DNA of 64,000 bases from Candidatus Micrarchaeia archaeon (GTDB lineage Archaea > Micrarchaeota > Micrarchaeia > Anstonellales > Bilamarchaeaceae). Under the pieces are notes generated by a model that made no database searches, was not told the origin of the DNA, and saw only the letters and a program-made list of their open reading frames with translations. This document shows positions 1-64,000 of the stretch, piece by piece. The stretch covers positions 34,630-98,629 of the forward strand of contig JAXLQI010000002.1 of the NCBI GenBank assembly GCA_046331685.1. Direction: 5' to 3'. The position numbers were made by a program, and so were the translations under genes. Each line of letters begins with the position of its first letter. The first letter of the stretch is position 1.

Positions 1-185
1 GATGCAACTCCGGGCCGGATTTTCCTTCTTTATGACGGAAAATTGGATACTTTTGCAGGTCTAATTAGTTCGTAATGGTATTAAAAGTTATCTTTCGGGC
101 GGTTGCGACGGCCCGCGGGACCGGTTGACGCTCGTGCGGCCTCCACCGGCCGCATGGGATGCGGAGGCCGGGGGCCCCTGCAACT

Positions 186-200
186 GCCTTATATTATTTT
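186..200 (+). promoter_or_regulatory. AT-rich TATA-box-like element about 25 bp upstream of the fibrillarin ATG
   Basis: Sequence 'cttatattatttt' at 188-200 in an otherwise GC-rich leader; start codon at 218. This is the expected archaeal TATA spacing. Confidence 0.4.
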
Positions 201-217
201 ACCCGCAATAGCGGAAC

Positions 218-880
218 ATGAAACCTGCTTTTCCGGGAGTGTACTCCATTGACAGGTCGTTCGCCACCATGAACATGGACCGCGGCCACAAAGTCTACAA
301 CGAGAAACTGATCCGCGAGGGGGAGCGCGAATACCGCATCTGGGATCCGCATCGCAGCAAGCTCTGCGGGGCGATGAAGAACGGCCTGCGGACTTTCCCG
401 TTCGGCCGGGGCTCCAAGGTGCTCTATCTCGGCGCTTCCACCGGCACGACGATATCCCATATATCGGACATCGTAGGCGAAGAGGGGGAGATATTCTCGG
501 TGGAGATCTCCCCCCAGTGCATGAAGAGCCTGATGGCGCTATCAGACCGGCGGCGCAATATCATCCCCATCCACGGGGATGCCCGGCAGGCCCAGGAGTA
601 CGAAGAGGTGGGGGAGGTCGACTCGATATACCAGGATGTGGCCCAGCCCGACCAGGACGACATACTCATAAAGAACGCGAAGATGTTCCTCAAGGCGGGC
701 GGGATCGCGATGATATGCATCAAGAGCCAGAGCATCGATGTCACGAAAGACCCCAAAGTCGTTTTCGATGCGGTCGTCAAGAAGCTCGAGACCGTCTTCG
801 AGGTCGTCGAAAAAATCAAGCTCGAGCCCTACGACAAGGACCACCTTTTCGTAGTGCTCAAATATCCGGGCAAACTTTGA
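218..880 (+). CDS. flpA: Fibrillarin, rRNA/tRNA 2'-O-methyltransferase
   Basis: 220 aa; strong family resemblance including the 'VLYLGASTGTT' SAM-binding motif; archaeal length and organisation. Confidence 0.95.
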   Translation: MKPAFPGVYSIDRSFATMNMDRGHKVYNEKLIREGEREYRIWDPHRSKLCGAMKNGLRTFPFGRGSKVLYLGASTGTTISHISDIVGEEGEIFSVEISPQCMKSLMALSDRRRNIIPIHGDARQAQEYEEVGEVDSIYQDVAQPDQDDILIKNAKMFLKAGGIAMICIKSQSIDVTKDPKVVFDAVVKKLETVFEVVEKIKLEPYDKDHLFVVLKYPGKL

Positions 881-1084
881 CATCTGCCGAAACTGCGTTA
901 CAAACGTTTATATATCCGGGATGGACTACCAAAACGGGGTGGACGGTCAAGGGTTAGATTGCGCACAAAAGCCCTCCGGGGCTGTTCTGTGGCAACATCT
1001 GTGTGTGGCCCTTGTTCACCGCGCTTCGGCGATGCCACCCCATCTATGCTCCTTATTTAAATCCATTTATACACTAACTCCGAC

Positions 1085-1846
1085 ATGAATGGGTCGGAGC
1101 TGGAGAGGCGGTTCATTTCGAGCGCATCTCTCGTGCCCCCGCTCGATTTCCTGGAGAACCCGTATTCAGGCGCTGCCGAAGCTGCCGCGGTGCTTTTCGC
1201 CAGATGCTCCGCGATCTGCGGAGACGATAAAGGGTCCTTCCATTCCTGGCTAAGCCGGTGTCTCGATGATCCGGACCCGGGCCTCGCCTTCTTCGGGAGC
1301 GTCATGCATCAAGCCGATCCGTCGGATATCGACCTCCTCTCCTTCACCGGAGGGGGAAACCGTTTCCATCGCCCTACCAAGTTCCACATCACGGATGCAT
1401 TCTCCGGGTCGACGCCGGATCCCATCGCGGCTTTCTTCAGCGGCCCGCTGCTTTTCCCGGTCAGGCCCTCGAAAACCGCGCTTGCGGCCATAGAGAAGGG
1501 GCGGGAAAGATTCCTGAAGAGCCCTTTCCTTGATGGGGGGATCGGAGACCTGCTGGCGCATTCGGCTTACAAGTCCTCTCTCTCACGCGAGGGGCCGCTC
1601 CCGGCGGGGATAAGGGTGATCTGGCAGTGGCTCGATGATGCGAACATGCAGACCATGACATATTCCCCGCGCCAGATATGCCGCCAGATACTCGCCCAGA
1701 TGCAGAAGCTCGATGACCGGAGCCTTTCGGCCATGACAGAATCTGCCATAAGGAGGATGAGGGTCCGGCATGAGCAGAGGGCGGCGCTCGCCGAGAGGTT
1801 CGTCTGGGAGCTGCGCGCGAAGCAGATACGGGGCTCCTTCGGATGA
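1085..1846 (+). CDS. Hypothetical protein
   Basis: 253-aa ORF with reasonable composition and no recognisable family; the antisense ORFs over it are R/P-rich and look spurious. Confidence 0.35.
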   Translation: MNGSELERRFISSASLVPPLDFLENPYSGAAEAAAVLFARCSAICGDDKGSFHSWLSRCLDDPDPGLAFFGSVMHQADPSDIDLLSFTGGGNRFHRPTKFHITDAFSGSTPDPIAAFFSGPLLFPVRPSKTALAAIEKGRERFLKSPFLDGGIGDLLAHSAYKSSLSREGPLPAGIRVIWQWLDDANMQTMTYSPRQICRQILAQMQKLDDRSLSAMTESAIRRMRVRHEQRAALAERFVWELRAKQIRGSFG

Positions 1847-2129
1847 TAATGGTTATAAATACCGCAAACGCGGTCCAATAGGGTATCGATATGGCGCAAC
1901 GACAACGAGCTAAACCGGATGAGCAGACGTTCCGATTGCAGATCCCGGCTCTCACGGGCCAGCAATCGCAGCAGATGACCTCAGTGGCCATCCCGCATGG
2001 GTTCGAGCTGAGGCTCGGGAGCGAAGTCAAGATACGGATAACAAGCGAGATAACCTCCACCAGCCAGATGATCAATCTCACCTTCGACCTTGGACGCCTG
2101 ATGGGTCAGGCGCCGGTGCGCAGGAAGGA

Positions 2130-2549
2130 CTAGAATCCCTGGAGATTCAGGCCTGTCTTCCCGTCGTGTTTCCTTGTTATCTTGGCCGAGTAAGGGAGGA
2201 GGACGATCTCGCAAGTGGGGTAGACCTCAGCGCTCATCAGGTGCCCGGACAGGGTGGAATAATCGTGCCTGCTGATCGCTATGTGCAGGTGGGCGGCCGG
2301 CCCGTCATCCAGCTGAGTGATGTTGCCGCTCAGCGATACTATCTCCAGCATCCCTTCGAATTTTTTAGTGTTGTACCTTTTCTCCTTCGTGTCGAAATGG
2401 GCGATCTCGGCCTTGCGGGCTGCACCGATGCCGCTCACGAGCGCGCTCGCCACATTCTCCTTTCCGCAGACCGCCTTCAGCGAGGCGATTATCTCGTCCC
2501 CGTCATCCAGTCGTATAAGGATCTCCCGCTCCGTCCTCTTGTATTCCAT
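2130..2549 (-). CDS. PPC/DUF296-family putative DNA-binding protein
   Basis: 139 aa; resembles the plant-and-prokaryote conserved (PPC, AT-hook-associated) domain fold family. Confidence 0.55.
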   Translation of the reverse strand: MEYKRTEREILIRLDDGDEIIASLKAVCGKENVASALVSGIGAARKAEIAHFDTKEKRYNTKKFEGMLEIVSLSGNITQLDDGPAAHLHIAISRHDYSTLSGHLMSAEVYPTCEIVLLPYSAKITRKHDGKTGLNLQGF

Positions 2550-2559
2550 CGTAAACCCC

Positions 2560-2988
2560 CTAGACCAGCTCTTCAGCGAGGAAAAGCCTCTCGCAGAAAT
2601 GGCACCGGTATCCGCCCCTGTCCGCCACCAAAACCCTCTGCGTGCCTTCGGAGCTTATGCAGTTGGGATTCGGGCACCTGCCGTATCCGCGTATCTCTTT
2701 GGGCATCTCGACCTCGTATTTCCGCTCGAGCTTGCCTCCTTTTATTATGTTCACGGTCGCCCCTGGCGACACGAGCGCGATGAGGTTCGCAGCCTCGGGC
2801 GAGACAAGCTTCCCCTCTATCTTGACTATATCCTTGGTGCCCATCTTCTTGCTCGGCACGTTGAGCACGACCGCGACGCGGTGGGGATAGTTCTCCCCGA
2901 TCTCCAGCAATCGCATGACCTTGGACGCTTTCCCGGCCTTTATGTGATCCACGACCGTCCCTATCTCTATGTTGTCGACCTGCATCAA
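2560..2988 (-). CDS. pyrI: Aspartate carbamoyltransferase regulatory subunit
   Basis: 142 aa; C-terminal Zn domain with C..C...C..C ('CPNPNC...CHFC'); immediately downstream of pyrB. Confidence 0.9.
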   Translation of the reverse strand: MMQVDNIEIGTVVDHIKAGKASKVMRLLEIGENYPHRVAVVLNVPSKKMGTKDIVKIEGKLVSPEAANLIALVSPGATVNIIKGGKLERKYEVEMPKEIRGYGRCPNPNCISSEGTQRVLVADRGGYRCHFCERLFLAEELV

Positions 2989-2989
2989 A

Positions 2990-3877
2990 TCACCTCAAGG
3001 CGTATTCTAGCACAGCCTGCCTCACCGGGATCCCGTTATGGGCCTGCTCGAAATACCTGGCCTGCTTCATACCGTCTATCGACGCTTCTATCTCGCTTAT
3101 CTTCGGGAGCGGATGGAGGATCACGAGGTCCTCCTTTGCCCCTTTCAGGTCCTCCTTCCTGACCATGAACCTCTCCATCATCCGCTTCGCCTCGTAGGGG
3201 TCGGCGAACCGCTCCTGCTGGATCCGGCAGACATAGAGGACGTCCGCGTCAGAGAACTCGGGCTCGTTCTTTATCTCGACCTTGAAATCGAACGCCTTCT
3301 TCACTTCGCCCAGATATCCCTCGTCCATCTCGAGCCCGGGCGGGGAGACGAGCGTCACCTTGGCCCCGAACATCGCAAGCCCGTAGATCAGGGACCGCAT
3401 CGCCCGCGCGTATTTGAGGTCCCCGAGCAGGGTGATGTTCAAGCCTTTGATCCTGCCCTTATCCTTTCTAATGGAGTAGAGATCGATCAGGGTCTGGCTC
3501 GGGTGCTGGTTCGCTCCGTCCCCTGCGTTGATGACCGGCTTGTCTGTTATATCTGCAGCGAGGCGGGCCGCCCCTTCCCTCGGATGGCGCACGACAAGCG
3601 CGTCGGCATACCCGGAGACGACCCTGATGGTGTCCGAGAAGCTCTCGCCTTTCTTCAGCGAGCTGGTCTCCGGCTGGAAATCCAGATAGCCCATGCCGCA
3701 CCGCAGCGCGGCCGACTGGAAGGAGAGCTTCGTCCGTGTCGAAGGCTCGAAGAACAGCGTCCCGATGACCTTCCCGCCGAGGCTGGGCGTCCTGCCCCCC
3801 GAGGCTATCTCCTCCGCCGAATCGAGAATCCCCTCTATCTCTTTGCGATCAAGGTCCCTTATAGAAATTAGATCCAT
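2990..3877 (-). CDS. pyrB: Aspartate carbamoyltransferase catalytic subunit
   Basis: 295 aa; 'STRTK' carbamoyl-phosphate motif and 'HPLP' motif present; pyrB-pyrI operon. Confidence 0.95.
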   Translation of the reverse strand: MDLISIRDLDRKEIEGILDSAEEIASGGRTPSLGGKVIGTLFFEPSTRTKLSFQSAALRCGMGYLDFQPETSSLKKGESFSDTIRVVSGYADALVVRHPREGAARLAADITDKPVINAGDGANQHPSQTLIDLYSIRKDKGRIKGLNITLLGDLKYARAMRSLIYGLAMFGAKVTLVSPPGLEMDEGYLGEVKKAFDFKVEIKNEPEFSDADVLYVCRIQQERFADPYEAKRMMERFMVRKEDLKGAKEDLVILHPLPKISEIEASIDGMKQARYFEQAHNGIPVRQAVLEYALR

Positions 3878-4000
3878 CTAAGCACCTACTGTAGTTTGGG
3901 GAAATAGGAATATAAGCGCCTCCGGTCGCGCGATCCGGTTTTAAATTTAGGCTCAGTCAAGCTTACGGACGGTGCTCCAGGCCCCGATCCCAGAGAGGTA

Positions 4001-4582
4001 ATGCCCATGCTTGTCGTTTTCGAAGGAATCGATGGAGGAGGAAAAGAGACCCAGATTCGCCTCCTCCGGGAAGCGCTGGCGAAGAAAGGAAAAACGCTCA
4101 CGGCGCTGAAGTACCCCACGCGGAAGACCCAGATACTCAACGATTATCTGGAGAAGAAGGCGATCGTCCAGCCTAAATCGCTTTTCCTGCTCTTCCTCGC
4201 CGACATCGCCGAAGACCAGGAGAATGTCCGCAAGGCGCTCTCATCCTACGATGTGGTCGTCCTCGACCGGTACGTGTTCTCAACGATCGCATACGAAGTG
4301 GACAGCATCGACTATGCGCGGGGGAAGAGGATCGTCGAGAGCGTGGAATACATCCGTCCTGACATGGTGGTCCTTCTCGATCTGGACCCCAAACTCTCCC
4401 AGGAGCGCAAGCGGAAGCAGAAAGCGCTGGACCGCTATGAGGAAAATGTTTCATATCTGGCCGGCGTCCGGAAGAATTTCCTGAAACTCGCGGAAGAAAG
4501 ATTTTTAACCCCGAATTGGCATAGGGTTGATGCCGGCAAAACCATAGAGGCCGTGCACACGGATATCATGGATTTCTTCTGA
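4001..4582 (+). CDS. tmk: Thymidylate kinase
   Basis: 193 aa; P-loop 'EGIDGGGKET' and a DRY-type motif ('LDRYVFS'). Confidence 0.85.
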   Translation: MPMLVVFEGIDGGGKETQIRLLREALAKKGKTLTALKYPTRKTQILNDYLEKKAIVQPKSLFLLFLADIAEDQENVRKALSSYDVVVLDRYVFSTIAYEVDSIDYARGKRIVESVEYIRPDMVVLLDLDPKLSQERKRKQKALDRYEENVSYLAGVRKNFLKLAEERFLTPNWHRVDAGKTIEAVHTDIMDFF

Positions 4583-4583
4583 T

Positions 4584-4799
4584 GCTCCGTTCGTCTAGAC
4601 CGGTCAAGGATTATGGACTTTCATGCGCCTTTTGAAAAAAGGCGCCCCAAAACAGTCTGTTGCAAAACCCATCCGGGTTTTGGGCTCCCATACAGAGCCA
4701 TTTTTGCGAAAGCAAAAATTAGCAAGAATGTTTTTGGGCGCTTTTTACTAAAAAGCGCGAAGTCCTCCATCGACCTGGGTTCAAATCCCAGACGGAGCA
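4584..4799 (+). tRNA. tRNA-Glu(UUC) interrupted by a ~141-nt intron in the anticodon loop
   Basis: Acceptor GCTCCGT (4584-4590) pairs with ACGGAGC (4792-4798); discriminator A. D-arm has G.U wobbles as in archaeal tRNA-Glu. Anticodon stem ATGGA/TCCAT; loop CTTTCAT with anticodon TTC at 4620-4622. T-arm CTGGG-TTCAAAT-CCCAG. Intron is about 4625-4765. Folded by eye only. Confidence 0.7.
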
Positions 4800-4885
4800 A
4801 TCTTCCCCCATCAGCCACAGCACTCCCGAAACCTATCCGCTGAAATGCGATGCAATGATTATATTCCCCCTACGTCCTGAATCAG

Positions 4886-5836
4886 ATGATGCGCCTGTTG
4901 CTATGCCTATTCGCACTCTCCGTCCTTTGCTTCGCATCGAACGAAACCAACATCACGCGTTTCCTCGATGTCTCCCTCAACACCTCATGCCCCGGCAACC
5001 TCCTGACCGCCGTAGCGACCTCATCCGACGGCCTTCCCGCAGCCGGCATCGAGCTCCGTCTTGTGCTCTATGAGCCCTACCAGGGGTTAAGGGCGCTTCA
5101 ACACACAGACCAAGGCGGGATGGCTAGGTTCGAGCTCACTAAGGCCGGCAAATACCGGCTTTACATATACACGAAAAATTACAACCACGACCAGTATGCG
5201 GAATTCGCGTATCCTGCCCTCTGCCCTCCCCCTCCGCCGAGGCAGATGAACATCACCGCGCTCCCTGACTGCGGGAAGGGCATCCTGTTGGTCCGCGCAG
5301 CCGATGCGAACGGGACGCCCCTCGAAGGAGCGTTCATATCGGTCCAGGACGGCCGGAGCTGGTCCTCTCTGAGCGGCAAGAGCGGAGAGGTCTCATTCCC
5401 GCTCGATGAAGGCGACATATTCATCAACGCATCGCGCGGCAACTATTCAACGGTCGGCTTTTACTCCACGGTGGACTGCACCCCTCCGGAATGCCTGGAA
5501 GATGGGCAATGCGCATCAAACCAGTATTGCTCCGAGGAAAAATGCGTCGAAGCCGTCGGGACCTGCGGCTATCCTGCGAACCACAGCTGGGTGCATTATA
5601 CCTGCTGCTCTGATACGGACTGCGGCAATGCGTCGATGTGCATCAACAACACGTGCATCCTCAGGCCGCCGCCTCCGCAGCCCCAGAACATCACCAACCT
5701 TTCTAACGCCACCCCCACCGCAAAAAACGCCTTGCCCAACGAAACAGTCAATGAGGGGGGAAAGGGCGTGGCGGGCGGTTGCCTTGGGTCAGCCTTATTG
5801 CTGGCCGGAATCCTGATCTGGAAAAAGAATAAATAA
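4886..5836 (+). CDS. Secreted, C-terminally membrane-anchored cysteine-rich surface protein with many N-glycosylation sequons
   Basis: N-terminal signal peptide; numerous NxS/T sequons; C-terminal TM followed by basic tail 'IWKKNK'. Confidence 0.6.
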   Translation: MMRLLLCLFALSVLCFASNETNITRFLDVSLNTSCPGNLLTAVATSSDGLPAAGIELRLVLYEPYQGLRALQHTDQGGMARFELTKAGKYRLYIYTKNYNHDQYAEFAYPALCPPPPPRQMNITALPDCGKGILLVRAADANGTPLEGAFISVQDGRSWSSLSGKSGEVSFPLDEGDIFINASRGNYSTVGFYSTVDCTPPECLEDGQCASNQYCSEEKCVEAVGTCGYPANHSWVHYTCCSDTDCGNASMCINNTCILRPPPPQPQNITNLSNATPTAKNALPNETVNEGGKGVAGGCLGSALLLAGILIWKKNK

Positions 5837-6009
5837 CCGAAACCCCGGCGGGGTTTGGCTACGCGAGGTTTTGGTGCACTTTTCAACAAACAAGTTTTGG
5901 TCAAATTTTTCCTAAAAGTTTGATGGGCTTCCGCTTGGCGTTTGTCGCCAAGATCGTCCATTTTCCTGAGCCAAAACGCAGACACAACCTGCAAACCCCA
6001 GTAAAATGG

Positions 6010-6290
6010 GCTTCCCGGTTTGCCTTGGCAGATATGCAAGGAGCCGCAACCGTCCACTCGATCCTGTTTCCCACAAGCACGGTACAAAACGCTTAGGGCT
6101 GCTCCTTTCGGCCTGACCCGGTTCACATGTCGCGCCGCCATATGAGGCAGGACGTCAACGCTTAAGGCTGAGGGCATGCATAAAAGACAAAACGCCCCGG
6201 GCTTTCGAGCCGCCTGAAGGGGATGTGCGGAATCGGGACCCCTAGCCCCGCTCTAGCCCATGATATATCTGCCGGCCCCTGTTTTTAATC
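6010..6290 (-). ncRNA. Candidate signal recognition particle (7S/SRP) RNA
   Basis: Minus strand at about 6097-6121 reads 'CCGGGTCAGGCCGAAAGGAGCAGCC', close to the conserved SRP helix-8 motif GUCAGG.CCGGAAGGAAGCAGCC. The presumed ends (plus 6263-6275 and 6026-6034) are complementary over 9 bp (GGCAGATAT/ATATCTGCC), as expected for terminal helix closure. The 450-bp gap has no convincing ORF. Confidence 0.45.
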
Positions 6291-7031
6291 TCACCGGAAC
6301 GGGCTTGTCACTACCTCAAGAATGCCCTGATGAAGGTTCGGGCCGGCCGCGACGACGCCTGCCGAGAACACAGAGAAAGGCTTTCCTTCGAGGTCCGTGA
6401 CCACCGCCCCGGCCTCCTGCATCACAAGGAATCCGGCCGCATGGCTGGCCTCATGGAGGGGGACGACGACACCGTCGATCGCTCCGGCTGCGACCGCGGC
6501 GTAATCGGCCGCAGGTGACCCGGTGTTCCTCCATGCGATCCCGTTGCGGGATAATGCCCCTATCGCTTCTATCCCGGGGGCATACTCGCCGTCCGAATAC
6601 ATATCACAGTAGCAGCATACGAGCGAGGCCCGGATGTCGTCACGCCTGCTGGCCGACAGCTTCCGCCCGTCGGCGCGTGCACCCCTGCCTCTCTCTGCCG
6701 TGACCATGCTCCCTCTCTCAGGGAGGGAAATCACGGCGAACACAGGCGACCCTTCCTCGATGATGGCAGCCATAACGCCGAACTCTCCGAACCCCCTCGA
6801 GAAATTCACCGGCGAATCGAGAGGGCATATGCTGACCGCCCTCGCGCCTTCCTGCGCCTCGCCCCAGAGACTGACCGACGGGTCCGCAGCGCGGATCGTC
6901 CGAACCATCAGGTCCCTAGCACGTTTCTCCATGTCATAAGCCGTCTTCCTCGAGGACGCCTGCCTCCTGAGGAAAAAGCCGGCTTCCTGGGCGGCGCTGA
7001 TAATAGCCCCCTTAAGAGTATCATCCATCAT
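6291..7031 (-). CDS. Inositol monophosphatase / fructose-1,6-bisphosphatase family protein
   Basis: 246 aa; metal-binding motif context ('EEGSPVFAVISLPERG', 'WRNTGS', 'GAIDGVV') typical of the IMPase/SuhB fold. Confidence 0.7.
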   Translation of the reverse strand: MMDDTLKGAIISAAQEAGFFLRRQASSRKTAYDMEKRARDLMVRTIRAADPSVSLWGEAQEGARAVSICPLDSPVNFSRGFGEFGVMAAIIEEGSPVFAVISLPERGSMVTAERGRGARADGRKLSASRRDDIRASLVCCYCDMYSDGEYAPGIEAIGALSRNGIAWRNTGSPAADYAAVAAGAIDGVVVPLHEASHAAGFLVMQEAGAVVTDLEGKPFSVFSAGVVAAGPNLHQGILEVVTSPFR

Positions 7032-7061
7032 GAGATAACAAATGCAACAATTTATAAAAAA

Positions 7062-7616
7062 TCAGAACGCATAGCGCACGCGCTTCTCGACGTCTTTGAC
7101 CCGTCCGAGCACTGCCCCGGACCCAGAGTAAGCGCGGTAGCCTTCGATGAACGGCTCCCTGGATCCGGCGCCTATCGAGCGTAGCATGGTGAAGACGTCC
7201 ACGGCCTTGTCCTCGATGTCGTCCGAGACGAATCCGAGGCCGAAATCGATCACTACCATCCCTGACCGGCCCGCGATGAGGTTAGCCGGCGTGAAATCGC
7301 CGTGTATTATATCCGCTCCATGGAGCCTGCCGAGCATCATCCCTGCCTCGCGGGACTGCACCGCATCCATCCGCGGCCTTTCCCCATGCACGAGCGTCAT
7401 CGTGATGGAGAATTCGCCGACTCCAAGGACCACAGGGCAATCCACGCCTGCCAGTTTCGCGCGGTTGAGGAGGCGCGCCTCGCCCCTGGTCCGCTCTATC
7501 CGCAGCTTCCGGTCCAGCTCGGGATTGCGGTATCCCTTCGGATTCCTGAGCTTCACCACCGCATCCTTCCCTATAACGGTCTTCCTGGTCAAAACCGCCT
7601 CAGCGCCCCTCAACAT
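7062..7616 (-). CDS. bud32: Bud32/PRPK-type atypical Ser/Thr kinase (KEOPS complex subunit)
   Basis: 184 aa small RIO-like kinase; 'IHGDFTPANL' catalytic loop and 'VVIDFG' DFG-like motif; typical archaeal Bud32 length. Confidence 0.8.
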   Translation of the reverse strand: MLRGAEAVLTRKTVIGKDAVVKLRNPKGYRNPELDRKLRIERTRGEARLLNRAKLAGVDCPVVLGVGEFSITMTLVHGERPRMDAVQSREAGMMLGRLHGADIIHGDFTPANLIAGRSGMVVIDFGLGFVSDDIEDKAVDVFTMLRSIGAGSREPFIEGYRAYSGSGAVLGRVKDVEKRVRYAF

Positions 7617-7617
7617 C

Positions 7618-8343
7618 TCACCCGAACAAGAGCTTGGAAAGGATCGTGAAGAAGAGGAGCATGATCCCCCATCCGATCACTATGGCCGGGCTGATCAGCA
7701 CCGCACCAAGGACAAGGAATGCGCCCACTGCCCCGATCCAGGCCAGCCTGTTCCACCGGAACACCTTGCTTCCGTCCAGGGGGAAAGCCGGTATCATGTT
7801 GAAGAGGGCGAGCATCAGGTTCATCGCCGCGCCGAACCTCCAGACATGGAGGGTGCCGCCGGAGACCCCGAATCCGGCGAGGCCGGGCTGATTTGCCAGG
7901 AAGCTGTAATACTGGCTGACCGGAGCGAGCGTGTTCAGGGCCATGAAGAATAAGACGAGCGAGATGTTCGTCAGGGGCCCGACTATGGATATCAGGCCGT
8001 TCTGCCTGGCGTCTATCCGATCGGAATATATGTAGACCGCGCCCGGGGCCGCGAACAGGAAGCCGAAAGCCGAGGTGACGAGCATCAGCACGAGCCCCTG
8101 GGTCCACATCCTGAAGCGCGCCTGCGCCCCATAATACATCGCGACCAGCTTGTGGGCCATCTCGTGGAGTATGAAACCGCTTCCGACCGTCACGAGCAGG
8201 GGAAGCATGAAGAAGAGGAACTCTTTCGGGAATGCCAGCATGCCGCTGACTGTCGCGAAGACGACCGCGAGGGCGAAGGATATCGATACGACGCTTATCG
8301 CGATCTGCACAGCTTCATCCCTCTCGATGTCTATACCGTCCAA
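7618..8343 (-). CDS. Site-2 protease-family (peptidase M50) membrane metalloprotease
   Basis: 241 aa polytopic protein; HExxH ('HEMAHKL') inside a TM helix. Confidence 0.75.
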   Translation of the reverse strand: MDGIDIERDEAVQIAISVVSISFALAVVFATVSGMLAFPKEFLFFMLPLLVTVGSGFILHEMAHKLVAMYYGAQARFRMWTQGLVLMLVTSAFGFLFAAPGAVYIYSDRIDARQNGLISIVGPLTNISLVLFFMALNTLAPVSQYYSFLANQPGLAGFGVSGGTLHVWRFGAAMNLMLALFNMIPAFPLDGSKVFRWNRLAWIGAVGAFLVLGAVLISPAIVIGWGIMLLFFTILSKLLFG

Positions 8344-8745
8344 TCATTCCACCAGTTTCTCTTCGTATAGCAGCCTTATCTTGGCAGGGCTTATGAGCCC
8401 TACATAGCTTTCGATGACCCCGAGGGCTTCATTCCCGTTGTTCAGCGTGATCTTGATGCGGTCGTTCTTCTTCCCGGAGGCTCCCGCGGTGCCGATCCTT
8501 CCGATGATGGCCGGGATCGCCGAGTCATTCACGACCGAGACGCGGTCGCCGGCCTTGATCCCACGGAGATCCGGATAGACCGCGGTTATCGTGATGGTGG
8601 CCACGGTCAGGAGCGCGAGGATCTTGAGGGTCCCGGTGATCGTGGCATCCGGGAGCAGCGCGAATGAGAGCAGGGAGAGGCAGACGGACGCCAGCATGAG
8701 CCTCGAGAACATGGCAATCCTCATACGTATCCGCTCCGGCTCCAA
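8344..8745 (-). CDS. Small membrane protein, NfeD-like (OB-fold C-terminal domain)
   Basis: 133 aa; N-terminal TM helices plus a soluble beta-rich C-terminus; stop/start-adjacent to the M50 protease gene. Confidence 0.4.
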   Translation of the reverse strand: MEPERIRMRIAMFSRLMLASVCLSLLSFALLPDATITGTLKILALLTVATITITAVYPDLRGIKAGDRVSVVNDSAIPAIIGRIGTAGASGKKNDRIKITLNNGNEALGVIESYVGLISPAKIRLLYEEKLVE

Positions 8746-8764
8746 CTCCCGTCCTTCAAGGATA

Positions 8765-10912
8765 TCACCTGTACATGGTAGCCGCAGCGGCCTCGAAGCG
8801 CTGGACGCTCTCGACGTCCTCCTTCTTTATGCTCGGGACGATGGATTTGAAAGAGATCTCGAAGTGCCGGGCCACGACCTTCCGGGATCCTTCCCTTATC
8901 GCAGCCATGCCGGCCTCCCGGACGAGGTTCTCTATGTCCGCGCCGGTGTACCCTTCGGTGAGCCTTGAGAGGTCCTTCAGGTTCACGTCCTTGTCGAGGG
9001 GCATCCTCGCTGTCGCGATCTTGAATATGTCGAGCCTGGCGTTCTCGTCAGGCGGCAGTATCTTCATGAGGCGGTCGAAACGCCCTGCCCGCATGAGGGC
9101 GGGGTCCAGCATATCGGGCCTGTTGGTGGCGGCTATCACGACGACATTCTTGAGGCTCCGCAGGCCGTCCATCTCTGTGAGGAGGGTGTCGACTATCCTT
9201 TCGGTCACCATGGTCCCGGATTCGCCGTGCCCCCCCCTCCGGACAGCAATCGCATCTATCTCGTCTATGAATAGGACGCAGGGAGCGGCCATCCTGGCTT
9301 TCTTGAATATCTCGCGCACCGACCTCTCGGACTCTCCGACGTATTTGGTCAGGACCTGCGCCCCGCTGATCGATATGAAGTTGGCTTCGCTCTCGTTCGC
9401 GACAGCCTTCGCAAGCAGCGTCTTCCCGGTGCCCGGAGGGCCGTACAGGAGGATCCCCTTTATCGGGCGGATCCCCATCTTCTCGAAAACCTCGGGCTTC
9501 TTGAGCGGAAGCTCCACAGCCTCCATGATCTCCTTCTTGACCTCGGGCATGCCACCGATGTCGTTCCACCTGACGGTCGGCCGCTCGACATATACCTCGC
9601 GGAGCGCCGATGGCTGGATCTCATGCATCGCGTTGAAGAAGTCGTCCCGCATGACAACTATGGTCTCGAGGATCTGAGGCGAAAGGGTCTCCTCCTCTAT
9701 GTTTATGAGGGGCAACGCCCGGCGCATGGCCTTTATCGCGGCTTCCTTGGTCAGAAGCCCCAGGTCCGCCCCGGTGTATCCGTGGGTGACGTTCGCGATC
9801 TCGGTGATGTCGACATCCTTGGAAATCGGCATCACCCTGGTATGGATGCCCAGTATCTCGTTCCTCCCCCTCTTGTCAGGCACCCCTATCTCGATCTCGC
9901 GGTCGAAGCGGCCGGGCCTGCGGAGCGCCTGGTCAATCGATTCGGGCCTGTTGGTCGCTCCGATGACTATGACCTCGCCCCTGGTCTTGAGGCCGTCCAT
10001 GATTGTCAGGAGCTGGGAGACCATCCTCTTCTCTACCTCTCCCATCACCTCTTCGCGCTTCGGCGCGATGGCGTCTATCTCGTCGATGAATATTATGGAC
10101 GGCGCATTCTCCTGGGCTTCGGCGAACAGCTTGCGGAGGCGCTCTTCGCTCTCCCCGACGTACTTGCTGATGATCTCGGGCCCGCCGACATAGAAAAAGT
10201 TGGCATCGGACTCGTTCGCCACCGCTTTGGCTAGGAGCGTCTTCCCGGTCCCCGGGGCGCCGTAGAGCAGGATCCCCTTAGGCGGGTCGATCCCGAGCCT
10301 CTCGAATATCTCCGGGTGGCGGAGAGGGAGCTCGATCATCTCGCGGACTTTCTGGATGGTGTCCTTGAGGCCTCCGACATCGTCGTAAGTGACGTTCGGG
10401 ACGTTCTTCATCTCCTTGATGGGCTCCTTGTTTATCTTTATCTCGGTCTCCTCGCTTATCATGACCGGCCCCTGGGGGAACACCTGAGCCACGACAAGAG
10501 GTATCGAAGTGCCGAAAATCCCGACCGGAAGGAGGTTGCCTTTCAGGAGCGCTTTCCCGATTAGCCTTTTCTTGACATACTGGTCGAAGCCCACCGAATA
10601 CCTGACGGGCTCCTGCGGGGCGAGGACGACCTTCTTGGCGACCTTTGCGGTGACGGGCTCGGCCCGGACCTTCTCGCCAAGCCCCACGCCGACGTTCTGG
10701 CGCAGGATGCCGTCCATGCGGATCATGTCCAGCCCTTCGTCGTCAGGGTGGGCCTGCCACACGATGGCGAGCGCTGATTTCTTCCCGATGAGCTTGATTA
10801 TGTCTCCGGTCGATACCCCAAGCTCGCTTTTGGCCTTGGAGTCCACCCTCGCTATCCCTCTGCCTATATCATTCTGGAAAGCTTCAGCGACTTTCAGGGT
10901 AATAGATGGCAT
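8765..10912 (-). CDS. cdc48: CDC48/VCP-like AAA+ ATPase with two ATPase domains
   Basis: 715 aa; N-domain followed by two Walker A/B modules ('GAPGTGKTLLAKAVA', 'GPPGTGKTLLAKAVA') and SRH regions. Confidence 0.95.
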   Translation of the reverse strand: MPSITLKVAEAFQNDIGRGIARVDSKAKSELGVSTGDIIKLIGKKSALAIVWQAHPDDEGLDMIRMDGILRQNVGVGLGEKVRAEPVTAKVAKKVVLAPQEPVRYSVGFDQYVKKRLIGKALLKGNLLPVGIFGTSIPLVVAQVFPQGPVMISEETEIKINKEPIKEMKNVPNVTYDDVGGLKDTIQKVREMIELPLRHPEIFERLGIDPPKGILLYGAPGTGKTLLAKAVANESDANFFYVGGPEIISKYVGESEERLRKLFAEAQENAPSIIFIDEIDAIAPKREEVMGEVEKRMVSQLLTIMDGLKTRGEVIVIGATNRPESIDQALRRPGRFDREIEIGVPDKRGRNEILGIHTRVMPISKDVDITEIANVTHGYTGADLGLLTKEAAIKAMRRALPLINIEEETLSPQILETIVVMRDDFFNAMHEIQPSALREVYVERPTVRWNDIGGMPEVKKEIMEAVELPLKKPEVFEKMGIRPIKGILLYGPPGTGKTLLAKAVANESEANFISISGAQVLTKYVGESERSVREIFKKARMAAPCVLFIDEIDAIAVRRGGHGESGTMVTERIVDTLLTEMDGLRSLKNVVVIAATNRPDMLDPALMRAGRFDRLMKILPPDENARLDIFKIATARMPLDKDVNLKDLSRLTEGYTGADIENLVREAGMAAIREGSRKVVARHFEISFKSIVPSIKKEDVESVQRFEAAAATMYR

Positions 10913-10915
10913 TTT

Positions 10916-11878
10916 CTAACACCGGACAACAATCTCGCCGTCCTTATCCTCTATCTTGACTGCGATTCTAGTATTTAATATGCTATCTTTTTTAAGCTCC
11001 ACGACGGTGGAAAGAGCGATGTCATCCGCCACCGCGACCCCAAGGAGCCTGAGGGCGTTCCCCCGGTCAAGCCTGACGAGCCTCCCGTCCACATCGAAGA
11101 TGGCCGACCCGCCCGCGCACTCCACCGACCTGATGGTGCCAAGGAGCATCTCGCTGCTCCTCCTCGAGAGCAGCCGGGCATCAGAGCCGAGCTCGATGTT
11201 CCCGTTCTTCACGACCGCCCCCTCGATGATCACCTCATCGCCCACCCTGAGCCTGCCGGCCCGGTCGGCTCCTCCGACCGCCACGCAACGGCGCTCGTCA
11301 TGGCCGTCCGAAAGCACGAAAGAGAACCCCCGGACCTTCACCCCGTCCCGGACGAACGTGTCATATCTCTCGATAGCGGTGACGAAGCCCCGCACATGCG
11401 CGACCTGGCCTTCCCCGAGGGCCGCAAGGGCGGTGAATCCAGCCTTCTCGGAGACGCTCAGGGATCCGCTGTAGCCGAGATGGAGCTCGCCGCCCTTCTC
11501 ATATGCCCCCCTCACGATGATCCTGTCTTTCACGCGGAGATTCCGCCCTAGCGAGACGTCCTCGTTCCAGAGGACCAGCGGCTTCGTTCCGCTCTCGTCA
11601 CCGACCGTCACCACGCGCGAGCGCTTTCCTGAGGAATACTCGGCGACCGGCCATATCTTCCTCACTTCAGCGTCGAAGGTCACCTTCTTCTCCCCCTTCG
11701 GGATCTCGCCCACCTTCCAAGCCTTCTCCTCGCTCCTCAGCAATCCCTTCTCCTTTGCGATCAGACGGAGAGCCACATCGCGCGTCAGGAAACCATGGAA
11801 CGAGCGTATCCTCTCCCCGATAAGGTGCTCGAGCTGGTCTTTGGGGATATCCTTCAGCAGCTCCTCCTCAAGGTCCAT
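10916..11878 (-). CDS. Hypothetical protein with internally repeated OB-fold-like modules, co-transcribed with cdc48
   Basis: 320 aa; 4-nt gap to cdc48 start; internally repeated 'VRG..V....G' beta-rich modules. Confidence 0.5.
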   Translation of the reverse strand: MDLEEELLKDIPKDQLEHLIGERIRSFHGFLTRDVALRLIAKEKGLLRSEEKAWKVGEIPKGEKKVTFDAEVRKIWPVAEYSSGKRSRVVTVGDESGTKPLVLWNEDVSLGRNLRVKDRIIVRGAYEKGGELHLGYSGSLSVSEKAGFTALAALGEGQVAHVRGFVTAIERYDTFVRDGVKVRGFSFVLSDGHDERRCVAVGGADRAGRLRVGDEVIIEGAVVKNGNIELGSDARLLSRRSSEMLLGTIRSVECAGGSAIFDVDGRLVRLDRGNALRLLGVAVADDIALSTVVELKKDSILNTRIAVKIEDKDGEIVVRC

Positions 11879-11908
11879 ATCCGCATATTGGCAGAGAAGC
11901 GATAAAAA

Positions 11909-12658
11909 CTATCGCCGCCCGGGATAGATGAGGAGCGAAGCGAACGTCGGCCCGTATTCGGCCACAGCGTAATCAGGAGCGACGGTCTCCCTGCAAAACA
12001 CTCCGAGGTTGCGCAAGAGGAGGCCGTCCACCTGAGGAACGAACGTCCCTGGCTGGATATAGAACAACGCATCCTCCCTGCTCTTCGGGAACGGAGCGAT
12101 TATCCACTGGTCATTATATGTCATGACCCCCTCCTTCTCGACAGGCACGACCGCTTCGAACGGAGGGGAAGGGGTGTCGGTCATGACCGAATATGATTTC
12201 AGCGCCCCGATATACCTCTGCTCGCCAGGATCCCTGTATCTCGGGTTGAGGAGGAAATACACCGGACCGTTCTCGTCAGTAACCCCTATATCCTGGAAGA
12301 CGAACCAGCAATACGTGAGGTCCTGCTGGCCATGCCTCTTCTCGTAATCGACCAGATGCTCCTGCGTCCTGCCGTCGTTAATATGGACAGTGGCACGCAG
12401 GACCACATCTATCTCCCCTCCTACAGCGACGCGTTCCATCGCCTGCTCGCCGCCGAGGGCGTATGCCGAGACCTGGCCTATCGGAGGCGCGAGCGGTGGA
12501 TGGAGGTGAGCGCAGCCGGCACCGAAAACCGCCGCGGCCAAGATGCCTTCTTTCAGGCCGTTTTTCCTGAAAAACATCCTGCCCGTGGCTGGCGTCTCGG
12601 CATCCGCCGCTTTTCCGGCCATCGATCCATGTCGGATTTCCATACCCTGACCACTCAC
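11909..12658 (-). CDS. Hypothetical secreted protein
   Basis: 249 aa; hydrophobic N-terminal signal-like segment with Cys ('AAAVFGAGCAH'); no family recognised. Confidence 0.45.
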   Translation of the reverse strand: MSGQGMEIRHGSMAGKAADAETPATGRMFFRKNGLKEGILAAAVFGAGCAHLHPPLAPPIGQVSAYALGGEQAMERVAVGGEIDVVLRATVHINDGRTQEHLVDYEKRHGQQDLTYCWFVFQDIGVTDENGPVYFLLNPRYRDPGEQRYIGALKSYSVMTDTPSPPFEAVVPVEKEGVMTYNDQWIIAPFPKSREDALFYIQPGTFVPQVDGLLLRNLGVFCRETVAPDYAVAEYGPTFASLLIYPGRR

Positions 12659-13311
12659 CTGAGCGGAACGACCACGACATCCAGCTCCTTATCGAAATAA
12701 AGCATGGCCTTGGGTTCGTCCGTGATGCGGCAGAACTCCCTGACCCTCCCAGAAAAAGAATCGTCCACTACGGGCTGACGGCTGTTCTCCCTGATGCGGA
12801 ACAATATCCCTGCCCCGCCACCAGCCAGCCTGTATCTTCCGTGTCCGATCTCAGAAACCCCGACCACGGACTCCTGGCCCGCCGGCGAACCCGGAACCCG
12901 TACGATCTTGCCTATGAACGGGCTCTGCCCCGCTTCGGCCGAACGGGGATTCAACAGGTATTCCCCGTCCGAGCCATGAGAATAGAACAACCAGCAGAAC
13001 CGGCTGGCCGGAGAGTGCATCTCGATGATGTTCACGTTTATCCTTTTGGGCACCGAGTCGCTGTATTCCACGCCCACCGTGATCGTATCATCCTTCCTTG
13101 GCGAGAGCCTTGAGATAGGTTCAGCGACCGGCCGATACCAATAACTCTCCGCTGGTGCGCATCCGAGCACGCCAACTGCCGAGAGGACCATCGCGCCCTT
13201 TCTGATCGAGGGCGACCTCCTGGAAACGGTCATACCTGATCCTTCCGGACCGACATCTTGCCTGAGATTCATCAATATCATATCAGCCTGGAACTGTTTA
13301 TAAATATTCAA
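12655..13311 (-). CDS. Hypothetical secreted or lipoprotein-like protein
   Basis: 218 aa; 'RRSPSIRKGAMVLSAVGVLGCAP' resembles a Tat/lipobox signal; 4-nt overlap with the downstream gene. Confidence 0.45.
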   Translation of the reverse strand: MNIYKQFQADMILMNLRQDVGPEGSGMTVSRRSPSIRKGAMVLSAVGVLGCAPAESYWYRPVAEPISRLSPRKDDTITVGVEYSDSVPKRINVNIIEMHSPASRFCWLFYSHGSDGEYLLNPRSAEAGQSPFIGKIVRVPGSPAGQESVVGVSEIGHGRYRLAGGGAGILFRIRENSRQPVVDDSFSGRVREFCRITDEPKAMLYFDKELDVVVVPLR

Positions 13312-13371
13312 TATCTCTCACTTTCTAACACTTCTTCAAGCTTCTTTAAACCAATCCCAGCTAATCATGGC

Positions 13372-14373
13372 ATGCACAAGATGAGCAATCTCGAGTTCTT
13401 CTTCATCGCTAAAGAACTGTCCGGGTCCCTCGCTGGCAAACACTTCAGCCGGATCCGGAAACTCGGGGATGGCATCTACCGGATGAAGATCGGCACCCTG
13501 GAGATCCTCGCAGAAAGCGGAGTGCGCATCCATGCCACCAAGTACATCGAGACCAGCGACGAGACGGACAAGTTCGTCGAGAAGCTCAACAAGGAGCTCG
13601 ACAACGGCCGCCTGATCTTTGTGGAGCAGCTGAACCAGGACCGGATCGTTTCGTTCAATTTCGACAAGGGGCAGCTTGTCTTCGAGATGTTCGGAGGAGG
13701 GAACGTCATCCTCGTCCAGGGCGGGACCACGGTCTGCGCCCAGAAATACGAATCATGGTCGGACCGCGAGATAAAGGCCGGCTCGCCCTACAGCCCCCCG
13801 AAGAACGTCCCATCAGCTCTGCTCGAGGTATCGGAGAAATACATCATCGTATCGCTGATGAAGCTCCCGCTCGGCAAGGAATATGCGCTCGAAGCGCTCA
13901 GGCGGGCGGGCATCGACGAGAAGCTGCCAGGGTCCAGCCTCAGCGGCAACCGCATCCTCAGCCTCGAGCGCGAGATCTCGCTCATCCGGGAGAACGCTGC
14001 CCCTTACGGTTTCTTCGATAACGGCAGGCTGGTGGACTTCTCGCTGACAAGGCTCTCGGCCTACTCCGGACTTGAAACGCGCTCTTTCCAGACCCTGAGC
14101 GAAGCTGCGGATGAATACTACCACTCATACGAGAAACCGAATCCGTTGCTCGAGAAGCTGACCGAACGCCTGAGCAAGCAGAAGGAGCGCATCGCCGCCC
14201 TCGAGACCGAGGAGAAAGACCATCGCGCTAAGGGGGACATGATCTACCAGCACTACCAGCTCGCCGAAGAGATACTCTCGATGGCCAAAGCAGGAAAATT
14301 TCCCGAGATAGAGGCCCGCTTCGCCGCGAGGATAGACAAGAAGGAGAAATCGATAGAGCTGGACCTTCAGTAG
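13372..14373 (+). CDS. NFACT-N domain protein (archaeal Rqc2/FbpA-like N-terminal homolog)
   Basis: The track ORF starts at a TTG (13258) and overlaps the upstream gene, so it was trimmed to ATG 13372 ('MHKMSNLEFFFIAKELS...'). Architecture matches the NFACT-N family; C-terminal coiled coil. Confidence 0.55.
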   Translation: MHKMSNLEFFFIAKELSGSLAGKHFSRIRKLGDGIYRMKIGTLEILAESGVRIHATKYIETSDETDKFVEKLNKELDNGRLIFVEQLNQDRIVSFNFDKGQLVFEMFGGGNVILVQGGTTVCAQKYESWSDREIKAGSPYSPPKNVPSALLEVSEKYIIVSLMKLPLGKEYALEALRRAGIDEKLPGSSLSGNRILSLEREISLIRENAAPYGFFDNGRLVDFSLTRLSAYSGLETRSFQTLSEAADEYYHSYEKPNPLLEKLTERLSKQKERIAALETEEKDHRAKGDMIYQHYQLAEEILSMAKAGKFPEIEARFAARIDKKEKSIELDLQ

Positions 14374-14774
14374 GTCTCTTCGTTGGTTATCAGCACCTTC
14401 TCCAGGAGGGTGTGCGCGCGGCGCGGCTTATCGACCAGGAGCGCGATTATCGTGTGCTTGCCGTCCTTCGAGAGCGTGTGGACGGCCTGGAGGTTTATCC
14501 CTCCCTTCGCCAGCATATCGGTGAGCTTGCTCAGCTCTCCGGGGTCGTCGTTCAGCTTCACTACGAGCGAGTTGGCCTCTTCGACGGCGTACCCTGCCGC
14601 CTCCACGACCTGCTTCGCCTTCACATTATCAGCGACGCCGATAGAGATTATCGCTTTGCCGGCCACGACTTCGACGCTCACCGAGTCGATGTTGATCTTG
14701 GATTTCGCAAGGATATACGATATGTCGGCAAGAAGCCCGACCTTGTCGTCAGCAACCACAGTGATCGTTTTCAC
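14367..14774 (-). CDS. ACT-domain protein (tandem ACT)
   Basis: 135 aa; two beta-alpha-beta-beta-alpha-beta ACT-like repeats ('KVGLLADISYILA', 'GGINLQAVHTL'). Confidence 0.7.
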   Translation of the reverse strand: MKTITVVADDKVGLLADISYILAKSKINIDSVSVEVVAGKAIISIGVADNVKAKQVVEAAGYAVEEANSLVVKLNDDPGELSKLTDMLAKGGINLQAVHTLSKDGKHTIIALLVDKPRRAHTLLEKVLITNEETY

Positions 14775-14789
14775 ATCCCCACCTCTGGA

Positions 14790-15086
14790 TCATAATCTGT
14801 AAATCTGAATATATGGTGTCTTGTTTATATACATGACGTCATTTTTCCCGGCCAACCCTATCCCGATAGCCGTCGCGACCGATTCCTTGCCGACAATGTT
14901 GGCCGAGGAAAAACTCCCCAGGGCATCCTTCACTTCCCCGGGCCCTGCCTTGCCGCCCACATAGAAGCTCCGATAGCGGTCGAGGTCCATCACGATATCC
15001 TTCCCTTCCAGCACCTTGCCTATGAGGTCCTCGTCGCAAACAGCGACGATCCTCCCCTTCGGGCTCTCATGTATCCGCAGGTACAT
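14790..15086 (-). CDS. Small conserved hypothetical protein (about 98 aa)
   Basis: Only the C-terminal 98 aa of track ORF 14790..15572 have protein-like composition ('MYLRIHESPKGRIVAVCDEDLIGKVLEGKDIV...'). ATG confirmed at 15084-15086 on the minus strand. Confidence 0.5.
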   Translation of the reverse strand: MYLRIHESPKGRIVAVCDEDLIGKVLEGKDIVMDLDRYRSFYVGGKAGPGEVKDALGSFSSANIVGKESVATAIGIGLAGKNDVMYINKTPYIQIYRL

Positions 15087-15119
15087 CGCATCGCTATCTG
15101 CAGATAATTTAAAGTTCCT

Positions 15120-15662
15120 ATGTATATCTCTTCCATGCGCCTCCTGCTGATCCTGATGCTTATCGCTTCCATCTACGGATGCACCAGGCCGGCCACGGTC
15201 TCGAACTCCTCGCCAGTCGCGACGCCACAGCCTCCGAGGGAAGTCCTGAACTCCACCGAAGGGAATATCACTGCGTCGCCAGAACCTCCGGCAGCCGTCC
15301 CGGCCGGCACGGGAAATGGCACCGCTCCCCAGGCCACCGCTAATGCAACCCCGGCAGAAGCGCCGGGGAACCCTGGACCGAACCAGACCGGGGAGCCGGC
15401 CAAGGCCGGACTTCCTTTCGCCGGAGGGAAATACCGCATCGTGCTGGATGATGTCTCCACGATCCCCACCTCGGCCGAGCCCTGCGGCATATTCAGCATA
15501 ACAGACCAGACAGGCTCTGTCCTGGAGAAGATGCTGATCTGCCCGCCTGATTCCGAGACATGGACCGACCAAGATGGCCGGACCTTCCGGATAAGGGTGC
15601 TAAAGGTCGCCGCAGGATATTCGCACCAGGTGACCTGGGCCCAGGTAATCGTCGTCGGCTGA
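15120..15662 (+). CDS. Secreted lipoprotein-like protein with Pro/Thr/Ala-rich linker
   Basis: Signal peptide followed by Cys ('LIASIYGCTRP'); low-complexity PT-rich linker with NxT sequons; a globular C-terminus; divergent from 14790..15086. Confidence 0.5.
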   Translation: MYISSMRLLLILMLIASIYGCTRPATVSNSSPVATPQPPREVLNSTEGNITASPEPPAAVPAGTGNGTAPQATANATPAEAPGNPGPNQTGEPAKAGLPFAGGKYRIVLDDVSTIPTSAEPCGIFSITDQTGSVLEKMLICPPDSETWTDQDGRTFRIRVLKVAAGYSHQVTWAQVIVVG

Positions 15663-15795
15663 GGTCTCTGCCGGAGGATCAGCTACTTAATAGTTACTAT
15701 TCATATACTTTTGTGGTGTTTATCTGAAACAAGCGGGATGGGCCGACAAGGTCAAGGAGAAGATCGCACGTAACGGCATCAGGCTCCCACAGCCA

Positions 15796-16653
15796 TTGAC
15801 AGAGACAACGGAATCCTTCTCTACAAAACTGACACGCCTCGAAGACCCTTTCCCGCTCTTCCGCTTCCTGAGCGTGGAAGACGTCGCATGGATCACCGCC
15901 TTCTCGGCCGATTATAGGGAGAGCAGGTTCTTCGCGGAGGCATTCTGCAAGAGCGCCGGCCATGACTCACGCCTGTTCCGGAAAGCGGTTTCCGCCGGCT
16001 CCTCCTTCGGACGGATGGATCCGTCGTACGGGAGCGTCGTGTCTGCAAGCTACTACCTGCTTGCGAACACTCTCGGCGCTGACCAGTCGCGGGCAAGGAT
16101 GGTGGTCGGAGAGAACAGCCTGCCTTCATTCTCCCCCCCGAGCCTTAGCTCCTACGGCATGCGATGGCTGATCGTGGGCCGCGAAATGAAAGCCGGTTAC
16201 CCGGAGGAGATACTGAACACCGCAGGATCCGACCGTGAGCGGCTCGAGCTATTCATGGATGCGCCCCTCGGTTTCGTGCTTACATACAAAGGAATAGACA
16301 ATGCCCTATGCAGCTTCTGGCCGCATGAGCCGGATTCAGTGCTGATCTACCAGATCCAGGGCGTCCGCAGGAAGAAGTTCCGCGGCCAGCTTGTCACCGG
16401 ACGGCATCATTCGGCGGGGCTGAACACGATCGATTTCCGGAAGGCTCTCGTGGACCTCGCATCGTCATATGCCAGGGAGAGCGGCTTCTCACGGATAGGG
16501 ATCCGCGGCGCCCGCAATAACATATGGACCAACACCGATGACGATGGCCGGCCCCATATCCCGATGGAGCGGGCGAGCGAGGTCTATGACGGCACAGCGC
16601 TCAGGCTAGGATTCTCCGCGTCGCGGGATGGCAACTGGTATCGGCCTCTCTGA
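15796..16653 (+). CDS. Hypothetical protein
   Basis: 285-aa ORF starting at TTG on the track, so the true start is uncertain; no family recognised. Confidence 0.3.
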   Translation: MTETTESFSTKLTRLEDPFPLFRFLSVEDVAWITAFSADYRESRFFAEAFCKSAGHDSRLFRKAVSAGSSFGRMDPSYGSVVSASYYLLANTLGADQSRARMVVGENSLPSFSPPSLSSYGMRWLIVGREMKAGYPEEILNTAGSDRERLELFMDAPLGFVLTYKGIDNALCSFWPHEPDSVLIYQIQGVRRKKFRGQLVTGRHHSAGLNTIDFRKALVDLASSYARESGFSRIGIRGARNNIWTNTDDDGRPHIPMERASEVYDGTALRLGFSASRDGNWYRPL

Positions 16654-16663
16654 GCACCAAGCT

Positions 16664-17299
16664 TCATGGGGATTTCAGCCCGGCATAGGCGTTCAGGATC
16701 TGCATCATCGAAAGCGACGCGTTCATCAGGAAGAAAAGGAGGGATGCGAGCCTCAGCCTGTCCAGGGATTCGTCGAGCGATATTCCGGCGTCCGCTATCG
16801 CAGCTTCTGCGCTTTCCTCCTGCTGCCTCAGGCCGGCGATCGCAACCCGGAGCTCTGACAGGCTTTTCCCTGAAGCCCCTATCGCCCCTCCGGTCCTTGC
16901 TATCGCCTCGGAGGAAGACCTGAGCGAAGCCGCCGAACCTGCGAGCCCGCCGACGGCCAGGCTGCCTCCAGGTATGATGGAGACCGCTCCTGATACGGCG
17001 TCAAGCGAATCGCCTGCTGCGGCCAGCCCATCTGAAAGCGGGCCGATCGCGGATCCGAGCGAATCGAGCGAACGGCCTGAGCTGTTGACCAACCCCTCCG
17101 CCCCGTCCATAGCCCTGCCGAAGCTCCCTACCGTGCTGTTCACGCTCGAGAGAGCCTTGTGGGCGGACGAACCGATCCCGTCAATCGCGCCGTTCACCAT
17201 CATGAGTATGGATAACGCGGCTATGATGCCTACGATACCGAACGCCATAGATGCCTTGTAGATTAACGCCCTTTCCATGGGGTGACTATCCGCCGGCAA
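16664..17299 (-). CDS. Hypothetical membrane protein with Ala/Gly/Ser-rich low-complexity core
   Basis: 211 aa; N-terminal TM ('IVGIIAALSILMMV'), long AGS-rich region, C-terminal hydrophobic segment. Confidence 0.4.
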   Translation of the reverse strand: MPADSHPMERALIYKASMAFGIVGIIAALSILMMVNGAIDGIGSSAHKALSSVNSTVGSFGRAMDGAEGLVNSSGRSLDSLGSAIGPLSDGLAAAGDSLDAVSGAVSIIPGGSLAVGGLAGSAASLRSSSEAIARTGGAIGASGKSLSELRVAIAGLRQQEESAEAAIADAGISLDESLDRLRLASLLFFLMNASLSMMQILNAYAGLKSP

Positions 17300-17312
17300 T
17301 TCTTATTCTTAT

Positions 17313-18794
17313 TCATTCGGCGAACACCTCGACTCCGCTTCTCTTCTCCTTGACCTTGAGCATGAGCGAGACGGCGGCGGCGAACAAAAGGACCGTCCCT
17401 GCAAGGATGAAAGAGAGCCGGTAGGCATCGACCTGCGACTTGAGCGCTATCAGGGCCACAGCCTGCGCGATCACCCTCGGATCCGTGCTCCTGATTATGC
17501 TGTCCCCGGCGATCGAAAGGACGTTGCTTTTCGTGGCCTCCGTAACGATAGTCGCGAATATCGCTATGCCGAAGGCTCCGGCGATGTTCCGCGCCAGGGC
17601 GAGGATGGAGGACGCCACGCCTATCTCATCCGGCGGGACCGCCGAAGCGATTATGTTCGTCCGCTGGGACATGCCGAACCCCAAGCCGGCGGCTATTATG
17701 AAGATCGGTATCATGATCTCGACCGGGCCGGACCGCGGGTCGAGACCGACGAGGAGGAGCATCCCTCCTCCGGCCACAAAAGTGCTGATCGCTATGACGA
17801 TCCTGGGCTCTACCTTCCCGACAAGGCCTGCCCCGAGCGGAGCGGCGGCCATGAGCCCGAAAGCCATGGGCATGAACAGGTACCCTGTCTCTGTCGCCCC
17901 ATACCCCAGGAACGTCTGGGCGAAGACCGGGATCAGGAATATGCTCCCCATCATCGCCATGAACACCATGAAGTTGTTGAAAAGGGCACCGCTGAAAGCG
18001 CTGATCCGGAAAAAACTGAAATCTACTATCGGGTCGGGGTGGACGGAGTCGATCCGGTAGAATATGTAAAAGAACAGCGCGGACGCGATGTAGCAGGCGA
18101 TGCTCTCGTAGGACGTCCATCCCCATTCCAGCCCTTTGTCGAGAACCAGCACCAGCGTCGAAAGCGCGATGCCGAGCGTAGCTGCCCCCCACCAGTCCAG
18201 CTTCACGTCCTTGCGCTCCCCTACCGATTCCCGGACGAAAAGGACGGCCATCACCATGCCGATCAGGCCTATCGGGAGGTTTATCAGGAAGACCCACCGC
18301 CATCCGAGATTGTCTATCAGGGGGCCGCCTATCAGCGGTCCGAACACCGCTGAAGCCGCGAACGCGGCAGACCAGATGCCGAGGGCCTGGGACCGCTCCC
18401 TCGCGCCACGGAACGTCACGGCTATTATAGCCATCGCAGTGGGGTAGTCGGCCGAGCCTGCTATCGCCTGGATCACCCTGAAGAGGATCATGGAATCGAG
18501 GTCCCAGGAGAGGCCGGCCAGGATGGATCCGAGGATGAAAAGCCCGAAGCCCCACAGGTACACCTTCTTCCGTCCTATGATGTCGCCGAGCTTGCCCCAG
18601 ATCGGGACGAACACCGCGTTCGCGAGTATGTAGGCGGTGCCGATCCATCCGGCCTGCGCGAAGGTGATCGCGAAATCGTTCATGATCTTCGGGAGGGCCA
18701 GGTTGACTATGGTCTGGTCCAGCCTCCCCAGGAAGGTCCCGACTATGACGGTGAGCAGGATCAGCCACTTCGTCCTATCCATCCCTTCGGCCAT
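17313..18794 (-). CDS. emrB: MFS drug:H+ antiporter, 14-TMS DHA2 (EmrB/QacA) family
   Basis: 493 aa; MFS signature ('GKLGDIIGRKK') and about 14 predicted TMS. Confidence 0.9.
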   Translation of the reverse strand: MAEGMDRTKWLILLTVIVGTFLGRLDQTIVNLALPKIMNDFAITFAQAGWIGTAYILANAVFVPIWGKLGDIIGRKKVYLWGFGLFILGSILAGLSWDLDSMILFRVIQAIAGSADYPTAMAIIAVTFRGARERSQALGIWSAAFAASAVFGPLIGGPLIDNLGWRWVFLINLPIGLIGMVMAVLFVRESVGERKDVKLDWWGAATLGIALSTLVLVLDKGLEWGWTSYESIACYIASALFFYIFYRIDSVHPDPIVDFSFFRISAFSGALFNNFMVFMAMMGSIFLIPVFAQTFLGYGATETGYLFMPMAFGLMAAAPLGAGLVGKVEPRIVIAISTFVAGGGMLLLVGLDPRSGPVEIMIPIFIIAAGLGFGMSQRTNIIASAVPPDEIGVASSILALARNIAGAFGIAIFATIVTEATKSNVLSIAGDSIIRSTDPRVIAQAVALIALKSQVDAYRLSFILAGTVLLFAAAVSLMLKVKEKRSGVEVFAE

Positions 18795-18803
18795 GGAAAT
18801 ACC

Positions 18804-19475
18804 CTATCTGTATATCCACATCTTGGCTGACATGCCGTTCTTGAGCTCCTGGTAAGCAGACATATCGAATATCGCAGTGACCTCGAACTCCCGCTCCTCC
18901 CTCTTGTCTGAGATGCTGAATACGATATCGGCCTGGCGGGCCGAATCCGCCACGCTTTCGACCATCCCGCTGTACTCCTTCGGCCCGAAAGCGTCCACGG
19001 TGAATCTCACCTTCTGCCCGGGCTGTATGTCCTTCAGGCCCTTGTCCTCGGCCACCCTCCCGACCAGACGGAGCTGGCGGCGGTCGATCATAGTGACCAC
19101 GGTCTCATGCGGGTTTATATACGCGCCCGGGGTGTTCTTCACCCCGATCACGATGCCCTCGGTCTTCGATACTATGGTCTCATCGCCGACTTTGGCAAGC
19201 TTCTGGCCCATGGAGACCTGCTGGCCCTCCTCAACGTATAATTTATCCATCACGCCGGGCATGGTGGGGCTCACCGCTATGAGGGGCGCCCGAATCTCCG
19301 CCTTCTCGATATATATTTTCCCCTGCATATCCTGGAAGTAGAGGTATGTCCCGATGCTGAATGCGACGAGCAGGACGACCGCGATCTCTATGAACAGCGG
19401 ATGCTGGCGGATCCTGTGCACGACCGTTTTCTGATCATGCGGATCCTTTTGGATTTCATGCGTCATCTCAATCAC
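18804..19475 (-). CDS. emrA: HlyD/EmrA-family membrane fusion (secretion) protein
   Basis: 223 aa; single N-terminal TM followed by a biotinyl/lipoyl-like beta-barrel ('GQQVSMGQKLAKV'); 4-nt overlap with the MFS gene. Confidence 0.75.
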   Translation of the reverse strand: MIEMTHEIQKDPHDQKTVVHRIRQHPLFIEIAVVLLVAFSIGTYLYFQDMQGKIYIEKAEIRAPLIAVSPTMPGVMDKLYVEEGQQVSMGQKLAKVGDETIVSKTEGIVIGVKNTPGAYINPHETVVTMIDRRQLRLVGRVAEDKGLKDIQPGQKVRFTVDAFGPKEYSGMVESVADSARQADIVFSISDKREEREFEVTAIFDMSAYQELKNGMSAKMWIYR

Positions 19476-19917
19476 TCCTGATCTTGGATACTATCCTGTT
19501 CACTTCCGCTAGGCTCTCTCCGAGCCTGGCGCAATCCTTCTCGTCAAGCCGCGAGAGGCTCCGAATAAAGCTCTGCTTGGCCTGCTCGCGCCTGCCCCTC
19601 ATGTGCCTCTTCCCCATCTCGGTCATCGCTATCCTGACGACCCTCCGGTCGTCCTTGTCCGGCTTCCTCCGGACCATCCCCTGCGATATGAGCTTGTCGA
19701 CTAGGGCCGTCATGCTCGGCTTCGAGCGGTGGAGCCTGCGGCCTATCTCCGACATCGGAAGCTCCTCATGGTCCAGAAGCCACATCATCCAGTACTCCGG
19801 GTCGTATGGAGGAGGCTTGACGCCCTTGTCCCTCATGCGCATCAGGAAGAAGATCCTCATCAGGAGGACCGCGTCCTCAGCGATGGAATCCATGCCGCTT
19901 TTCGCCATATGCACCAA
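19468..19917 (-). CDS. marR: MarR-family transcriptional regulator
   Basis: 149 aa winged-HTH ('LPMSEIGRRLHRSKPSMTALVDKLISQGMVRRKPDKDDRRVVRIAMT'); first gene of the marR-emrA-emrB operon. Confidence 0.85.
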   Translation of the reverse strand: MVHMAKSGMDSIAEDAVLLMRIFFLMRMRDKGVKPPPYDPEYWMMWLLDHEELPMSEIGRRLHRSKPSMTALVDKLISQGMVRRKPDKDDRRVVRIAMTEMGKRHMRGRREQAKQSFIRSLSRLDEKDCARLGESLAEVNRIVSKIRSD

Positions 19918-20065
19918 CCTAAAGCAGTTAAATTTGTGAATGGTTCATATAGTGAACTATTTTAATCCTTTCCGGCGGATCCACCACCTCGCCGGCTGCC
20001 TCGATCTCATGCTAGTGGCCGGTGCGCCGGTCGGGAAATCGTGGAAAATTCGCCTGGAGGGCGAA

Positions 20066-20925
20066 CCGGACAATAAAAATGCAGGAGGAAGACCCTCAGA
20101 GCAGCTCTGAAGCCTGACCTTTCCTTAGCGCCCTGATGTCAAAATTGGCATCAAGCAAAATATAGTCGTCTGCTGGTAATGAGGCATAGTGAATATAGTC
20201 AAGAACGAAACAATTATAAACATAAATTATCACAAAATAAACCATGCTACGAGTACCTCTAAATAAAGCAATTCCGACAACACCAAGGAGGACTCTTGAT
20301 TTTGCCTTGGCGCCAAAAGGGCTGAAGCCGAAATTAAATGGCTTTTGAAAAGTACAATGAAGGTACGGAAGCTCGGAGCGAACCTGCCGAGCTTGCAGAT
20401 TATTGGTTTTTTGAGACGGTCGTGAGGCTGCACCGGGGCGGGGAAGGGGCCCCATACACGGGATTGAACCCGGTGGTGCTCGGCGGAAGCCCGGCGCTGC
20501 GGGCAGAACGCTGCATCGAGAAAGGAGATCCGAAGGAAGTGGTAGCGTTCCTGCACGTCACTGGGGTACAGATGCAGCGGATGTTCAAGGAAGCGATGGT
20601 AAAGAAAAGAATTAGTGATGAAAATGATGTTGACGCCGCACGTGAATATGTAGAAGCGATGCTTGGCTTCATATTGTATTCCCATGGCCCGTACAAGTGG
20701 CGATAAAGAGCGGAGGCCCCATGGTGAAAAGGGGAAGGAGGAGAACGCGGAGGCCACAAGCATTGAGTTTAGGAAAGCGATCTGATATTCGTTTTTGTGG
20801 GCGCGCTGAACGTACCTATCGGTCGTGCCCCTTGCAAGCAGAATTCCGCCCAATGGTTACAGTCCTGAACCATTAGTGGTATGCAGAGGAAGGACTTCAG
20901 AGCTGCTCTGAGGTCTGACCTTGGC
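20066..20925. mobile_element. Remnant (~0.8 kb) of an older integrated element, bounded by degenerate copies of the tRNA-Leu 3' end
   Basis: Degenerate tRNA-3'-end-like copies at about 20066-20125 and 20870-20925. Both carry the palindrome 'CAGAGC(A/T)GCTCTG' and match the 3' exon of tRNA-Leu(CAA) at 25730-25775. GC content drops from about 20000. Confidence 0.5.
20338..20706 (+). CDS. Hypothetical protein inside the element remnant
   Basis: 122-aa ORF with protein-like composition; no family recognised. Confidence 0.3.
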   Translation: MAFEKYNEGTEARSEPAELADYWFFETVVRLHRGGEGAPYTGLNPVVLGGSPALRAERCIEKGDPKEVVAFLHVTGVQMQRMFKEAMVKKRISDENDVDAAREYVEAMLGFILYSHGPYKWR

Positions 20926-21157
20926 AATATCCACTGTCCGACATTGACTGTAGCGAGCGAGGCTACGTTTTGTTCTGTTTTTAGTTTCTTGATGGTAAAT
21001 TTTGCATAACTCGACTTCGGAAATCAGTTGGTAGGTATAAGATAACGGGATTACTAATATTAACTGTCTCGTCCAACCAAGTAAAAACTTCGGAACAATA
21101 AACAAAGTCAATGCAATACAAAGATGGTAAAGAAAACATATCAACTAAAGGTGCCTT

Positions 21158-21595
21158 TTAAACGAGACAAACCATGAACATTTCGAAGTATCTCAAATTA
21201 ATAAATAGAAAATACAGATACAATGTGGTAATGCTATCAGAAATGGGATATGATATAAAAAGGCAGAGATGATCACGCCTAGAATCGTTGGTGGGACGAT
21301 TGCAACCCAACTGCCCAAGATCACGGCTGACCACAGCCAGCAGCCCAGACGGAAAGAAGACTTGCAAGAAAAGGAATATGATAAGCAAAGGAGACGATAT
21401 CGAATAAATGACCAGAGAAGAAAAGGTATAACAATGTAAATAATCTAGGTAGCGTGCTTTGCCCCCAACCCGTTTACCAATGAAAAATATTAACCAAGGA
21501 AAAAAGGTATAATCACCAAAACTTGATAAATATGACAACGGTGCCCAGCATGACTTTGGAAAAATCCCCATAATCTGCACCTTGCGAGTATTCAT
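21158..21595 (-). CDS. Hypothetical small membrane protein in the low-GC element
   Basis: 145 aa; very hydrophobic (I/L/F-rich) with 3-4 TM-like segments. AT-rich codon usage, so it may be a spurious ORF. Confidence 0.3.
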   Translation of the reverse strand: MNTRKVQIMGIFPKSCWAPLSYLSSFGDYTFFPWLIFFIGKRVGGKARYLDYLHCYTFSSLVIYSISSPLLIIFLFLQVFFPSGLLAVVSRDLGQLGCNRPTNDSRRDHLCLFISYPISDSITTLYLYFLFINLRYFEMFMVCLV

Positions 21596-22774
21596 TCATT
21601 ATAAAAGGAAGACCTATTACCAATGCAAGAAATGAGGGAAACATTGCGGCACACTAGATTTCTTATGATGATAGACCAAGAGGCATTGGAAAGCTCTTTC
21701 TGACAAATCATTCATTTTGTTTGGGCGAAGAAAAGAATGAACAAATCCCATATTTGCATGGATGTGTATTAGTTGGTTGGGTAATTAAACCCTTCATAGA
21801 TCCCTCTTTTTTAAGCTCTGCTTCTCAGAACAGTACTCGGCGAGATGATCTTACTCTCGCATAAAATTTGTTATCGTAGCAGATGTGGCCTTCAGACCTG
21901 CGATCTGTTCTGAGTTCCTCAGGACAGACGAACTGGATCTGAGGTTCCCAAGCGGGTAAGATCTCAGACCAGATCTGAATGCAGGAGGGAAAACGCTGAG
22001 CCCAGGGCTCAGAACAGAGCCGTTCAAAGACCCGTCCGATTGGTTCGAAACTTCCCTCCCGTAATAACCATTTGGTTCAGGTCAGAACAGAGTCCCGTTT
22101 TGACCTCTCAACCGAGTGGCCGCTCTGGTTGGAGAGCTATATAAAGTTATGGCTCAACAATATTTTCTATGGCAAAACCAATAATTGAGGCTTGCAAACT
22201 GTCCCCGGCAACTCAAATTTGGGATTACAGCTGCCGTTGCATTGCGAAGTTCTGGGCTGAATTCTTCCGGGCTCTGTTAGAGGATTTATTCAAAGGAGTA
22301 CTGCTAATCTTTTATCCGATTGCTACCGCAGATTTTTTTACTGCTATCCTGGCCTCGGTTTTGCTATGCGATACTGCTTTTTTACCGGAAAATTACTTTA
22401 TGGCTTAAGAAAGTCAAAGTGTGATAAATATTAAGATATAACTGTCTGTGATGGCACGTGTGGCTTAAGGCCTGACTCCCCTCAATATTTCCTTTGAAAT
22501 TACTTTTGCCGCCCTTTCCCTGTCCCGGGAACCCGACTATGTCGATGGTCTGGGATGCGAGCTGTATCCCATCTGTCTTCTGCACCTCTTCAGGATGCGG
22601 CCGCTCAGTCGATTGAATGTCTGGCGCCTCAACCGACTTCGGCAACATAACGAATGCTCATCGATATCCAATTATCCGTCAGCTTGATGAATATCTGGGG
22701 TTCGACATCCTTCTGCTGGAAGAAGTATTTCTCTCCCATGCCGGCCAGTTCCTTCGAGGCTTTTTTCACGGTCT

Positions 22775-23450
22775 CTAGCGTTTCTTTCCTTGCAACGTCT
22801 GAAAAAGGGTTATGGCCTTTTCCAATCGCTGTCGTATGTCACTGAACCCAAATTTCATCCCAGATGAATTCATGGTCTTTAGCAGTATAGTTTTGTATAA
22901 TCCCTGAAATGACATGGCTATTCGGGATGATCGTGAGCCTGCCTGTAGCCTGGTCGCCTTCAATCCATTCCCTCGTCTCAAGCAATGTCGTGTAAAAGAT
23001 ACCTATATTGACAACATCCCCATAGACAGAGTCTATCTGGACGCGGTCTCCGACCGAATAAACCCGCGTGAGAAGGAGTATTGCGCCCCCCGCCATATTT
23101 TTAAAAACATCCTGAAGGGCTATTGCGATGGCCGCGGCAATGAGGCCGTATGCTACGAGAATTGCCTCCGGGTTAGGGATCCATATCGTTATCACGACTG
23201 CGATGACGACAATTGCATTGATGATGGAGACTATCCTTCGAAGCTCGAACTTCCTGCGGCTGTCCTTCACAGTCCCTGTGATGGCGTCTTCGACCACTAT
23301 CTTGAAGATGGCGTATACCACCGCCAATGCAGCGAAGGTGTAAAATGCTTTCAGAAGGTACTCATTCTGATATACTGAGTTCGCATACCAAAGAGCTGCG
23401 GATGCAATGAGCAGCCCTGTGAACACCAGAACCTTTCTGATTGAAATCAA
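22775..23450 (-). pseudogene. MscS-family mechanosensitive channel, C-terminally frameshifted or truncated
   Basis: ORF 22839..23450 has the MscS TM3 and beta-domain signature ('DRVQIDSVYGDVVNIGIFYTTLLE...IIPNS') but ends prematurely after '...EFIW'. The continuation ('GFSDIRQRLEKAI', compare E. coli 'YDSDIDQVKQIL') lies in another frame (ORF 22775..22981), then stops again. Confidence 0.5.
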
Positions 23451-23525
23451 ATTTACACCCTGGTTTCTTGGTCAGAAGAGAGGCACAACCAAAGTTTATA
23501 AAATATCGTGCGTAGCAGGTAAGAT

Positions 23526-23933
23526 GTGCCTATGTTCAAAGAGCGAGAAGGAACGAAAATGAGGAAGGTGATGCGGCGACCGGGCAGCCAGGTTGCCAGA
23601 AGACGGCCAGAAAATGTTAAAAGATGCATTTACTGCGGGAAACGCGTTGTCCGCTTTTTTTGGAAATATGGGAAGAAGATTTCGTGCTACTCCTGTCACT
23701 TTCGCCATGCTTCGAGCATAAAACGCAGTAAGAAGAAAATTTCTGGAAATCTTAAGCAAGATGATATGAATCGGAGTTTACGAAGGGCTGCGCGTCGCGA
23801 GTGGATTGTTCAGCCTGACCAGAGGGTTATTGAAAATCTTGAGGGTCCGGGTTCCGGTCCGCCAAAGCGCAGAAAACAGAGGCCGTTCAGAAAATTGCGC
23901 AATGCCTTGAAGATTGAGGGAATACAATACTGA
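23526..23933 (+). CDS. Small, highly basic Zn-ribbon protein
   Basis: 135 aa; pI clearly basic (many R/K); 'CIYCGKR...CYSCH' zinc-ribbon-like Cys pairs; inside the element. Confidence 0.4.
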   Translation: MPMFKEREGTKMRKVMRRPGSQVARRRPENVKRCIYCGKRVVRFFWKYGKKISCYSCHFRHASSIKRSKKKISGNLKQDDMNRSLRRAARREWIVQPDQRVIENLEGPGSGPPKRRKQRPFRKLRNALKIEGIQY

Positions 23934-24029
23934 TGGATTCAGACAGGATTGGCTGGCACAATAAAATAATAGATTCGCCTTTCTTGAATTACTGCGAGAG
24001 ATAGCGCCTAATTCTGCGATTTTCAAATA

Positions 24030-24340
24030 AATTTTGACCTGTATTTGGTCAAAATTATTTAAGGAAAGTTTTGAACTCGCTGTTTGACCTCACGCAGGGG
24101 TTCTCCGTGCAACCAAGATCATGAATGTCGTAATTCTGGAAAGTGCTTTCCCGTATGAAGGTCAAAAAGATATCGGATGGGCCTAGATAAAAATCATTTT
24201 GAGCCATTCTTGCATATCTCAAAGAGATGGCTTCTATCTCCTTGATTTCCACTCAAATTTTGACCTGTTTCTGGTCAAAATTTTTCGAGGAAAAATTTGA
24301 CCTAATGATTTTGACCTCATAGGTCAGAATGAAGCTGGCC
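24030..24340. repeat. Iteron-like array of TTTGACC half-sites, including two 33-bp near-identical palindromic units
   Basis: 'AAATTTTGACCTGTATTTGGTCAAAAT' at about 24036 and 'AAATTTTGACCTGTTTCTGGTCAAAAT' at about 24253. More TTTGACC/GGTCAAA copies at about 24085, 24300, 24313 and 24322 ('TTTGACCTCATAGGTCAGA'). Lies between the integrase 3' end and the Zn-ribbon gene. Confidence 0.6.
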
Positions 24341-24343
24341 CAT

Positions 24344-25561
24344 TCATTGAAAGCTATTGTTTAGCCCCATCTCGAAAATCTTGCGGAGCATCATGTCCTT
24401 GAACTCATTATCCTGCATCAGCCGGTTCATGATGCCATCGGTAGCTTGCCGGTCCTTCTCAAGAGAGAAGATAAGGTTCTCATCGAGAGGCAGACCGCAT
24501 TTAACGCAGTATTTGGAGGCTGGAGAGTTGTTCTCCTTGCAGCGCTGGCAGCTCTTGGCCTTGATTTTTTCCTCTTGGCTTACCTCGTCATGGGCAAGGC
24601 CTTGCAGCTTCAAGAGCGCATTATCCACGTCGCGCCCGCTCAGATGGACATACGTAGAAGCCATATCCGAACCTTGAACCCACCCAAAGTATTCTTTCAT
24701 CTGCGCCTCCGTGAGCTTTCCGGCCAGCGCCGTAGCTCTGGAGTGGCGGAAAAGATGGGGGTGGATATGCTTCTTTATGCCAGCCTTGTCTGCCAGATTC
24801 CGCAGGAGCTTATAGACTGAGCGGTGGTCCATGCACTGAATCATGTTCTTTGTCTTCCATTTCGCGCACTTGGGCGGCCAAAGTGGGGCGTTCGGCTCGT
24901 CCTTTCTTCGATAGTTATCGACCCATTGGGCCAAAGCGGGCGCAGAGCTGATTATCCTTACCCTTCTATCTCCTGTTTTGCCGGTAACCCTCAGGACTGC
25001 CCCGTATTGGTCGAATTTGACGTTTTGCATACTGAGGGTGAGTATTTCCCCTATCCGGCACCCGGATTCGTATAAAACCAATACAAACGCCTTATCCCTT
25101 GGGTTTTCGGCTTGGCTGACTATCCTAAGGACTTCGTCCTCTGTCAAAAGGTCTTCAGGCAGCTTGTGTTTCTCGTTTTTCAGCTTGGGTTTCAGCCAGC
25201 TTATCTCCGGCGGGAAAGTCTCATCGTTGCCTTTGAGCCACTTATAGAACATCTTAAGGACGATTTTGAAGTCAAGGCGGGTATATTCCGCGTATTTGGG
25301 GTTGTTTTCAAGTCCCCCGACCAAGGTAATGAGATCCTCCTTTGTGGCCTTTCCGAACGGCTTGTTTAGCCATCCTGCAAGGAATCTTAGGCAATATACG
25401 ACCTTTGCCACACGGCCATGAGTCGCCCCCTTCGCCAAGCGGATTTTAGAAAAAGCGATGATGCTTTCCTTGTTCTCTTTGCTAACCGCCCGGTCTTTAT
25501 TGAGGTTTTCTATCGCCAGTTCAAGACGCCTGGGATAGTTGTATAGACCAAATCCATCCAT
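24344..25561 (-). CDS. int: Tyrosine recombinase / phage-type integrase
   Basis: 405 aa; C-terminal catalytic domain with R...HxxR...Y ('HLFRHSRATAL...STYVHL'); N-terminal SAM-like domain; followed by a C-terminal Zn-ribbon-like extension (CQRC...C..C). Confidence 0.9.
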   Translation of the reverse strand: MDGFGLYNYPRRLELAIENLNKDRAVSKENKESIIAFSKIRLAKGATHGRVAKVVYCLRFLAGWLNKPFGKATKEDLITLVGGLENNPKYAEYTRLDFKIVLKMFYKWLKGNDETFPPEISWLKPKLKNEKHKLPEDLLTEDEVLRIVSQAENPRDKAFVLVLYESGCRIGEILTLSMQNVKFDQYGAVLRVTGKTGDRRVRIISSAPALAQWVDNYRRKDEPNAPLWPPKCAKWKTKNMIQCMDHRSVYKLLRNLADKAGIKKHIHPHLFRHSRATALAGKLTEAQMKEYFGWVQGSDMASTYVHLSGRDVDNALLKLQGLAHDEVSQEEKIKAKSCQRCKENNSPASKYCVKCGLPLDENLIFSLEKDRQATDGIMNRLMQDNEFKDMMLRKIFEMGLNNSFQ

Positions 25562-25729
25562 GTTTTCACTCCGGCTGGAGGTCTATTTTAGGGTTCCGAC
25601 AAATCGACGCTTCGATTTGTGGACCATTAAATTGCCCCCGTCTTTTTGCAGTTTCTGGGCAATTTAATTGGTCGTGCCCCTTTGGGCAGAATTCTGCCCA
25701 ATGGTTACAGACCCGAACCAAAAAGATGA

Positions 25730-25922
25730 TGCAGGAGGAAGGATTCGAACCTTCGAAGGCGCTGAGCCAACAGATCTCCCAAACCGCGTTTGGAAAGGGA
25801 AAATAACGCAGCTAATCCGGCCTCCTGAAACCTCTGGCTTTTCGCGGGCATTTTGCCCTTAGAAAAGCGGAGGTCAAAAGGCCCCTTGAGTCTGCCACGT
25901 TTGACCGCTTCGCTACTCCTGC
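25730..25922 (-). tRNA. tRNA-Leu(CAA), class II, interrupted by a ~109-nt intron
   Basis: Minus strand: acceptor GCAGGAG (comp. 25916-25922) pairs with CTCCTGC (comp. 25731-25737); discriminator A. Anticodon stem GCAGA/TCTGT (one G.U); loop CTCAAGA, anticodon CAA (comp. 25886-25888). 15-nt variable arm; T-arm GAAGG-TTCGAAT-CCTTC. Intron about 25776-25884. Its 3' exon is the sequence duplicated at the element boundaries. Confidence 0.65.
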
Positions 25923-26072
25923 AGAAAATTTCCTCCGGTTTGACTTCGGGTAAATTTTCTATCAACGCACCTGAACGACGATTCGTTCAAGGCGCAAAGG
26001 GAACGCAGTTCCCTTATGACTTCCTGAGATGAACTTAGGAATTATTGATAATGCGACTGAATAAAATAAAAG

Positions 26073-26345
26073 CTAATATTCGACGACTATCTTGCCCTTT
26101 TTTATCTTGCACTGGCACATCAGCCGCTCGGTCGGGTCCGTCGCGAACGTGGCGAGGCCGGCCTGCTCTAGCTCGTTCGGAGCCTCGAGGTTGTCCATGC
26201 CTTCGACCACCCTGACCTTGCACGAGGCGCAGCTGCCTGTCTTGCATGCGAAGAGTATAGAGCATTTGCCATCCAGCTCGGCGAGGAGAGACCCGTCAGG
26301 GACCTCGACAGAAGCGCTGTCGTTCTTGACTTCTACCGTTGCCAT
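26073..26345 (-). CDS. [2Fe-2S] ferredoxin (plant-type fold)
   Basis: 90 aa; 'CKTGSCASCK' (CxxGxCxxC) plus a distal Cys ('MCQC'). Confidence 0.7.
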   Translation of the reverse strand: MATVEVKNDSASVEVPDGSLLAELDGKCSILFACKTGSCASCKVRVVEGMDNLEAPNELEQAGLATFATDPTERLMCQCKIKKGKIVVEY

Positions 26346-26400
26346 GTGATCACGGAATCCAATCTCTCCAACAGAATATAAATCTTCATCTCCGGGCCGG

Positions 26401-27000
26401 TTATTTCCTCGCGAAGACCAGGTAGGCGGTATGCATGAGTCCGAAATGCTTCGGCCTGAAGCCGAAGTCCCTCACTTCATACTCTCTCATGATCGTCTCG
26501 ATGGTGAAGACCTCAGAGAAAAACTTCGAGGCCTCGAGATGCAGGGCCTTGGCCTGCTCGGACTGGAGGCAGTGCGCCGCGAGGTAGCCTCCCTTCCTCA
26601 GGGCGTCGTGGGCGGGTTTGGCCATCTTCTCGGCATCTGCGATGTCGCAGAACACGAGATCCCAGGTCTCGTCGCTCTCCTCTATGCCATGGAGCACGTC
26701 ATGGAGGCGGAAAGTGACGTTCCCGAGGCCGGCGCGTCCGACGTTGGATTCGGCCAGCTCAAGGAACTCCTTCCTCTTCTCGTATGACTTGACCTCTTTC
26801 ACGATGTTCGCGAACTGGACCGTCATGAACCCGGAGCCGGAGCCGAGCTCTATCACTCTCGATTCCTTCCCTATCCCGGTGTATGCTATCACCATGCCGG
26901 CATCCTTGGGCAAGGTCACGGCCGGCCCCCCCCGCCTCAACCGGTTGAGCAGGGGCGGGAAATGAAAATCAGGCTTCTTCTCCATGGAATCCTCTCGCAC
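26401..27000 (-). CDS. trmI: SAM-dependent methyltransferase, TrmI/Gcd14-like (tRNA m1A57/58)
   Basis: 199 aa; Rossmann motif I 'VIELGSGSGFMT' and acidic motif II 'LVFCD'; size and order fit TrmI. Confidence 0.55.
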   Translation of the reverse strand: MREDSMEKKPDFHFPPLLNRLRRGGPAVTLPKDAGMVIAYTGIGKESRVIELGSGSGFMTVQFANIVKEVKSYEKRKEFLELAESNVGRAGLGNVTFRLHDVLHGIEESDETWDLVFCDIADAEKMAKPAHDALRKGGYLAAHCLQSEQAKALHLEASKFFSEVFTIETIMREYEVRDFGFRPKHFGLMHTAYLVFARK

Positions 27001-27037
27001 GCTAAATTATTTAATAAGCTCCCACGCAGTCCTTCAC

Positions 27038-27373
27038 ATGGCCAAATCCGGTTCACTCAGGAAGCGCTATGTGCTATTCAGCTACAGCGGGCCGGCCACG
27101 GACGAAGGGCAGCTGAAACGGGCCCTCTATGCCGAAGCCCTGAGGTTCTTCGGGGAACTGGGCCTCTCGCATGCGGCGATAAAGCTTGTATCATTCGACA
27201 AGGGGAAAAATGCCGGGATCCTGCGCTGCGAGCGCGATCATCTGGACAGCGTCCTCGGCTTCCTTGCGCTGATCAGCTCGCTCGAAGGCTCCGAGACGCG
27301 CCTCGTCGCCGTAAGATCCAGCGGGACCCTCAAGAGCCTGGAAAACGAGTTCTTGTCCACCCATTCCAGGTAA
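27038..27373 (+). CDS. pop5: RNase P protein subunit Pop5 (Rnp2)
   Basis: Trimmed to ATG 27038; 'LRKRYVLFSY...GILRCERDHLDSVLGFLALISSLEG...RSSGTLKSL' matches the Pop5 pattern (RYxxFE...IxRCxR...SGT.K). Confidence 0.6.
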   Translation: MAKSGSLRKRYVLFSYSGPATDEGQLKRALYAEALRFFGELGLSHAAIKLVSFDKGKNAGILRCERDHLDSVLGFLALISSLEGSETRLVAVRSSGTLKSLENEFLSTHSR

Positions 27374-27648
27374 TTCTTCTCCCCGCCCTTGATTTCGAGG
27401 AAGACTATCTCCGGGACCTTGTGCGGGTGGGTCTGTTTTATATGGGCCTCGACCTTCGGATATGCTTTCATGGTCGTCTTTATGAGGAGCAGGTATTCGG
27501 CCCCTGACTCTATCCTCCCCTTCCACCGATAGACCGAATCCTCGATCTTGATCATGCTCGCGCAGGCGGCGTATTCCTTCTCGACCACATCCATCGCCGC
27601 CTTCGCGGCCGTCTCCCGGTCAGGGTACGTTGAAAGGACCAGTATCAT
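27238..27648 (-). CDS. cutA: Divalent-cation tolerance protein CutA
   Basis: 'MILVLSTYPDRETAAKAAMDVVEKEYAACASMIKIEDSVYRWKGRIESGAEYLLLIKTT' is the canonical CutA1 N-terminus. The ORF has a ~30-aa C-terminal extension overlapping pop5 on the other strand. Confidence 0.8.
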   Translation of the reverse strand: MILVLSTYPDRETAAKAAMDVVEKEYAACASMIKIEDSVYRWKGRIESGAEYLLLIKTTMKAYPKVEAHIKQTHPHKVPEIVFLEIKGGEKNYLEWVDKNSFSRLLRVPLDLTATRRVSEPSSELISARKPRTLSR

Positions 27649-27657
27649 GAACCTTAT

Positions 27658-28893
27658 TTATCCGGGTTTCTTAAAAACTATCTCTATCACATTGCGATGA
27701 TGCAGGGGGTGGTCCTTCCCCACCGCCTGTTTTGTCTTATAATCGATCGCCTTGATGAAACCCCTTCCGATGTCGCTGTGGAGCTTGAATGCAAAATCGA
27801 GCGCCGTGGTCCCGGAGGGCATAAGGAAGCAATCCGGCAAGGTGCGCCCCTGCGCATCGACAAGGTCCCCTCCCCCGGGAAATATGGCGATGTAGTGAAG
27901 GAAATCGAAAACGGCTGTGTTCAGGCACTTCTGAATCCCCGTGCCATCATACTTATTGCAGACCGCTCTCATTATCTCCAACGCTCCTTTCTGCGCGTCA
28001 TTGAGCTCTCCTTTTATCCTGAACTCCTTGTCTCCAGGAATGTACTCGATCAAATTCGCCTTAGCCGCTCCCTTAAGCGTTATCTCGGCCTCAGCCGAGC
28101 AAGGGATGACTACGTATTCAGGGAACGTTTTTTTCAGTTTCTGGTAGTTGTCCCATCCGGTCGAAAGGTCGCATTTGTTGGCGGCGATTATGATCGGCTT
28201 CCCTATGTGCCTGATCTTCTTGCAAACAGCGAGCCGTTCATCCTCCCCCCACTGGTCTAGAGATTTTTCCTCAAGCTTGAGCTCTTTGAGGACTCTAGCA
28301 ATTATTGTCCTGTTCATTCCCAATCCGCTGAACTGATTTGTAACTATCTCTTCATTTTTTTTTGTGTTCAATTTCGCCTCGCGTGCAAGTTTGATCCAGT
28401 TATTGTCCAAAATGTCCTTTATCCAGAAATCGAGTTCCTGCTCCAGAAACCTCACATCGTTGCATGGGTCGTAGCTCCCTTTTGCGACCACCTCGCCTAC
28501 CTCGTTCGTGGAACCACTCGCATCCACCACGTGGACGAGCACGTCGGCTTGCCTGAGGTCATCGAGGAATTTGTTGCCGAGCCCCTTCCCTTCATGGGCG
28601 CCAGGCACAAGCCCGGCGACATCAAGGAGCTCCACAGGTGCGAAGCGCCTGTGGTTTACGCAGAACCCGCTCCGGGGATTGCACTGCTTGCCGAATTCCT
28701 TGTCCACGCATTCGACTTCGACATAAGCGACAGCCCTGTTCGGCTTGATCGTGGTGAACGGCCTCGGGGAGCGCTCGACCGGGACCGAGGTCGCGGCCAT
28801 GAAGAACGTGCTTTTCCCGACTGAAGGTTTGCCGACTATGCCTATCAACATAAGAATCGTCTCCCACTTATCTGCAGGGCAGGTTTTTAACAA
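27658..28893 (-). CDS. ychF: Obg-family GTPase, YchF/Ola1-like (P-loop GTPase plus TGS-like C-terminus)
   Basis: 'IGIVGKPSVGKSTFF' (G1), 'DVAGLVPGAHEGKGLGNKFLDDLRQADVLVHVVD' (G3 plus YchF signature), 'NKCD' (G4). The start may be the internal Met at 28851. Confidence 0.8.
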   Translation of the reverse strand: MLKTCPADKWETILMLIGIVGKPSVGKSTFFMAATSVPVERSPRPFTTIKPNRAVAYVEVECVDKEFGKQCNPRSGFCVNHRRFAPVELLDVAGLVPGAHEGKGLGNKFLDDLRQADVLVHVVDASGSTNEVGEVVAKGSYDPCNDVRFLEQELDFWIKDILDNNWIKLAREAKLNTKKNEEIVTNQFSGLGMNRTIIARVLKELKLEEKSLDQWGEDERLAVCKKIRHIGKPIIIAANKCDLSTGWDNYQKLKKTFPEYVVIPCSAEAEITLKGAAKANLIEYIPGDKEFRIKGELNDAQKGALEIMRAVCNKYDGTGIQKCLNTAVFDFLHYIAIFPGGGDLVDAQGRTLPDCFLMPSGTTALDFAFKLHSDIGRGFIKAIDYKTKQAVGKDHPLHHRNVIEIVFKKPG

Positions 28894-28933
28894 CCTTTTG
28901 ACGATTAAAAGCCCGGGGAGACGTGATGGCAGG

Positions 28934-29512
28934 ATGAAGATACTCGTGAGGGGATATGAGCCTGCGGACTCGAGCGCCGCGGTCGCTGTCTACCGGAGCT
29001 CCCACGAATCCATGCGCAGGAGCAGGGGCGGGATGCATCCGGACGGATCAATCGATGCCATCCTCGGGAAGAGCGACAGTGAGCTCCTCCTTCTCCTCAC
29101 CGGCTCCTGCAGCCTATTCGTCGCCATCGTCGAAGAGACCGGACAGATGGTCGGCATAGGCGGTTTCACGATCACTCCCGCAGGCCGGCTCCTCGGCTCC
29201 ACACTCAGCCGTAACCTCTATGTCCGGGAGGATTTCCAGAAGGGCAGGGCCGGAGTCAACGTCGGGAAGATTCTGCGGAGCCGCATACTCGAGGAAGCGC
29301 GCAGGCAGGGGTTCCGCAAGATCTACGGGTTCTCGACACCCGAAGCGGTGGAATTCCACAGGAAGTTCGGCGCCGTCTTCTTCCCGTCATTCGACAAGAC
29401 GGTCGATTCGGTCAACGTCAGCTATTATGAGATAGAGCTCCGGAAAAGCCTCATGAACCGCCTGCGGGCCGAACCATACCTGATGAGGCTCGCCTCTTTC
29501 CTGCGACGCTGA
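28934..29512 (+). CDS. GNAT-family N-acetyltransferase
   Basis: Trimmed to ATG 28934, since the track ORF would overlap the ychF start. Motif A-like 'VEETGQMVGIGGF' / 'RRQGFRKIYG'. Confidence 0.65.
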   Translation: MKILVRGYEPADSSAAVAVYRSSHESMRRSRGGMHPDGSIDAILGKSDSELLLLLTGSCSLFVAIVEETGQMVGIGGFTITPAGRLLGSTLSRNLYVREDFQKGRAGVNVGKILRSRILEEARRQGFRKIYGFSTPEAVEFHRKFGAVFFPSFDKTVDSVNVSYYEIELRKSLMNRLRAEPYLMRLASFLRR

Positions 29513-29598
29513 GCGCCCTCATCCGGGACGGGCCCGCCGATATCTTTTTTATATCCGCCGAGGCAAATATATCACACCGACAATACCGCGGTCCTGAT

Positions 29599-30480
29599 AT
29601 GACGAACCACGCATACGACCTTTTCAGCACCTCATCGATGCCCCATACGCGGAAACTGATCATAAACGCCGCGCTGACCGGCAACCTGCACCAGCGATCC
29701 GACAATCCTGCGGTCCCTTACCTCCCGGAAGAGATCGTCGATGACGCCCGCCGGTGCTACCTCGCCGGCGCGAGCATGTTCCACATCCATGCCCGGGACG
29801 GTACCGGCAAGCCCTCCTGCCAGAAGGAGCACTATGCCGAGATCGTGGCCGGGATCCGGAAGAGATGCCCGGATTCGATCGTCTGCCTGACGACGAGCGG
29901 AAGGGTGTTCAAGACCTTCGAGCAGCGCACCGCCGTCCTCAGCCTGGAAGGCGAGCTGAAACCGGATTTCGCGAGCCTCAGCCTCGGCTCCATGAATTTC
30001 CCGAATACCGAGAGCGTCAATTCGCCCCAGATGATCGAGAAGCTAGCCGTCATGATGGACAGGCGCGGGATCAGGCCGGAGCTCGAGGTCTTCGAGACGG
30101 GAATGATCAATTACGGAAGGTTCCTCCTCAAGAAAGGCATCCTGAAGGCGCCATTGTTCTTCAACCTGTTCCACGGGATACTCGGCACCATGCCGGGCAG
30201 GATGGTCGATCTATGCCATATGGCCGGGGCCCTGCCGGACGGCTCCGAATGGGGGGCCGCAGGAGGAGGTCGGTTCCAGCTCCCCATCAACGTATCAGCC
30301 ATGCTGATGGGCGGGCATGTGCGTACCGGCATCGAGGACAACATCTGGATGGACCATGACAAGAAAACCCCAGCCACGAACGAGCTCCTTGTGAAGCGGA
30401 TAGCCCGGATAGCGACGGAGATCGGCCGGCCGGTCGCATCCCCCAAAGAGGCCCGCGAGATCCTCGGTCTGAAAAAATGA
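29599..30480 (+). CDS. kce: 3-keto-5-aminohexanoate cleavage enzyme family (BKACE/DUF849, Kce-like)
   Basis: 293 aa TIM-barrel; Zn-site motifs 'MFHIHARD' and 'LSLGSMNF'; family-typical length. Confidence 0.8.
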   Translation: MTNHAYDLFSTSSMPHTRKLIINAALTGNLHQRSDNPAVPYLPEEIVDDARRCYLAGASMFHIHARDGTGKPSCQKEHYAEIVAGIRKRCPDSIVCLTTSGRVFKTFEQRTAVLSLEGELKPDFASLSLGSMNFPNTESVNSPQMIEKLAVMMDRRGIRPELEVFETGMINYGRFLLKKGILKAPLFFNLFHGILGTMPGRMVDLCHMAGALPDGSEWGAAGGGRFQLPINVSAMLMGGHVRTGIEDNIWMDHDKKTPATNELLVKRIARIATEIGRPVASPKEAREILGLKK

Positions 30481-31730
30481 ACCTCGAGAAGTGGACGATC
30501 GTGCGGGACATCTTCGCGATCAAGCGCGAGGAGTGGCTTGACCGGGATTCACTGGAAGCGCTCCAGGAGCGCCGCCTCACCCGGGTTGTCCGTGCGGCAC
30601 GCGATACGCCCCACTACGGCAGGATCCTCCCCCCGGATATCTCCGATCTCGATTCCCTGGCGCGTCTCGCGCCCACAAGCAAGGAAGATGTGAGGCGCGA
30701 CCCGTTCTCTTTCGTACGGAAACAAGCCGCCGGCCGGCTCCAGGTATTCAACACATCCGGGTCCACCGGGAAGCCCATGCCCGTGTACATGGACCAGGGA
30801 GCCATCTTCTATTCCGGGGCGGTGAAATACGCGATGGTCACCGATTTCGGCCTGTCCCCGCTGGACCACCTCGCCGAGGTATCGATATGGACCAAGACCG
30901 CGCGGCCCGGCCGCATGGGCATTTTCAGGAGGCTCCAGCTCCCGGTGTCCGACAGCGAGGAGGCGAATCTCGGCCGCATGGCCACGCATCATGTGAATGT
31001 CTTCAGCGCGTACCCCACGATCGCCCAGCTGCTCGCCGGGCTGAACTCGGAGCGCCGGACGCCTTTGCGGATGAAATCCGTCTATTGCGGAGGCGAGGTC
31101 CTGAGGAGCAGGACTCGCGAATCCATCGAATCCTCCTTCTCCGCAGAAGTCTTCCAGCGATACGGGAACACGGAGTTCGGTTTCGTGGCATGGGAATGCC
31201 CGCAGGAGCACCGGCTCCATGTCTGCAGCAGCTCGGTGATACTGGAGATCCTCGACGCGAAAGGGAAGCCCAGGAAGAGCGGGGAAGGGGAGGTCGCCCT
31301 CACCACCCTCCATAACCTTGCCATGCCGCTCATCAGGTTCAGGATCGGTGACCTCGCCAGCTGGGGGAAGGAATGCCCTTGCGGCAGGGGGTGGCCGGTG
31401 CTCGGCTCCATCGCAGGAAGGAGCGGAGAGACGGTGAGGCTACCCAGCGGGAGGATCCGTCCGACTTTCGCCTTCAATGTGCTCTATGATTCAGAATTCC
31501 GCTTCGACGGCATCTCCCAGTTCCAGATAGTCCAGGAATCTCCCGAGGTCTTCGTGTTCAGATATATCCCTTCCGATGGCGGGCCGACCAGGGAAGTCCT
31601 TTCCGAGATCGAAAAAAGGATCAGGCGGGCTTGCCTAGGCGAGGATATCGAGGTCGGTTTCCAGGAGACCGACTCGATCAGCAAGAGCCCTTCAGGGAAG
31701 ACGACACACATGATCCCCTACCGGGGCTAA
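30477..31730 (+). CDS. Adenylate-forming enzyme, phenylacetate-CoA ligase (PaaK) / coenzyme F390 synthetase-like
   Basis: 417 aa; 'TSGSTGKP' AMP-binding P-loop; ANL-superfamily architecture; start overlaps the kce stop by 4 nt (operon). Confidence 0.75.
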   Translation: MNLEKWTIVRDIFAIKREEWLDRDSLEALQERRLTRVVRAARDTPHYGRILPPDISDLDSLARLAPTSKEDVRRDPFSFVRKQAAGRLQVFNTSGSTGKPMPVYMDQGAIFYSGAVKYAMVTDFGLSPLDHLAEVSIWTKTARPGRMGIFRRLQLPVSDSEEANLGRMATHHVNVFSAYPTIAQLLAGLNSERRTPLRMKSVYCGGEVLRSRTRESIESSFSAEVFQRYGNTEFGFVAWECPQEHRLHVCSSSVILEILDAKGKPRKSGEGEVALTTLHNLAMPLIRFRIGDLASWGKECPCGRGWPVLGSIAGRSGETVRLPSGRIRPTFAFNVLYDSEFRFDGISQFQIVQESPEVFVFRYIPSDGGPTREVLSEIEKRIRRACLGEDIEVGFQETDSISKSPSGKTTHMIPYRG

Positions 31731-32866
31731 TTCCCTTTCCTGAGCACGACGACGCTCTCGCGGGTCCTCACTTTCTGGGGGCGGACATCCGCGATCCGTT
31801 CCGCGCCCACGAGGATCTCGGCATCCGAGAAGCCGAGCCGCAGGCCCATCTCCGCGAAAATCTCATCGACAAGCACATGGGTCTGGTGGATCACAGAATT
31901 GGAGACCGTTATGTGCGCCGTCCCCCCCGGGGCGAGGACCCGGTGCATCTCGGCTATAGCCGCTTCCATATCCCGGAAGTATGTGGCGATTATCGGTATC
32001 TTGTACCCCACATCGCCTACTTCCGGGGGCATCTGCTGGACCTCCATCCTCTTGCCGATGAAGGACCGGACCGACCGCATCCTCACTTCCTCTGCGGCGG
32101 CTTTGCTCATCTGGAGCAGGCTCAGCTCCAACCCGTAAATCTTCGAGTAATCTATGTTGTTCAGATAAGGCGGCGATGTGACGACGAGGTCGACGCTTCC
32201 GCTGTCGATCTCCAGCGAACGCGCATCCCCGAGGTACACCTTCGGGGCGTGTCCCTGGGGCGCGGAGCCGAGCTCGCGCACCATCCTCTTGACCTTCCTC
32301 CTGAAGATCTCGCGGGCCGGAAGCGCCCTCTTCCCCTTCATTATCTTGAGGACCCCGCCATCCTTGAGGACGAGGCTCGCCTGGGGGATCACGGACAGCA
32401 GAGCGAGCAGGAGGATGTTGCGCACGCGGCCCTCCTCGTTCTCGATCGCCTGCCTTAGGGCGAGGATCTCGCCGTAATTACGCTTCGGGAACGCGGCGCG
32501 GGCGCTGAAGAGCTCGAACTCCCAAACCGCCTCAGGGGCAGGTTCTAGCCTCCTCTCCAGGAACTCCAGGGCGGCTTCGAGATCGGCCTTCTCATAATCG
32601 TCGGTCTTAACCCTAGATACGAAGACAGCGAGCTCGGACGCATCCACGCCGGCGGATTCGATCCCTGCCGCCTTGCACGCAAGGAGGCTTGTCCCCACCC
32701 CGCAGAACGGGTCGAGGACCGTCCGCGGAGCCGTCTCCTTTATCGCGAAATCGACGAGCTCAGGGGCGAAACCCTCCTTGTACCAGAACCATCCGTGGAC
32801 CGGCTTCTCCTTGCTCAGGTCGAACGTCATCCACGGGCCGAGCTCAGGCCTGTTCTGGATATTCAT
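31727..32866 (-). CDS. DNA methyltransferase (N6-adenine or N4-cytosine; beta-class, SPPY motif)
   Basis: Motif I 'DPFCGVGT' and catalytic motif IV 'SPPY'. Trimmed to Met 32866, because the upstream extension has odd composition and would overlap rnhA. No restriction-endonuclease candidate is adjacent. Confidence 0.75.
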   Translation of the reverse strand: MNIQNRPELGPWMTFDLSKEKPVHGWFWYKEGFAPELVDFAIKETAPRTVLDPFCGVGTSLLACKAAGIESAGVDASELAVFVSRVKTDDYEKADLEAALEFLERRLEPAPEAVWEFELFSARAAFPKRNYGEILALRQAIENEEGRVRNILLLALLSVIPQASLVLKDGGVLKIMKGKRALPAREIFRRKVKRMVRELGSAPQGHAPKVYLGDARSLEIDSGSVDLVVTSPPYLNNIDYSKIYGLELSLLQMSKAAAEEVRMRSVRSFIGKRMEVQQMPPEVGDVGYKIPIIATYFRDMEAAIAEMHRVLAPGGTAHITVSNSVIHQTHVLVDEIFAEMGLRLGFSDAEILVGAERIADVRPQKVRTRESVVVLRKGN

Positions 32867-33300
32867 CTGTTCCCACCGCTCGCCGGCGAGGCTTCCCGCT
32901 CGCGCCGCCTCCCTATCTCCGCCCCTTCCTTGGATAATGTATCCGCGGCTGAATTCTTCTCCCTCGGGATGTGCTCGAACGAGACCTTGATCCCCGAGCA
33001 CAGCCGTTCCACGTCCTTCTTGAGCGGGACGAGCTTCGGATCCTTCACGCGATACTCGTTGTTGAGCTGCCGCACCACAAGCTCGCTGTCGCTCTTGATG
33101 TGCACCTCCATCTCCCCGATGCTCCGTGCGGTCTCGAGCGCCTTGATTATCGCTGTGTACTCGGCTATGTTATTGGTGCCGCTCCCGATATACTCGCTCA
33201 GCTCCTCTATCACCAGCCCGTCCCGGTAGATGACTATCCCGATACCCATCGGACCTGGATTACCGAGCGAAGCCCCGTCAGTGAATGCTATGATCATCAT
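32863..33300 (-). CDS. rnhA: Ribonuclease HI (type 1 RNase H)
   Basis: Trimmed to 'MMIIAFTDGASLGNPGPMGIGIVI'; DEDD carboxylates in canonical context ('TDGAS', 'NNIAEY', 'HIKSDSELVV', 'REKNSAAD'). Confidence 0.8.
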   Translation of the reverse strand: MMIIAFTDGASLGNPGPMGIGIVIYRDGLVIEELSEYIGSGTNNIAEYTAIIKALETARSIGEMEVHIKSDSELVVRQLNNEYRVKDPKLVPLKKDVERLCSGIKVSFEHIPREKNSAADTLSKEGAEIGRRREREASPASGGNR

Positions 33301-33329
33301 TAGCCCTTGGCTTATGTTTTTTATATACT

Positions 33330-33782
33330 TTGGCACTGCATCAATCCATGAACTACTCTTTCCACCCTTCCCCCATCGTGGCGATCGTCCAGTCGGTCAT
33401 AGTGGCGGGAGGGGTGGCAGCGGCGGCATACCTGATCAGGGACTTCCTCGGGGATATCCTCATGCCGCTCATAGTGCTGATGGCATCGCTTTGCCTCATT
33501 AAAATCCTGCTTTCGTTCATCTCGTCGCAGACATACACGATAACCCTGGACGAAAGCTCGATAACATACACCCACGGGATACTGTCCAGGAAGCAGTTCG
33601 TCGTCCCGTTTTCCAAGGTGACCGAGTCCAGCTTCGACCAGAGCCTGGTCCAGCGGTTCTTCGGCCTCGGCACGCTCTTCGCGGACACCCCCGGGGGATC
33701 GGAATCAGCCATCCGCCTCCAGGATGCGAGGATGAGCGACATCGAGCTGACCCTGGCCAAGATCAAGGCGAAAAACAAGTGA
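33330..33782 (+). CDS. Membrane protein with bacterial-type PH (bPH/DUF304-like) domain
   Basis: 150 aa; two N-terminal TM helices followed by a small beta-rich domain. Confidence 0.5.
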   Translation: MALHQSMNYSFHPSPIVAIVQSVIVAGGVAAAAYLIRDFLGDILMPLIVLMASLCLIKILLSFISSQTYTITLDESSITYTHGILSRKQFVVPFSKVTESSFDQSLVQRFFGLGTLFADTPGGSESAIRLQDARMSDIELTLAKIKAKNK

Positions 33783-33786
33783 GCGC

Positions 33787-34284
33787 ATGGCTGACATCGA
33801 ATATGCCGAAGGATACGTTGTTATACGGTCCAGGCCGCTGATCCTGAAGCTCCGGAGCCTGGGGGCGGGAGTGGAGGAAGCAGATGATACCAAGATCACC
33901 CTCATCGAAGCGGCATATTTCGCCGAGCGGAAGGTGCTTCCCGCCGACCATGCGGAGCTGATCCGGAAAGCAGCGGAAAGCGATCCGCTCGCGAGGGAGA
34001 AATACAGCGTCCTCAAATATCTCCGCGACCGCGGATACATCGTCCGGCCCAGCCTGGACGGGAGCGGTTATCTCCGGCTCCACCGGAAAGGATACCGCCC
34101 CGGAGAGGACAAGACCTACTACCTGATCGAAGTCGTCGGAAGCGGATGGAAGGCGAGTTTGGAGAGCCTGCTGCCAGGGCTCGAGACCGCCGGAAAGCTC
34201 CGCAAAGAGCTCGCTGTCGCGGTGGTCGGAGAAGGGGAAGAGCGGCCCCTGTTCATCAAATTCGGGAAGATGAATTTCGAGTGA
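33787..34284 (+). CDS. endA: tRNA-splicing endonuclease (EndA) subunit
   Basis: 165 aa; C-terminal catalytic-domain pattern ('KYSVLKYLRDRGYIVRPSLDGSGYLRLHRKG...YLIEVV...LAVAVV') with conserved Tyr/His/Lys positions. Confidence 0.65.
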   Translation: MADIEYAEGYVVIRSRPLILKLRSLGAGVEEADDTKITLIEAAYFAERKVLPADHAELIRKAAESDPLAREKYSVLKYLRDRGYIVRPSLDGSGYLRLHRKGYRPGEDKTYYLIEVVGSGWKASLESLLPGLETAGKLRKELAVAVVGEGEERPLFIKFGKMNFE

Positions 34285-34363
34285 ATTCCGGCGCAGGCCT
34301 TCCGCTCCACATTGATTATAAACTCTTCTGCGGAACAATTGTCATAATTCTTGGTGATTAGTA

Positions 34364-35164
34364 ATGGACAGGTCATATATCATTGAAGCCCAGATGAAAG
34401 AAGGCGCAGCCGAGAAACCGGTGATCGCGGTGGTGTTCATGAACACAGAGCCCGGAAAGGGATTGCTCGGCGATCTGGGGCTGCACTCGGTGTCAGCGGT
34501 CACCGAAGTCAGGCCCGAGTCCAGGCAGCCGACCGAACCGACGATGTATGCATATGATCGCACCAGTTCCCCGGGCTGCGTGCTTGTCACGAGATTCGAC
34601 TGGCAGGGCAAGGTCATCAACACGGCCCGCATCCACGGCGAGCCCCACTCCCTCATCCCCCCGGTCAGCGGGCAGGCGGCCGAGGATCTGCTCTATCTTC
34701 CCCAGGCATACGTGATCTCCGCATGCGTGAGGGATGGCCCGAGCCTGGATCCTGTCGTGGGGGTCCTATTCATCAAGCCGGCATACGGGGAGAAGACGCT
34801 GGCGCCGGACAAGAAATCGCTCTCAAGGATGGGCCTCGTCAATATCCAGAGCGTCGAACGGGTCGCTGTGGATTCGACCATCACCGGGACCGCGCTCTAC
34901 GTATTCGACCGGACGCCGTCAGCCTCAGAAGTCAGGGTATCGAGCCTGAATAACGACGGTACGATAGGTTCGACACGGGTGATCGAAGGACAACCCCATT
35001 CGATCATACCCCAGATAAAAGGGACCGCCGCCGACCGGTTCGTGAATCCGCGGAACGGCCTCGGAAAAAGCGATTTCCCTGCCAAGCCCGCATCCATCCC
35101 CCCGTCTTCACGCGATTCCAGGATCCCGCCAAGCCAGTTGCCATCCGGCTCGCGCAGGGCATGA
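34364..35164 (+). CDS. Hypothetical protein with an internal duplication
   Basis: 266 aa; repeated module 'HGEPHSLIPPVSGQAAEDL' / 'EGQPHSIIPQIKGTAADRF'; Pro/Ser-rich tail. Confidence 0.4.
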   Translation: MDRSYIIEAQMKEGAAEKPVIAVVFMNTEPGKGLLGDLGLHSVSAVTEVRPESRQPTEPTMYAYDRTSSPGCVLVTRFDWQGKVINTARIHGEPHSLIPPVSGQAAEDLLYLPQAYVISACVRDGPSLDPVVGVLFIKPAYGEKTLAPDKKSLSRMGLVNIQSVERVAVDSTITGTALYVFDRTPSASEVRVSSLNNDGTIGSTRVIEGQPHSIIPQIKGTAADRFVNPRNGLGKSDFPAKPASIPPSSRDSRIPPSQLPSGSRRA

Positions 35165-36274
35165 TCACTCGATGAAATCGGCCGGGTTGTAGTAAATCCT
35201 CCGGTCCCCGTCTTCCCTATAAACCGAAAAATGGACATGGGGGACCCTGGTGTTCCCGGTCTCCCCGACCAGGCCGATGCGTGCCCCCCGCTCCACGCGC
35301 TGGTTCGGCGCCACGTCTATCTGCTGGAGGTGCGAGAGGAGGAACGTCACTCCATCGTCAGTCACAAGGTAAATCACATAACCCCCCCTCGCGCTCGTCT
35401 GCGGCGTGTCTATCCTGGCTACGGTGCCCGAAAGCGGGGCCACGACCTCCGCGCCTTCCCTCGCGAAGATGTCTATAGCCCTGTGAAGTGTGCCGCTCCT
35501 CCATGAATGCGTGCCGTACGACCCTCTGGCATACCCCACCTGGACGTGGCCGCCATCGGCATAGAAATCCCTCTCCCTCGTTATCCTCCTATTCGCCTCG
35601 GGGACAGGGAAAGTGAACCTCGGGATATCCGTCCTCGAAGGCGGAGCCACCTCCCTCCTGACCGGGATCGCCCTCCCCAGGAAATCCCTCACCATCGAAT
35701 CCAGGTCCCTGTTGTCTATGCCGGCGCCGAAGGCGAGGATAGCGAAAAGCATGCTGCGGTTGACAAGCTGCCCGATCTCAAGGTCCCGGTTCCGGAAGTC
35801 ATGGTACCCATGGCCGATCAGGAAAGCGCCTAGATAGGATGGGCTCGAATAGCCCGAAGCGCGCACGACCATGCCTGAAGCCTCATCATACCCCCGGCCC
35901 TCCCTTATCAGAGGGTACACAGCGGCCCGCAGGCGCATCAGGACTCCGGACGCCTCCCCCGGGTGCGTCCTCTGCTCGTCATAGAGGTAACTGAAAAGCG
36001 AGTGGACGGTCTGCCGGTCGAGCCGTCCGTTCTCCCGGAGGGGTCCGGCGTCCGGACCGCGGTATCCCCGTGAGCTCAGGAACTCCTGCAGCTGCAGGAC
36101 CGAACCCACGCCCAGATGATCCCCCACCGCCGAGATCACGGCTCCTTCTGCCCGGCCCAGGCTGCGCGGGAGCCCGTGCTCGATGAAATAGGATTCCAGG
36201 GCGTTTCCATATGCGAGGAGGCCGGCCCTGCGGTCGACCTCCTGCTTCATCTGTCTCATCAACAGGACTATCAT
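35165..36274 (-). CDS. Peptidase M23 (LytM/lysostaphin-type) domain protein
   Basis: C-terminal 'HRAIDIFAREGAEVVAPLSGTV...GYVIYLVTDDGVTFLLSHL...GARIGLVGETGNTRVPHVHFSVY' matches the M23 HxxxD...HxH metal site. Trimmed to Met 36274 to avoid overlap with the divergent gene. Confidence 0.65.
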   Translation of the reverse strand: MIVLLMRQMKQEVDRRAGLLAYGNALESYFIEHGLPRSLGRAEGAVISAVGDHLGVGSVLQLQEFLSSRGYRGPDAGPLRENGRLDRQTVHSLFSYLYDEQRTHPGEASGVLMRLRAAVYPLIREGRGYDEASGMVVRASGYSSPSYLGAFLIGHGYHDFRNRDLEIGQLVNRSMLFAILAFGAGIDNRDLDSMVRDFLGRAIPVRREVAPPSRTDIPRFTFPVPEANRRITRERDFYADGGHVQVGYARGSYGTHSWRSGTLHRAIDIFAREGAEVVAPLSGTVARIDTPQTSARGGYVIYLVTDDGVTFLLSHLQQIDVAPNQRVERGARIGLVGETGNTRVPHVHFSVYREDGDRRIYYNPADFIE

Positions 36275-36289
36275 CGGTATTTTTTTTAA

Positions 36290-37816
36290 GTGGCGCTGTG
36301 TAGCACCTGCATGAGCGAATCCTTGGGAGTCATCATAGCCGCCGAAGAATCCCCGTCGACTTCCGAATTCTCCTTCGTCGTCAAGGACCGGGGCGTAAAG
36401 AAAGGCCAGTTCGTATCCGTGCGCCATGGAAACGGCACGATGTTCGGCTTCGTCTCGGAAGTATTCAAATCCAACCGGTACTACGAGCGTGCGGAGAGCG
36501 TGGCTGAATTCGAGCGCACATCTGGGGTGGCATCACAGTTCCCCTCAGGCTCCTGGGAGTACACCATCGGCGCTGTCAAGATACTCGGCGTGTTCAGCGG
36601 CCGTTTCGAGCGGGCGTTCACCCCCCCGTCCCCGGGGGCGGAAGTGAAGATCGCAGACGCTTCGGTCCTGAAGGCTTTCCTCGGCTTCGACCCCGGGGGC
36701 CTCCACCTCGGGGCGATCGAGCACCACGACGTCGCCGCGGATATCTCTATGACGCGGCTCCTGCAGAAGCATTTCGCGATATTGGCGATGAGCGGCGCCG
36801 GCAAATCGCACCTTGCCAGCGTGCTGCTCGAGGAGCTTCTGGACAGGAAAGCCGAGCAGGGCCGGGTCGCGGTGATAATCATCGACATCCACGGCGAGTA
36901 CATCGGATTCGGCTTCGACCCGCATTACGGGGGCCGGACCAAGATAATCGACGGGGGCGAGATCTGCATCCCCCTCAAGAAAGTCCCGGCCGAGGCGCTG
37001 ATGGAATGGCTGCCCCACCTCTCATCGGTCCAGCGTGATGTCCTGCGACAGGTCGTCGCCGCCCTGCGGTCGGAGAAGAAAGACTCGAAAGGGTTCTCTT
37101 TCAAGGACCTCGAAGAAGCGGTCATGGCCTGCGACCAGGACGATAAGACCAAGCGGGCCCTCCGGCGCAGCCTTCACGAGCTCCGGCGATACCACTTCCT
37201 CTCCCCGAACGATGAGAAGCCACGCCTGGTATCAGACGTCTCCCCCGGCCGCCTCCTCGTCCTGGACTTCAGCACGATCGATTCGCTCCGCAAGAAGCAG
37301 ATCCTGGTCTCCCTGATGGCAAAGAGGCTTTTCCATCTCCGCAAGAAGAACATGATCCCGCCTTTCCTCCTCGTCATCGAGGAGGCCCATAATTTCGCCA
37401 GGGAGAAAGCCGAAGAGAGCGAAGCGGTTTCAAGGAGCATAATAGAGACAATCGCGAGGGAAGGGAGGAAATTCGGCGCTTCGCTCTGCCTCATCAGCCA
37501 GCGGCCGGTCAACCTCAGCACGACCGCCCTCTCCCAGTGCAACACCCACATCATACTGAGGGTGACGAACCCCAATGACCTCGACCATATCCAGATGAGC
37601 TCGGAGGGGATCGACTCGCGCGTAGCCAAAAGCATCACATCGCTGAAAGTCGGCGAAGCGATCATCGTCGGAGAGGCCGTGAACTACCCCCTCTTCATCA
37701 ACGTGCGCGACCGGAAATCGAAAAAGCGCGAGAGGGGGGCCCCGCTGCACATCCAGGCGATCGAGTTCGAGGAGAAAAGGGCGAAGAGGGAGAAGAACGC
37801 CGAATCCTTCATCTGA
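36290..37816 (+). CDS. HerA/FtsK-superfamily ATPase (DUF87-type, VirB4/HerA-like)
   Basis: 508 aa; Walker A 'AILAMSGAGKSHLAS' and Walker B-like 'LLVIEEAHNF'; N-terminal beta-barrel region typical of HerA. Confidence 0.7.
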   Translation: MALCSTCMSESLGVIIAAEESPSTSEFSFVVKDRGVKKGQFVSVRHGNGTMFGFVSEVFKSNRYYERAESVAEFERTSGVASQFPSGSWEYTIGAVKILGVFSGRFERAFTPPSPGAEVKIADASVLKAFLGFDPGGLHLGAIEHHDVAADISMTRLLQKHFAILAMSGAGKSHLASVLLEELLDRKAEQGRVAVIIIDIHGEYIGFGFDPHYGGRTKIIDGGEICIPLKKVPAEALMEWLPHLSSVQRDVLRQVVAALRSEKKDSKGFSFKDLEEAVMACDQDDKTKRALRRSLHELRRYHFLSPNDEKPRLVSDVSPGRLLVLDFSTIDSLRKKQILVSLMAKRLFHLRKKNMIPPFLLVIEEAHNFAREKAEESEAVSRSIIETIAREGRKFGASLCLISQRPVNLSTTALSQCNTHIILRVTNPNDLDHIQMSSEGIDSRVAKSITSLKVGEAIIVGEAVNYPLFINVRDRKSKKRERGAPLHIQAIEFEEKRAKREKNAESFI

Positions 37817-37854
37817 AGATGACGCTTTTTAATCCTTAATCCCGATATAGCGCC

Positions 37855-38661
37855 ATGCTCAAGCGGACCATCCTCGCGGCGATCCTACTCGTAACCCTGT
37901 CATCGGCCATCAACCTCGTATCCCCGGGGGTGAGCATAAAGAACGGCGATGTGATAGACCTCGGGACGATCGGGCCAGGCCAGACAGTGTCCATACTCAT
38001 CGACCCCAAAGTCTCGAGCGGCGGTATCCACGGGATCGGAGGGCGCTACGACCAGGCCGTCGCAGAAGACCTGCCCCGCGGATGGGCGAGCTCCGAGAGC
38101 AAGCTCTACCAGGACCCCCTCCAGCTCACGATAACCGCGGATCCGGATTCACCGGAAGGCAACTACACCGTGAGAGTCAAGGTCATAGACGAGAACGACG
38201 GGGAGAAGCTGGGGAACATCACATTCGATGTCAAGGTCAGGATCACATACGACGTCATGGATTTCGACGTTTCCCCCAAATACCTGAACGTCGGCCCGGG
38301 CCAGCCTGCCCGCTTCGCGATCACCATCACCAACAAAGGCTCGACGAGCGACGTCTTCTCGGTGAGCGCCGACGGCCCGAAGAGATGGATGTTCAGGAAA
38401 CCGGTCTTCGTCCCTGCCCAGAGCTCCAAGACCATCTATTACGAGATCGTGGCCACGGAGGAAGAGACATACAAAGCGACGGTGCGCGTCGTCTCGCTCG
38501 CGAGCAGGAACATCGGCGACGAGCAGAACGTGACCCTTTTCGTGGGCTCGGACGTCTTCGGCGACTACAGGTCGACCAACAACGGAGTCCTGGTCTTCCC
38601 TATCTTCGAGGCGCCGATCTATTCCCTCGCCGGGCTGATATCGAACCTCTTCCCCAAATGA
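37855..38661 (+). CDS. Secreted protein with CARDB/DUF11-like beta-sandwich repeats
   Basis: 268 aa; signal peptide; two Ig-like repeats ('GNYTVRVKVIDEN', 'ARFAITITNKGSTSDVFSVSADGP'). Confidence 0.45.
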   Translation: MLKRTILAAILLVTLSSAINLVSPGVSIKNGDVIDLGTIGPGQTVSILIDPKVSSGGIHGIGGRYDQAVAEDLPRGWASSESKLYQDPLQLTITADPDSPEGNYTVRVKVIDENDGEKLGNITFDVKVRITYDVMDFDVSPKYLNVGPGQPARFAITITNKGSTSDVFSVSADGPKRWMFRKPVFVPAQSSKTIYYEIVATEEETYKATVRVVSLASRNIGDEQNVTLFVGSDVFGDYRSTNNGVLVFPIFEAPIYSLAGLISNLFPK

Positions 38662-38691
38662 TAAAAAACGCTCTACACACTCTTATCCTCA

Positions 38692-40239
38692 ATGTCACGA
38701 AAGGAGGCCATCTCACGCATCATCGGGCGCATACTCAGCGGGGAGGCCGACATCGAGAAGATAAAGCGGGAATCCTCCAGGGAATTCAGCACGAGCTCTA
38801 TCATAACGAACCCTGAGATCATCGGGGCATTCCCCAAAGACCGGCTCGACGGCCGGATAAGGGAGCTGCTCCTCAAGAAGCCCGCGAAGACCCTCTCGGG
38901 CGTCACTCCCGTCGCCGTGATGATCAAGCCCCAGAGCTCCTGCAGATGGGGGTGCATCTACTGCCCTTACACGGGCCTGGCGGCGAAAAGCTATACCGGG
39001 TTCGAGCCTGCGGCTCTCCGGGGCAGACAGTTCGGATTCGACCCCTACATGCAGGCATCCAGCCGTGTCAGGCAGTACGAAGGAGGGGGGCACCCGACCG
39101 ACAAATGCGAGGTGATCGTGATGGGCGGCACCTTCCTGGAGATGGACCAGGGATACAAATCATCATTCATCAAAGGCATCTACGACGGGCTGAACGGCTT
39201 CCGGTCCGAGACCCTGGTCCGCTCCATCGAGAACAACGAAAAGAACCGGAAGCACCGTGTGGTCGGCCTCACTATCGAGACGCGGCCGGACGTATGCACA
39301 GACCACATAGGCGAGATGCTCTCATACGGGGCCACCCGGGTGGAGCTGGGGGTCCAGCATGCGGATGACGGCATATATAAGACGATCAACCGCGGCCACA
39401 CCGTGAAAGACGTCACCGACTCCACAAGAGAGCTGAAAGACGCCGCCTTCAAAGTCCTCTACCATATAATGCCCGGGCTCCCTGGCTCGGACCGCGGGAA
39501 AGACATCGAATCCTCCAGGCGCCTCTTCGAGGACGAAAGCCTCAGGCCAGACATGCTGAAGATCTACCCAACCCTTGTCGTCGGAGGGACGGTCCTGAAG
39601 AAGATGATGGACGAAGGGAGATACACCCCGTATTCCAGCGAGGAAGCAGCCGATGTCATCTCCGAATTCTACCGTCATATACCGAAATACGTCAGGGTGA
39701 TGAGGATACAGCGCGATATACCCGCCGACAGGATAGACCGGGGAGTGAAGAAGAGCAACCTGAGGGAGATGGTCGAGCAGAGGATCAGGGAGAAAGGGAT
39801 AAGGCCGATGGAGATCCGGTGCCGCGAAGTCGGGGTCTCCAGGAGAAAGGCGGTCGACATGGAGGGATTCCGCATCGAGAGGATGGATTACCGGGCGAGC
39901 AAGGGAAAGGAGACCTTCCTCTCCTACGAGAATGAATCCGGGCTCGTCGCCGGCTTCATACGCCTCCGCATCCCGGGGGAGGGGAGAAGGCCGGAGATAA
40001 CGCCAGGGACAGCCCTGATCCGCGAGCTGCACATCTATGGATCAGAAGTCCCGATCGAAGGCGACGGGAAGGTACAGCACCGCGGCCTCGGGATGAACCT
40101 GCTCAAAGAGGCCGAATCGAACGCCCGCGACCTTGGCATGACGAAGATGGTCATAATAAGCGGTGTCGGAGTCCGCGAATACTACCGCAGGCACGGATAT
40201 GGGCTGGAAGGCCCCTACATGGCCAAAAGGCTATCCTGA
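38692..40239 (+). CDS. elp3: Elongator subunit 3 homolog (radical-SAM plus GNAT; tRNA U34 carboxymethyl-transferase)
   Basis: 515 aa; radical-SAM cluster motif 'CRWGCIYC'; C-terminal GNAT/HAT domain ('HRGLGMNLLKEAE'). Confidence 0.95.
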   Translation: MSRKEAISRIIGRILSGEADIEKIKRESSREFSTSSIITNPEIIGAFPKDRLDGRIRELLLKKPAKTLSGVTPVAVMIKPQSSCRWGCIYCPYTGLAAKSYTGFEPAALRGRQFGFDPYMQASSRVRQYEGGGHPTDKCEVIVMGGTFLEMDQGYKSSFIKGIYDGLNGFRSETLVRSIENNEKNRKHRVVGLTIETRPDVCTDHIGEMLSYGATRVELGVQHADDGIYKTINRGHTVKDVTDSTRELKDAAFKVLYHIMPGLPGSDRGKDIESSRRLFEDESLRPDMLKIYPTLVVGGTVLKKMMDEGRYTPYSSEEAADVISEFYRHIPKYVRVMRIQRDIPADRIDRGVKKSNLREMVEQRIREKGIRPMEIRCREVGVSRRKAVDMEGFRIERMDYRASKGKETFLSYENESGLVAGFIRLRIPGEGRRPEITPGTALIRELHIYGSEVPIEGDGKVQHRGLGMNLLKEAESNARDLGMTKMVIISGVGVREYYRRHGYGLEGPYMAKRLS

Positions 40240-41052
40240 TGTCTTGAGGGAAAGCTTCTCTTCATCGTTGAACTGGCGCAGGATCTCATCCTGCTGCTTG
40301 AGCAGATCGAGATACTCCTTCTGCAGTCCCGCGAACCCGGCCTCTTCCTCGTCGCTGAAGGTCCGGATCTGCCGCTCAGCGTTCCGGAGCTGGATGACCG
40401 TGTTGATCGCATGGATCTTCTTAAGGTTCTCCTCGAGCAGCTTCTTCCCCTCCTCGCTGATCCACACCTGCCGGTTCGACACTTCCAGACGGACCTCACG
40501 CGCGCCTTCCTGCTCCGCGGCCCTCAGCTCTCCGGATACGGATTCGCATGAAATCCCGCACCTGCGCAGGCACCGCGCCAGGCTGTTCGCTGCATTCTCG
40601 TCGAGAGGGGAAAGCCCTATCGGGCCGGCCAACGCCCCCGAAGATACGGCGGCGGAAAGCTCCTGCCTCTCTTTGGCCCCTAATCCTGATGCCAGAATGG
40701 ATATCTTCGCTATCTCCAGCCTGTTCTCGAAATTCCTTTTGACGATGAATCCGCGCTCCCGCAGTATCTCATACACCCTGCCGTCGCGCACCTTCATCGC
40801 CTCCCTGACGGAGTCAGGCGGGAACTCATCAAGGGTTTTGCCGAGCTCATCCAGCTTCTTGAGGCAGGGTATCATGATCTCTATCCCGGCAGCACTGATC
40901 TTCGATGATATCTCCGATGCGTTCTGGGAGACCGCCTTCGATTCGGCATCTTCGGTGCCGTACACCCTCCTCTTGAATTCGAATTCAGCCCTTTTTTTGT
41001 TTAGCTCTAAAAGTCTTGAGATCTCTCTGGCCGTTATTTCCATGTTTCCCAC
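40231..41052 (-). CDS. Hypothetical coiled-coil-rich protein
   Basis: 273 aa; charged, helical; no family recognised; overlaps elp3 end by 9 nt, on the other strand. Confidence 0.4.
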   Translation of the reverse strand: MGNMEITAREISRLLELNKKRAEFEFKRRVYGTEDAESKAVSQNASEISSKISAAGIEIMIPCLKKLDELGKTLDEFPPDSVREAMKVRDGRVYEILRERGFIVKRNFENRLEIAKISILASGLGAKERQELSAAVSSGALAGPIGLSPLDENAANSLARCLRRCGISCESVSGELRAAEQEGAREVRLEVSNRQVWISEEGKKLLEENLKKIHAINTVIQLRNAERQIRTFSDEEEAGFAGLQKEYLDLLKQQDEILRQFNDEEKLSLKTSG

Positions 41053-42679
41053 TTGTCAACAATAATACCACGACAATCAATAAAAAGATTGAGATGATGG
41101 CCGCTGCGTATATCAGAGCGGTGTCATCCCTCGCAGGGCTCTCTTCCGCAGGCTGGGGCCTGGCCGCTGCCAGCCCCTTCATCCGAAGGGTGTCATCCTC
41201 TATCGCAATCGCATACCTCTCGGTCTGGAGCGCCGGGCTGGTGAGGTTCTGGGCATAGAGGAAAGCCGCATGGGACTCGTATACGCTGCCCCAAAGGGAG
41301 GCCTTCCTGCCGCCTATCGCGCTTTCGTTGCCGGGATCCACAGCCCCACCTTCTGTCTGGAGGACGTATTCCGCGTCATAGATCGCCGCTCCGAACTGGC
41401 CCTTGTCGAACGATCCGGAAGCGGAATTCAGCTTCGATGCCGTATCAGTGGCCGTCGTGCCCTTGAGCCGCGCCTGCCTGATCTTCTGCTCGGCGAGGGG
41501 TTTCCATGCCCCCTCATCCACCGGCGTACCCCCTGCCGGAGCCGCCGCGACCAGTCCCTTCGCGACATCGCACCACATCTGCGCGTACATGAGATCGTTG
41601 AAGACGACGAACCTCTCATCAGCGGTCCGCGTCTGCGATGCGTCTATCGAATTCAGGCGTTCGTAAGCCCATTGGATGCGCTGGTCGGCTCCGATCACCC
41701 ATTCGTAGTTGCGATCGGTGAGAGCGGGCCTCTTTATCCCCGTGAGGCATTTGCCTATCTCGCCCTTTGTGCGGGCCAGGTCGGCCGAGCCGTTGAGGAC
41801 TATCTTTATGCTGGACAGGTCGATGTTGTTGAGGAAGGCTTCGTTTGCCGCGCTGAAATAATATCCGCCCGCGGCGATCGCCTTCTGCCTCTTGACCTCA
41901 TTATCAAAGTAATCCCTGATCGCCTTGGTATCCTCATGGCCGTCCGAGATGGACGCGGTGAGGTTCCGCTCGTTCTCTATCATGCTCTCGGCGAGCGGGG
42001 CGAGCGCTTTCGATGCACCCGCATCATAGCCCGGCAGGGCGGGTATCTCCCTATTCCGGACGACCAGCCCGTCCTGCTCTATGCTCTTGTTCTCGGTCAT
42101 GAAACCTATGACCTCCTGCACCTTCCGTGCCTGGAGGACCTTGATCCCGTAGTCCTTCTCTATGTCCCTCAGGAGGAGCATCTCGTAGAAGCTCTCCTCC
42201 GGGGTGATGAAATACCTGGCGTGGACGCTCGCGGCGCCTTTGGCCTTCTCGAGCAGGCCCCCCACTGCCCCGACGTTGCCTGCCTTGTCTATGGTGCCGG
42301 TGATTATAGTGTCGTTCCGGAGCTGCCTGCCTTCGATCAGGGCATATGTCATGACCGTGAGCGCGGTGCCGGCGCTTGGTCCGTCGATGAGGTCGGTGGT
42401 CGGCTTCGCTCCGAAGTCCACCAGCACGTCGCAGTCCCCGCCCCCGTTCGCGAGCTTGTATGCGTAAAAGGCCGCCTGCTCGACCGAATCCTGCGTGCTC
42501 GTGCCGGTCCGCGGGAATACACTTACGAAAGCAGTGCCGTGCCCCGGGACGAGATCTATGGTCACATTGACCAGGCCGCCGCCATCGCCGACAACAGCCG
42601 GCACGTATCCTGAGATCGAGCCCTGGCACTGGGCCATAGCAAGCGAGATGAATGCGATTAGGAGGAGAAAAAAACGCAT
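40985..42679 (-). CDS. Signal-peptide protein with Lon-type S16 proteolytic domain and C-terminal TM anchor
   Basis: Signal peptide ('MRFFLLLIAFISLAMAQC'); S16 catalytic serine context 'LIDGPSAGTALTVMTYALIEG' and downstream Lys ('TGTIDKAGNVGAVGGLLEKAKGA'); C-terminal TM 'IISIFLLIVVVLLLT' plus basic tail. Confidence 0.55.
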   Translation of the reverse strand: MRFFLLLIAFISLAMAQCQGSISGYVPAVVGDGGGLVNVTIDLVPGHGTAFVSVFPRTGTSTQDSVEQAAFYAYKLANGGGDCDVLVDFGAKPTTDLIDGPSAGTALTVMTYALIEGRQLRNDTIITGTIDKAGNVGAVGGLLEKAKGAASVHARYFITPEESFYEMLLLRDIEKDYGIKVLQARKVQEVIGFMTENKSIEQDGLVVRNREIPALPGYDAGASKALAPLAESMIENERNLTASISDGHEDTKAIRDYFDNEVKRQKAIAAGGYYFSAANEAFLNNIDLSSIKIVLNGSADLARTKGEIGKCLTGIKRPALTDRNYEWVIGADQRIQWAYERLNSIDASQTRTADERFVVFNDLMYAQMWCDVAKGLVAAAPAGGTPVDEGAWKPLAEQKIRQARLKGTTATDTASKLNSASGSFDKGQFGAAIYDAEYVLQTEGGAVDPGNESAIGGRKASLWGSVYESHAAFLYAQNLTSPALQTERYAIAIEDDTLRMKGLAAARPQPAEESPARDDTALIYAAAIISIFLLIVVVLLLTSGKHGNNGQRDLKTFRAKQKKG

Positions 42680-42731
42680 GCCTTTTTTTCTCTGGCTACC
42701 TTAATAAAGTATTGCTTGGAAATATAATATC

Positions 42732-43454
42732 ATGGATAAAGCCCTAGAACGCAAACTTACGAGCCTGCGGAAGAACATCAGGAAACTCGACAGCGCCCTC
42801 GTCGCATTCTCCGGCGGAGTCGACAGCACCTTCCTCACCCGCATCTGCCGGGAAGAGCTCGGCGAGAAAGCGGTGGCCGTCACCACATTATCCTCATCCT
42901 ACCCCCGCTCAGAGCTCTCTCTCGCACGGAGGGTAGCCAAGATCGTCGGAGTGAAACACGTGGTCGTGGACCCGTCGAACGGATCATCAGGGTCCAGGGA
43001 CATGTGCCGGGGCTCAAACATATACAGCTGCCTCAAAAGCGTCGCCATGAGGATGAAAGTGAATAATGTCCTCGACGGCTCCCATATGGATGACGCATCA
43101 GAGAAAGGCAATAGCTTCCTCGCCGCGAAAAAGGCGGGCATAAAGAGCCCCCTCCTGGAATCCGACCTGACGAAAGCCGAGATCAGGCTGCTCGCCAAGG
43201 AGTTCGGCCTCCCCAACTGGGACAAGCCGGAATCCTCCTCATCCAGATCGAGGAACAAGCCGAGCAAGACCGAAGCCGCCAAGAACTTCATCAAAGGCTT
43301 CGGGAGCGGGGCGAGCCTGGAGGCGAGCGGAAGCAAGGCGGTCATCTCCGGGAGCAAGGCCGTGATCTCATCGCTCGCCAAGAACATCGAGTCTATCGAG
43401 AAGAAGCTCAAGTCGCTGGGATTCTCAGAAGTGATGCTCAAGCTGTCTACCTGA
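42732..43454 (+). CDS. PP-loop superfamily ATPase (LarE/TIGR00268-like)
   Basis: 'VAFSGGVDSTFL' PP-loop and a LarE-like 'LP.WDKP' region. C-terminal part is low-complexity and Ser/Lys-rich, so the gene may be damaged. Confidence 0.5.
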   Translation: MDKALERKLTSLRKNIRKLDSALVAFSGGVDSTFLTRICREELGEKAVAVTTLSSSYPRSELSLARRVAKIVGVKHVVVDPSNGSSGSRDMCRGSNIYSCLKSVAMRMKVNNVLDGSHMDDASEKGNSFLAAKKAGIKSPLLESDLTKAEIRLLAKEFGLPNWDKPESSSSRSRNKPSKTEAAKNFIKGFGSGASLEASGSKAVISGSKAVISSLAKNIESIEKKLKSLGFSEVMLKLST

Positions 43455-43475
43455 AGGGCTTCATCCTCGTCCCCC

Positions 43476-44051
43476 TCAGGCCACTTTCTTGAATGCGAGG
43501 ATCCCCTTCTCTGTCCTGAAGAACTCATATCCCTCGGACAGGTAGAGCTTCTCCAGCGCGCTTCCGGCCTCGGTGATATAATCGGCTATGTTCCCCTTAG
43601 GGATATCCTCATAGAGATAGCCGATCGTGTATCTGAGGCCTGAATCGACGGCTTCCTTCTCGCGCTCGGAGAGGAGGATCCTGCGGATGCCCCTGCCCTC
43701 GTAGGCGAGGAGGACGGCCGGGTCTTCCAGATACAGGGCGTTTGGCTCGCCGCTCATTATCCTTTTGGTATCAAGATCGACCTTGGCAGGCCAGGCGAGG
43801 CCCACCCCGACGAGCATCCGGTTGACGGTCGCTCCGAAGCTCTTGCCGTAAGCGACTATATTGCTGACCTCGACCTCGGTCACGTCGAAAGCGCATTTGC
43901 GCATCACTTTGACGCAGTTCTCGATGTCCTCAGGGTCGTTCGCGTCCAGCCTCTTGACCTCGACCTCTTCTTCATCGAGAAGATGGACGAACTTTTTTTT
44001 CGGGGCTTCCGCCTCCTGCTTCTTCTCGGTTTGCTTGAAAGACTCGACCAT
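43476..44051 (-). CDS. GNAT-like acetyltransferase fold protein
   Basis: 191 aa; 'LAYEGRGIRRILL' motif A-like; last gene of the long minus-strand operon. Confidence 0.45.
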   Translation of the reverse strand: MVESFKQTEKKQEAEAPKKKFVHLLDEEEVEVKRLDANDPEDIENCVKVMRKCAFDVTEVEVSNIVAYGKSFGATVNRMLVGVGLAWPAKVDLDTKRIMSGEPNALYLEDPAVLLAYEGRGIRRILLSEREKEAVDSGLRYTIGYLYEDIPKGNIADYITEAGSALEKLYLSEGYEFFRTEKGILAFKKVA

Positions 44052-44057
44052 ATCCCT

Positions 44058-44399
44058 TCACATGAACCGCGTATTGCATGCCGGGCACTGTGTCAGCATG
44101 GCTTCCATCTTGTACCCGCAGATAGGACATACATAAAAGGTTTTATTAGCCCTCTCTAATTCGGCCTCGAAGTTGTACCGGCATTTGGTGCAGCTTTTCA
44201 CGTCGAGCTCGTTCAGCGTCTGGCATTTCGGGCACTTCCTCCTGAACATGCTCTTGACGCGGATCCCGCACTTGGGGCAGCGCGCCATGCTCAGGTTTAT
44301 CGTCTCCCCGCAGTTCGGGCACTTCTGGACCTGCCCTTTGCGGTCCGACGAGGCACCGGGCCCGTGCATGAAGTTCTTCAGGACGTCTCCGATCCCCAT
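44058..44399 (-). CDS. Multi-zinc-ribbon protein
   Basis: 113 aa with six CxxC pairs ('CPNCG','CPKCG','CPKCQ','CTKCR','CPICG','CPACN'). Confidence 0.6.
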   Translation of the reverse strand: MGIGDVLKNFMHGPGASSDRKGQVQKCPNCGETINLSMARCPKCGIRVKSMFRRKCPKCQTLNELDVKSCTKCRYNFEAELERANKTFYVCPICGYKMEAMLTQCPACNTRFM

Positions 44400-44400
44400 G

Positions 44401-47400
44401 TCATCCGCTCAGCGTGCAGCTCACGTCGTAATCCTTCAGGGGTATCGGGACATTGCAGAAAGTCTGGGCCTTCTCAATGGACCGGATATCGGCATTGAGG
44501 CCGCAGTCGACCTCCTGGTCGCCGATCTTCGAGAAGGCGATCGGCTTGTTGACCTGGTTCGAGGTGGATTTCTTGACATAGCTGTACCTGCGGCCGCCCT
44601 GGTCCTCGAGGCAGCATTTGCTGGTCCGTGGGATCCCACCGATTATGTCGAGGTAGACGTCGGAGCTCAGGTCGGTCATGCTGCCGTTCCTGGCCTCGAC
44701 CGTGCCGTTCGCGTAAGAGAAGGTGCAGTCATAGGTCCCGGGAAGGTCCTTGCACAGCGGGCAGCGGCTTCCGGCCGGGTCGTCCACGACCGTGTTCTCC
44801 GGGCATCTGAAGCTCCCCTTGATATCAGCCTCGGAGAACCCTGCCGGGGGGACGCATTTGATCGCGTCGTCGCATTTGAGGGCATCGTCGTTGCATAGGC
44901 CCTGAGCCTTCTCGAGGCTGCTGCAGGGCACGCACTCGGATACGTTGACAGCGTTCGTGAGCTGGTAGACCGCGATGGGCGGGGAGGACGTCATCCTCTG
45001 CATCGCCTTCTCGAGGGCGCACATCTTCGAGTTGGAGGTCCCGATGCCGCCGTTCACATCCTCGAGGCCTATCGCAGGGCCTTTGATGGTGCTCGGGGGT
45101 ATGATGAGCTCGAACTGCCTCGCCGGCGAATAGATTATCCCGGTGAGCCCGGCCTTGATCAGCTGGTCCTGGTCGAGCACGATCGCATCGAACAGGGCTG
45201 TCTGCTTGTCGCGGGTGTTCCAGATCGAGTCAGCGCTGTCCAGGTTGAGGCCCACCACCATCGTGGGCTTGCCGTATTTCTGGAGGATCGCGAGCGAATA
45301 ACCATAGATCGAGTCGGCGATGTACTGGCTGTAGTTGGCGGTGAGATTGGCGGAAGGGTCGAGCGATGTCACGTACGCGCCGAATGCAGGCAGCTCGCCC
45401 GTGTGCGAGCTGATCGCATAGTCGTATGTGACCATGTCCACGGAGAATTTCGTGTTCAGGTTGGTGGTGAACACCCCTCCTGCCGTGTCGGAGAGGCTCT
45501 GGTTGCTCGCAGCGCCGGTGACGTGGAACGCGGTCAGGCATCCGAAGCACCTGCTGTGGATCAATGCGCTCCGGTCCCCTATCTCGGTGGCCTTGTCAGA
45601 CGCATCGCTCGCGTTCGCCACGCGGTCCACTATGACCACGGCCGCGCCCGTGTTCCCGACGAGCCTCTGGAAGTCATACTCATCGAGCTTCTCGTTCCAG
45701 TTCGAGGCGTCGCTCAGGTCGAGCACAGGCATGACGCCGGCTTTCATGTAGTTCCCGAACCTCTCCTTGAGGACGCTCGCCTCAGGGACGGTCCGCGGGC
45801 CGGGAGGCTTCGCTCCGTCCTCGACGCTGAAGTCGTTCGCGTCGGTGATGAGATTATTGGCGCACCGCAGCTCGTTCGATCTTCCAACGCAGATCTTCCT
45901 CTGGAGGGGGGTCAGGTCCACGGTCCCGCCGTTGTCCACATTGCCGATCCCAAGGGGCACGTAAGTGTCGTTCGTTGCGGTTATGGTCTGGTACGCCAGC
46001 GTGGATGTCGTGCAGGGTTCGCACCAGCCGTACGTCCTGATCTTCGGCATGCCCGACGCGGCATCGAGGGCGCATTTGCCGATCTTCTGGTTGTTGTTGT
46101 CATAGAACAGCACGATATACTTGCTGTAGAGGATGTCGTAAGTAGGCTTCACCCCTTCTGCCCAGAAGTAATAGTTCTTATCCTCGTCATCGTTGTGATG
46201 GTACGGGTTGACGTAATATCCTGAGTTGAGGCCGCGGAGCGCGCAGAGCGAAGCCTCGCTCGCCGAAGTGTATGTCTCGCTGAACCTGTTGATCTTCCTC
46301 TCCCCGATAGCGATCTCGTTCGCGAGGAGGAAGTTCGATGCCCCGCCTCCCATGTACGGCTGGACCGGGTGCGGGCGCTTATCCACGTTGATGACCCAGG
46401 GAAGGCCGGTGAAGAAGAAATCATAGAAATACGACCGTGCCTGGACGGGCGCATCATCGTAAAGCTTGCCTGCATCGGCTCCGCAGTCGTCTCCTGTCGA
46501 GATCGCCTTCATGCCGCTGAACCTGCTCCTGAAGTATCCTGTGAAAACGTCCTTGAGCGGGCCCCACTGCGTCGGGTCGTTGGGCACAGCGACGATATCA
46601 TAATCCACCCCTCCCCCCACCATCTCGCAGTTCTTCACGACAAGCAGGTTTTTCACGTCGCTCTGGGTGGCTAGCGCGTACCCTATGACCTTGCGTCCAT
46701 TATATGTCGCCTGCGGCTCCACGTTGCCGAAGAACAGCGCTCCTCCGGCCGGCGGGCCGTTCGACACTTCGGCGAAATTATTGTTCCAGCTGCCATCAGT
46801 GTAGTTATACCAGTAGAGATAGGTCGAGGCGGTGTTCGTTATGTCCCCGACATCGGTGGATTTCTTCGCCTGGGTGAAATACGAGCTGCTCATCACGTTC
46901 GGGCAGTTGACCTGCCAGCCGTCGTTGCCCCCGCCGAAGTAGTAGGCGCCCGAATATATGTAATTGACGAAGCTGTCCAGGTGGTTCGAATCGAATATGC
47001 CGCACAAACCGTCCCCTCCCTCGACCCAGGACTGCCCGTCGAAGTGCGTGGTCCTCGCCGATACCTTGGCGTATTTCCGGTTCGGGGCGGTGTTGGGGCC
47101 GGTCAGGGTGACGTTCACCGTGGGCGCGCAGATGATCTTCGTCGTCCTGCTTTCGTCGGTGTAGCTTTCGCAGTCGGTGACGACCTCCTGCGACTGGCCG
47201 CTCTCGTCCTGGGGCGTCAGCATCACCACCCTGTTGTATGTGGTCGTGCCGCATATCCCTGAGAAGCACTCCGTCGAAGCGACGTCGCATTCGAATGGCG
47301 CCCGCGTCGTGTTCTTCTTGACCGGGTTCAGCCCGTAGACCGTGTCGGCATGCGCGATCGACAGCCATTTCTTGTAGAAGCTGTCGTCGATCTTCTTGTT

Positions 47401-48336
47401 GACGCTGGATGGCATGAAGAACTTGTCATTCATGAAGTATCCGAACCCGAAACTGGACAGCGTCCCGTCCAGGCGCGCCCAGTGGGCGAACTTGTAATTG
47501 GCGCTGTCCTTGTTCACTATGGAATAATTGTATCCGATGCTCCAACCATCATGCGTGAATGTCCCGGACCTGCTGCCTAATCCGCTTTCGTCGAAACTGA
47601 GGGGCGAGGGCGGGGTGGAGCTGCCCTGGTCGAAGCAGTTGTTTGTGATCCCTGTTATCGGGTCGTACTGCGCCAGCGTCGAAGGGTTGAGGTAATTCAT
47701 GTACCGGTCCACGCGCAGCTCTCCCAGCTTGGGCGGGTTGACCGTGCAGAACCTGTCTGAGATGGGGAAGAGATACCTGTATTGCTCATATTCGTCGAAG
47801 GACCCGCCGACGCCCAGCCTGAACACGTTGATGGCCGATTTCGAGTTCTTCATTATCTTCTTCAGGCTCCCGTCCATGGGGAGGAAGCGGCACTGCGCTT
47901 TGTAGAACTGGATCGCCGTGGCATCCTGCGTGTCAGGAGGGATGTCTGCGCTGACCTTGTTATCGTCGCTCACGCTGAGCCCGAATCCTACGGCCGGCTT
48001 GAACTTGAAATCCCCGCACACCATGGTGAGGCAGTTCGGCGCCCTGCAGCTCAGGATGTCGTCCTCGGTGCATATGGGCACGAGATAAGGGCCGATGGTC
48101 GGGGAAAGCGTGACATTGCAGAAATTCCCGGTGGTATTGCATTTCTGGCCGTCGGATTCGAGGTTGGTCTTCGCTATCATGTCGGTGATCGTGTCGGAGC
48201 TGTCGTTATACAGGATGCACCCCGTGTGGTCCGTTGCATTGGCCTTGAGGCAGCAGCCGATCTTGGATGCGGGCTGGAGACAGCCGAAGGCCATCAGGGC
48301 CGCGAACAATACCAGTGCGAGGGTTCGTTTCTCCAT
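44401..48336 (-). CDS. Giant (1311 aa) secreted cysteine-rich protein with dense N-glycosylation sequons
   Basis: Signal peptide 'MEKRTLALVLFAALMAFGCL'; no internal TM; many Cys; NxS/T sequons throughout; start abuts the upstream paralog's stop (48337). Confidence 0.7.
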   Translation of the reverse strand: MEKRTLALVLFAALMAFGCLQPASKIGCCLKANATDHTGCILYNDSSDTITDMIAKTNLESDGQKCNTTGNFCNVTLSPTIGPYLVPICTEDDILSCRAPNCLTMVCGDFKFKPAVGFGLSVSDDNKVSADIPPDTQDATAIQFYKAQCRFLPMDGSLKKIMKNSKSAINVFRLGVGGSFDEYEQYRYLFPISDRFCTVNPPKLGELRVDRYMNYLNPSTLAQYDPITGITNNCFDQGSSTPPSPLSFDESGLGSRSGTFTHDGWSIGYNYSIVNKDSANYKFAHWARLDGTLSSFGFGYFMNDKFFMPSSVNKKIDDSFYKKWLSIAHADTVYGLNPVKKNTTRAPFECDVASTECFSGICGTTTYNRVVMLTPQDESGQSQEVVTDCESYTDESRTTKIICAPTVNVTLTGPNTAPNRKYAKVSARTTHFDGQSWVEGGDGLCGIFDSNHLDSFVNYIYSGAYYFGGGNDGWQVNCPNVMSSSYFTQAKKSTDVGDITNTASTYLYWYNYTDGSWNNNFAEVSNGPPAGGALFFGNVEPQATYNGRKVIGYALATQSDVKNLLVVKNCEMVGGGVDYDIVAVPNDPTQWGPLKDVFTGYFRSRFSGMKAISTGDDCGADAGKLYDDAPVQARSYFYDFFFTGLPWVINVDKRPHPVQPYMGGGASNFLLANEIAIGERKINRFSETYTSASEASLCALRGLNSGYYVNPYHHNDDEDKNYYFWAEGVKPTYDILYSKYIVLFYDNNNQKIGKCALDAASGMPKIRTYGWCEPCTTSTLAYQTITATNDTYVPLGIGNVDNGGTVDLTPLQRKICVGRSNELRCANNLITDANDFSVEDGAKPPGPRTVPEASVLKERFGNYMKAGVMPVLDLSDASNWNEKLDEYDFQRLVGNTGAAVVIVDRVANASDASDKATEIGDRSALIHSRCFGCLTAFHVTGAASNQSLSDTAGGVFTTNLNTKFSVDMVTYDYAISSHTGELPAFGAYVTSLDPSANLTANYSQYIADSIYGYSLAILQKYGKPTMVVGLNLDSADSIWNTRDKQTALFDAIVLDQDQLIKAGLTGIIYSPARQFELIIPPSTIKGPAIGLEDVNGGIGTSNSKMCALEKAMQRMTSSPPIAVYQLTNAVNVSECVPCSSLEKAQGLCNDDALKCDDAIKCVPPAGFSEADIKGSFRCPENTVVDDPAGSRCPLCKDLPGTYDCTFSYANGTVEARNGSMTDLSSDVYLDIIGGIPRTSKCCLEDQGGRRYSYVKKSTSNQVNKPIAFSKIGDQEVDCGLNADIRSIEKAQTFCNVPIPLKDYDVSCTLSG

Positions 48337-49380
48337 TCAGACCACTTTGCTGACCATTCTCATAATCTCGTATGAATCCGCCCCGAGGACCGTGATTATA
48401 TAACGGACGAAGACCATCGTGAGGAAGAACGCGACGAGCGGGTGGAGCATGAGGGTTATGTACGACTTGGAAAGCTCGTCGCGGATGTTCTGGTTGCCGA
48501 GGAGGCCCGTCGTCCCGAGGCCCCCTGCCTGGAGCGTCTGAAGGACCGAGACCGTGTTCGACATCGTCGCGTAGCAGTAGGGCTGCTGGATCGGCGGCTG
48601 GGCCTGCTCGGTTACAGGGGGGGCAGGCACGAAGCCAGGGTCGAGGAGGACGAAGAAAATAGGGAATATGAAATACATCCCGATCCCGAACGCGATGAAC
48701 AGGGCTCCCACGCTCCTGCTGAAGTATATGCTCCGGAGGAATATCCCGAACGGGATGAAAAGGTTAAGCATGTTCGCTTTCAGGTAGGCGATGATCGAAG
48801 ACTGGGCGTTGAGGCCGATGAGCAGGGTGGTCGCGAGATTGTTCGTGATCCTGGCGGTCTCCGTCGCCCGGTAGAGCGAGCCGATCCAGTCCCCTTTGAA
48901 AACCGTGAGCCCGAGGAGGCTTCCCTGCGTGTTCAGGATATTGAATTCCGATGCCGTCCCGATCCCTGTAGTGACATCCCCCTGTATCTTGGCGACTGCG
49001 ACCGCCTTCTCCTGGAGCCTGCAGCGTATAGCGTCGAAAGCCTCATCCATGGTGGACTGGTTGGTGGTCCCGATATGGACGGATTTTCCGAAACATGATA
49101 TATCCCCGGTGATGAAGCTGTGCGCTATGTCCATAGCGCTGTTGACCATGATGAGCAGGGATCCGACCATCACCGCGGTGGAGAGGGCCTGGAGTATCTC
49201 TGACATGGCGTAGTTCTCGAACTCCTTGATGGAAAGAACCCTTGCAGCCAGGAGGAAAACGATGTGGAGGAGGAGGGATACCATCAATGCCAGCGCAGAG
49301 AGAGGAGCCCAGTTCGCGACCCACCCTGCGCCTCTGAACTGGAGGTCCGATAATAGGGAAAGTATCGGCAGGGCATCCAT
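48337..49380 (-). CDS. Polytopic membrane protein, paralog 1 of 6 (unassigned family)
   Basis: 347 aa. Shares with paralogs 2-6: an N-terminal TM, a '(F/W)xxE' amphipathic segment ('KEFENYAMSEILQAL'), a core 'FLRSIYFSRSVGALFIAFGIGMYFIFP', and a C-terminal 'LGADSYEIMRMVSKVV'. Confidence 0.7.
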   Translation of the reverse strand: MDALPILSLLSDLQFRGAGWVANWAPLSALALMVSLLLHIVFLLAARVLSIKEFENYAMSEILQALSTAVMVGSLLIMVNSAMDIAHSFITGDISCFGKSVHIGTTNQSTMDEAFDAIRCRLQEKAVAVAKIQGDVTTGIGTASEFNILNTQGSLLGLTVFKGDWIGSLYRATETARITNNLATTLLIGLNAQSSIIAYLKANMLNLFIPFGIFLRSIYFSRSVGALFIAFGIGMYFIFPIFFVLLDPGFVPAPPVTEQAQPPIQQPYCYATMSNTVSVLQTLQAGGLGTTGLLGNQNIRDELSKSYITLMLHPLVAFFLTMVFVRYIITVLGADSYEIMRMVSKVV

Positions 49381-49382
49381 AT

Positions 49383-50414
49383 TTACACCATCTGGACTAT
49401 CCTACTTAAATCTATCTCCTCTCCGTAGAGACGGGCCACGTACGCTATGGTCCCGATCGTCCCGAGCAGCGCCGCGGTGGGCATGAGGACGGCTGCCACG
49501 AACGCGTAAGCACCGAACTGCATGGCGCCGATCGGGTTCTGCCCGCTCGGGAAATAGGAATCCACGACCGCGCCTGCCCCCATCACAGCTGCCTCCACGC
49601 TCTGGCCGGCCCCATTCTTCTCGTCGAAGACACCTTCGTCGTAGAACGCGCTGAAGTCCTGCGGCTGGTAGTTCGGCTTGTCCACAAGGACAGGTTCCAT
49701 CAGGTAGAAGATCGAGAGCAGCAATGGATAGACGATCAGGAAAGAGAGCGCCACGGCTATCATGAGCCCGCCGAACCCTCTCAGGTACGGCATCGACCGC
49801 ATGAACACCCCGAGAGGAAGGAACAGGAGGACGAACCCCTTATAGACGAACTGCAGTATGAACAGGAAATTCAGCGCCGTGAGCGTGGACATTATCGAGG
49901 AATTGAAGAAGAAATTCAGGGCCGCCTGCTCGGCGCCATACCCCCCGAGCGGCTGGAGGCTCGTCCCGGAGTACCCGAACAGGCAACCGATCCCTCCGAA
50001 TTCGCACTCGAAGACGCTGAGGGCGGCGAGGATATTGTAAGCCTCGAGGTGGTATCGGATCACGGCTGTGGCGCGCAGGGAGTAATACCCGGCATCGACA
50101 AGGTAGTGCTGGGCTGCCGTGTATATGTCGATAGAGTCGGCCGTGAGGCCGAAGAGCGGGGCTACGGTGTCCATCTTTATCGAGCAGAACCCGTTCATGA
50201 CCCCGATCAGCAGGACCACCGTGAATAGGGAGAGCGTGACCTGGACGGCCTCGGTCTTGGCCCAGAGGCTGAGCTTGGGGTTCGATAGCACCTGGCTCAG
50301 CATGTAGCTGACCGCTATTATTGACATCGTGGTCGCTACAGACAGGGCGGAGAGCGGGATGATCACCCCGTTCATCAGGTCGTTGAATCCGGAAATTCCG
50401 CATGCGTCGACCAT
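49383..50414 (-). CDS. Polytopic membrane protein, paralog 2 of 6
   Basis: 343 aa; 'NPKLSLWAKTEAVQV', 'FMRSMPYLRGFGGLMIAVALSFLIVYP', C-terminal 'LYGEEIDLSRIVQMV'. Confidence 0.7.
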   Translation of the reverse strand: MVDACGISGFNDLMNGVIIPLSALSVATTMSIIAVSYMLSQVLSNPKLSLWAKTEAVQVTLSLFTVVLLIGVMNGFCSIKMDTVAPLFGLTADSIDIYTAAQHYLVDAGYYSLRATAVIRYHLEAYNILAALSVFECEFGGIGCLFGYSGTSLQPLGGYGAEQAALNFFFNSSIMSTLTALNFLFILQFVYKGFVLLFLPLGVFMRSMPYLRGFGGLMIAVALSFLIVYPLLLSIFYLMEPVLVDKPNYQPQDFSAFYDEGVFDEKNGAGQSVEAAVMGAGAVVDSYFPSGQNPIGAMQFGAYAFVAAVLMPTAALLGTIGTIAYVARLYGEEIDLSRIVQMV

Positions 50415-51410
50415 TCAGACAAACCTCGCGATGCTGCTGACATCCACTTCAGCCCCTGCCATGGACGTGAGAGCGCGGACGCCGGCCCCCATCAGGAGCA
50501 GGGCAAGGACCGGGCCGAAAGTGCCCCGCACGAGGACGCTGAAGACGACCCTGCGGAGGTCGGCCCTCAAACTGTCGAAGATGTTGATGGCTTTCCCGGC
50601 TTCTCCCCCTCCGCCGCTGAAAAGGACCTGCGACGGGTCGCAGGAATCGATCGAGGATGTGAGCCCGCCGGAATATCCGCTCGATGCTGATGCGTCGGCG
50701 AGGAAGGTATCGACCAGCATCTGGTTGAATATGATCCCTGCTGGTATCATTATATGCATGGATACGCCGAGAGCTATGAAGAACCCGCCGGCGCCCCTCG
50801 TGAGCTTGAACGTCCTCAGGATGATCCCGACCGGCAGGAGCAGCTGGAGCGCATAATTCTTGGACAAATCTATGAGCCGCTTCATGCTGCTAAGCTCGCC
50901 TATCGAGAACGCCACGATCCCGCCGGCCATCGACAGCGGCGTGCTGAGCATCGCATACCCGCCGCAGGCGCTGACTGTGTATCCGATCCCAACTATATTG
51001 CAGGATTCGGCCTTCGAGCCTTCGATCGAGACCTTGGTGTCGAACTCGGCAACCTTGTTGTACACCTGCTTCATCCCGTCAGTGGGGTTATCGAGGTTCT
51101 GGGCGATCAAGGTGTTCGCGGCATCCTGCATATTCGCCGCCCCCTGGACGGCCCCGAGCGTGCTCGAGAATCCATCGAGGATGTTGTTGCTCCCGACGAG
51201 GACCACCATGAGCAGCATCGTCGCGATAAGCTGGTAGAACTCCTCCTTGGCCATGATCTGGAGCTCATTCACGCCGAATCCGAAACCGATCGCATAGACG
51301 AATCCAAGGATCGTGGCGGACACCGCTATGGCGAGGGCGGCGGTGCCCTCCCAGCCTCCGGCGGCGAAAGCAAGCGGGACCAGGGCCATGAGCAGGATCA
51401 TCTTCCTCAT
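50415..51410 (-). CDS. Polytopic membrane protein, paralog 3 of 6
   Basis: 331 aa; 'NELQIMAKEEFYQLI', 'ILRTFKLTRGAGGFFIALGVSMHIMIP', C-terminal 'MAGAEVDVSSIARFV'. Confidence 0.7.
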   Translation of the reverse strand: MRKMILLMALVPLAFAAGGWEGTAALAIAVSATILGFVYAIGFGFGVNELQIMAKEEFYQLIATMLLMVVLVGSNNILDGFSSTLGAVQGAANMQDAANTLIAQNLDNPTDGMKQVYNKVAEFDTKVSIEGSKAESCNIVGIGYTVSACGGYAMLSTPLSMAGGIVAFSIGELSSMKRLIDLSKNYALQLLLPVGIILRTFKLTRGAGGFFIALGVSMHIMIPAGIIFNQMLVDTFLADASASSGYSGGLTSSIDSCDPSQVLFSGGGGEAGKAINIFDSLRADLRRVVFSVLVRGTFGPVLALLLMGAGVRALTSMAGAEVDVSSIARFV

Positions 51411-53509
51411 CAGAACACCTTGGACAGTCCCGGGATCTCTATGTCCCCTCCCAGTATCGCCGAAAGGCCCCTTATGAACACCAGCGTCGCCACGATATTG
51501 AACAATGGCAGGACATACGCCGGCAGCATCATCTTCGAGACGTTCTGGATCTCAGAGGTGCCTGCGAGGCCCTCGGCTCCTATGGACGAGAATTTGCCCG
51601 CGCTTTTGGTCGGCATCGCATCCCCGGCCCTGCACAGCTCCACGCAGTTGGGCTGGATCGGCGGCTCATACACCTGCGATTCCTCAGTGAAGAGGCACTG
51701 CTCGCAGGCATTGCGCGGGACCGGTACCCTGTCCTCGGGCTTGCAGGCGCTGTTGATATCGCACGCGCCTGTAATGTAGCTGCTCGGCATCGTCTCGCCG
51801 TATGTGATTATCCTTTTCTCGGCATCGCACGACCCGCACGCCGTCGGCGAGACCTCGGCGATGTAAGTGGAATTCACCTTGCAGCCTACCGGGCAGCTCT
51901 TGCATGAATTTATCAGCTGGTTGTTGCTGGAGTTGATGCAGTTGCTCGGCAGCTTGGTTATGTCGTTCGTGGTGACCCTGCAGACCTCGGGGCAGGCGTC
52001 GCAGAGGAAATTGCACCGTCCTGTCTCCGGGACGATGTATGCGCATGAATCCAGCGCATTCAGCGAAGGCGTGCATTCCTGGGCCAGCTGGCATCTGATG
52101 TACTGCTCCAGCGAGGCATCCTTGATCGGGTTCGGGGACCAGTTGACATCCTGCGCCAAGACACCAGTATAGTTGATCCTCGTGTAGACCCTGCACTCCG
52201 GCCTCGATGCCAGGCAGCTCCCCGTATTGCAGTTACCTTTGAGCGGGGGGACGACCTTGCATTCCTTGGGGCACATCGAGAGGACAGGAGCCGTCTCGTT
52301 GTCCGGAGGAGGTGGAGGCGAAGCGAGCCTCCTCACCCAGCATTTGTCCGGGAGCGCGGCGCAATTCTGCGGGACGAGTCCCGTCTGGTTGTAGCATGTA
52401 GTGAGCGTATTGGGGAAGGGCAATTCGCGGCAGACAAGGGGGCAGGCATCGGGGCTGACGGTCATGCACGACACGACGTTCTTCCCGCTGTAGTTCCCGC
52501 TCGTGGGGCTGCCTGAAGCCGCGCTGCCGTCCAGGATCTTGGATGCCAGGTCAGCCTGCCCGGGGAACACGTCGAATACCTCTTTGGGCGAGCCCAGCTT
52601 CTTGCCGTCAGCCGATCCGTCATCTATGTAAGCGAGCGCATGCGGCACCTTGCATTCGTCAGGGCACTGGTTCGCCCCGGCGTTCTCATTGGCCTTGTCG
52701 CCGGTGAGGGTGGTGTCCAGGGTGAGCCAGTCGAACACGAACATGCCGGGGAAGAAGAACATTATGCCGCACCCTACCGCGATGAGCAGCCCTCCGAGCT
52801 TGCGGGTGAAGAAGAACGTCCTCGCGATAACCCCCATGGCGAGTATCCAGGGGCCGATCCCGAACGAGATGTGCTGGATGAAGAACTTCTGGGCTTCGAG
52901 CGAGGCGAGGAGGTTGCTGTAATATTCGAAGACCATAGTGTACCTGTCCTGGTCGAGGATGAAATGGCCTAGGAGGCTGAACGAAGCGCCTGCCTGGAGG
53001 CATAGGATAGATGTGCAATAGAGCCCGAACCTGCGGCCGGCCCACCCGGAAGCAGTGACGGCGTCGATGGAGACCTGCCTGGCGTCGTCCTTCGCCGAAT
53101 TGATGTATGAATCCAGATATGCCACAGAGACATTCCCTATGCAGCTCTGGCCGCCGACGCATGAGAGATTGAGCTGGCTCTCCTGGACGATAGCCTGGGA
53201 CATGGCATCGAGGAAAGCGATCGTAACGAGAAGGCCAATGATGATCGTCACGTTCGCGAAGACCTGGACGAGCTCGTTGCTGGCCCATGCCTTTATCTCA
53301 GGCATCTCCATGCCGATACCGACGGCGTAGGCCATCCCGATCAGGATTATCGAGATCATGATCGAGATCATGGAGAGCACCCTCCAGTCCTTGATGAATT
53401 CCGGGAGCCCGGCGCCCGAGGTCTGGGTGGTGAAGGTGTTCTCTGACTGCGTCGGCGCGAAGGAGACCGCGACCAGAGCCAGGAAGAGCGCAAGGTAAAG
53501 GAGCCTCAT
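51410..53509 (-). CDS. Polytopic membrane protein, paralog 4 of 6, with a ~380-aa cysteine-rich extracytoplasmic insertion
   Basis: 699 aa; 'PEIKAWASNELVQVF', 'IARTFFFTRKLGGLLIAVGCGIMFFFP', C-terminal 'LGGDIEIPGLSKVF'. Insertion has repeated CPxxC(K/R)V modules ('CPDECKVPH','CPKECKVVP','CPEVCRVTT','CPVGCKV'). Confidence 0.7.
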   Translation of the reverse strand: MRLLYLALFLALVAVSFAPTQSENTFTTQTSGAGLPEFIKDWRVLSMISIMISIILIGMAYAVGIGMEMPEIKAWASNELVQVFANVTIIIGLLVTIAFLDAMSQAIVQESQLNLSCVGGQSCIGNVSVAYLDSYINSAKDDARQVSIDAVTASGWAGRRFGLYCTSILCLQAGASFSLLGHFILDQDRYTMVFEYYSNLLASLEAQKFFIQHISFGIGPWILAMGVIARTFFFTRKLGGLLIAVGCGIMFFFPGMFVFDWLTLDTTLTGDKANENAGANQCPDECKVPHALAYIDDGSADGKKLGSPKEVFDVFPGQADLASKILDGSAASGSPTSGNYSGKNVVSCMTVSPDACPLVCRELPFPNTLTTCYNQTGLVPQNCAALPDKCWVRRLASPPPPPDNETAPVLSMCPKECKVVPPLKGNCNTGSCLASRPECRVYTRINYTGVLAQDVNWSPNPIKDASLEQYIRCQLAQECTPSLNALDSCAYIVPETGRCNFLCDACPEVCRVTTNDITKLPSNCINSSNNQLINSCKSCPVGCKVNSTYIAEVSPTACGSCDAEKRIITYGETMPSSYITGACDINSACKPEDRVPVPRNACEQCLFTEESQVYEPPIQPNCVELCRAGDAMPTKSAGKFSSIGAEGLAGTSEIQNVSKMMLPAYVLPLFNIVATLVFIRGLSAILGGDIEIPGLSKVF

Positions 53510-54507
53510 CCGATCACCCTCAGAGCCTTATGTATCGAACCGAAGAACGTTATCAGGAGCGCGAGCGTGAGGTTCGGCAGGAAGAACGCCTGCGGGATCA
53601 GCCTGGCGACGTTCCAGAGGCTGTCGGGGTTGCTGCATGTCGCGGCCCCGCTCGAAGCCGGGTTCTGGATGCTCGGGCATCCGTTATTGTCGATGGCGTT
53701 GTCGCAGGCGGCCTTAGAAAACGAATTGCAGTCGCCTGCCACCACGTCGTACATCGCACCGTTGAATGCATAGAGCAGCGGAAGGAGCACGTATAGTCCA
53801 ATCACAAGAGCAATAAATATGTTCCCCATGTGCCTTGTCGGGGGGAAGAAGCGGAGCAGGACGGCGATGGGGAGCACCCAGCGGACGACGTTCTCGTTCA
53901 CGAACTGGAGGAAGAACTTCTGCATGCTCAGGCTCATGAGGGCCGGCACGAGGAACGAGCTGAATATCATATTATACTGGCTGGATATCACCTTGCGGAA
54001 CGCTCCGGTCGTGGCCGTGAACGCGTTGAAGAGAGGGATCTGGAGACTGACGGCGAAAGTGGAATCCATCATCTGGTCGATATACTTCTGCACATACCTC
54101 TCCGACATCGACCGGGCATCCTCCTGCGCGTTCTTGATATAGCATTCCGCGATGCCGTTGACATTCAGGCCGGGGCTGTAGCAGGTCGTCGTGCCGAGCC
54201 TGGAGAAAGTCTGGTCGAAGAAGAAGCCGGTGAGCTGGCAGGAGAAGACGAGTATCCCGCTGAATCCCACAAGGAGCATGATCGAGAACATGAGGTGGTA
54301 GAACTCGTCTTTGGCGAACACTATGAAGCTGGGGTTGTGGGTCGCGTTCCCGGCAGCGTAAGCCACAGCGAGGACGAGTATCAGGAATGCTATCACGATG
54401 CCTATGAGGCTTCCCTGCTCGCTCACTATGACCGATGTGGCGTTGAGCAGGCATGATGCGGCGCTCGAAAGGCCGAGGACAAGCAGGAGCACCAGAGCGG
54501 ATCTCAT
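53506..54507 (-). CDS. Polytopic membrane protein, paralog 5 of 6
   Basis: Trimmed to ATG 54507 ('MRSALVLLLVLGL...'); the 176-aa upstream extension on the track is R/P/H-rich and overlaps paralog 6. 'SFIVFAKDEFYHLMF', 'LLRFFPPTRHMGNIFIALVIGLYVLLP'. Confidence 0.65.
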   Translation of the reverse strand: MRSALVLLLVLGLSSAASCLLNATSVIVSEQGSLIGIVIAFLILVLAVAYAAGNATHNPSFIVFAKDEFYHLMFSIMLLVGFSGILVFSCQLTGFFFDQTFSRLGTTTCYSPGLNVNGIAECYIKNAQEDARSMSERYVQKYIDQMMDSTFAVSLQIPLFNAFTATTGAFRKVISSQYNMIFSSFLVPALMSLSMQKFFLQFVNENVVRWVLPIAVLLRFFPPTRHMGNIFIALVIGLYVLLPLLYAFNGAMYDVVAGDCNSFSKAACDNAIDNNGCPSIQNPASSGAATCSNPDSLWNVARLIPQAFFLPNLTLALLITFFGSIHKALRVIG

Positions 54508-55679
54508 ATCAACCTCTGTATCCCGGCCATATACCATTCGCCTCCGAGGGCTGCAGAAAGGCTCCTGATGCTCGACATCGTGATTATCGCTATCAGCACT
54601 ATGTCCATGTAGATGACCATGACGTAATTGCTTACATCGCGCATGAACGGCTGGAGGTGGTCGAACACAGTCCCGCCGTACTTGCCCGGGTTGATGAACG
54701 CTTCCCATGCGATGAGCGTCACTGCGTTCACTATCTGGAAGATCAGGCTGATGATCGGGTAGACCACATGCCAGAGCAGGTCGAAGCAGACAGGGAAGGC
54801 CCCGGGGATCCATGCGATCGGTAGGCAGAGTATGAGGGCGAAAAGAGGGTCGGTGAGCGAGAAGAGGATCCTGATGGGCGCCGCTTCGCATGCCCAGCCG
54901 ATGGCGTATATCGGGAACGGGTTGGAATCGAGCGAATCCGGGTCCGACAGAGCCGGCGCGGTGAGCCCAATCTGCCCGTTCACCATATCCGCGATTATGA
55001 CTGAAAGCGGGAGGAACAGCACGACCCCCACGCATATGGCTATCAGGGTGTTGCCCACCCTCCTCGTGAAGGGGATGAGCCTCGCGCAGAAAGCCATGGG
55101 CAAGAGTATCTGCGGTATGACGACGCCGAAGAAGCTGATGAGGAGGCGTATCGCCTCAGCGAGGAAGATGGCGTTGGAAAGCCCCTGCGTGGCGAGGCTC
55201 AGCGGGACCAGGTAGATGGATGCGCCGCTCAGGGGGGCTGTCTGGTAGCTGAGGGACACCCACCAGATCGGGATGTTGGTGCCTGAGGAGTATGACGCGG
55301 CGACCCTGATGTAGGACGCGGCGGTAATCACATCGTGATATGCGCCGGTCAGGCCGTCGCCCCACGAATCCACCACGGACTGGGCTTTCGTGATATAGTC
55401 ATTATGGCCTGTGAGGACCACTGCGAGGCCGTTGCTCCCGACTAGTATCCCGATGACTATGGCTATTATGATAAGGCCGGCGAGGAACTCGCGTATCTCG
55501 GTCTTGGCCCATGCCTCGAGCTGCGGGTTCGAGATCGAATGGGCGAGCATGTTCATCGCAGCGAGGAAAATAACGACTATGATCGCTATCGCCGGAACGG
55601 CGAACTGGAGGTTCACAGCGGCCGAGAAAACAGCTGGCAGCATTAATGCAAATAAGAATGCGAGTCGCCACAGCTGCAT
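54504..55679 (-). CDS. Polytopic membrane protein, paralog 6 of 6 (first gene of the operon)
   Basis: 391 aa; 'NPQLEAWAKTEIREFL', 'CARLIPFTRRVGNTLIAICVGVVLFLP', C-terminal 'LGGEWYMAGIQRLI'; 4-nt overlap with paralog 5. Confidence 0.7.
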   Translation of the reverse strand: MQLWRLAFLFALMLPAVFSAAVNLQFAVPAIAIIVVIFLAAMNMLAHSISNPQLEAWAKTEIREFLAGLIIIAIVIGILVGSNGLAVVLTGHNDYITKAQSVVDSWGDGLTGAYHDVITAASYIRVAASYSSGTNIPIWWVSLSYQTAPLSGASIYLVPLSLATQGLSNAIFLAEAIRLLISFFGVVIPQILLPMAFCARLIPFTRRVGNTLIAICVGVVLFLPLSVIIADMVNGQIGLTAPALSDPDSLDSNPFPIYAIGWACEAAPIRILFSLTDPLFALILCLPIAWIPGAFPVCFDLLWHVVYPIISLIFQIVNAVTLIAWEAFINPGKYGGTVFDHLQPFMRDVSNYVMVIYMDIVLIAIITMSSIRSLSAALGGEWYMAGIQRLI

Positions 55680-55773
55680 GGCTAGATTTCTTGCTCATAG
55701 ATTTAAATGTTTGCTGGAGCCTCCGAATGGCGCGGACAATTATCTTTATAAAGTTGCCAAATGTTATTATGCC

Positions 55774-58446
55774 ATGAGGCTGTTGCTCCTTGCCCTGGTC
55801 CTTCTGACTCTCTTCCCCGCGATCCATGCTGACAGTTCGACCTGCGCGACCTGCTCCGAGCTGATCAATGCATCCACGACCGGCATCTTCGTGGAGGTCC
55901 GCGATGCCGACCCCACGAACCAGTACATCAAGATCACAGGATACTACAACAACGTCACAGCTTCCCCTTCCAGGCAGCCCCTGAAGGACTCTATCATAGT
56001 CATCCAGCTCACGAACTCCACCACCCTCAACGTCCTGCAGAAGACATACACGGACGGCAACGGCTCGGCCAAATTCAAGTACAACAACTGGAACCACACC
56101 TGCCTCAACTTCAAGGTGATGTACTGCCCCTACTGCAATCCCCCGAGCGCGAATTGCACCGGATTCAAGCAGTGCCTGGATTTCGCCCAGATAAGCACCA
56201 ATGCGACGACGGCAGACCAGATAACCGATGCTGCGGATGCCGTCCAGCCCGGGACGCTGAACCCGGACAGATACCTGCCGCAGATAGGGACCGGCTCCTG
56301 GTGCCCGCCTCCGCCTCCACTCAGCGCGACGCCGGCGATCTGCCTCCCGCTCATACTCATATTCTCGCTCCTATCCGGAGCTCTCTACTTGACCGGCAGG
56401 AACCCCTTCGCGGCATTCAATATCGGCGGCCAGAGGGTGGGCCAGCACATAAAATACCAGGCAAGAGGGAGAGGGTTCTCCTTCAGCATAACCCAGGCTA
56501 TCATCGCCGGTTTCAGCGTCGGCCAGGCCGCCGCGACGATCAAGAAGGAAGGCATGAAAGGCTTCGTCAAGAAGGAAGTCGATTCGGTGAAAGCCAGAGG
56601 CTTCTATAACGTCTCAGGAACTATACGAGGCATCAAAGGAGGCCTCAAGGGCCTCTCCGACGCCCGGGCCCATGCCCGGGCTGGCAGGGGCACGGCTTCC
56701 GGAGCGAGAACCAGCGGGGGGCCGACACAGGTTTCGACTGCCCAGGGTGTGCAATCCGCCTCAGCCGGCGGAGGCCAGGTCCGGGGCGCGGACCTGATGG
56801 GTTCGGGAAGGGGCGGATGGGCAATACTAGACAATCCCCTCACGCGCATACTCACATTCGTGATAATGAGCTCCACAATCGGCCGCGCCTTCGATGCCAT
56901 GTATTCTGCCGCGACATTCAACGCAGATGCCGGACGCGGAAGGAGCGTCTTCGAAGCGATATTCGCTGACTCTCCGACAAGGCAGGCTTCAGAAGGCGTA
57001 GCGACAATCCGTGCGATGCGCGGCGCGGACGGCGGCTGGTTGGTCCGTTTCGGCCCTGGCAATGCCGAGACTGCCCAGGTCCTAGGCGAACGGGTGAATT
57101 CCGATGGATCCAGGACATACATCCTCGCAGCCCCTCCGGGGACCGGCCCTGTGAAGGATAACCAGATCCAGGTGACTATAGCCCAGAACGGCACCATCTC
57201 TTCGGTCAGTTTCACCCTGACTTTGCCAAGTCCGACAGCCCAATTCCCCAACGGAGAAGCCAGAGTCGTGATCTCTCCTGGCGCAAGGCCCGGCGATCCG
57301 ATGAATATCCAGGTCGCCGTGCCCAACCCGGATTCCCGGCCAGGTCAGCCACCAACGATCTTGGTTCCATATGAAAACCAGTTCATGCAGACCTTCGGCA
57401 CCGGAGCGACAGCCCACCAGGAACCTATGACCGGGGCCGACATGCTGAGCAAGATCCCGACTTTCCTGTCTCCGGGCAGCGACGGCCGAGACTTCCAGGC
57501 AGGCTATAATGCCACGATGCTGGTGGTATCGGATGCACAGAGGCAGATACAGGAAGCGATGGCTTTCGGCGGGCAATCTATCAGGGATCGCGTGATCTCT
57601 GACATGGCGAGCAGGCCGGAGATGAGGCCTGTGGTCCGAGAAGCACGCTATGATGTGGCCGTGGACGCATTATCGACCGTGCTCGGCATCGATCCGGCGT
57701 CGCTGCGTGCAGGCGGCACAGACCACCCGGAGCTCACGAGGGGCCTTTCGCCCGGCAGCAGCGAGGCCGGCGAAGTCGGAAGATACGAAGTAGCGGTGAC
57801 GAAATTCTCGAGCGCTGATTCGGCGGGCACTCTGTCATTCTTTGATGACCGGAGCGGCACCACGAGGACCATGACCTATTCGCAGATAGGGACGGCTGGA
57901 GGAGTGACTTATATGGCCGAAAGAGGGAATCCACCACTCTCAGATGCCGCACGTCCATTCGCGACAGAGGTTCTCCCCTCCGTCATCGGTCATATGGGCG
58001 GGGCCGAGCTCGCCGGCATGACGCCGGAAAGGCTTCAGGCAGCGATCGCAAGCGATCTGCCGCGTCTCAACGCAGAACGGGCGACACATGGGCTACCCCC
58101 GATAGCGATCGCAGGATCAGGCACTCCGCCCACCGGTGCTATAGTTATATCCGCGGGAACGATGACCGAAATGACACGCGTCTTCGCTCCCCAGATCTCG
58201 CAGGCCACTACTGAATTCCGCTCCAATATGGCCAGCAGCGGACTGCCTTCCGGGTTCATCGACCGCGTGATGACCTCGGACACTTCCACCCTGGGCACAC
58301 TGAGCGCAGCAGGGCGGATGATGTCCGATGACCACACGGCCGATCTCCTCTCATCCAGACCTACCCTGATTTCGGATTACCGGATCCCAGAGTCAGTATC
58401 CCAGAACCTGCGAGAGTTCGCTCTCATGCAAAGGGCTTCCGGATGA
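55774..58446 (+). CDS. Large (890 aa) signal-peptide protein: Cys-rich ectodomain, PPPPP linker, one TM, long basic Gly/Ala/Ser/Thr-rich domain
   Basis: Trimmed to ATG 55774 ('MRLLLLALVLLTLFPAIHADSSTCATC...'). Ectodomain has Cys clusters ('CLNFKVMYCPYCNPPSANCTGFKQC') and NxT sequons; TM 'ICLPLILIFSLLSGALYLTG'. Divergent from the six-paralog operon. Confidence 0.6.
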   Translation: MRLLLLALVLLTLFPAIHADSSTCATCSELINASTTGIFVEVRDADPTNQYIKITGYYNNVTASPSRQPLKDSIIVIQLTNSTTLNVLQKTYTDGNGSAKFKYNNWNHTCLNFKVMYCPYCNPPSANCTGFKQCLDFAQISTNATTADQITDAADAVQPGTLNPDRYLPQIGTGSWCPPPPPLSATPAICLPLILIFSLLSGALYLTGRNPFAAFNIGGQRVGQHIKYQARGRGFSFSITQAIIAGFSVGQAAATIKKEGMKGFVKKEVDSVKARGFYNVSGTIRGIKGGLKGLSDARAHARAGRGTASGARTSGGPTQVSTAQGVQSASAGGGQVRGADLMGSGRGGWAILDNPLTRILTFVIMSSTIGRAFDAMYSAATFNADAGRGRSVFEAIFADSPTRQASEGVATIRAMRGADGGWLVRFGPGNAETAQVLGERVNSDGSRTYILAAPPGTGPVKDNQIQVTIAQNGTISSVSFTLTLPSPTAQFPNGEARVVISPGARPGDPMNIQVAVPNPDSRPGQPPTILVPYENQFMQTFGTGATAHQEPMTGADMLSKIPTFLSPGSDGRDFQAGYNATMLVVSDAQRQIQEAMAFGGQSIRDRVISDMASRPEMRPVVREARYDVAVDALSTVLGIDPASLRAGGTDHPELTRGLSPGSSEAGEVGRYEVAVTKFSSADSAGTLSFFDDRSGTTRTMTYSQIGTAGGVTYMAERGNPPLSDAARPFATEVLPSVIGHMGGAELAGMTPERLQAAIASDLPRLNAERATHGLPPIAIAGSGTPPTGAIVISAGTMTEMTRVFAPQISQATTEFRSNMASSGLPSGFIDRVMTSDTSTLGTLSAAGRMMSDDHTADLLSSRPTLISDYRIPESVSQNLREFALMQRASG

Positions 58447-59364
58447 CAGGTATTGTCCAGAACGTCGCTCCACCCGGTGAAGACCCGATATACCGGCCAT
58501 CCGGAGGCGGGATGCAACCGGATGGAACAACTCTGTATGGCGTATCAGTGACCCGACACCAGTTATTGATCCAGCGCATCCGGAAACCCCGCGTTTCGTC
58601 GATCATTATGCCGAGAGAGGCGGGGGGGCCGTCGAAGCCCTGACCAGGGCGCAAGTTCGATTACCTTCCGGGAGGATGGTCACCGAAACGGCACGGACGT
58701 GCCTGGGGCGTTCTCGGGTTCGACATTCGCAGTCATCAGCTGGCCATCCTGCCCCCGGCGCCCCTGGAAGAATCATACTGAATACAGGCTGGCCAATCGC
58801 GGGCTGGACTCAAGAATCATCGAGGATCGACTCGGTTTCGTTCACACCCTCCTGAGCATGGCCTTGCCCTTCTGAAATCCCTGGCTATATCGCCCGAGCC
58901 GAGGCTGGCGATGAGATAGGCAAGGCGCAACAGCATAGGCCTCTCTAATCGAAAACCGGGATTACAGCACGGCGCGGGCAGAGACCGGCCGCGCGATCTC
59001 AGAATACACGACTGCTGCCGATGCCGCCCATGCTCGCGGCGATGAGGCTAGCGGAATCGCTCAGGAACACGGCGCAGGGCCTATGGGCGCCTGTTCTCTT
59101 ACATCGATCAAAGCCCCAGGTCTGCCCGGATCTTGATGCGATGCTCCTGCACCGGGACGGTGCCATGACACCCACGGATATCGGAACCGCGTATTCCGGC
59201 ACCGCCGGCGTGATCAGGGACCGCGCTGCCAGCGACATGATAAGGGTGAAGGAGCACATAGAAGAGAGGCTGCCCCCGAGGCCTCCCCGCGCAGAACCAC
59301 TCTACCGTGAAGGGGCGGATACAAGCTCATCGCCGCTCACCCCCAGGGTGGAATAGCTGATCGG

Positions 59365-59679
59365 ATGGACAAAGCACCACGGCCGATCAAACGCCTGACG
59401 ACCCTCCTCACCTCGGGCAACCTCTGGCTCTACATCCTCTCGCTCATCAGCAAGGAAGGGGAGCTCTACGCATATGCCCTGGACGAGCGGATCGAGAAGG
59501 ATTTCTCGTTCCGGCCCAACAAGATCATGGTCTACATAGTCCTCTACAAGCTCGAGGGCGAAGGGCTCATCGCCTCGAAGTTCGTAGAGCGCAGGAAATA
59601 CTACAAGCTCACCGACGAAGGGCGGAAGACCCTCCAGAGGGCGCGCGAGTATTTCAAAACCCTGTCTGAGAGGCTTTGA
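59365..59679 (+). CDS. PadR-family transcriptional regulator
   Basis: 104 aa winged helix ('LYAYALDERIEK...YIVLYKLEGEGLIASKF...KYYKLTDEGRKTL'). Confidence 0.8.
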   Translation: MDKAPRPIKRLTTLLTSGNLWLYILSLISKEGELYAYALDERIEKDFSFRPNKIMVYIVLYKLEGEGLIASKFVERRKYYKLTDEGRKTLQRAREYFKTLSERL

Positions 59680-59680
59680 C

Positions 59681-60214
59681 ATGAGGGTGATCATCACAGG
59701 CTCCCCTGGGAGCGGGAAGTCCACAGCCTCGGAACTGCTCGCGCGCAGGATGGGGCTCAGCCTGATCCGCATCAAGGACGTCGCCGAGGCCGAGGGGCTG
59801 GTAGGAAAAGGCGGCGAGGTCGATATCGGCAGGCTCGCCAGAAGCCTCTCCTTCCTCAGGGGCCGGGACGGGTATGTCGTCGAAGGCCATCTTGCCTGCG
59901 AGATGCGGCTTCCGGCGGATTTCCTGTTCATACTCAGATGCCGTCCTGACGAACTGCGGCGGAGGCTCAAGAGGAGGAGATACTCCAAGAGAAAGACAGA
60001 GGAGAACATCATGGCCGAGATGCTGGATTACTGCCTCCAGCGTGCCGAAGCCACCTATGCGATCAAGCCCCTCCAGATAGAGACGGCGGGGAGGAGCGCA
60101 ATCCAGACCGCCGCTGAAATGGAAAAAGCTATAAAACGGAATAAGAAGAAGATAGATGAGCCGGATTATTCAAAATCACTCGCCAGATATCTCGCTGAAG
60201 GTATGTCATCATGA
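59681..60214 (+). CDS. fap7: Adenylate kinase isoenzyme 6 / Fap7-like NTPase
   Basis: 177 aa; P-loop 'MRVIITGSPGSGKST'; size and architecture of archaeal Fap7. Confidence 0.7.
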   Translation: MRVIITGSPGSGKSTASELLARRMGLSLIRIKDVAEAEGLVGKGGEVDIGRLARSLSFLRGRDGYVVEGHLACEMRLPADFLFILRCRPDELRRRLKRRRYSKRKTEENIMAEMLDYCLQRAEATYAIKPLQIETAGRSAIQTAAEMEKAIKRNKKKIDEPDYSKSLARYLAEGMSS

Positions 60215-60708
60215 AGGAAGAGAAGAAGCTCATCGAAGCGGCCCTTTTCATCAGCTCGCGCGCCATGTCGCTCGAGGAATTCCGCACGCTCACGGGCATC
60301 GGCGCCCTCGGCTACATCCAGGGGGTCCTCAGCGAGCTGATGAAGGAATACGAGGACCGCGGGAGCGCAATAGAGATCATCGACCTGGACGGGAAATATG
60401 TCATGCGGGTGCGCAACGAGCACCTCGCCCGCGTGAAGCAGTTCGCCCAGGATACGGAGATCAGCAAGAGCGCCCTGCGCACGCTCGCTTACATATCGAA
60501 GAACGATGGCATCCTCAAGTCCAACCTGATAAAGAGGGTGGGCACTCATGCATATGCGGATGTGAAGGAGCTCGTGGAAGCCGGTTTCGTCAGGGCGCAG
60601 AAGGCCGGGAGGACCTCCAAGCTGGCGCTCACCGAGAAATTCAGGAAATATTTCGTCCAGCAGCCGCCGGCGGCCGACAACTCCCAAACCACATTGCAGC
60701 CTCAATGA
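60211..60708 (+). CDS. scpB: Segregation and condensation protein B
   Basis: 165 aa; tandem winged-helix pattern ('LIEAALFISSRAMSLEEF...', 'ALRTLAYISKNDGILKSNLIKRVG'); 4-nt overlap with the fap7 end. Confidence 0.75.
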   Translation: MKEEKKLIEAALFISSRAMSLEEFRTLTGIGALGYIQGVLSELMKEYEDRGSAIEIIDLDGKYVMRVRNEHLARVKQFAQDTEISKSALRTLAYISKNDGILKSNLIKRVGTHAYADVKELVEAGFVRAQKAGRTSKLALTEKFRKYFVQQPPAADNSQTTLQPQ

Positions 60709-60712
60709 TTTT

Positions 60713-60870
60713 GCTGACGTCGCATAACCTGGTAGTGCGCCGGTCTTGAATCCCGCCTTTTAGTAAAAGGCGGGCCCAAAACTGGGTTGTTTGCGAACCC
60801 CATCGGGGTTTGCCAACTAACAAAAAAACCGGTCCCTTCGGGATCGCAGGTTCAAATCCTGCCGTCAGCG
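60713..60870 (+). tRNA. tRNA-Ser(UGA), class II, with a 76-nt intron in the anticodon loop
   Basis: Acceptor GCTGACG/CGTCAGC; discriminator G. D-arm GCAT-AACCTGGTA-GTGC. Anticodon stem CCGGT/ACCGG; loop CTTGAAA, anticodon TGA (60747-60749). 13-nt variable hairpin (TCCC-TTC-GGGA); T-arm GCAGG-TTCAAAT-CCTGC. Intron 60751-60826. Confidence 0.65.
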
Positions 60871-60944
60871 TTTTCTTTATTCATATGCTCGCCAGCGGCT
60901 CGCATTATCAGCGATCGTCCCTAGATAGCAGAACAGATGACAAT

Positions 60945-62105
60945 CTACCTGCAGGCGTTCCTGAGCGAATAATACGCCCGGAGCTTATCCGCCCCGAGAT
61001 CGATCGAGGGGCTCAGGTATGGGATCCTGCATTCGCGGATGAACGTGATGATATCCGTGTAGCCATAGCAATACGCCGGCGGCTCCTGCCGCGGCTGCCC
61101 TTCCTTGCACCTTATCGGGTCCGAGAGCCCTCCATCGCTCTGGCAATATGCATCGCCTACCATCCTGCTCTCGGAGAAGCTCTGGACGAAACACTCTCCG
61201 TTAGCGAGCGAACCCTGGCAGGACGGCCGCGCGGTATTGAAATCCCTTGACCGGGCAGAACTGTTCCACATGCCGGAATACATGTTCCCGCTGATGTAGA
61301 CCGAGAACGCCCTGTCTTTCGAGAGCTCTCCCGGATCCCAGCCGAGAAGCTTCCTGTGGGACTGGATGAATGCTCGGCTGAGCCCCTCCAGCCTTTTCAT
61401 GACCGATGTCCCTAGGCAGATGGATTCCGACGCGATGAACGGGTTGAAGCTGTGGCTGCATGCGCTCGCTTCGTTGAGGTCGAGCTGGTAGAATCCGGAT
61501 CTCTTGTATATGTGGTTATACGGGCCCGGCGTGCCGCTCGAATCCTCCCAATACGTGTAAGGCGGATGCGGGGTCTGCATGAGCCCAAGCCCGACCCATC
61601 TCCAGGCCGGATCAGGGGATGGCGGGGGATTGCGCATGACGCAGCTTCCCCGCGGATCATGCATCTCGTCGAAGCCGGCCGAGTACCCCTGGCTGTTGCC
61701 GGAGCCGTCGGCCGGGAGGCATCCTGATGCCGAATTGGCCTTTATCGTGCTCATAGAGCAGGCCTTGCCCGCGGCGCATGGATCGAAGCCGCTCTCGCTC
61801 AGGATGAATGCACGCACGAGCAATGGATCCATCCTCCTGGCCTTGGACCACATCTCGACCTCTGGGAATGAGCGGCACGCGGTTTTCGGCACATCCACAA
61901 GGGGAAGCCCGAGATCGAACGGCGGCTGCTCCTTCTCATGCTCTTCCCGGCTCTCCACCATGACCGGAGGGAGCGCCGGCAGGCTCTGCGGCTGCTTCGA
62001 GCAGCTCAATAACACGACGGCAGCGCATGCTGCCGCTTTCAGACGCCTCCTCATACTGCCTTCCTGCGTGTTCATGCCCTCAACCTTGATATTAGTTGTT
62101 GTCAT
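60945..62105 (-). CDS. Lipoprotein-like secreted protein with lytic transglycosylase (SLT) catalytic-domain signature
   Basis: 'AAACAAVVLLSCSK' signal/lipobox-like; 'LVRAFILSESGFDPCAAG...WVGLGLMQ' matches the SLT E-S...GLMQ catalytic motif. Probable start at Met 62054. Confidence 0.55.
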   Translation of the reverse strand: MTTTNIKVEGMNTQEGSMRRRLKAAACAAVVLLSCSKQPQSLPALPPVMVESREEHEKEQPPFDLGLPLVDVPKTACRSFPEVEMWSKARRMDPLLVRAFILSESGFDPCAAGKACSMSTIKANSASGCLPADGSGNSQGYSAGFDEMHDPRGSCVMRNPPPSPDPAWRWVGLGLMQTPHPPYTYWEDSSGTPGPYNHIYKRSGFYQLDLNEASACSHSFNPFIASESICLGTSVMKRLEGLSRAFIQSHRKLLGWDPGELSKDRAFSVYISGNMYSGMWNSSARSRDFNTARPSCQGSLANGECFVQSFSESRMVGDAYCQSDGGLSDPIRCKEGQPRQEPPAYCYGYTDIITFIRECRIPYLSPSIDLGADKLRAYYSLRNACR

Positions 62106-62244
62106 TTATGTGGTCTTGTATTTAAAAGGCCTATCTCCGTCCTGCCTGATGGGCAGGTAGATACATGAAAGGCCACCGAATGGACGATTTATTAACACAA
62201 CTGCGCATATATCTAGATACATCTTCTACTAGTGGAGGGCTCAT

Positions 62245-62430
62245 ATGAGGATCAAATGCGACAAATGTTCGGTCAGCTGCACGGCTTCGGCAGAACGGCT
62301 CGAGGAGCTCGGCTGGAGCAGGCTCACGATCACTTCACCGTCGAAAAAGACGTTCACGAGATGCCCGATGCACCGCGCCGGCATGACCGAAGAGATCGGG
62401 AAGGCCCAGGGTCTCCGTATCGGCGGCTGA
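62245..62430 (+). CDS. Small Cys-containing (zinc-ribbon-like) protein
   Basis: 61 aa; 'CDKCSVSC...CPMH'; weak. Confidence 0.25.
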   Translation: MRIKCDKCSVSCTASAERLEELGWSRLTITSPSKKTFTRCPMHRAGMTEEIGKAQGLRIGG

Positions 62431-62728
62431 TTTTTTTACTGCGCAAGCCCATCCGGGCTGCGTGAGCTGCACGCCATAACCCCAACGAATCGGCGAGCGG
62501 CAATTTGTGCGGGTCCGAAGGACCCACAAACTGGCAATTATCCGCAGAATCCGTAACCGTTCATTCGTCTTGGGGGATGAATGAGCAAGCTGGCGGAGAC
62601 CGCATAAGACAGCGCTTGGCCCAAAAAAGGCCCAACAAACGATTCACCCCCGGATTTTATATCCTTTGCCGGGCCAAAGCGGATGGTTTTTATACATTGG
62701 CTTTGGCAATATCTGTTACGGTGTCTAT

Positions 62729-63124
62729 ATGGGAGAAAACAGAATCGTGACCGAACTTTTCCTGGAAAAGCCAAGCTTCAAAGAGGTATCCAGGGTGGCC
62801 AAGGCCTTAGCCGACGATGGGATCAAGACCATCATGATGCCGCCTGAGGACCGTGAGATAAACACCCATCTCGTCGTCGAGAACGCCGACCTGGAGAAGG
62901 TGCGGAAGAAGCTCAAGGCGATGAAGGTCAAGACTATGGAGAAGGAGGTCATAATCATCAGGCTCGAGAACAAGCCTGGCACCATGGCCGCTGCTTCTAA
63001 GAAGATCTCCGACGGAGGGATCAACCTTCTCTACGCGTTCTCCGTGACGATGACCCCGACGATGTCCTATGTCCTGCTCGGGACCGCCGACAACAAGGCG
63101 GCCCTCAAAGCGCTCGAGACCTAG
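62729..63124 (+). CDS. ACT-domain protein
   Basis: Trimmed to ATG 62729 ('MGENRIVTELF...'); two ACT-like beta-alpha-beta-beta-alpha-beta units. Confidence 0.5.
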   Translation: MGENRIVTELFLEKPSFKEVSRVAKALADDGIKTIMMPPEDREINTHLVVENADLEKVRKKLKAMKVKTMEKEVIIIRLENKPGTMAAASKKISDGGINLLYAFSVTMTPTMSYVLLGTADNKAALKALET

Positions 63125-64000
63125 GCTTCCCTCCTATCTATTATATCCGTGGCGTCCGGCCCTGTCCCGATGAGTGTGACCGGCACGCCGATCCTCTTCT
63201 CGGCATCCTCTATGAACGCCCTCGCCTCCATGCTCAGCTTCGGGTAGTCCCTGACCTTTTCGTTCCCGGGGAATCTCACGTCGATCTTCGTGATCGCGAT
63301 CTGCGTCGCGCCGTTTATCATCGCGGCGTTCCTCAGGTCCTCGAAGTGCAGATCCAGCGAGGTCCTCCGCGGCCTGCCGCTCACGGTCCCGTATTCCTGC
63401 ATCCCTTTCCCTTTGGCATCCTCTATGCTGATCTCACCAGGCAGCGGACCGCTCCCCACCCTGGTCGTGTATGCTTTGATCACCATTATCACCTGGTCTA
63501 TCCTTGTCGGGCCGAGGCCGACATCGGCCGCGATCGTGGATGCGGATACGTCCTTCGAGGTCACATACGGATAGGTGCCATAGACGTTTGAGAGCATGAA
63601 TGCCTGCGTCCCTTCGATCAGGACGGAATCGCTCATGTTGACCTCCTTTGCGACATCAGTGAGGTATCTCTTGAGCTCCGGGGCATCGGATACCGTCTTG
63701 CCGATCCGGTTAACCCGGTCCGACACGGCCGGGCCGCATCCGGTCTTGGTCGTCCCGATCCTCCTGGAGTTCTCCGAAGCGCTGTCGCGCTCGATATGCT
63801 CTTTCGTTATCAGCCCTGCACGGAAGTCGATCCCGAACCTCTCATGGCCGCCTATCAGGTCCAGCTCCCTGAGGAGGACATCCGGATCCACGAAGACGCC
63901 TGCGCCTATGAGGAGCCGCGCTTTCTCGTAGACGAAGCCGCAGGGCACCATCCGGAGGGGATATGTTTTGCCCTTGTACTGGACCGAATGGCCTGCATTG
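63121..64000 (-). CDS. purA: Adenylosuccinate synthetase (C-terminal part; the N-terminus lies beyond the window)
   Basis: 'GTTKTGCGPAVSDRVNRIG' resembles the conserved PurA GTTxRGIGPAY region, and 'TTRVGSGP' fits the PurA fold; ORF runs off the window end. Confidence 0.85.
   Translation of the reverse strand, partial: NAGHSVQYKGKTYPLRMVPCGFVYEKARLLIGAGVFVDPDVLLRELDLIGGHERFGIDFRAGLITKEHIERDSASENSRRIGTTKTGCGPAVSDRVNRIGKTVSDAPELKRYLTDVAKEVNMSDSVLIEGTQAFMLSNVYGTYPYVTSKDVSASTIAADVGLGPTRIDQVIMVIKAYTTRVGSGPLPGEISIEDAKGKGMQEYGTVSGRPRRTSLDLHFEDLRNAAMINGATQIAITKIDVRFPGNEKVRDYPKLSMEARAFIEDAEKRIGVPVTLIGTGPDATDIIDRREA

Follow-up and report, generated by a model that had tools for sequence, protein, structure and literature searches.

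A conserved Micrarchaeota operon of six paralogous membrane proteins and a disulfide-rich, GH-like protein: a candidate envelope module

Results and Discussion

Micrarchaeota carry a chromosomal operon in which six consecutive genes encode paralogous membrane proteins, followed by a gene for a large disulfide-rich protein with a GH-like barrel. Here, the operon was analyzed in a window of 64,000 nucleotides from a Candidatus Micrarchaeia MAG and compared with related genomes. The gene order was the same in every genome retrieved, and the membrane proteins matched no known family. We propose, at a probability of roughly 45%, that the locus encodes an envelope module in which the six paralogs form a hetero-oligomeric membrane platform displaying disulfide-rich, glycan-binding surface proteins.

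Operon layout and promoter region

The operon comprises nine genes on the minus strand, from 55679 to 43476 (~12 kb), and all nine are joined by 4-nt or 1-nt overlaps or by gaps of at most 6 nt. The overlapping or abutting minus-strand genes at 48337-55679, noted previously from the sequence alone (the sequence-only reading), were recovered with the same coordinates and junctions. The divergent gene also proved to be as described there, an 890-aa protein with a signal peptide, a transmembrane (TM) segment, and a basic G/S/T-rich domain. The features are as follows.

55774-58446, plus strand: Div, 890 aa, divergent, true start at ATG 55774
55680-55773: candidate divergent promoter region, 94 bp, with two TATA-like boxes read from the sequence
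54504-55679, minus strand: P6, 391 aa, the paralog nearest the promoter
53506-54507, minus strand: P5, 333 aa, ATG overlapping the P6 stop as ATGA
51410-53509, minus strand: P4, 699 aa, ATGA overlap with P5
50415-51410, minus strand: P3, 331 aa, 1-nt overlap with P4
49383-50414, minus strand: P2, 343 aa, abutting P3
48337-49380, minus strand: P1, 347 aa, 2-nt gap to P2
44401-48336, minus strand: Giant, 1,311 aa, abutting P1
44058-44399, minus strand: Zn (Zn-ribbon gene), 113 aa, 1-nt gap to Giant
43476-44051, minus strand: GN-like, 191 aa, 6-nt gap to Zn, final gene of the unit

The ORF list holds a longer ORF of 509 aa at P5, which is an upstream over-extension. In the intergenic region, one TATA-like box, ATTTAAAT (55701-55708), precedes the P6 ATG by 22-29 nt, and the other, TTTATAAA (55745-55752), precedes the Div ATG by the same distance. 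Because this is the usual archaeal TATA-box spacing, the 94-bp region is likely to act as a promoter, and the spacing suggests that both divergent transcripts are leaderless or have a short leader. The tight coupling of the nine genes recurs in other genomes.

The GC content of the locus is uniform and its chromosomal flanks consist of conserved housekeeping genes; for these reasons, and because PADLOC and PHROGs gave no match, a mobile or defense island was rejected. No ATPase or pilin gene was found in or adjoining the operon in the window, as had been remarked for VirB4/VirD4 ATPases and pilins. The nearest ATPase gene, of the HerA type, is located at 36290-37816, ~6 kb past the 3' end of the operon. 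It was rejected as a motor for the system owing to its HAS barrel, its distance, and the unrelated genes in between.

Six paralogs of an undescribed membrane protein family

All 15 pairs of orthogroups were homologous in hhalign profile-profile comparisons (probability, 94-99.5%), which establishes the paralogy claimed earlier. By pairwise BLASTP/phmmer, most pairs shared 20-28% identity over 200-280 collinear residues, and short local matches of 51-57 residues reached up to 35%; the P6-P1 pair had no significant BLASTP similarity. Three shared motifs had been described for these proteins. All three exist, and alignment reduces them to the family-wide invariant residues E57, R199, R205, G208, and P223 (P3 numbering) together with the C-terminal LGG(E/D) tail. 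On these sequence comparisons, P1-P6 are true paralogs of an undescribed five-helix ("pentaspan") membrane protein.

The individual members differ mainly in their outer parts, and ectodomain size and Cys content vary greatly among them. P3 is the minimal paralog, with a signal peptide and five TM helices. Signal peptides are present in P3-P6, and P1 and P2 have no obvious cleavable one. P6 consists of the five-TM core with two to three additional TM helices within the second outer loop. P4 carries an insertion between TM4 and TM5, previously put at ~380 aa, which proved to be a loop of 401 aa containing 32 conserved Cys residues and six CPxxC(K/R)-like modules; the insertion is predicted to be extracellular. 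Single paralogs are enlarged to 1,100-1,680 aa in some lineages, and one family member has N-terminal CARDB domains, which are of the extracellular adhesion type.

No family could be assigned to the motif set in the sequence-only reading, and the searches made here agree. The paralogs had no match in Pfam, NCBIfam, PADLOC, or PHROGs, and the same was true of Giant and Div. When 60 diverse family members were compared with Pfam at an E value of ≤1, no recurrent family emerged, and two family profiles had 0 matches among PDB sequences at an E value of ≤10. A characterized family such as the ABC-2 permeases, which the earlier reading had named as a possible match, was not found in the Pfam, NCBIfam, or PDB searches: the paralogs have no ABC-2 or FtsX-type permease signature in Pfam or NCBIfam, and the cluster contains no ABC ATPase gene. 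As far as these searches reach, the array matches no known machine and the paralog family is undescribed.

Topology and predicted structure of the paralogs

Five TM helices were derived from orthogroup-averaged hydropathy and charge. In these averages, the TM3-TM4 loop has a K+R count of 3.0 and a D+E count of 0, and both long loops are acidic with conserved Cys pairs. The predicted topology is N-out with five TM helices and the C terminus inside, the two ectodomains facing outward, and this orientation of the N terminus is in keeping with the CARDB domains fused there in one member of the family. In the shared layout, an extracellular N terminus would lead through TM1 into a cytoplasmic loop with the invariant Glu and on to TM2. 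An ectodomain of ~100 aa, formed by a helix, an uncharged beta-hairpin, and a second helix, would precede TM3, a short basic cytoplasmic loop (RxxxxxRxxG), and TM4. The protein would then continue as a variable Cys-bearing outer loop, TM5, and the cytoplasmic LGG(E/D) tail. Under this topology, E57, R199, R205, G208, and P223 would sit at the cytoplasmic face or in TM4.

The AlphaFold model of P6 (pLDDT, 81.4) consists of long helical hairpins and one beta-hairpin. The ectodomain helices are ~35 residues long (~5 nm), and the beta-hairpin has 0-12% charged residues in 6 of 6 orthogroups. When the model was compared with PDB folds using Foldseek, no significant match was obtained (TM-score, ≤0.23). 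The top full-length Foldseek matches were TTYH2/1/3, at E values of 0.02-0.1 and TM-scores of 0.13-0.20, which are not significant.

Giant and the other partner proteins

Giant is a secreted, disulfide-rich protein that combines beta-rich domains with a GH-like barrel and has a Cys-rich domain at the C terminus. A conserved lipobox-like (A/F)GC (G18-C19) closes the signal peptide, and judging only from this motif, the protein is probably lipid anchored. Giant had been described as dense in both Cys residues and sequons. The first part held, with 45 Cys residues that are nearly all conserved among 96 orthologs; the second did not, since the 16 sequons observed compare with 12.5 expected from composition.

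Residues ~852-1128 of Giant form a clan GH-A-like (beta/alpha)8 (TIM) barrel, which shares 6-14% sequence identity with GH-A structures. The closest known counterparts of the barrel are the clan GH-A glycoside hydrolases and their non-catalytic relatives (GH158, GH53, GH5, GH26, GH72 Gas/Gel, and GH128); unlike in the GH-A enzymes, the barrel is embedded in a protein of 1,311 aa whose remaining domains are unmatched. The sequence-only reading had not mentioned this barrel. Catalytic residues were mapped from secondary structure and conservation without superposition, so that positions are approximate. In this mapping, no conserved Glu was found at the ends of the modeled strands 4 and 7, the canonical Asn-Glu/Glu set was absent from the conserved residues, and the conserved residues at modeled strand ends were D873, Y973, G1066, Y1069, and P1071. 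Because the barrel lacks the canonical catalytic glutamates, Giant is more likely a glycan binder than a hydrolase; the barrel may instead be an active, non-canonical hydrolase.

Giant matched no family in Pfam or NCBIfam, and a single-sequence search of PDB sequences gave nothing meaningful. No precomputed Pfam GH domain was recorded for the 96 orthologs, among which the only recorded domain was PF16656, in one ortholog (P0388). In a Pfam scan, the S_layer_N domain (PF05123) was absent from both Giant and Div. The Micrarchaeum S-layer protein, which carries PF05123 and is not encoded here, reportedly contains hardly any sulfur amino acids (10.1101/2021.04.28.441871). We therefore rejected the possibility that Giant is the Micrarchaeota S-layer protein, as it has a different domain and is Cys-rich, not Cys-poor.

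Div carries a signal peptide; its conserved, Cys-rich ectodomain (~residues 1-190) is connected by a PPPP linker to a single TM helix, which is followed by the highly conserved juxtamembrane motif YLTGRNPF..F..GG..H..Y.A.GRG. Its poorly conserved, Cys-free, basic, G/S/T/A-rich tail is predicted to be cytoplasmic, and the protein had no match in Pfam, NCBIfam, or the PDB. Zn is a cytoplasmic protein with several zinc ribbons and 12 Cys residues; its match to Pfam DZR (PF12773; E value, 9.9e-10; 38.9 bits versus a cutoff of 27.3) confirms the earlier description as a multi-zinc-ribbon protein. GN-like, also cytoplasmic, shows 61-85% identity between loci and has a YEGRGIRR motif. Its previous assignment as a GNAT is weakly supported, with hits to Acetyltransf_1 (E value, 0.043; 14.5 bits versus a cutoff of 20.7) and, for one ortholog, to Acetyltransf_9 (E value, 0.004) that both fall below the Pfam cutoffs; no relevant match was found among PDB sequences.

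Conservation and distribution of the locus

The six orthogroups occur in identical order in all 43 Micrarchaeota species genomes retrieved and on 4 further contigs. P6 orthologs with 30-60% identity were present in 43 GTDB species; the genome-contig scan used the P6 ortholog alignment as the query, the six-paralog alignment being too divergent. In complete arrays, no copy was lost, gained, or reordered, even at 30% identity. Because the same order holds in such distant loci, the duplications are ancient, with each copy kept since. In the most divergent loci, E values against the own orthogroup were 1e-104 to 1e-237, compared with 1e-4 to 1e-28 against the others. As each gene scores by far best to its own orthogroup there, each paralog is likely to be individually indispensable. 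The sequence-only reading had allowed that the array might be a random duplication artifact with an unconserved gene order; the striking conservation of the operon shows that it is not.

An exhaustive search collected ~2,900 family clusters at 50% identity. The relatives with an organism name were from Micrarchaeota without exception, and no relatives were found in a scan of viral contigs. The operon appears to be lineage-specific, in line with the earlier proposal, and the locus is vertically inherited and Micrarchaeota-wide. No published account of the array was found in the Micrarchaeota literature searched.

The partner genes are less strictly tied to the array. All typical loci have a Div ortholog upstream of P6 in divergent orientation, and Zn still adjoins the array in a rearranged locus (L046). 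In locus L047, the array lies between housekeeping genes with neither Giant nor Div adjoining; therefore, these two are not obligatory neighbors, and the core function of the array would not need them in cis. The wider region is also syntenic among these genomes, with conserved ScpB, PadR, Lon-like protease, and ELP3 genes, and the linkage of Zn, GN-like, Div, and Giant may partly reflect plain synteny.

Proposed function and alternative explanations

An envelope or surface role, as suggested by the sequence-only reading, is supported by the signal peptides, the Cys-rich ectodomains, and the GH-like protein; secretion, its other suggestion, finds no energy source in the cluster. Since the genes are translationally coupled and keep a fixed order in every genome examined, P1-P6 are inferred to assemble with one copy each, which would give one hetero-oligomeric platform that may be a pseudo-hexameric ring. 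The Glu/Arg motifs at the cytoplasmic face would serve as a common subunit-subunit or partner interface, and the divergent ectodomains would define subunit identity. Outside the cell, the platform would display disulfide-stabilized domains, chiefly the 400-aa insertion of P4, and would in most lineages hold the co-transcribed Giant, with Div as a bitopic partner joining the platform to the cytoplasm. Its most likely role would be to engage or organize glycan-rich surface material for attachment or envelope architecture rather than ATP-driven secretion. Candidate materials would be glycoconjugates of the host surface or of a biofilm, or the glycosylated S-layer of the cell itself. Published work describes a micrarchaeon-host interaction that depends on a biofilm rich in glycoconjugates, with galactose and mannose displayed by the host (PMC8975820).

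The coupling and the fixed order would also be compatible with six proteins that act separately. Each paralog could be an adhesin or receptor in its own right, the array being kept by operon inertia; the very different ectodomains and Cys contents speak for this, as do the lineage-specific enlargement (1,100-1,680 aa) or CARDB fusion of single members. We nevertheless regard such independent anchors as improbable, because complete arrays show no loss, gain, or reordering down to 30% identity, start/stop overlaps imply balanced co-translation, and the invariant cytoplasmic-face motifs are common to all six. A role as a scaffold of the S-layer is somewhat unlikely. Here, the hetero-oligomer would be a membrane anchor or strut for a glycosylated, hexagonal S-layer, similar to an SlaB stalk, fixing the distance between S-layer and membrane, with Giant as an accessory lattice or glycan-binding part. 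Micrarchaeota possess an S-layer with a pseudoperiplasm of 20-25 nm (10.1101/2021.04.28.441871), and that of ARM-1 has sixfold symmetry (PMC11329633), which would suit six subunits with helical-hairpin ectodomains. The phylum-wide, housekeeping-like conservation and context, and the array standing alone in L047 as expected of a basic envelope component, point the same way. However, ectodomain helices of ~5 nm fall far below 20-25 nm, a hetero-hexamer would have no true sixfold symmetry, and the known Micrarchaeota S-layer protein (PF05123) is different and not encoded here.

We hold it unlikely that the six pentaspan proteins form a pore for the passive or partner-energized import of host glycans, lipids, or metabolites, with the GH-like Giant as the outer capture or processing component. 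Polytopic subunits whose charged residues at the membrane boundary are conserved and a GH-like partner in the same operon would suit such a conduit, as would the reliance of Micrarchaeota on hosts for metabolites and carbohydrates (10.1101/2021.04.28.441871, PMC8975820). Yet no nucleotide-binding, substrate-binding, or energy-coupling gene occurs in the operon at any locus, the invariant residues are predicted at the cytoplasmic face instead of along the TM helices, structural matches were not significant (TM-score, ≤0.23), and no similarity to Pfam or NCBIfam transporter families was detected. It is also a long shot that a pseudo-hexamer anchored in the membrane of the symbiont, with helical-hairpin ectodomains ending in uncharged, ClyA-like "beta-tongue" hairpins, works with a glycan-binding Giant to recognize the host surface and to insert into or bridge the host envelope; if so, the locus would be the host-contact and nutrient-acquisition apparatus of Micrarchaeota. 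The analogy to VirB6/TrbL of type IV secretion systems (T4SS) drawn in the sequence-only reading has very little left in its favor. A T4SS/Ced/Ted-like translocon, with VirB6/TrbL/CedA-like subunits moving DNA or proteins between cells, would be in keeping with a tandem array of polytopic proteins whose outer loops are large, found in a lineage of obligate symbionts, as in Rickettsiales, and with the HerA/FtsK-superfamily ATPase gene ~6 kb away. However, neither the six paralogs nor the 60 family members matched TrbL/VirB6 (PF04610) at an E value of ≤1, and the PDB sequences, without a match at an E value of ≤10, include solved T4SS components. No VirB4/VirD4/CedB-type ATPase, pilin, relaxase, or other T4SS gene was found in or beside the operon in the window and >40 related loci, the HAS barrel marks the nearby ATPase as HerA rather than VirB4, and the locus is chromosomal, uniform in GC content, and vertically inherited.

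Comparison with known systems

Tandem VirB6 arrays are known in Rickettsiales. The present operon resembles VirB6/TrbL arrays (e.g., Rickettsiales rvh) in that a symbiont with a reduced genome encodes several polytopic paralogs side by side, and that their extracytoplasmic extensions are large and variable, a likeness of gene organization only. The operon differs in that it has no sequence-profile match to these arrays and, for the P6 model, no significant match among PDB folds, lacks VirB4/VirD4, the VirB2 pilin, and other T4SS genes, lies in a chromosomal housekeeping context, and keeps subunit number and order fixed with one orthogroup per position. Compared with CedA/TedC, no operon ATPase was present in any locus.

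TTYH and prominin are eukaryotic proteins that form homo-oligomers rather than six-paralog sets, and TTYH has a pentaspan topology. The predicted layout of the paralogs is like that of TTYH/prominin, N-out with five TM helices, C-in, and two outer loops of long helices with disulfides, but there is no sequence similarity. The ClyA-family alpha-pore-forming toxins (ClyA, AhlB, MakA, and XaxA/PaxB) were also among the nearest systems compared. FliP/FliQ/FliR is a heteromeric gate of related subunits. This export gate is similar in concept only, with related helical-hairpin subunits encoded by adjacent genes that form a pseudo-symmetric complex of fixed stoichiometry; homology was not detected, size and topology differ, and the array has no ATPase or export apparatus.

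Significance

Micrarchaeota belong to the DPANN archaea, have reduced genomes, and are presumed to rely on other archaea; their envelope and host-contact molecules are almost entirely unknown. The locus devotes ~15 kb to a protein set that is kept, as six paralogs plus partners, in every retrieved genome, and joins a membrane core of several subunits to large surface proteins that are disulfide-rich and glycan-enzyme-like. It is thus a candidate for a lineage-defining surface machine that can be tested by cryo-ET, proteomics, and structure prediction. In addition, the large family (~2,900 clusters at 50% identity) could be annotated. If the six paralogs form one hetero-oligomer, the operon would clearly exemplify, in a prokaryote, how an ancient homomer diversified into a fixed six-subunit complex.

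Gene organization of the locus

Nine genes are closely packed on the minus strand, from position 55679 down to 43476 of the window, and Div diverges from them.

Genes of the locus in window coordinates
55774-58446, plus strand: Div, bitopic membrane protein, 890 aa
54504-55679, minus strand: P6, membrane paralog, 391 aa
53506-54507, minus strand: P5, membrane paralog, 333 aa
51410-53509, minus strand: P4, membrane paralog, 699 aa
50415-51410, minus strand: P3, membrane paralog, 331 aa
49383-50414, minus strand: P2, membrane paralog, 343 aa
48337-49380, minus strand: P1, membrane paralog, 347 aa
44401-48336, minus strand: Giant, secreted protein, 1,311 aa
44058-44399, minus strand: Zn, zinc-ribbon protein, 113 aa
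43476-44051, minus strand: GN-like, weakly GNAT-like protein, 191 aa

The P6/P5 and P5/P4 junctions are ATGA overlaps, P4 and P3 overlap by 1 nt, P3/P2 and P1/Giant abut directly, and the other junctions are gaps of 1 to 6 nt. The 94-bp region between P6 and Div contains two TATA-like boxes, ATTTAAAT (55701-55708) and TTTATAAA (55745-55752), both located 22 to 29 nt from the respective start codon, a spacing that would be expected for leaderless archaeal transcripts. The GC content is uniform (0.57 to 0.60), both within the locus and in its flanks. Identical proteins are deposited for a Candidatus Micrarchaeia MAG, where U0R44_03160 to U0R44_03190 are annotated as hypothetical.

Long spurious ORFs are typical of high-GC DNA, and many of them (100 to 270 aa, antisense or out of frame) were present on both strands between 44000 and 58500. 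One gave rise to a misleading 509-aa P5 in the mechanical ORF list; this version was rejected as over-extended, and the start at MRSALV overlaps the stop of P6. Another led to a 1,011-aa version of Div overlapping P6; GTG 55411 was rejected as the Div start in favor of ATG 55774.

The paralogs form an undescribed family

P1 to P6 matched one another collinearly in BLASTP and phmmer searches, mostly at 20 to 28% identity across 200 to 280 residues and up to 35% in short local matches; P6 and P1 gave no significant BLASTP match. When profiles of 36 to 42 orthologs per orthogroup were compared by hhalign, all 15 pairs reached probabilities of 94 to 99.5%, which confirmed the proposed paralogy of the six tandem genes. 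The three motifs they were said to share are also present. Among 60 diverse family members, E57, R199, R205, G208, and P223 (P3 numbering) are invariant, and Q60, L192, P193, G195, and G319 nearly so.

The proposal that the paralogs lie outside known families held up. P1 to P6, Giant, and Div had no match in Pfam, NCBIfam, PADLOC, or PHROGs; no recurrent Pfam family was found when the 60 members were scanned singly (E ≤ 1); and two family profiles matched no PDB sequence at E ≤ 10. The AlphaFold2 prediction for P6, which drew on 44 orthologs, was confident (pLDDT 81.4, pTM 0.65) and almost wholly helical with a single beta-hairpin. Foldseek returned nothing for it at E ≤ 1e-3; the best matches were TTYH1-3 (E 0.02 to 0.1, TM-score ≤0.20), and ClyA-type toxins (AhlB, MakA, ClyA) were listed likewise above E 1e-3. 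Both are weak leads only. No published description of the locus was found in a literature search, and the family is securely undescribed in the libraries and literature searched.

Conservation across Micrarchaeota

A P6 pattern scan over one genome per GTDB species retrieved 43 loci, 39 of them labeled Micrarchaeota, Micrarchaeia, or Bilamarchaeum/Bilamarchaeaceae, 3 only "archaeon" or "uncultured archaeon," and 1 "Candidatus ainarchaeum sp." The order Div(-) / P6 P5 P4 P3 P2 P1 Giant(+) was found in every sufficiently long locus, and the best match of each ORF was the respective ortholog. Thus, the expected conservation in related genomes was borne out, with the six-gene order kept across the species-level loci wherever it could be judged. 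Zn and GN-like follow Giant in both loci that reach that far; in L001, Zn starts at the locus end. The linkage may in part reflect the overall synteny of these genomes.

The most divergent loci, L046 and L047, share 30% identity with P6. L047 has all six orthogroups in unchanged order, and L046 has the first four before its contig ends. Their proteins matched their own orthogroups at E-values of 1e-104 to 1e-237, versus 1e-4 to 1e-28 for the other groups; therefore, the duplications are older than the lineage split and every copy has been retained. In L047 (2140-9642), the array stands alone amid housekeeping genes, with a class I LysRS-like gene on one side and PAC2-like and RibD-like genes on the other, and no Giant or Div adjoins it. 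In L046 (5225-11414), Zn and GN-like lie directly upstream of P6, the usual place of Div. These exceptions indicate that the six-gene array is the invariant core and the remaining genes are frequent partners.

Two MAGs, C2.bin.27 (L023/L030) and PMV_4.13 (L009/L045), each carry two complete clusters in differing contexts and contigs, and one copy of each pair lacks the usual ScpB-AAA18-PadR flank; this reflects either whole-cluster duplication or a mixed bin. An exhaustive HMM search (E ≤ 1e-3) gave 2,924 clusters at the 50% identity level; the longest reach 1,683 aa, and the shortest, at about 250 aa, are probably fragments. All named relatives are Micrarchaeota, and none was found in the viral contigs searched.

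Surroundings in the window

Just past the operon, a minus-strand gene (40985-42679) encodes a 564-aa protein that combines a Lon_C (S16) protease domain with a signal peptide and a C-terminal TM helix, and is thus apparently a Lon-like protease that is secreted or located at the surface. This neighborhood is also conserved in L048 and L049, so the gene may be part of the module or simply a neighbor. About 6 kb past the operon 3' end, an M23 peptidase gene (35165-36427, minus strand) adjoins a HerA-type ATPase gene (36290-37816, plus strand; DUF87 with HAS barrel), followed by a 268-aa ORF of no assigned family (37855-38661), possibly a NurA-like partner; these genes were judged unrelated to the operon.

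A low-GC island (20000-25922; 0.45 to 0.48 versus about 0.58 elsewhere) resembles a mobile element that has integrated. It contains an MscS-like channel fragment (22839-23450), and at its end a gene for a tyrosine integrase (24344-25561; Phage_integrase E 2e-20) adjoins a tRNA. That tRNA (25730-25922, minus strand, 193 nt) and another at 60713-60870 (158 nt) were found by Rfam, whereas ARAGORN in bacterial mode found none in the whole window. Both presumably contain introns and, with a tRNA-splicing endonuclease gene (33787-34284), fit an archaeon. An SRP RNA (6006-6261, minus strand) matched "Bacteria_large_SRP" at 66.5 bits, a bacterial rather than archaeal model because only the best clan member was reported.

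Predicted topology of the paralogs

Topology was assigned from orthogroup-averaged hydropathy and the positive-inside rule. A signal peptide in P3 to P6 precedes TM1, a short loop bearing the invariant Glu, and TM2. The TM2-TM3 loop is acidic and about 100 aa long, with a conserved Cys pair in P1 to P5. The TM3-TM4 loop, 12 to 26 aa in most paralogs, contains about three K/R, almost no D/E, and both R199 and R205. An acidic, Cys-bearing TM4-TM5 loop of 48 to 401 aa follows, and TM5 is succeeded by a tail of about 20 aa with LGG(E/D). By the positive-inside rule, the two long loops would face outward, and the tail and both the Glu-bearing and the basic loop would be cytoplasmic. The 32 conserved Cys in the 401-aa loop of P4, the 11 glycosylation sequons counted over the whole of P4, and the N-terminal CARDB domains of one family member agree with this arrangement.

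That member, P0164 (1,312 aa), carries the CARDB domains (E 7e-18) N-terminal to the five-TM core, and many others grow to 1,100 to 1,680 aa via unannotated insertions; thus, it is in the ectodomains that the family is evolutionarily plastic. The modeled P6 has a helix, a beta-hairpin, and a helix in its first outer loop, and the hairpin has a charge content of 0 to 12% in all six orthogroups. The P4 insertion (residues 282-626) has six conserved CPxxC(K/R)-type modules (CPDEC, CPLVC, CPKEC, CPEVC, CPVGC, and CVELC), and Giant has four conserved CxxC pairs; these could be disulfide or metal-binding modules.

Partner proteins

Among 96 Giant orthologs, 132 positions are at least 90% conserved, including nearly all 45 Cys. 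G18-C19 at the signal-peptide end is conserved and lipobox-like. Giant had been described as dense in sequons; composition alone would predict 12.5, and the 16 present are close to that figure. The model of residues 113-1311 was confident (pLDDT 82.7, pTM 0.86) and includes a barrel at about residues 852-1128. No conserved Glu fit for acid/base or nucleophile was found at the modelled strand ends, so the domain adopts the GH-A fold and, as far as the test was applicable, lacks the catalytic signature. Glycan binding or a non-canonical activity seems likelier than a classical retaining hydrolase. The S-layer protein already known from Micrarchaeota, a PF05123 protein nearly devoid of sulfur amino acids, was rejected as the identity of Giant.

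Div combines a conserved, Cys-rich ectodomain with a single TM helix and a juxtamembrane motif that is very highly conserved. The Cys-free tail that follows is poorly conserved and varies several-fold in length among lineages; whole orthologs span 682 to 1,553 aa. Zn is a multi-zinc-ribbon protein, as the sequence-only reading had it. The "GNAT" of that reading retains a match to the family, but one below threshold. GN-like is 61 to 85% identical between loci, versus 30 to 60% for the membrane paralogs, a constraint that points to either an essential partner or a cytoplasmic enzyme with a housekeeping role.

A proposed membrane platform in the envelope

It is secure that the locus is real, that all retrieved Micrarchaeota genomes conserve it, and that six ancient paralogs form its core. 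P1 to P6 could each act as independent anchors; their fixed order, absence of loss, translational coupling, and shared invariants on one face lead us to infer one hetero-oligomer with each subunit in a single copy. Such an assembly might instead serve as an S-layer strut or an uptake channel. A T4SS-like translocon, by analogy with VirB6/TrbL arrays as first proposed, is the least supported reading: none of the 60 family members matched TrbL or VirB6 (Pfam, E ≤ 1). A host-contact or bridging apparatus using the uncharged hairpin tips is improbable.

We favor a membrane platform that would display disulfide-stabilized ectodomains and, in most lineages, hold a lipid-anchored, GH-A-like, glycan-binding Giant, with Div linking it to the cytoplasm. 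The platform would engage glycan-rich surfaces or organize the envelope. Candidate surfaces would be the cell's own glycosylated S-layer or the glycoconjugates of biofilm or host, which a cultured Micrarchaeon requires (PMC8975820).

Follow-up and report, generated by a model that had tools for sequence, protein, structure and literature searches.

A conserved, probably extracellular cysteine-rich domain on one of six paralogous membrane subunits encoded in a Micrarchaeota gene cluster

Subunit C, encoded by the third gene of a conserved operon in Candidatus Micrarchaeia archaeon (GCA_046331685.1 JAXLQI010000002.1:34630-98629; the whole stretch analysed, 64,000 nucleotides, is referred to as the window), carries a large Cys-rich region between two transmembrane (TM) helices of a scaffold that it shares with five paralogs. 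The reading we favour, with a probability of roughly 0.55, is that this region forms an extracellular head, braced by disulfides and with loops that vary, on one member of a hetero-oligomeric complex of the envelope; there it would act as a spacer, dock or adhesin. The gene cluster is specific to Micrarchaeota and previously undescribed, and the C domain probably marks a cell-surface machine that is new to description. The Micrarchaeota belong to the DPANN archaea and have tiny genomes, and the cultivated ones are attached to other archaea; to our knowledge, the molecular basis of envelope building and host engagement in DPANN archaea is largely obscure.

The open reading frame proposed for subunit C was confirmed (Table 1), and its product is 100% identical to the NCBI hypothetical protein U0R44_03180 of Candidatus Micrarchaeia archaeon. 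It had been designated the fourth paralog, which is correct by window coordinate; in the order of transcription (A-B-C-D-E-F, minus strand) it is the third. Hydropathy analysis locates both of the membrane elements that the initial annotation described, with the conserved IARTFFFTRKLGGLLIAVGCG core at aa 228–248 and the final TM helix at aa ~660–685. The motif in the cytoplasmic loop between TM3 and TM4 is a hallmark of the whole A–F scaffold family, and three of its residues (R230, R236, and G239) are invariant across the six paralogs; in 143 family representatives their conservation is 90% or higher. G687 is also invariant in all paralogs and the tail pattern is common to A–F; subunit C itself ends in …GLSKVF (…GGDIEIPGLSKVF). 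Alignment of the six paralogs bears out the idea of a shared membrane scaffold, as the Cys-rich domain lies in the loop that joins the conserved TM core to the final TM helix, where the other five have only a short segment. The AlphaFold (AF2) model of subunit C has a pLDDT of 80.5, and the insert is predicted to fold confidently, with values mostly of 80–93 over aa 280–625.

The insert is real and Cys-rich, at ~9% Cys, although the count of more than 40 Cys first given for it was too high; there are 32 in its ~390 aa and 37 in the whole protein. All of the modules first quoted were found (CPDECKV at aa 282, CPKECKVVPPLKGNCNTGSC at 413, CPEVCRV at 506, CKSCPVGCKV at 536, and CEQC at 602), as were the interspersed NxS/T sequons, eight of which fall inside the insert or at its margin, with 11 in the whole subunit. 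The ectodomain contains five CPxxC[KR] motifs, against a mean of 0.019 expected by chance, and six CxxxC[KR] motifs, against 0.21; 20,000 shuffles of the ectodomain sequence that preserved its composition did not once give so many of either motif. Across 76 family ectodomains CxxxC is the dominant spacing (850 instances vs 449 of CxxC), and 32% of the 850 have a further Cys at position -3, giving an extended form, C-x2-C-P-x2-C, with three Cys within eight residues. The Pro after the first Cys of the archaeal motif is near-fixed. DSSP assignment on the confident model returns the string HHH-EE at each CPxxC[KR]V, so that in the predicted structure the motif corresponds to a turn and then a strand. 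The Cys module is exclusive to subunit C.

Table 1. Features of the subunit C operon and its surroundings, with positions counted from the first nucleotide of the window
Feature	Coordinates	Strand	Description
dn191	43476..44051	-	191-aa cytoplasmic protein; follows zinc-ribbon gene
Triple zinc-ribbon protein	44058..44399	-	113 aa, 12 Cys, cytoplasmic; begins 2 nt past G stop
Protein G	44401..48336	-	1311 aa; signal peptide, 45 Cys, 16 sequons
Subunit F	48337..49380	-	347 aa
Subunit E	49383..50414	-	343 aa
Subunit D	50415..51410	-	331 aa; 1 nt overlap with C stop
Subunit C	51410..53509	-	699 aa; signal-peptide-like N-terminus, five TM helices, two extracellular regions
Last TM helix and conserved cytoplasmic tail of C	51413..51544	-	Tail …LGGDIEIPGLSKVF; pairwise identity 0.76
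Cys-rich ectodomain of C	51545..52714	-	aa ~266-655, between TM4 and TM5
Optional 12-Cys cassette of C	51743..52015	-	aa 499-589; two complete CxxCPxxC[KR]V modules plus a degenerate one
Cytoplasmic loop motif of C	52787..52828	-	I-A-R-T-F-F-F-T-R-K-L-G-G-L; TM3-TM4
Subunit B	53506..54507	-	333 aa; true start at MRSALVLLL
Subunit A	54504..55679	-	391 aa; first gene of operon; C paralog without Cys insert
Divergent intergenic region	55680..55773	.	94 nt, two TATA-like boxes
up890	55774..58446	+	Divergent; signal peptide, ~170-aa ectodomain, one TM helix (aa ~181-208)

The gene order A-B-C-D-E-F-G is identical in ~70 species, with C always the third gene, and each operon position forms its own orthologous group, i.e. 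these are six ancient paralogs. All of the junctions from A to G overlap or abut; for example, the B gene overlaps the A stop and the C start by 4 nt each (B orthologs are 323–345 aa). A cluster of ~9–10 genes is present in every Micrarchaeota locus recovered from the GTDB species genomes (169 matching stretches), and clustering of the family at 50% gave 2,956 representatives. There is no ATPase, transporter, or glycosyltransferase in the conserved cluster, and its sole component with a family assignment is the zinc-ribbon protein, which matches the Pfam families DZR (9.9e-10) and Zn_Ribbon_1 (4.9e-9). This protein has a match in 37 loci, mostly at 58–87% identity (46–55% in a few), and in 30 of the 37 its gene lies 0–50 nt after G.

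We found 55 homologs of subunit C, of which 45 could be aligned as full-length orthologs (35–65% identity), and in these every one of the 32 insert Cys is invariant or at least 93% conserved. Among 135 unique C orthologs from across the Micrarchaeota, a core of 20 Cys is at least 95% present. The 12-Cys cassette is found in 87 of the 135 and is missing as one block in ~48 (e.g. P0049 and P0051), with Jaccard values for co-loss of 0.92–1.0 within it. In relatives the Cys count of this loop ranges from 12 to 121, with up to ~16 CxxxC[KR] modules and a protein length of up to 1683 aa. Outside of the Cys the ectodomain is far more divergent (pairwise identity 0.38) than the segment of TM3, loop, and TM4 (aa 216–265; 0.76) or that of TM5 plus tail (0.76), and there are ~15 indel hot spots between its fixed Cys. 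The number of sequons varies from 0 to 16 per ortholog, and several blocks of the ectodomain (CRELPYP, CKVVPPLKSNC, and NxCExCLFTEESY) are strongly conserved across the phylum. The initial annotation had proposed modular acquisition of the domain. The modular part stands, in that the cassette is gained or lost as a block and relatives reach 121 Cys; recent acquisition by one genome does not. All of the orthologs that we found across the Micrarchaeota have the insert, always at the same operon position, and it therefore predates the radiation of the phylum.

Searches for a known domain in the insert found none. The initial annotation had named two outcomes as refuting it, an insert missing from orthologs and failing to fold, or a match to an already described domain, and neither was seen. 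A Pfam scan of subunit C at E≤0.1 returned 0 families, and no Cys-rich family was matched at E≤1 by seven module-rich relatives with 70–120 Cys. Neither the scaffold nor the Cys domain has a match in NCBIfam, PDB sequences, or Foldseek; against the PDB the best Foldseek E value for subunit C is 1.3, with no Cys-rich receptor among the matches (a weak negative, small disulfide modules being hard for Foldseek), and a BFVD fold search with the ectodomain also gave no match. The EGF, anaphylatoxin, and keratin-associated-like folds put forward at the outset were thus not found by Pfam or Foldseek, and there are no HMM matches to EGF/TNFR-type repeats in C (E≤0.1) or in the seven relatives (E≤1).

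Several known systems nonetheless share features with subunit C. The furin-like and growth-factor-receptor domains (PF00757, PF14843; EGFR II/IV, insulin-receptor CR) have small disulfide modules with C-x2-C-x3-C spacing, often with a basic residue after the motif (e.g. CKKCEGPCRKV in EGFR, a receptor Cys module), and form N-glycosylated rigid rods that serve as spacers or in docking. However, they have no HMM match to C or its relatives, lack the near-fixed Pro of the C motif, and are N-terminal in single-pass receptors, whereas the C domain is an insertion in a polytopic protein, with a TM helix on either side; we regard the resemblance as an analogy only. The tetraspanin EC2 is similar in being a disulfide-stabilised variable head between the last two TM helices, atop an outward TM stalk, and in working within membrane protein assemblies. 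Tetraspanins (PF00335) have 4–8 Cys and four TM helices, however, as compared to 32 Cys and five TM helices plus a signal peptide in the archaeal subunit, which has no Pfam match, no CCG, and no adjacent Cys pair; the design principle is alike, with no homology. Giardia VSPs and other protist CXXC-rich antigens (PF03302) are likewise membrane-anchored and protease-resistant, with ~10% Cys, many CxxC, and loops that vary around a constant Cys framework. They differ in forming a large variant family with CRGKA-type tails and CxxC spacing, whereas C exists as one gene whose place in the operon does not change, ends in another sequence, favours CxxxC, and has no HMM match.

There are strong grounds for placing the ectodomain of subunit C outside the cell. 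Its N-terminal helix is signal-like, the sequons and all conserved Cys of C fall within two predicted outside regions, hydrophobic helices flank the insert, and the basic residues R230, R236, and K237 are in a short loop predicted to be cytoplasmic. The window's other signal-peptide proteins are 3.4–5.4% Cys, as opposed to ~1% in the cytoplasmic ones. We consider with moderate confidence that the Cys of the ectodomain are most likely disulfide-bonded. The conserved Cys of C number 36, which is even, the optional cassette holds 12, and C165 and C170 in the neighbouring loop are lost as a pair (Jaccard 0.98). Among the long family members only 51 of 76 have an even count, using crude insert boundaries, and no disulfide-forming enzyme was identified within the 64-kb window.

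Protein G directly follows F in 63 of 76 loci and ranges from 1100 to 1900 aa across loci. It has no membrane anchor and contains β-sandwich domains and a clan GH-A-like (β/α)8 barrel. The AF2 model of aa 112–1311 (pLDDT 79.4, pTM 0.80) gave 156 Foldseek matches in the PDB at E≤1e-3, with GH2, GH53, GH10, and GH51 at the top (E down to 2e-6, probability 1.00). The barrel and the preceding β-sandwiches match the fold of clan GH-A hydrolases (TM up to 0.49, target), although sequence identity is ~10% and there is no Pfam match. As for the canonical acid/base Glu of strand 4 (N-E-P) and nucleophile Glu of strand 7, no Glu is conserved at 85% or more in model residues 755–1020; strand 4 ends …VTYDY and strand 6 …IIYSPAR (strand assignment by DSSP only). 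From the model, the barrel may be non-catalytic or have a non-canonical active site. Conserved polar residues (model numbering) are D762, N768, W769, D777, R811, D856, Y862, K912, Q945, Y958, and R962. Lengths of C and G are weakly correlated (Spearman 0.36, p=0.008, uncorrected for phylogeny). Neither protein is of the Micrarchaeota S-layer type, with no PF05123 match in either and with 45 Cys in G and 37 in C; the S-layer protein SLP_Mh has S_layer_N (PF05123) and almost no sulfur-containing residues (10.1101/2021.04.28.441871).

The presence of six ancient paralogs and a 1300-aa secreted protein in strict order in a small genome implies an important stoichiometric surface structure. We envisage that A–F, G, the single-pass up890, and the small cytoplasmic proteins form one envelope cluster. 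Each A–F subunit would have an N-terminal helix, cleavable or anchoring, a helical TM core, helices reaching outward as a hairpin stalk, a cytoplasmic loop R-x-F-F-F-T-R-x-L-G-G, and the conserved C-terminal tail; hetero-oligomeric assembly of the six is moderately well indicated. Subunit C alone would bear a large head outside the cell, set between TM4 and TM5 and built as a fixed Cys lattice of (C-x2-)C-P-x2-C-[KR]-hydrophobic turn-plus-strand motifs with indel-prone loops. Disulfides would make this head a rigid, protease-resistant projection whose size is tuned by even-numbered Cys cassettes (a 20-Cys core, with 12 more here and up to ~120 elsewhere). On a 1:1:1:1:1:1 assembly it could serve as an asymmetric, length-adjustable stalk or docking platform that positions the anchorless G, contacts the S-layer or a partner cell surface, or both; the likeliest role is a structural and adhesive one, a docking or adhesion function being weakly suggested.

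Other explanations for the domain differ greatly in their merits. An artefact of assembly or annotation, or lineage-specific junk from gene fusion or low-complexity expansion with no conserved function, was suspected initially only because five paralogs lack the insert. Full-length orthologs with the insert in independent assemblies (NCBI, JGI, ENA, and Logan), the invariant Cys, the confident predicted fold, and an operon position kept in ~70 species leave this a negligible chance, and we reject it. Metal binding, also raised in the initial annotation, is more substantial: the Cys clusters could hold Fe-S, zinc, or Cu/Cd/Hg for extracellular electron transfer, metal sensing, or sequestration. 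The C-x2-C-P-x2-C triple superficially recalls Fe-S and zinc motifs in a region so rich in Cys, the counts of 20, 32, and 12 Cys are multiples of four, and many source habitats appear from record titles to be anoxic, which disfavours spontaneous disulfides. However, many relatives have 22, 26, 30, or 34 insert Cys, which are not multiples of four, C165/C170 is an isolated two-Cys unit, and N-glycosylation sequons are interspersed in the ectodomain. Pfam gave no ferredoxin-type 4Fe-4S or zinc-ribbon match in C or its relatives, and Fer4, zinc-ribbon, metallothionein, and cytochrome HMMs had none at E≤1 in relatives with 70–120 Cys, whereas the neighbouring zinc-ribbon protein was easily detected by the same library. 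His is scarce (0.7%), and CxxCH accounts for one of 449 CxxC in the 76 family ectodomains and is absent from subunit C, giving no sign of a multihaem c-type cytochrome. AlphaFold also folds the domain confidently without cofactors, which is weak evidence. We therefore consider a metal-binding domain improbable.

The membrane scaffold might instead be a diverged component of a secretion system, either VirB6/TrbL of type IV secretion (T4SS) or a part of the archaeal Ced/Ted systems for DNA transfer; the Cys domain would then be a lineage-specific addition to a channel of the conjugation kind. In Rickettsiales, polytopic VirB6 paralogs of the T4SS lie in a row as tandem arrays, some enlarged by hydrophilic domains, and one BFVD match, at rank 9, is annotated TrbL. 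This match is not significant (E=2.3, TM 0.10/0.15, rmsd 21.8 Å), the cluster shares no sequence or fold similarity with these arrays, and there are no Pfam (PF04610) or NCBIfam matches and no PDB fold or sequence match, even though the PDB includes T4SS structures. VirB4, HerA, coupling ATPases, and other T4SS genes are absent from the conserved cluster; a HerA gene does lie 13 kb away, but synteny is lacking, with a match in only one of 76 loci. A channel of this type is accordingly very improbable. Closer to our own reading is that the ectodomain is mainly an adhesin that recognises a host or partner and diversifies under selection, much as variant surface proteins do, with the Cys lattice holding hypervariable loops and the operon encoding an attachment apparatus of these episymbionts. 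The loops between the fixed Cys are fast-evolving and prone to indels, size ranges widely between lineages, some genomes have two complete operon copies, a carbohydrate-active-enzyme fold without canonical catalytic residues in G fits glycan binding, and Micrarchaeota in culture are attached to the cells of their hosts (PMC11329633, PMC8784108). On the other hand, there is one C per operon and no multigene variant family, and the strongly conserved blocks suit a conserved partner more than variable hosts. We think such an adhesin unlikely as the full account, although it overlaps the disulfide-braced head that we prefer and is not an exclusive alternative to it.

A wider extension of the disulfide-braced head, and a distinctly speculative one, is that the cluster encodes a new Micrarchaeota-specific envelope machine in which A–F form a pseudo-hexameric ring, C is a length-adjustable extracellular mast carrying a glycan-recognising G, and the highly conserved zinc-ribbon protein is a cytoplasmic link, the whole being a host-engagement apparatus and the CPxxC[KR] lattice a new fold family. 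If true, ultra-small episymbionts would engage the host surface through this apparatus, one that has long been sought. The lattice, spanning 12 to ~120 Cys, is a candidate new disulfide-rich fold family, and the cluster offers a concrete target for cryo-ET, proteomics, and heterologous expression in cultivated Micrarchaeota (A_DKE, ARM-1). Going by record titles and what is generally known of the phylum, anoxic groundwater and sediment appear to be the source of many Micrarchaeota, and a disulfide lattice there invites the question of how such bonds are made outside the archaeal cell.

The dn191 gene is present in 35 of 76 loci, mostly at the same position, and a Pfam search with its product gave no match. 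The up890 gene occurs in 46 of 76 loci, where it lies upstream of A in divergent orientation or else immediately follows G; its product also gave no match in a Pfam search, and has Cys and sequons in the ectodomain and a cytoplasmic region of ~680 aa rich in G/A/S/T. In the region between A and up890 there is a TATA-like TTTAAAT at 55701–55707, ~25 nt before the A start, and a TATA-like CTTTATAAAG at 55744–55753, ~25 nt before the up890 start. A spacing of ~25 nt from TATA box to start is typical of archaea, by which we take both of these to be putative promoters.

The ectodomain of subunit C, the product of the third gene in a minus-strand operon encoding six paralogous membrane proteins (A–F), belongs to no known family, and the operon is conserved, phylum-confined and otherwise uncharacterised. 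The initial annotation placed a repeated cysteine module between a conserved membrane core and a C-terminal anchor of C, and both landmarks are present, with the core IARTFFFTRKLGGLLIAVGCG at residues 228–248 and the final hydrophobic helix at approximately residues 660–685. All of the quoted modules were also found (CPDECKV at 282, CPKECKV at 413, CPEVCRV at 506, CKSCPVGCKV at 536 and CEQC at 602), and the five sister paralogs indeed lack the insert and have the same transmembrane core, with an identity to C of only ~19–25%. The estimate of more than 40 cysteines in the insert was too high; C has 37 in total, 32 of them in the insert (residues ~266–655). The CPxxC[KR] motif is present far beyond chance, with five occurrences in the C ectodomain where 20,000 shuffles give 0.019 on average, and CxxxC[KR] occurs six times against 0.21.

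Hydropathy and an AlphaFold2 model agree on the layout of C (see table), and the positive-inside rule, the sequons and the cysteine distribution all concur in arguing strongly that the head, the Cys-rich part of the protein, is extracellular. In the model, each CPxxC[KR]V in the head is predicted by DSSP to form a short helical turn leading into a strand.

Table. Features of the window (nucleotide coordinates) and segments of subunit C (aa).
Feature	Position	Strand	Description
Subunit C ORF	51410-53509	minus	699 aa
C, signal-like helix	N-terminus		hydropathy and model
C, first two TM helices	~aa 43-66, 82-104		hydropathy and model
C, first outside region	aa 105-215		long helical hairpin continuing the TM helices; two small Cys pairs, two sequons
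C, TM helix before basic loop	ends at R230		hydropathy and model
C, short basic loop	after the R230 TM helix		R-T-F-F-F-T-R-K-L-G-G
C, TM helix after basic loop	~aa 239-262		projects outward to residue 279
C, Cys-rich head	between outward-projecting TM helix and return helix
C, return helix and last TM	aa 652-685		then 14-residue tail
Protein G	44401-48336	minus	1311 aa, signal peptide, no anchor, 45 Cys
Triple zinc-ribbon protein	44058-44399	minus	113 aa, 12 Cys; Pfam DZR 1e-9
191-aa protein			linked to operon
up890	55774-58446	plus	signal peptide, small Cys- and sequon-bearing ectodomain, one TM helix
Divergent intergenic region	55680-55773		94 nt, two back-to-back TATA-like boxes
Lon_C-only protease	40985-42679	minus	membrane-associated
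PP-loop ATPase	42732-43454	plus
HerA-type ATPase	36311-37816	plus	DUF87 + HAS barrel; adjoins M23 peptidase
M23 peptidase	35165-36427	minus
Low-GC island	20000-26000		GC 0.45-0.48 vs ~0.59
Phage-integrase-family gene	24344-25561	minus	beside intron-containing tRNA
tRNA (Rfam)	25730-25922	minus	193 nt
tRNA (Rfam)	60713-60870	plus	158 nt
SRP RNA	6006-6261	minus
Secreted-looking, Cys-rich protein	4886-5836	plus	316 aa, 17 Cys, sub-threshold CarboxypepD_reg match
Secreted-looking, Cys-rich protein	60945-62105	minus	386 aa, 16 Cys, no Pfam match

A Candidatus Micrarchaeia archaeon MAG encodes a 'hypothetical protein' with 100% identity to C, and 55 homologs, mostly full-length (~680–740 aa), were found in independent NCBI, JGI, ENA and Logan assemblies. 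Among 45 aligned orthologs (35–65% identity) the 32 insert cysteines together with C117 and C123 are all invariant or at least 93% conserved, and the AlphaFold2 model built from the ortholog alignment has a mean pLDDT of 80.5, with most of the ectodomain at 80–93. An assembly artefact, or alternatively a known domain already described in this context, had been envisaged for the insert; the former is refuted, because the insert and its conserved cysteines are present in independent assemblies and the model is confident, and no known domain was matched. A homolog search with A1 (the profile of the six paralogs), which was meant to broaden the taxonomy and used word-based candidate selection, re-found only C orthologs.

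The core profile of the six paralogs matched 2,956 representatives at E≤1e-3 and 382 at E≤1e-30 (50% clustering). Among the best 150 of these 2,956 the lengths are bimodal: forms of ~320–430 aa have few cysteines, and in every member of 479–1683 aa the conserved loop is followed by a Cys-rich insert that has 12–121 cysteines and up to 16 CxxxC[KR] motifs. The consensus of 850 CxxxC instances is (C-x2-)C-P-[ED]-x-C-[RK]-[VI]-x-P-P, with proline after the first cysteine in 58%, arginine or lysine after the second in 60%, and a cysteine at −3 in 32%. Autocorrelation of the ectodomain cysteines gives short-range peaks only (at 3, 4 and 7) without long-range periodicity, and self-BLAST of a 960-aa ectodomain revealed no internal repeats. 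The ectodomain is therefore a recurring short motif on a cysteine lattice, and the notion of a tandem domain array was dropped.

Gain and loss of cysteines were followed in 135 unique C orthologs no longer than 900 aa, at least 95% of which have a 20-Cys core. The 12 cysteines of residues 499–589 are present in 87 and absent en bloc in ~48; C of the window is in the 32-Cys class. C165 and C170 are gained or lost together (Jaccard 0.98). Pairwise identity at non-Cys positions is 0.38 in the head versus 0.76 in TM3-loop-TM4 and in TM5 plus the tail, such that the head evolves about twofold faster outside its cysteines than the most conserved membrane segments, and there are many indel hot spots between the fixed cysteines. 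On the question raised in the initial annotation, of whether insertions at this loop vary among orthologs, the insert of C orthologs is always of the same kind and differs in size alone. The CPxxC module is exclusive to subunit C. In five loci of a deep-branching group (L063, L067, L069, L070 and L071), where C is very large (1126–1405 aa, 84–107 cysteines), A, D or E has gained other Cys-rich inserts that lack CPxxC[KR] modules and precede the cytoplasmic-loop motif, lying at the N-terminus or in the first outside region.

Pfam and NCBIfam scans of A–F, of G (a giant secreted protein encoded after F) and of up890 (a membrane protein encoded divergently upstream of A) gave no informative family, nor did family-library scans of diverse G and up890 orthologs or of seven C relatives rich in the module (E≤1). 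The sole family-library matches (WCOR413, TMEM238 and Band_7_C) are weak and sub-threshold and were dismissed. Sequence and profile searches of the PDB with A1, A2 and G returned nothing meaningful, the best match being a corrinoid adenosyltransferase (E=0.12 across 40 residues). A Foldseek search with the confident C model likewise gave no meaningful match to the predicted fold (best E 1.3 in PDB and 0.39 in BFVD), and the EGF, anaphylatoxin and keratin-like folds proposed initially were not found. The nearest likenesses are of a functional or architectural sort only: the furin-like and growth-factor-receptor Cys-rich rods with their local C-x2-C-x3-C spacing, tetraspanin EC2 with its head on a helical stalk, and the CXXC-rich protist surface antigens. 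By tests of membership C belongs with none of these three groups, nor with the multihaem cytochromes, ferredoxins or VirB6/TrbL.

Scanning the GTDB species genomes yielded 169 relatives, and each of the 74 loci that were retained bears the title Micrarchaeota, Micrarchaeia, Bilamarchaeaceae or 'ainarchaeum', or else merely a generic one such as 'archaeon' or 'uncultured archaeon'. ORF calling with best-hit assignment showed the order A-B-C-D-E-F-G to be the same in essentially every locus, with lengths of ~400 aa for A, ~330 for B, 600–1405 for the Cys-rich C, ~330 for D, ~350 for E, ~345 for F and 1077–1927 for G. Each position of A–F corresponds to one orthologous group, and the six-fold duplication is therefore older than the radiation of the phylum. 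All operon junctions in the window overlap or abut, which suggests coupled translation and a fixed stoichiometry. Some Micrarchaeota genomes have two complete A–G operons (L005 and L020, L010 and L043, L042 and L062), in one case on a single contig ~17 kb apart.

The zinc-ribbon gene starts 2 nt past the G stop codon in the window and 0–50 nt after G in 30 of 37 matching loci, in most of which its product is 58–87% identical. This conservation is far above that of the membrane subunits, and the protein probably belongs to this system as a cytoplasmic component. The up890 gene, whose product has a G/A/S/T-rich cytoplasmic region of ~680 aa, either lies immediately after G or is transcribed divergently from A in 46 of the 76 loci compared. 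Each of the TATA-like boxes between up890 and A is ~25 nt before a start codon, suggesting leaderless transcripts. The Lon_C-only protease, in which no ATPase domain was detected, and the PP-loop ATPase follow the operon in ~26–29 of the 76 loci. The HerA-type ATPase and M23 peptidase are 7–13 kb from the operon; HerA was rejected as a system component, since it is not syntenic (a match in 1 of 76 loci) and is therefore probably unrelated.

G contains no CPxxC modules. Its AlphaFold model (pLDDT 79.4, pTM 0.80) matches clan GH-A glycoside hydrolases (GH2, GH53, GH10 and GH51; 156 PDB matches by Foldseek at E≤1e-3), and the predicted fold is a GH-A-like TIM barrel with beta-sandwich domains, without a Pfam match. 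The canonical strand-4 and strand-7 positions have no conserved glutamate, so a non-catalytic or non-canonical barrel is possible, and G may bind glycans or be a pseudo-glycosidase. PF05123 and a near-total lack of sulfur-containing residues characterise the published S-layer protein of Micrarchaeota (10.1101/2021.04.28.441871); G, with many cysteines and no PF05123 match, was rejected as that protein.

We are moderately confident that the cysteines of C form disulfides. They are conserved in even number, C165/C170 in the first outside region are lost strictly as a pair, sequons are interspersed among them, histidine is very low (0.7%) and CxxCH is nearly absent (1 of 449 CxxC motifs). Metal binding, which the initial annotation had entertained, is disfavoured by the same features and by the lack of any Fe-S, zinc or metallothionein HMM match, even at E≤1, in relatives with 70–120 cysteines, although the same library readily detects the neighbouring zinc-ribbon protein. 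Other signal-peptide proteins in the window are 3.4–5.4% cysteine versus ~1% for cytoplasmic proteins, which suggests that this organism may use extracellular disulfides generally. Two caveats are that no thiol oxidase was found in the window, and that anoxic settings are home to many of these organisms.

In the reading with the best support, C is the one asymmetric subunit of a hetero-oligomeric A–F membrane assembly, an assembly in which we have moderate confidence. The head would be a disulfide-braced lattice with variable loops, its length set through cassette gain and loss, and probably acts as a rigid spacer, dock or adhesin, although we offer this function tentatively; it could hold the anchorless, glycosidase-fold G, or touch the S-layer or another cell. 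That the head is a host-recognition adhesin shaped by diversifying selection is plausible too, and overlaps this reading. That A–F are instead a diverged VirB6-like secretion component is unsupported; a TrbL-annotated BFVD match to the C model (E=2.3) was discounted as noise. Ectodomains rich in disulfides and borne on membrane scaffolds are an already known kind of feature, and searches of the accessible literature on Micrarchaeota and DPANN surface proteins yielded no description of this domain or operon. We see a modest chance that the cluster as a whole represents a novel class of envelope machinery that bears on how DPANN archaea interact with their hosts.

Elsewhere in the window, the low-GC island with its phage-integrase-family gene looks like a mobile element or provirus integrated at a tRNA. 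The two tRNAs identified by Rfam were missed by ARAGORN in bacterial mode and, given their lengths, probably contain introns. The SRP RNA scores best against the bacterial large SRP model, with a lower-scoring clan match overlapping it.
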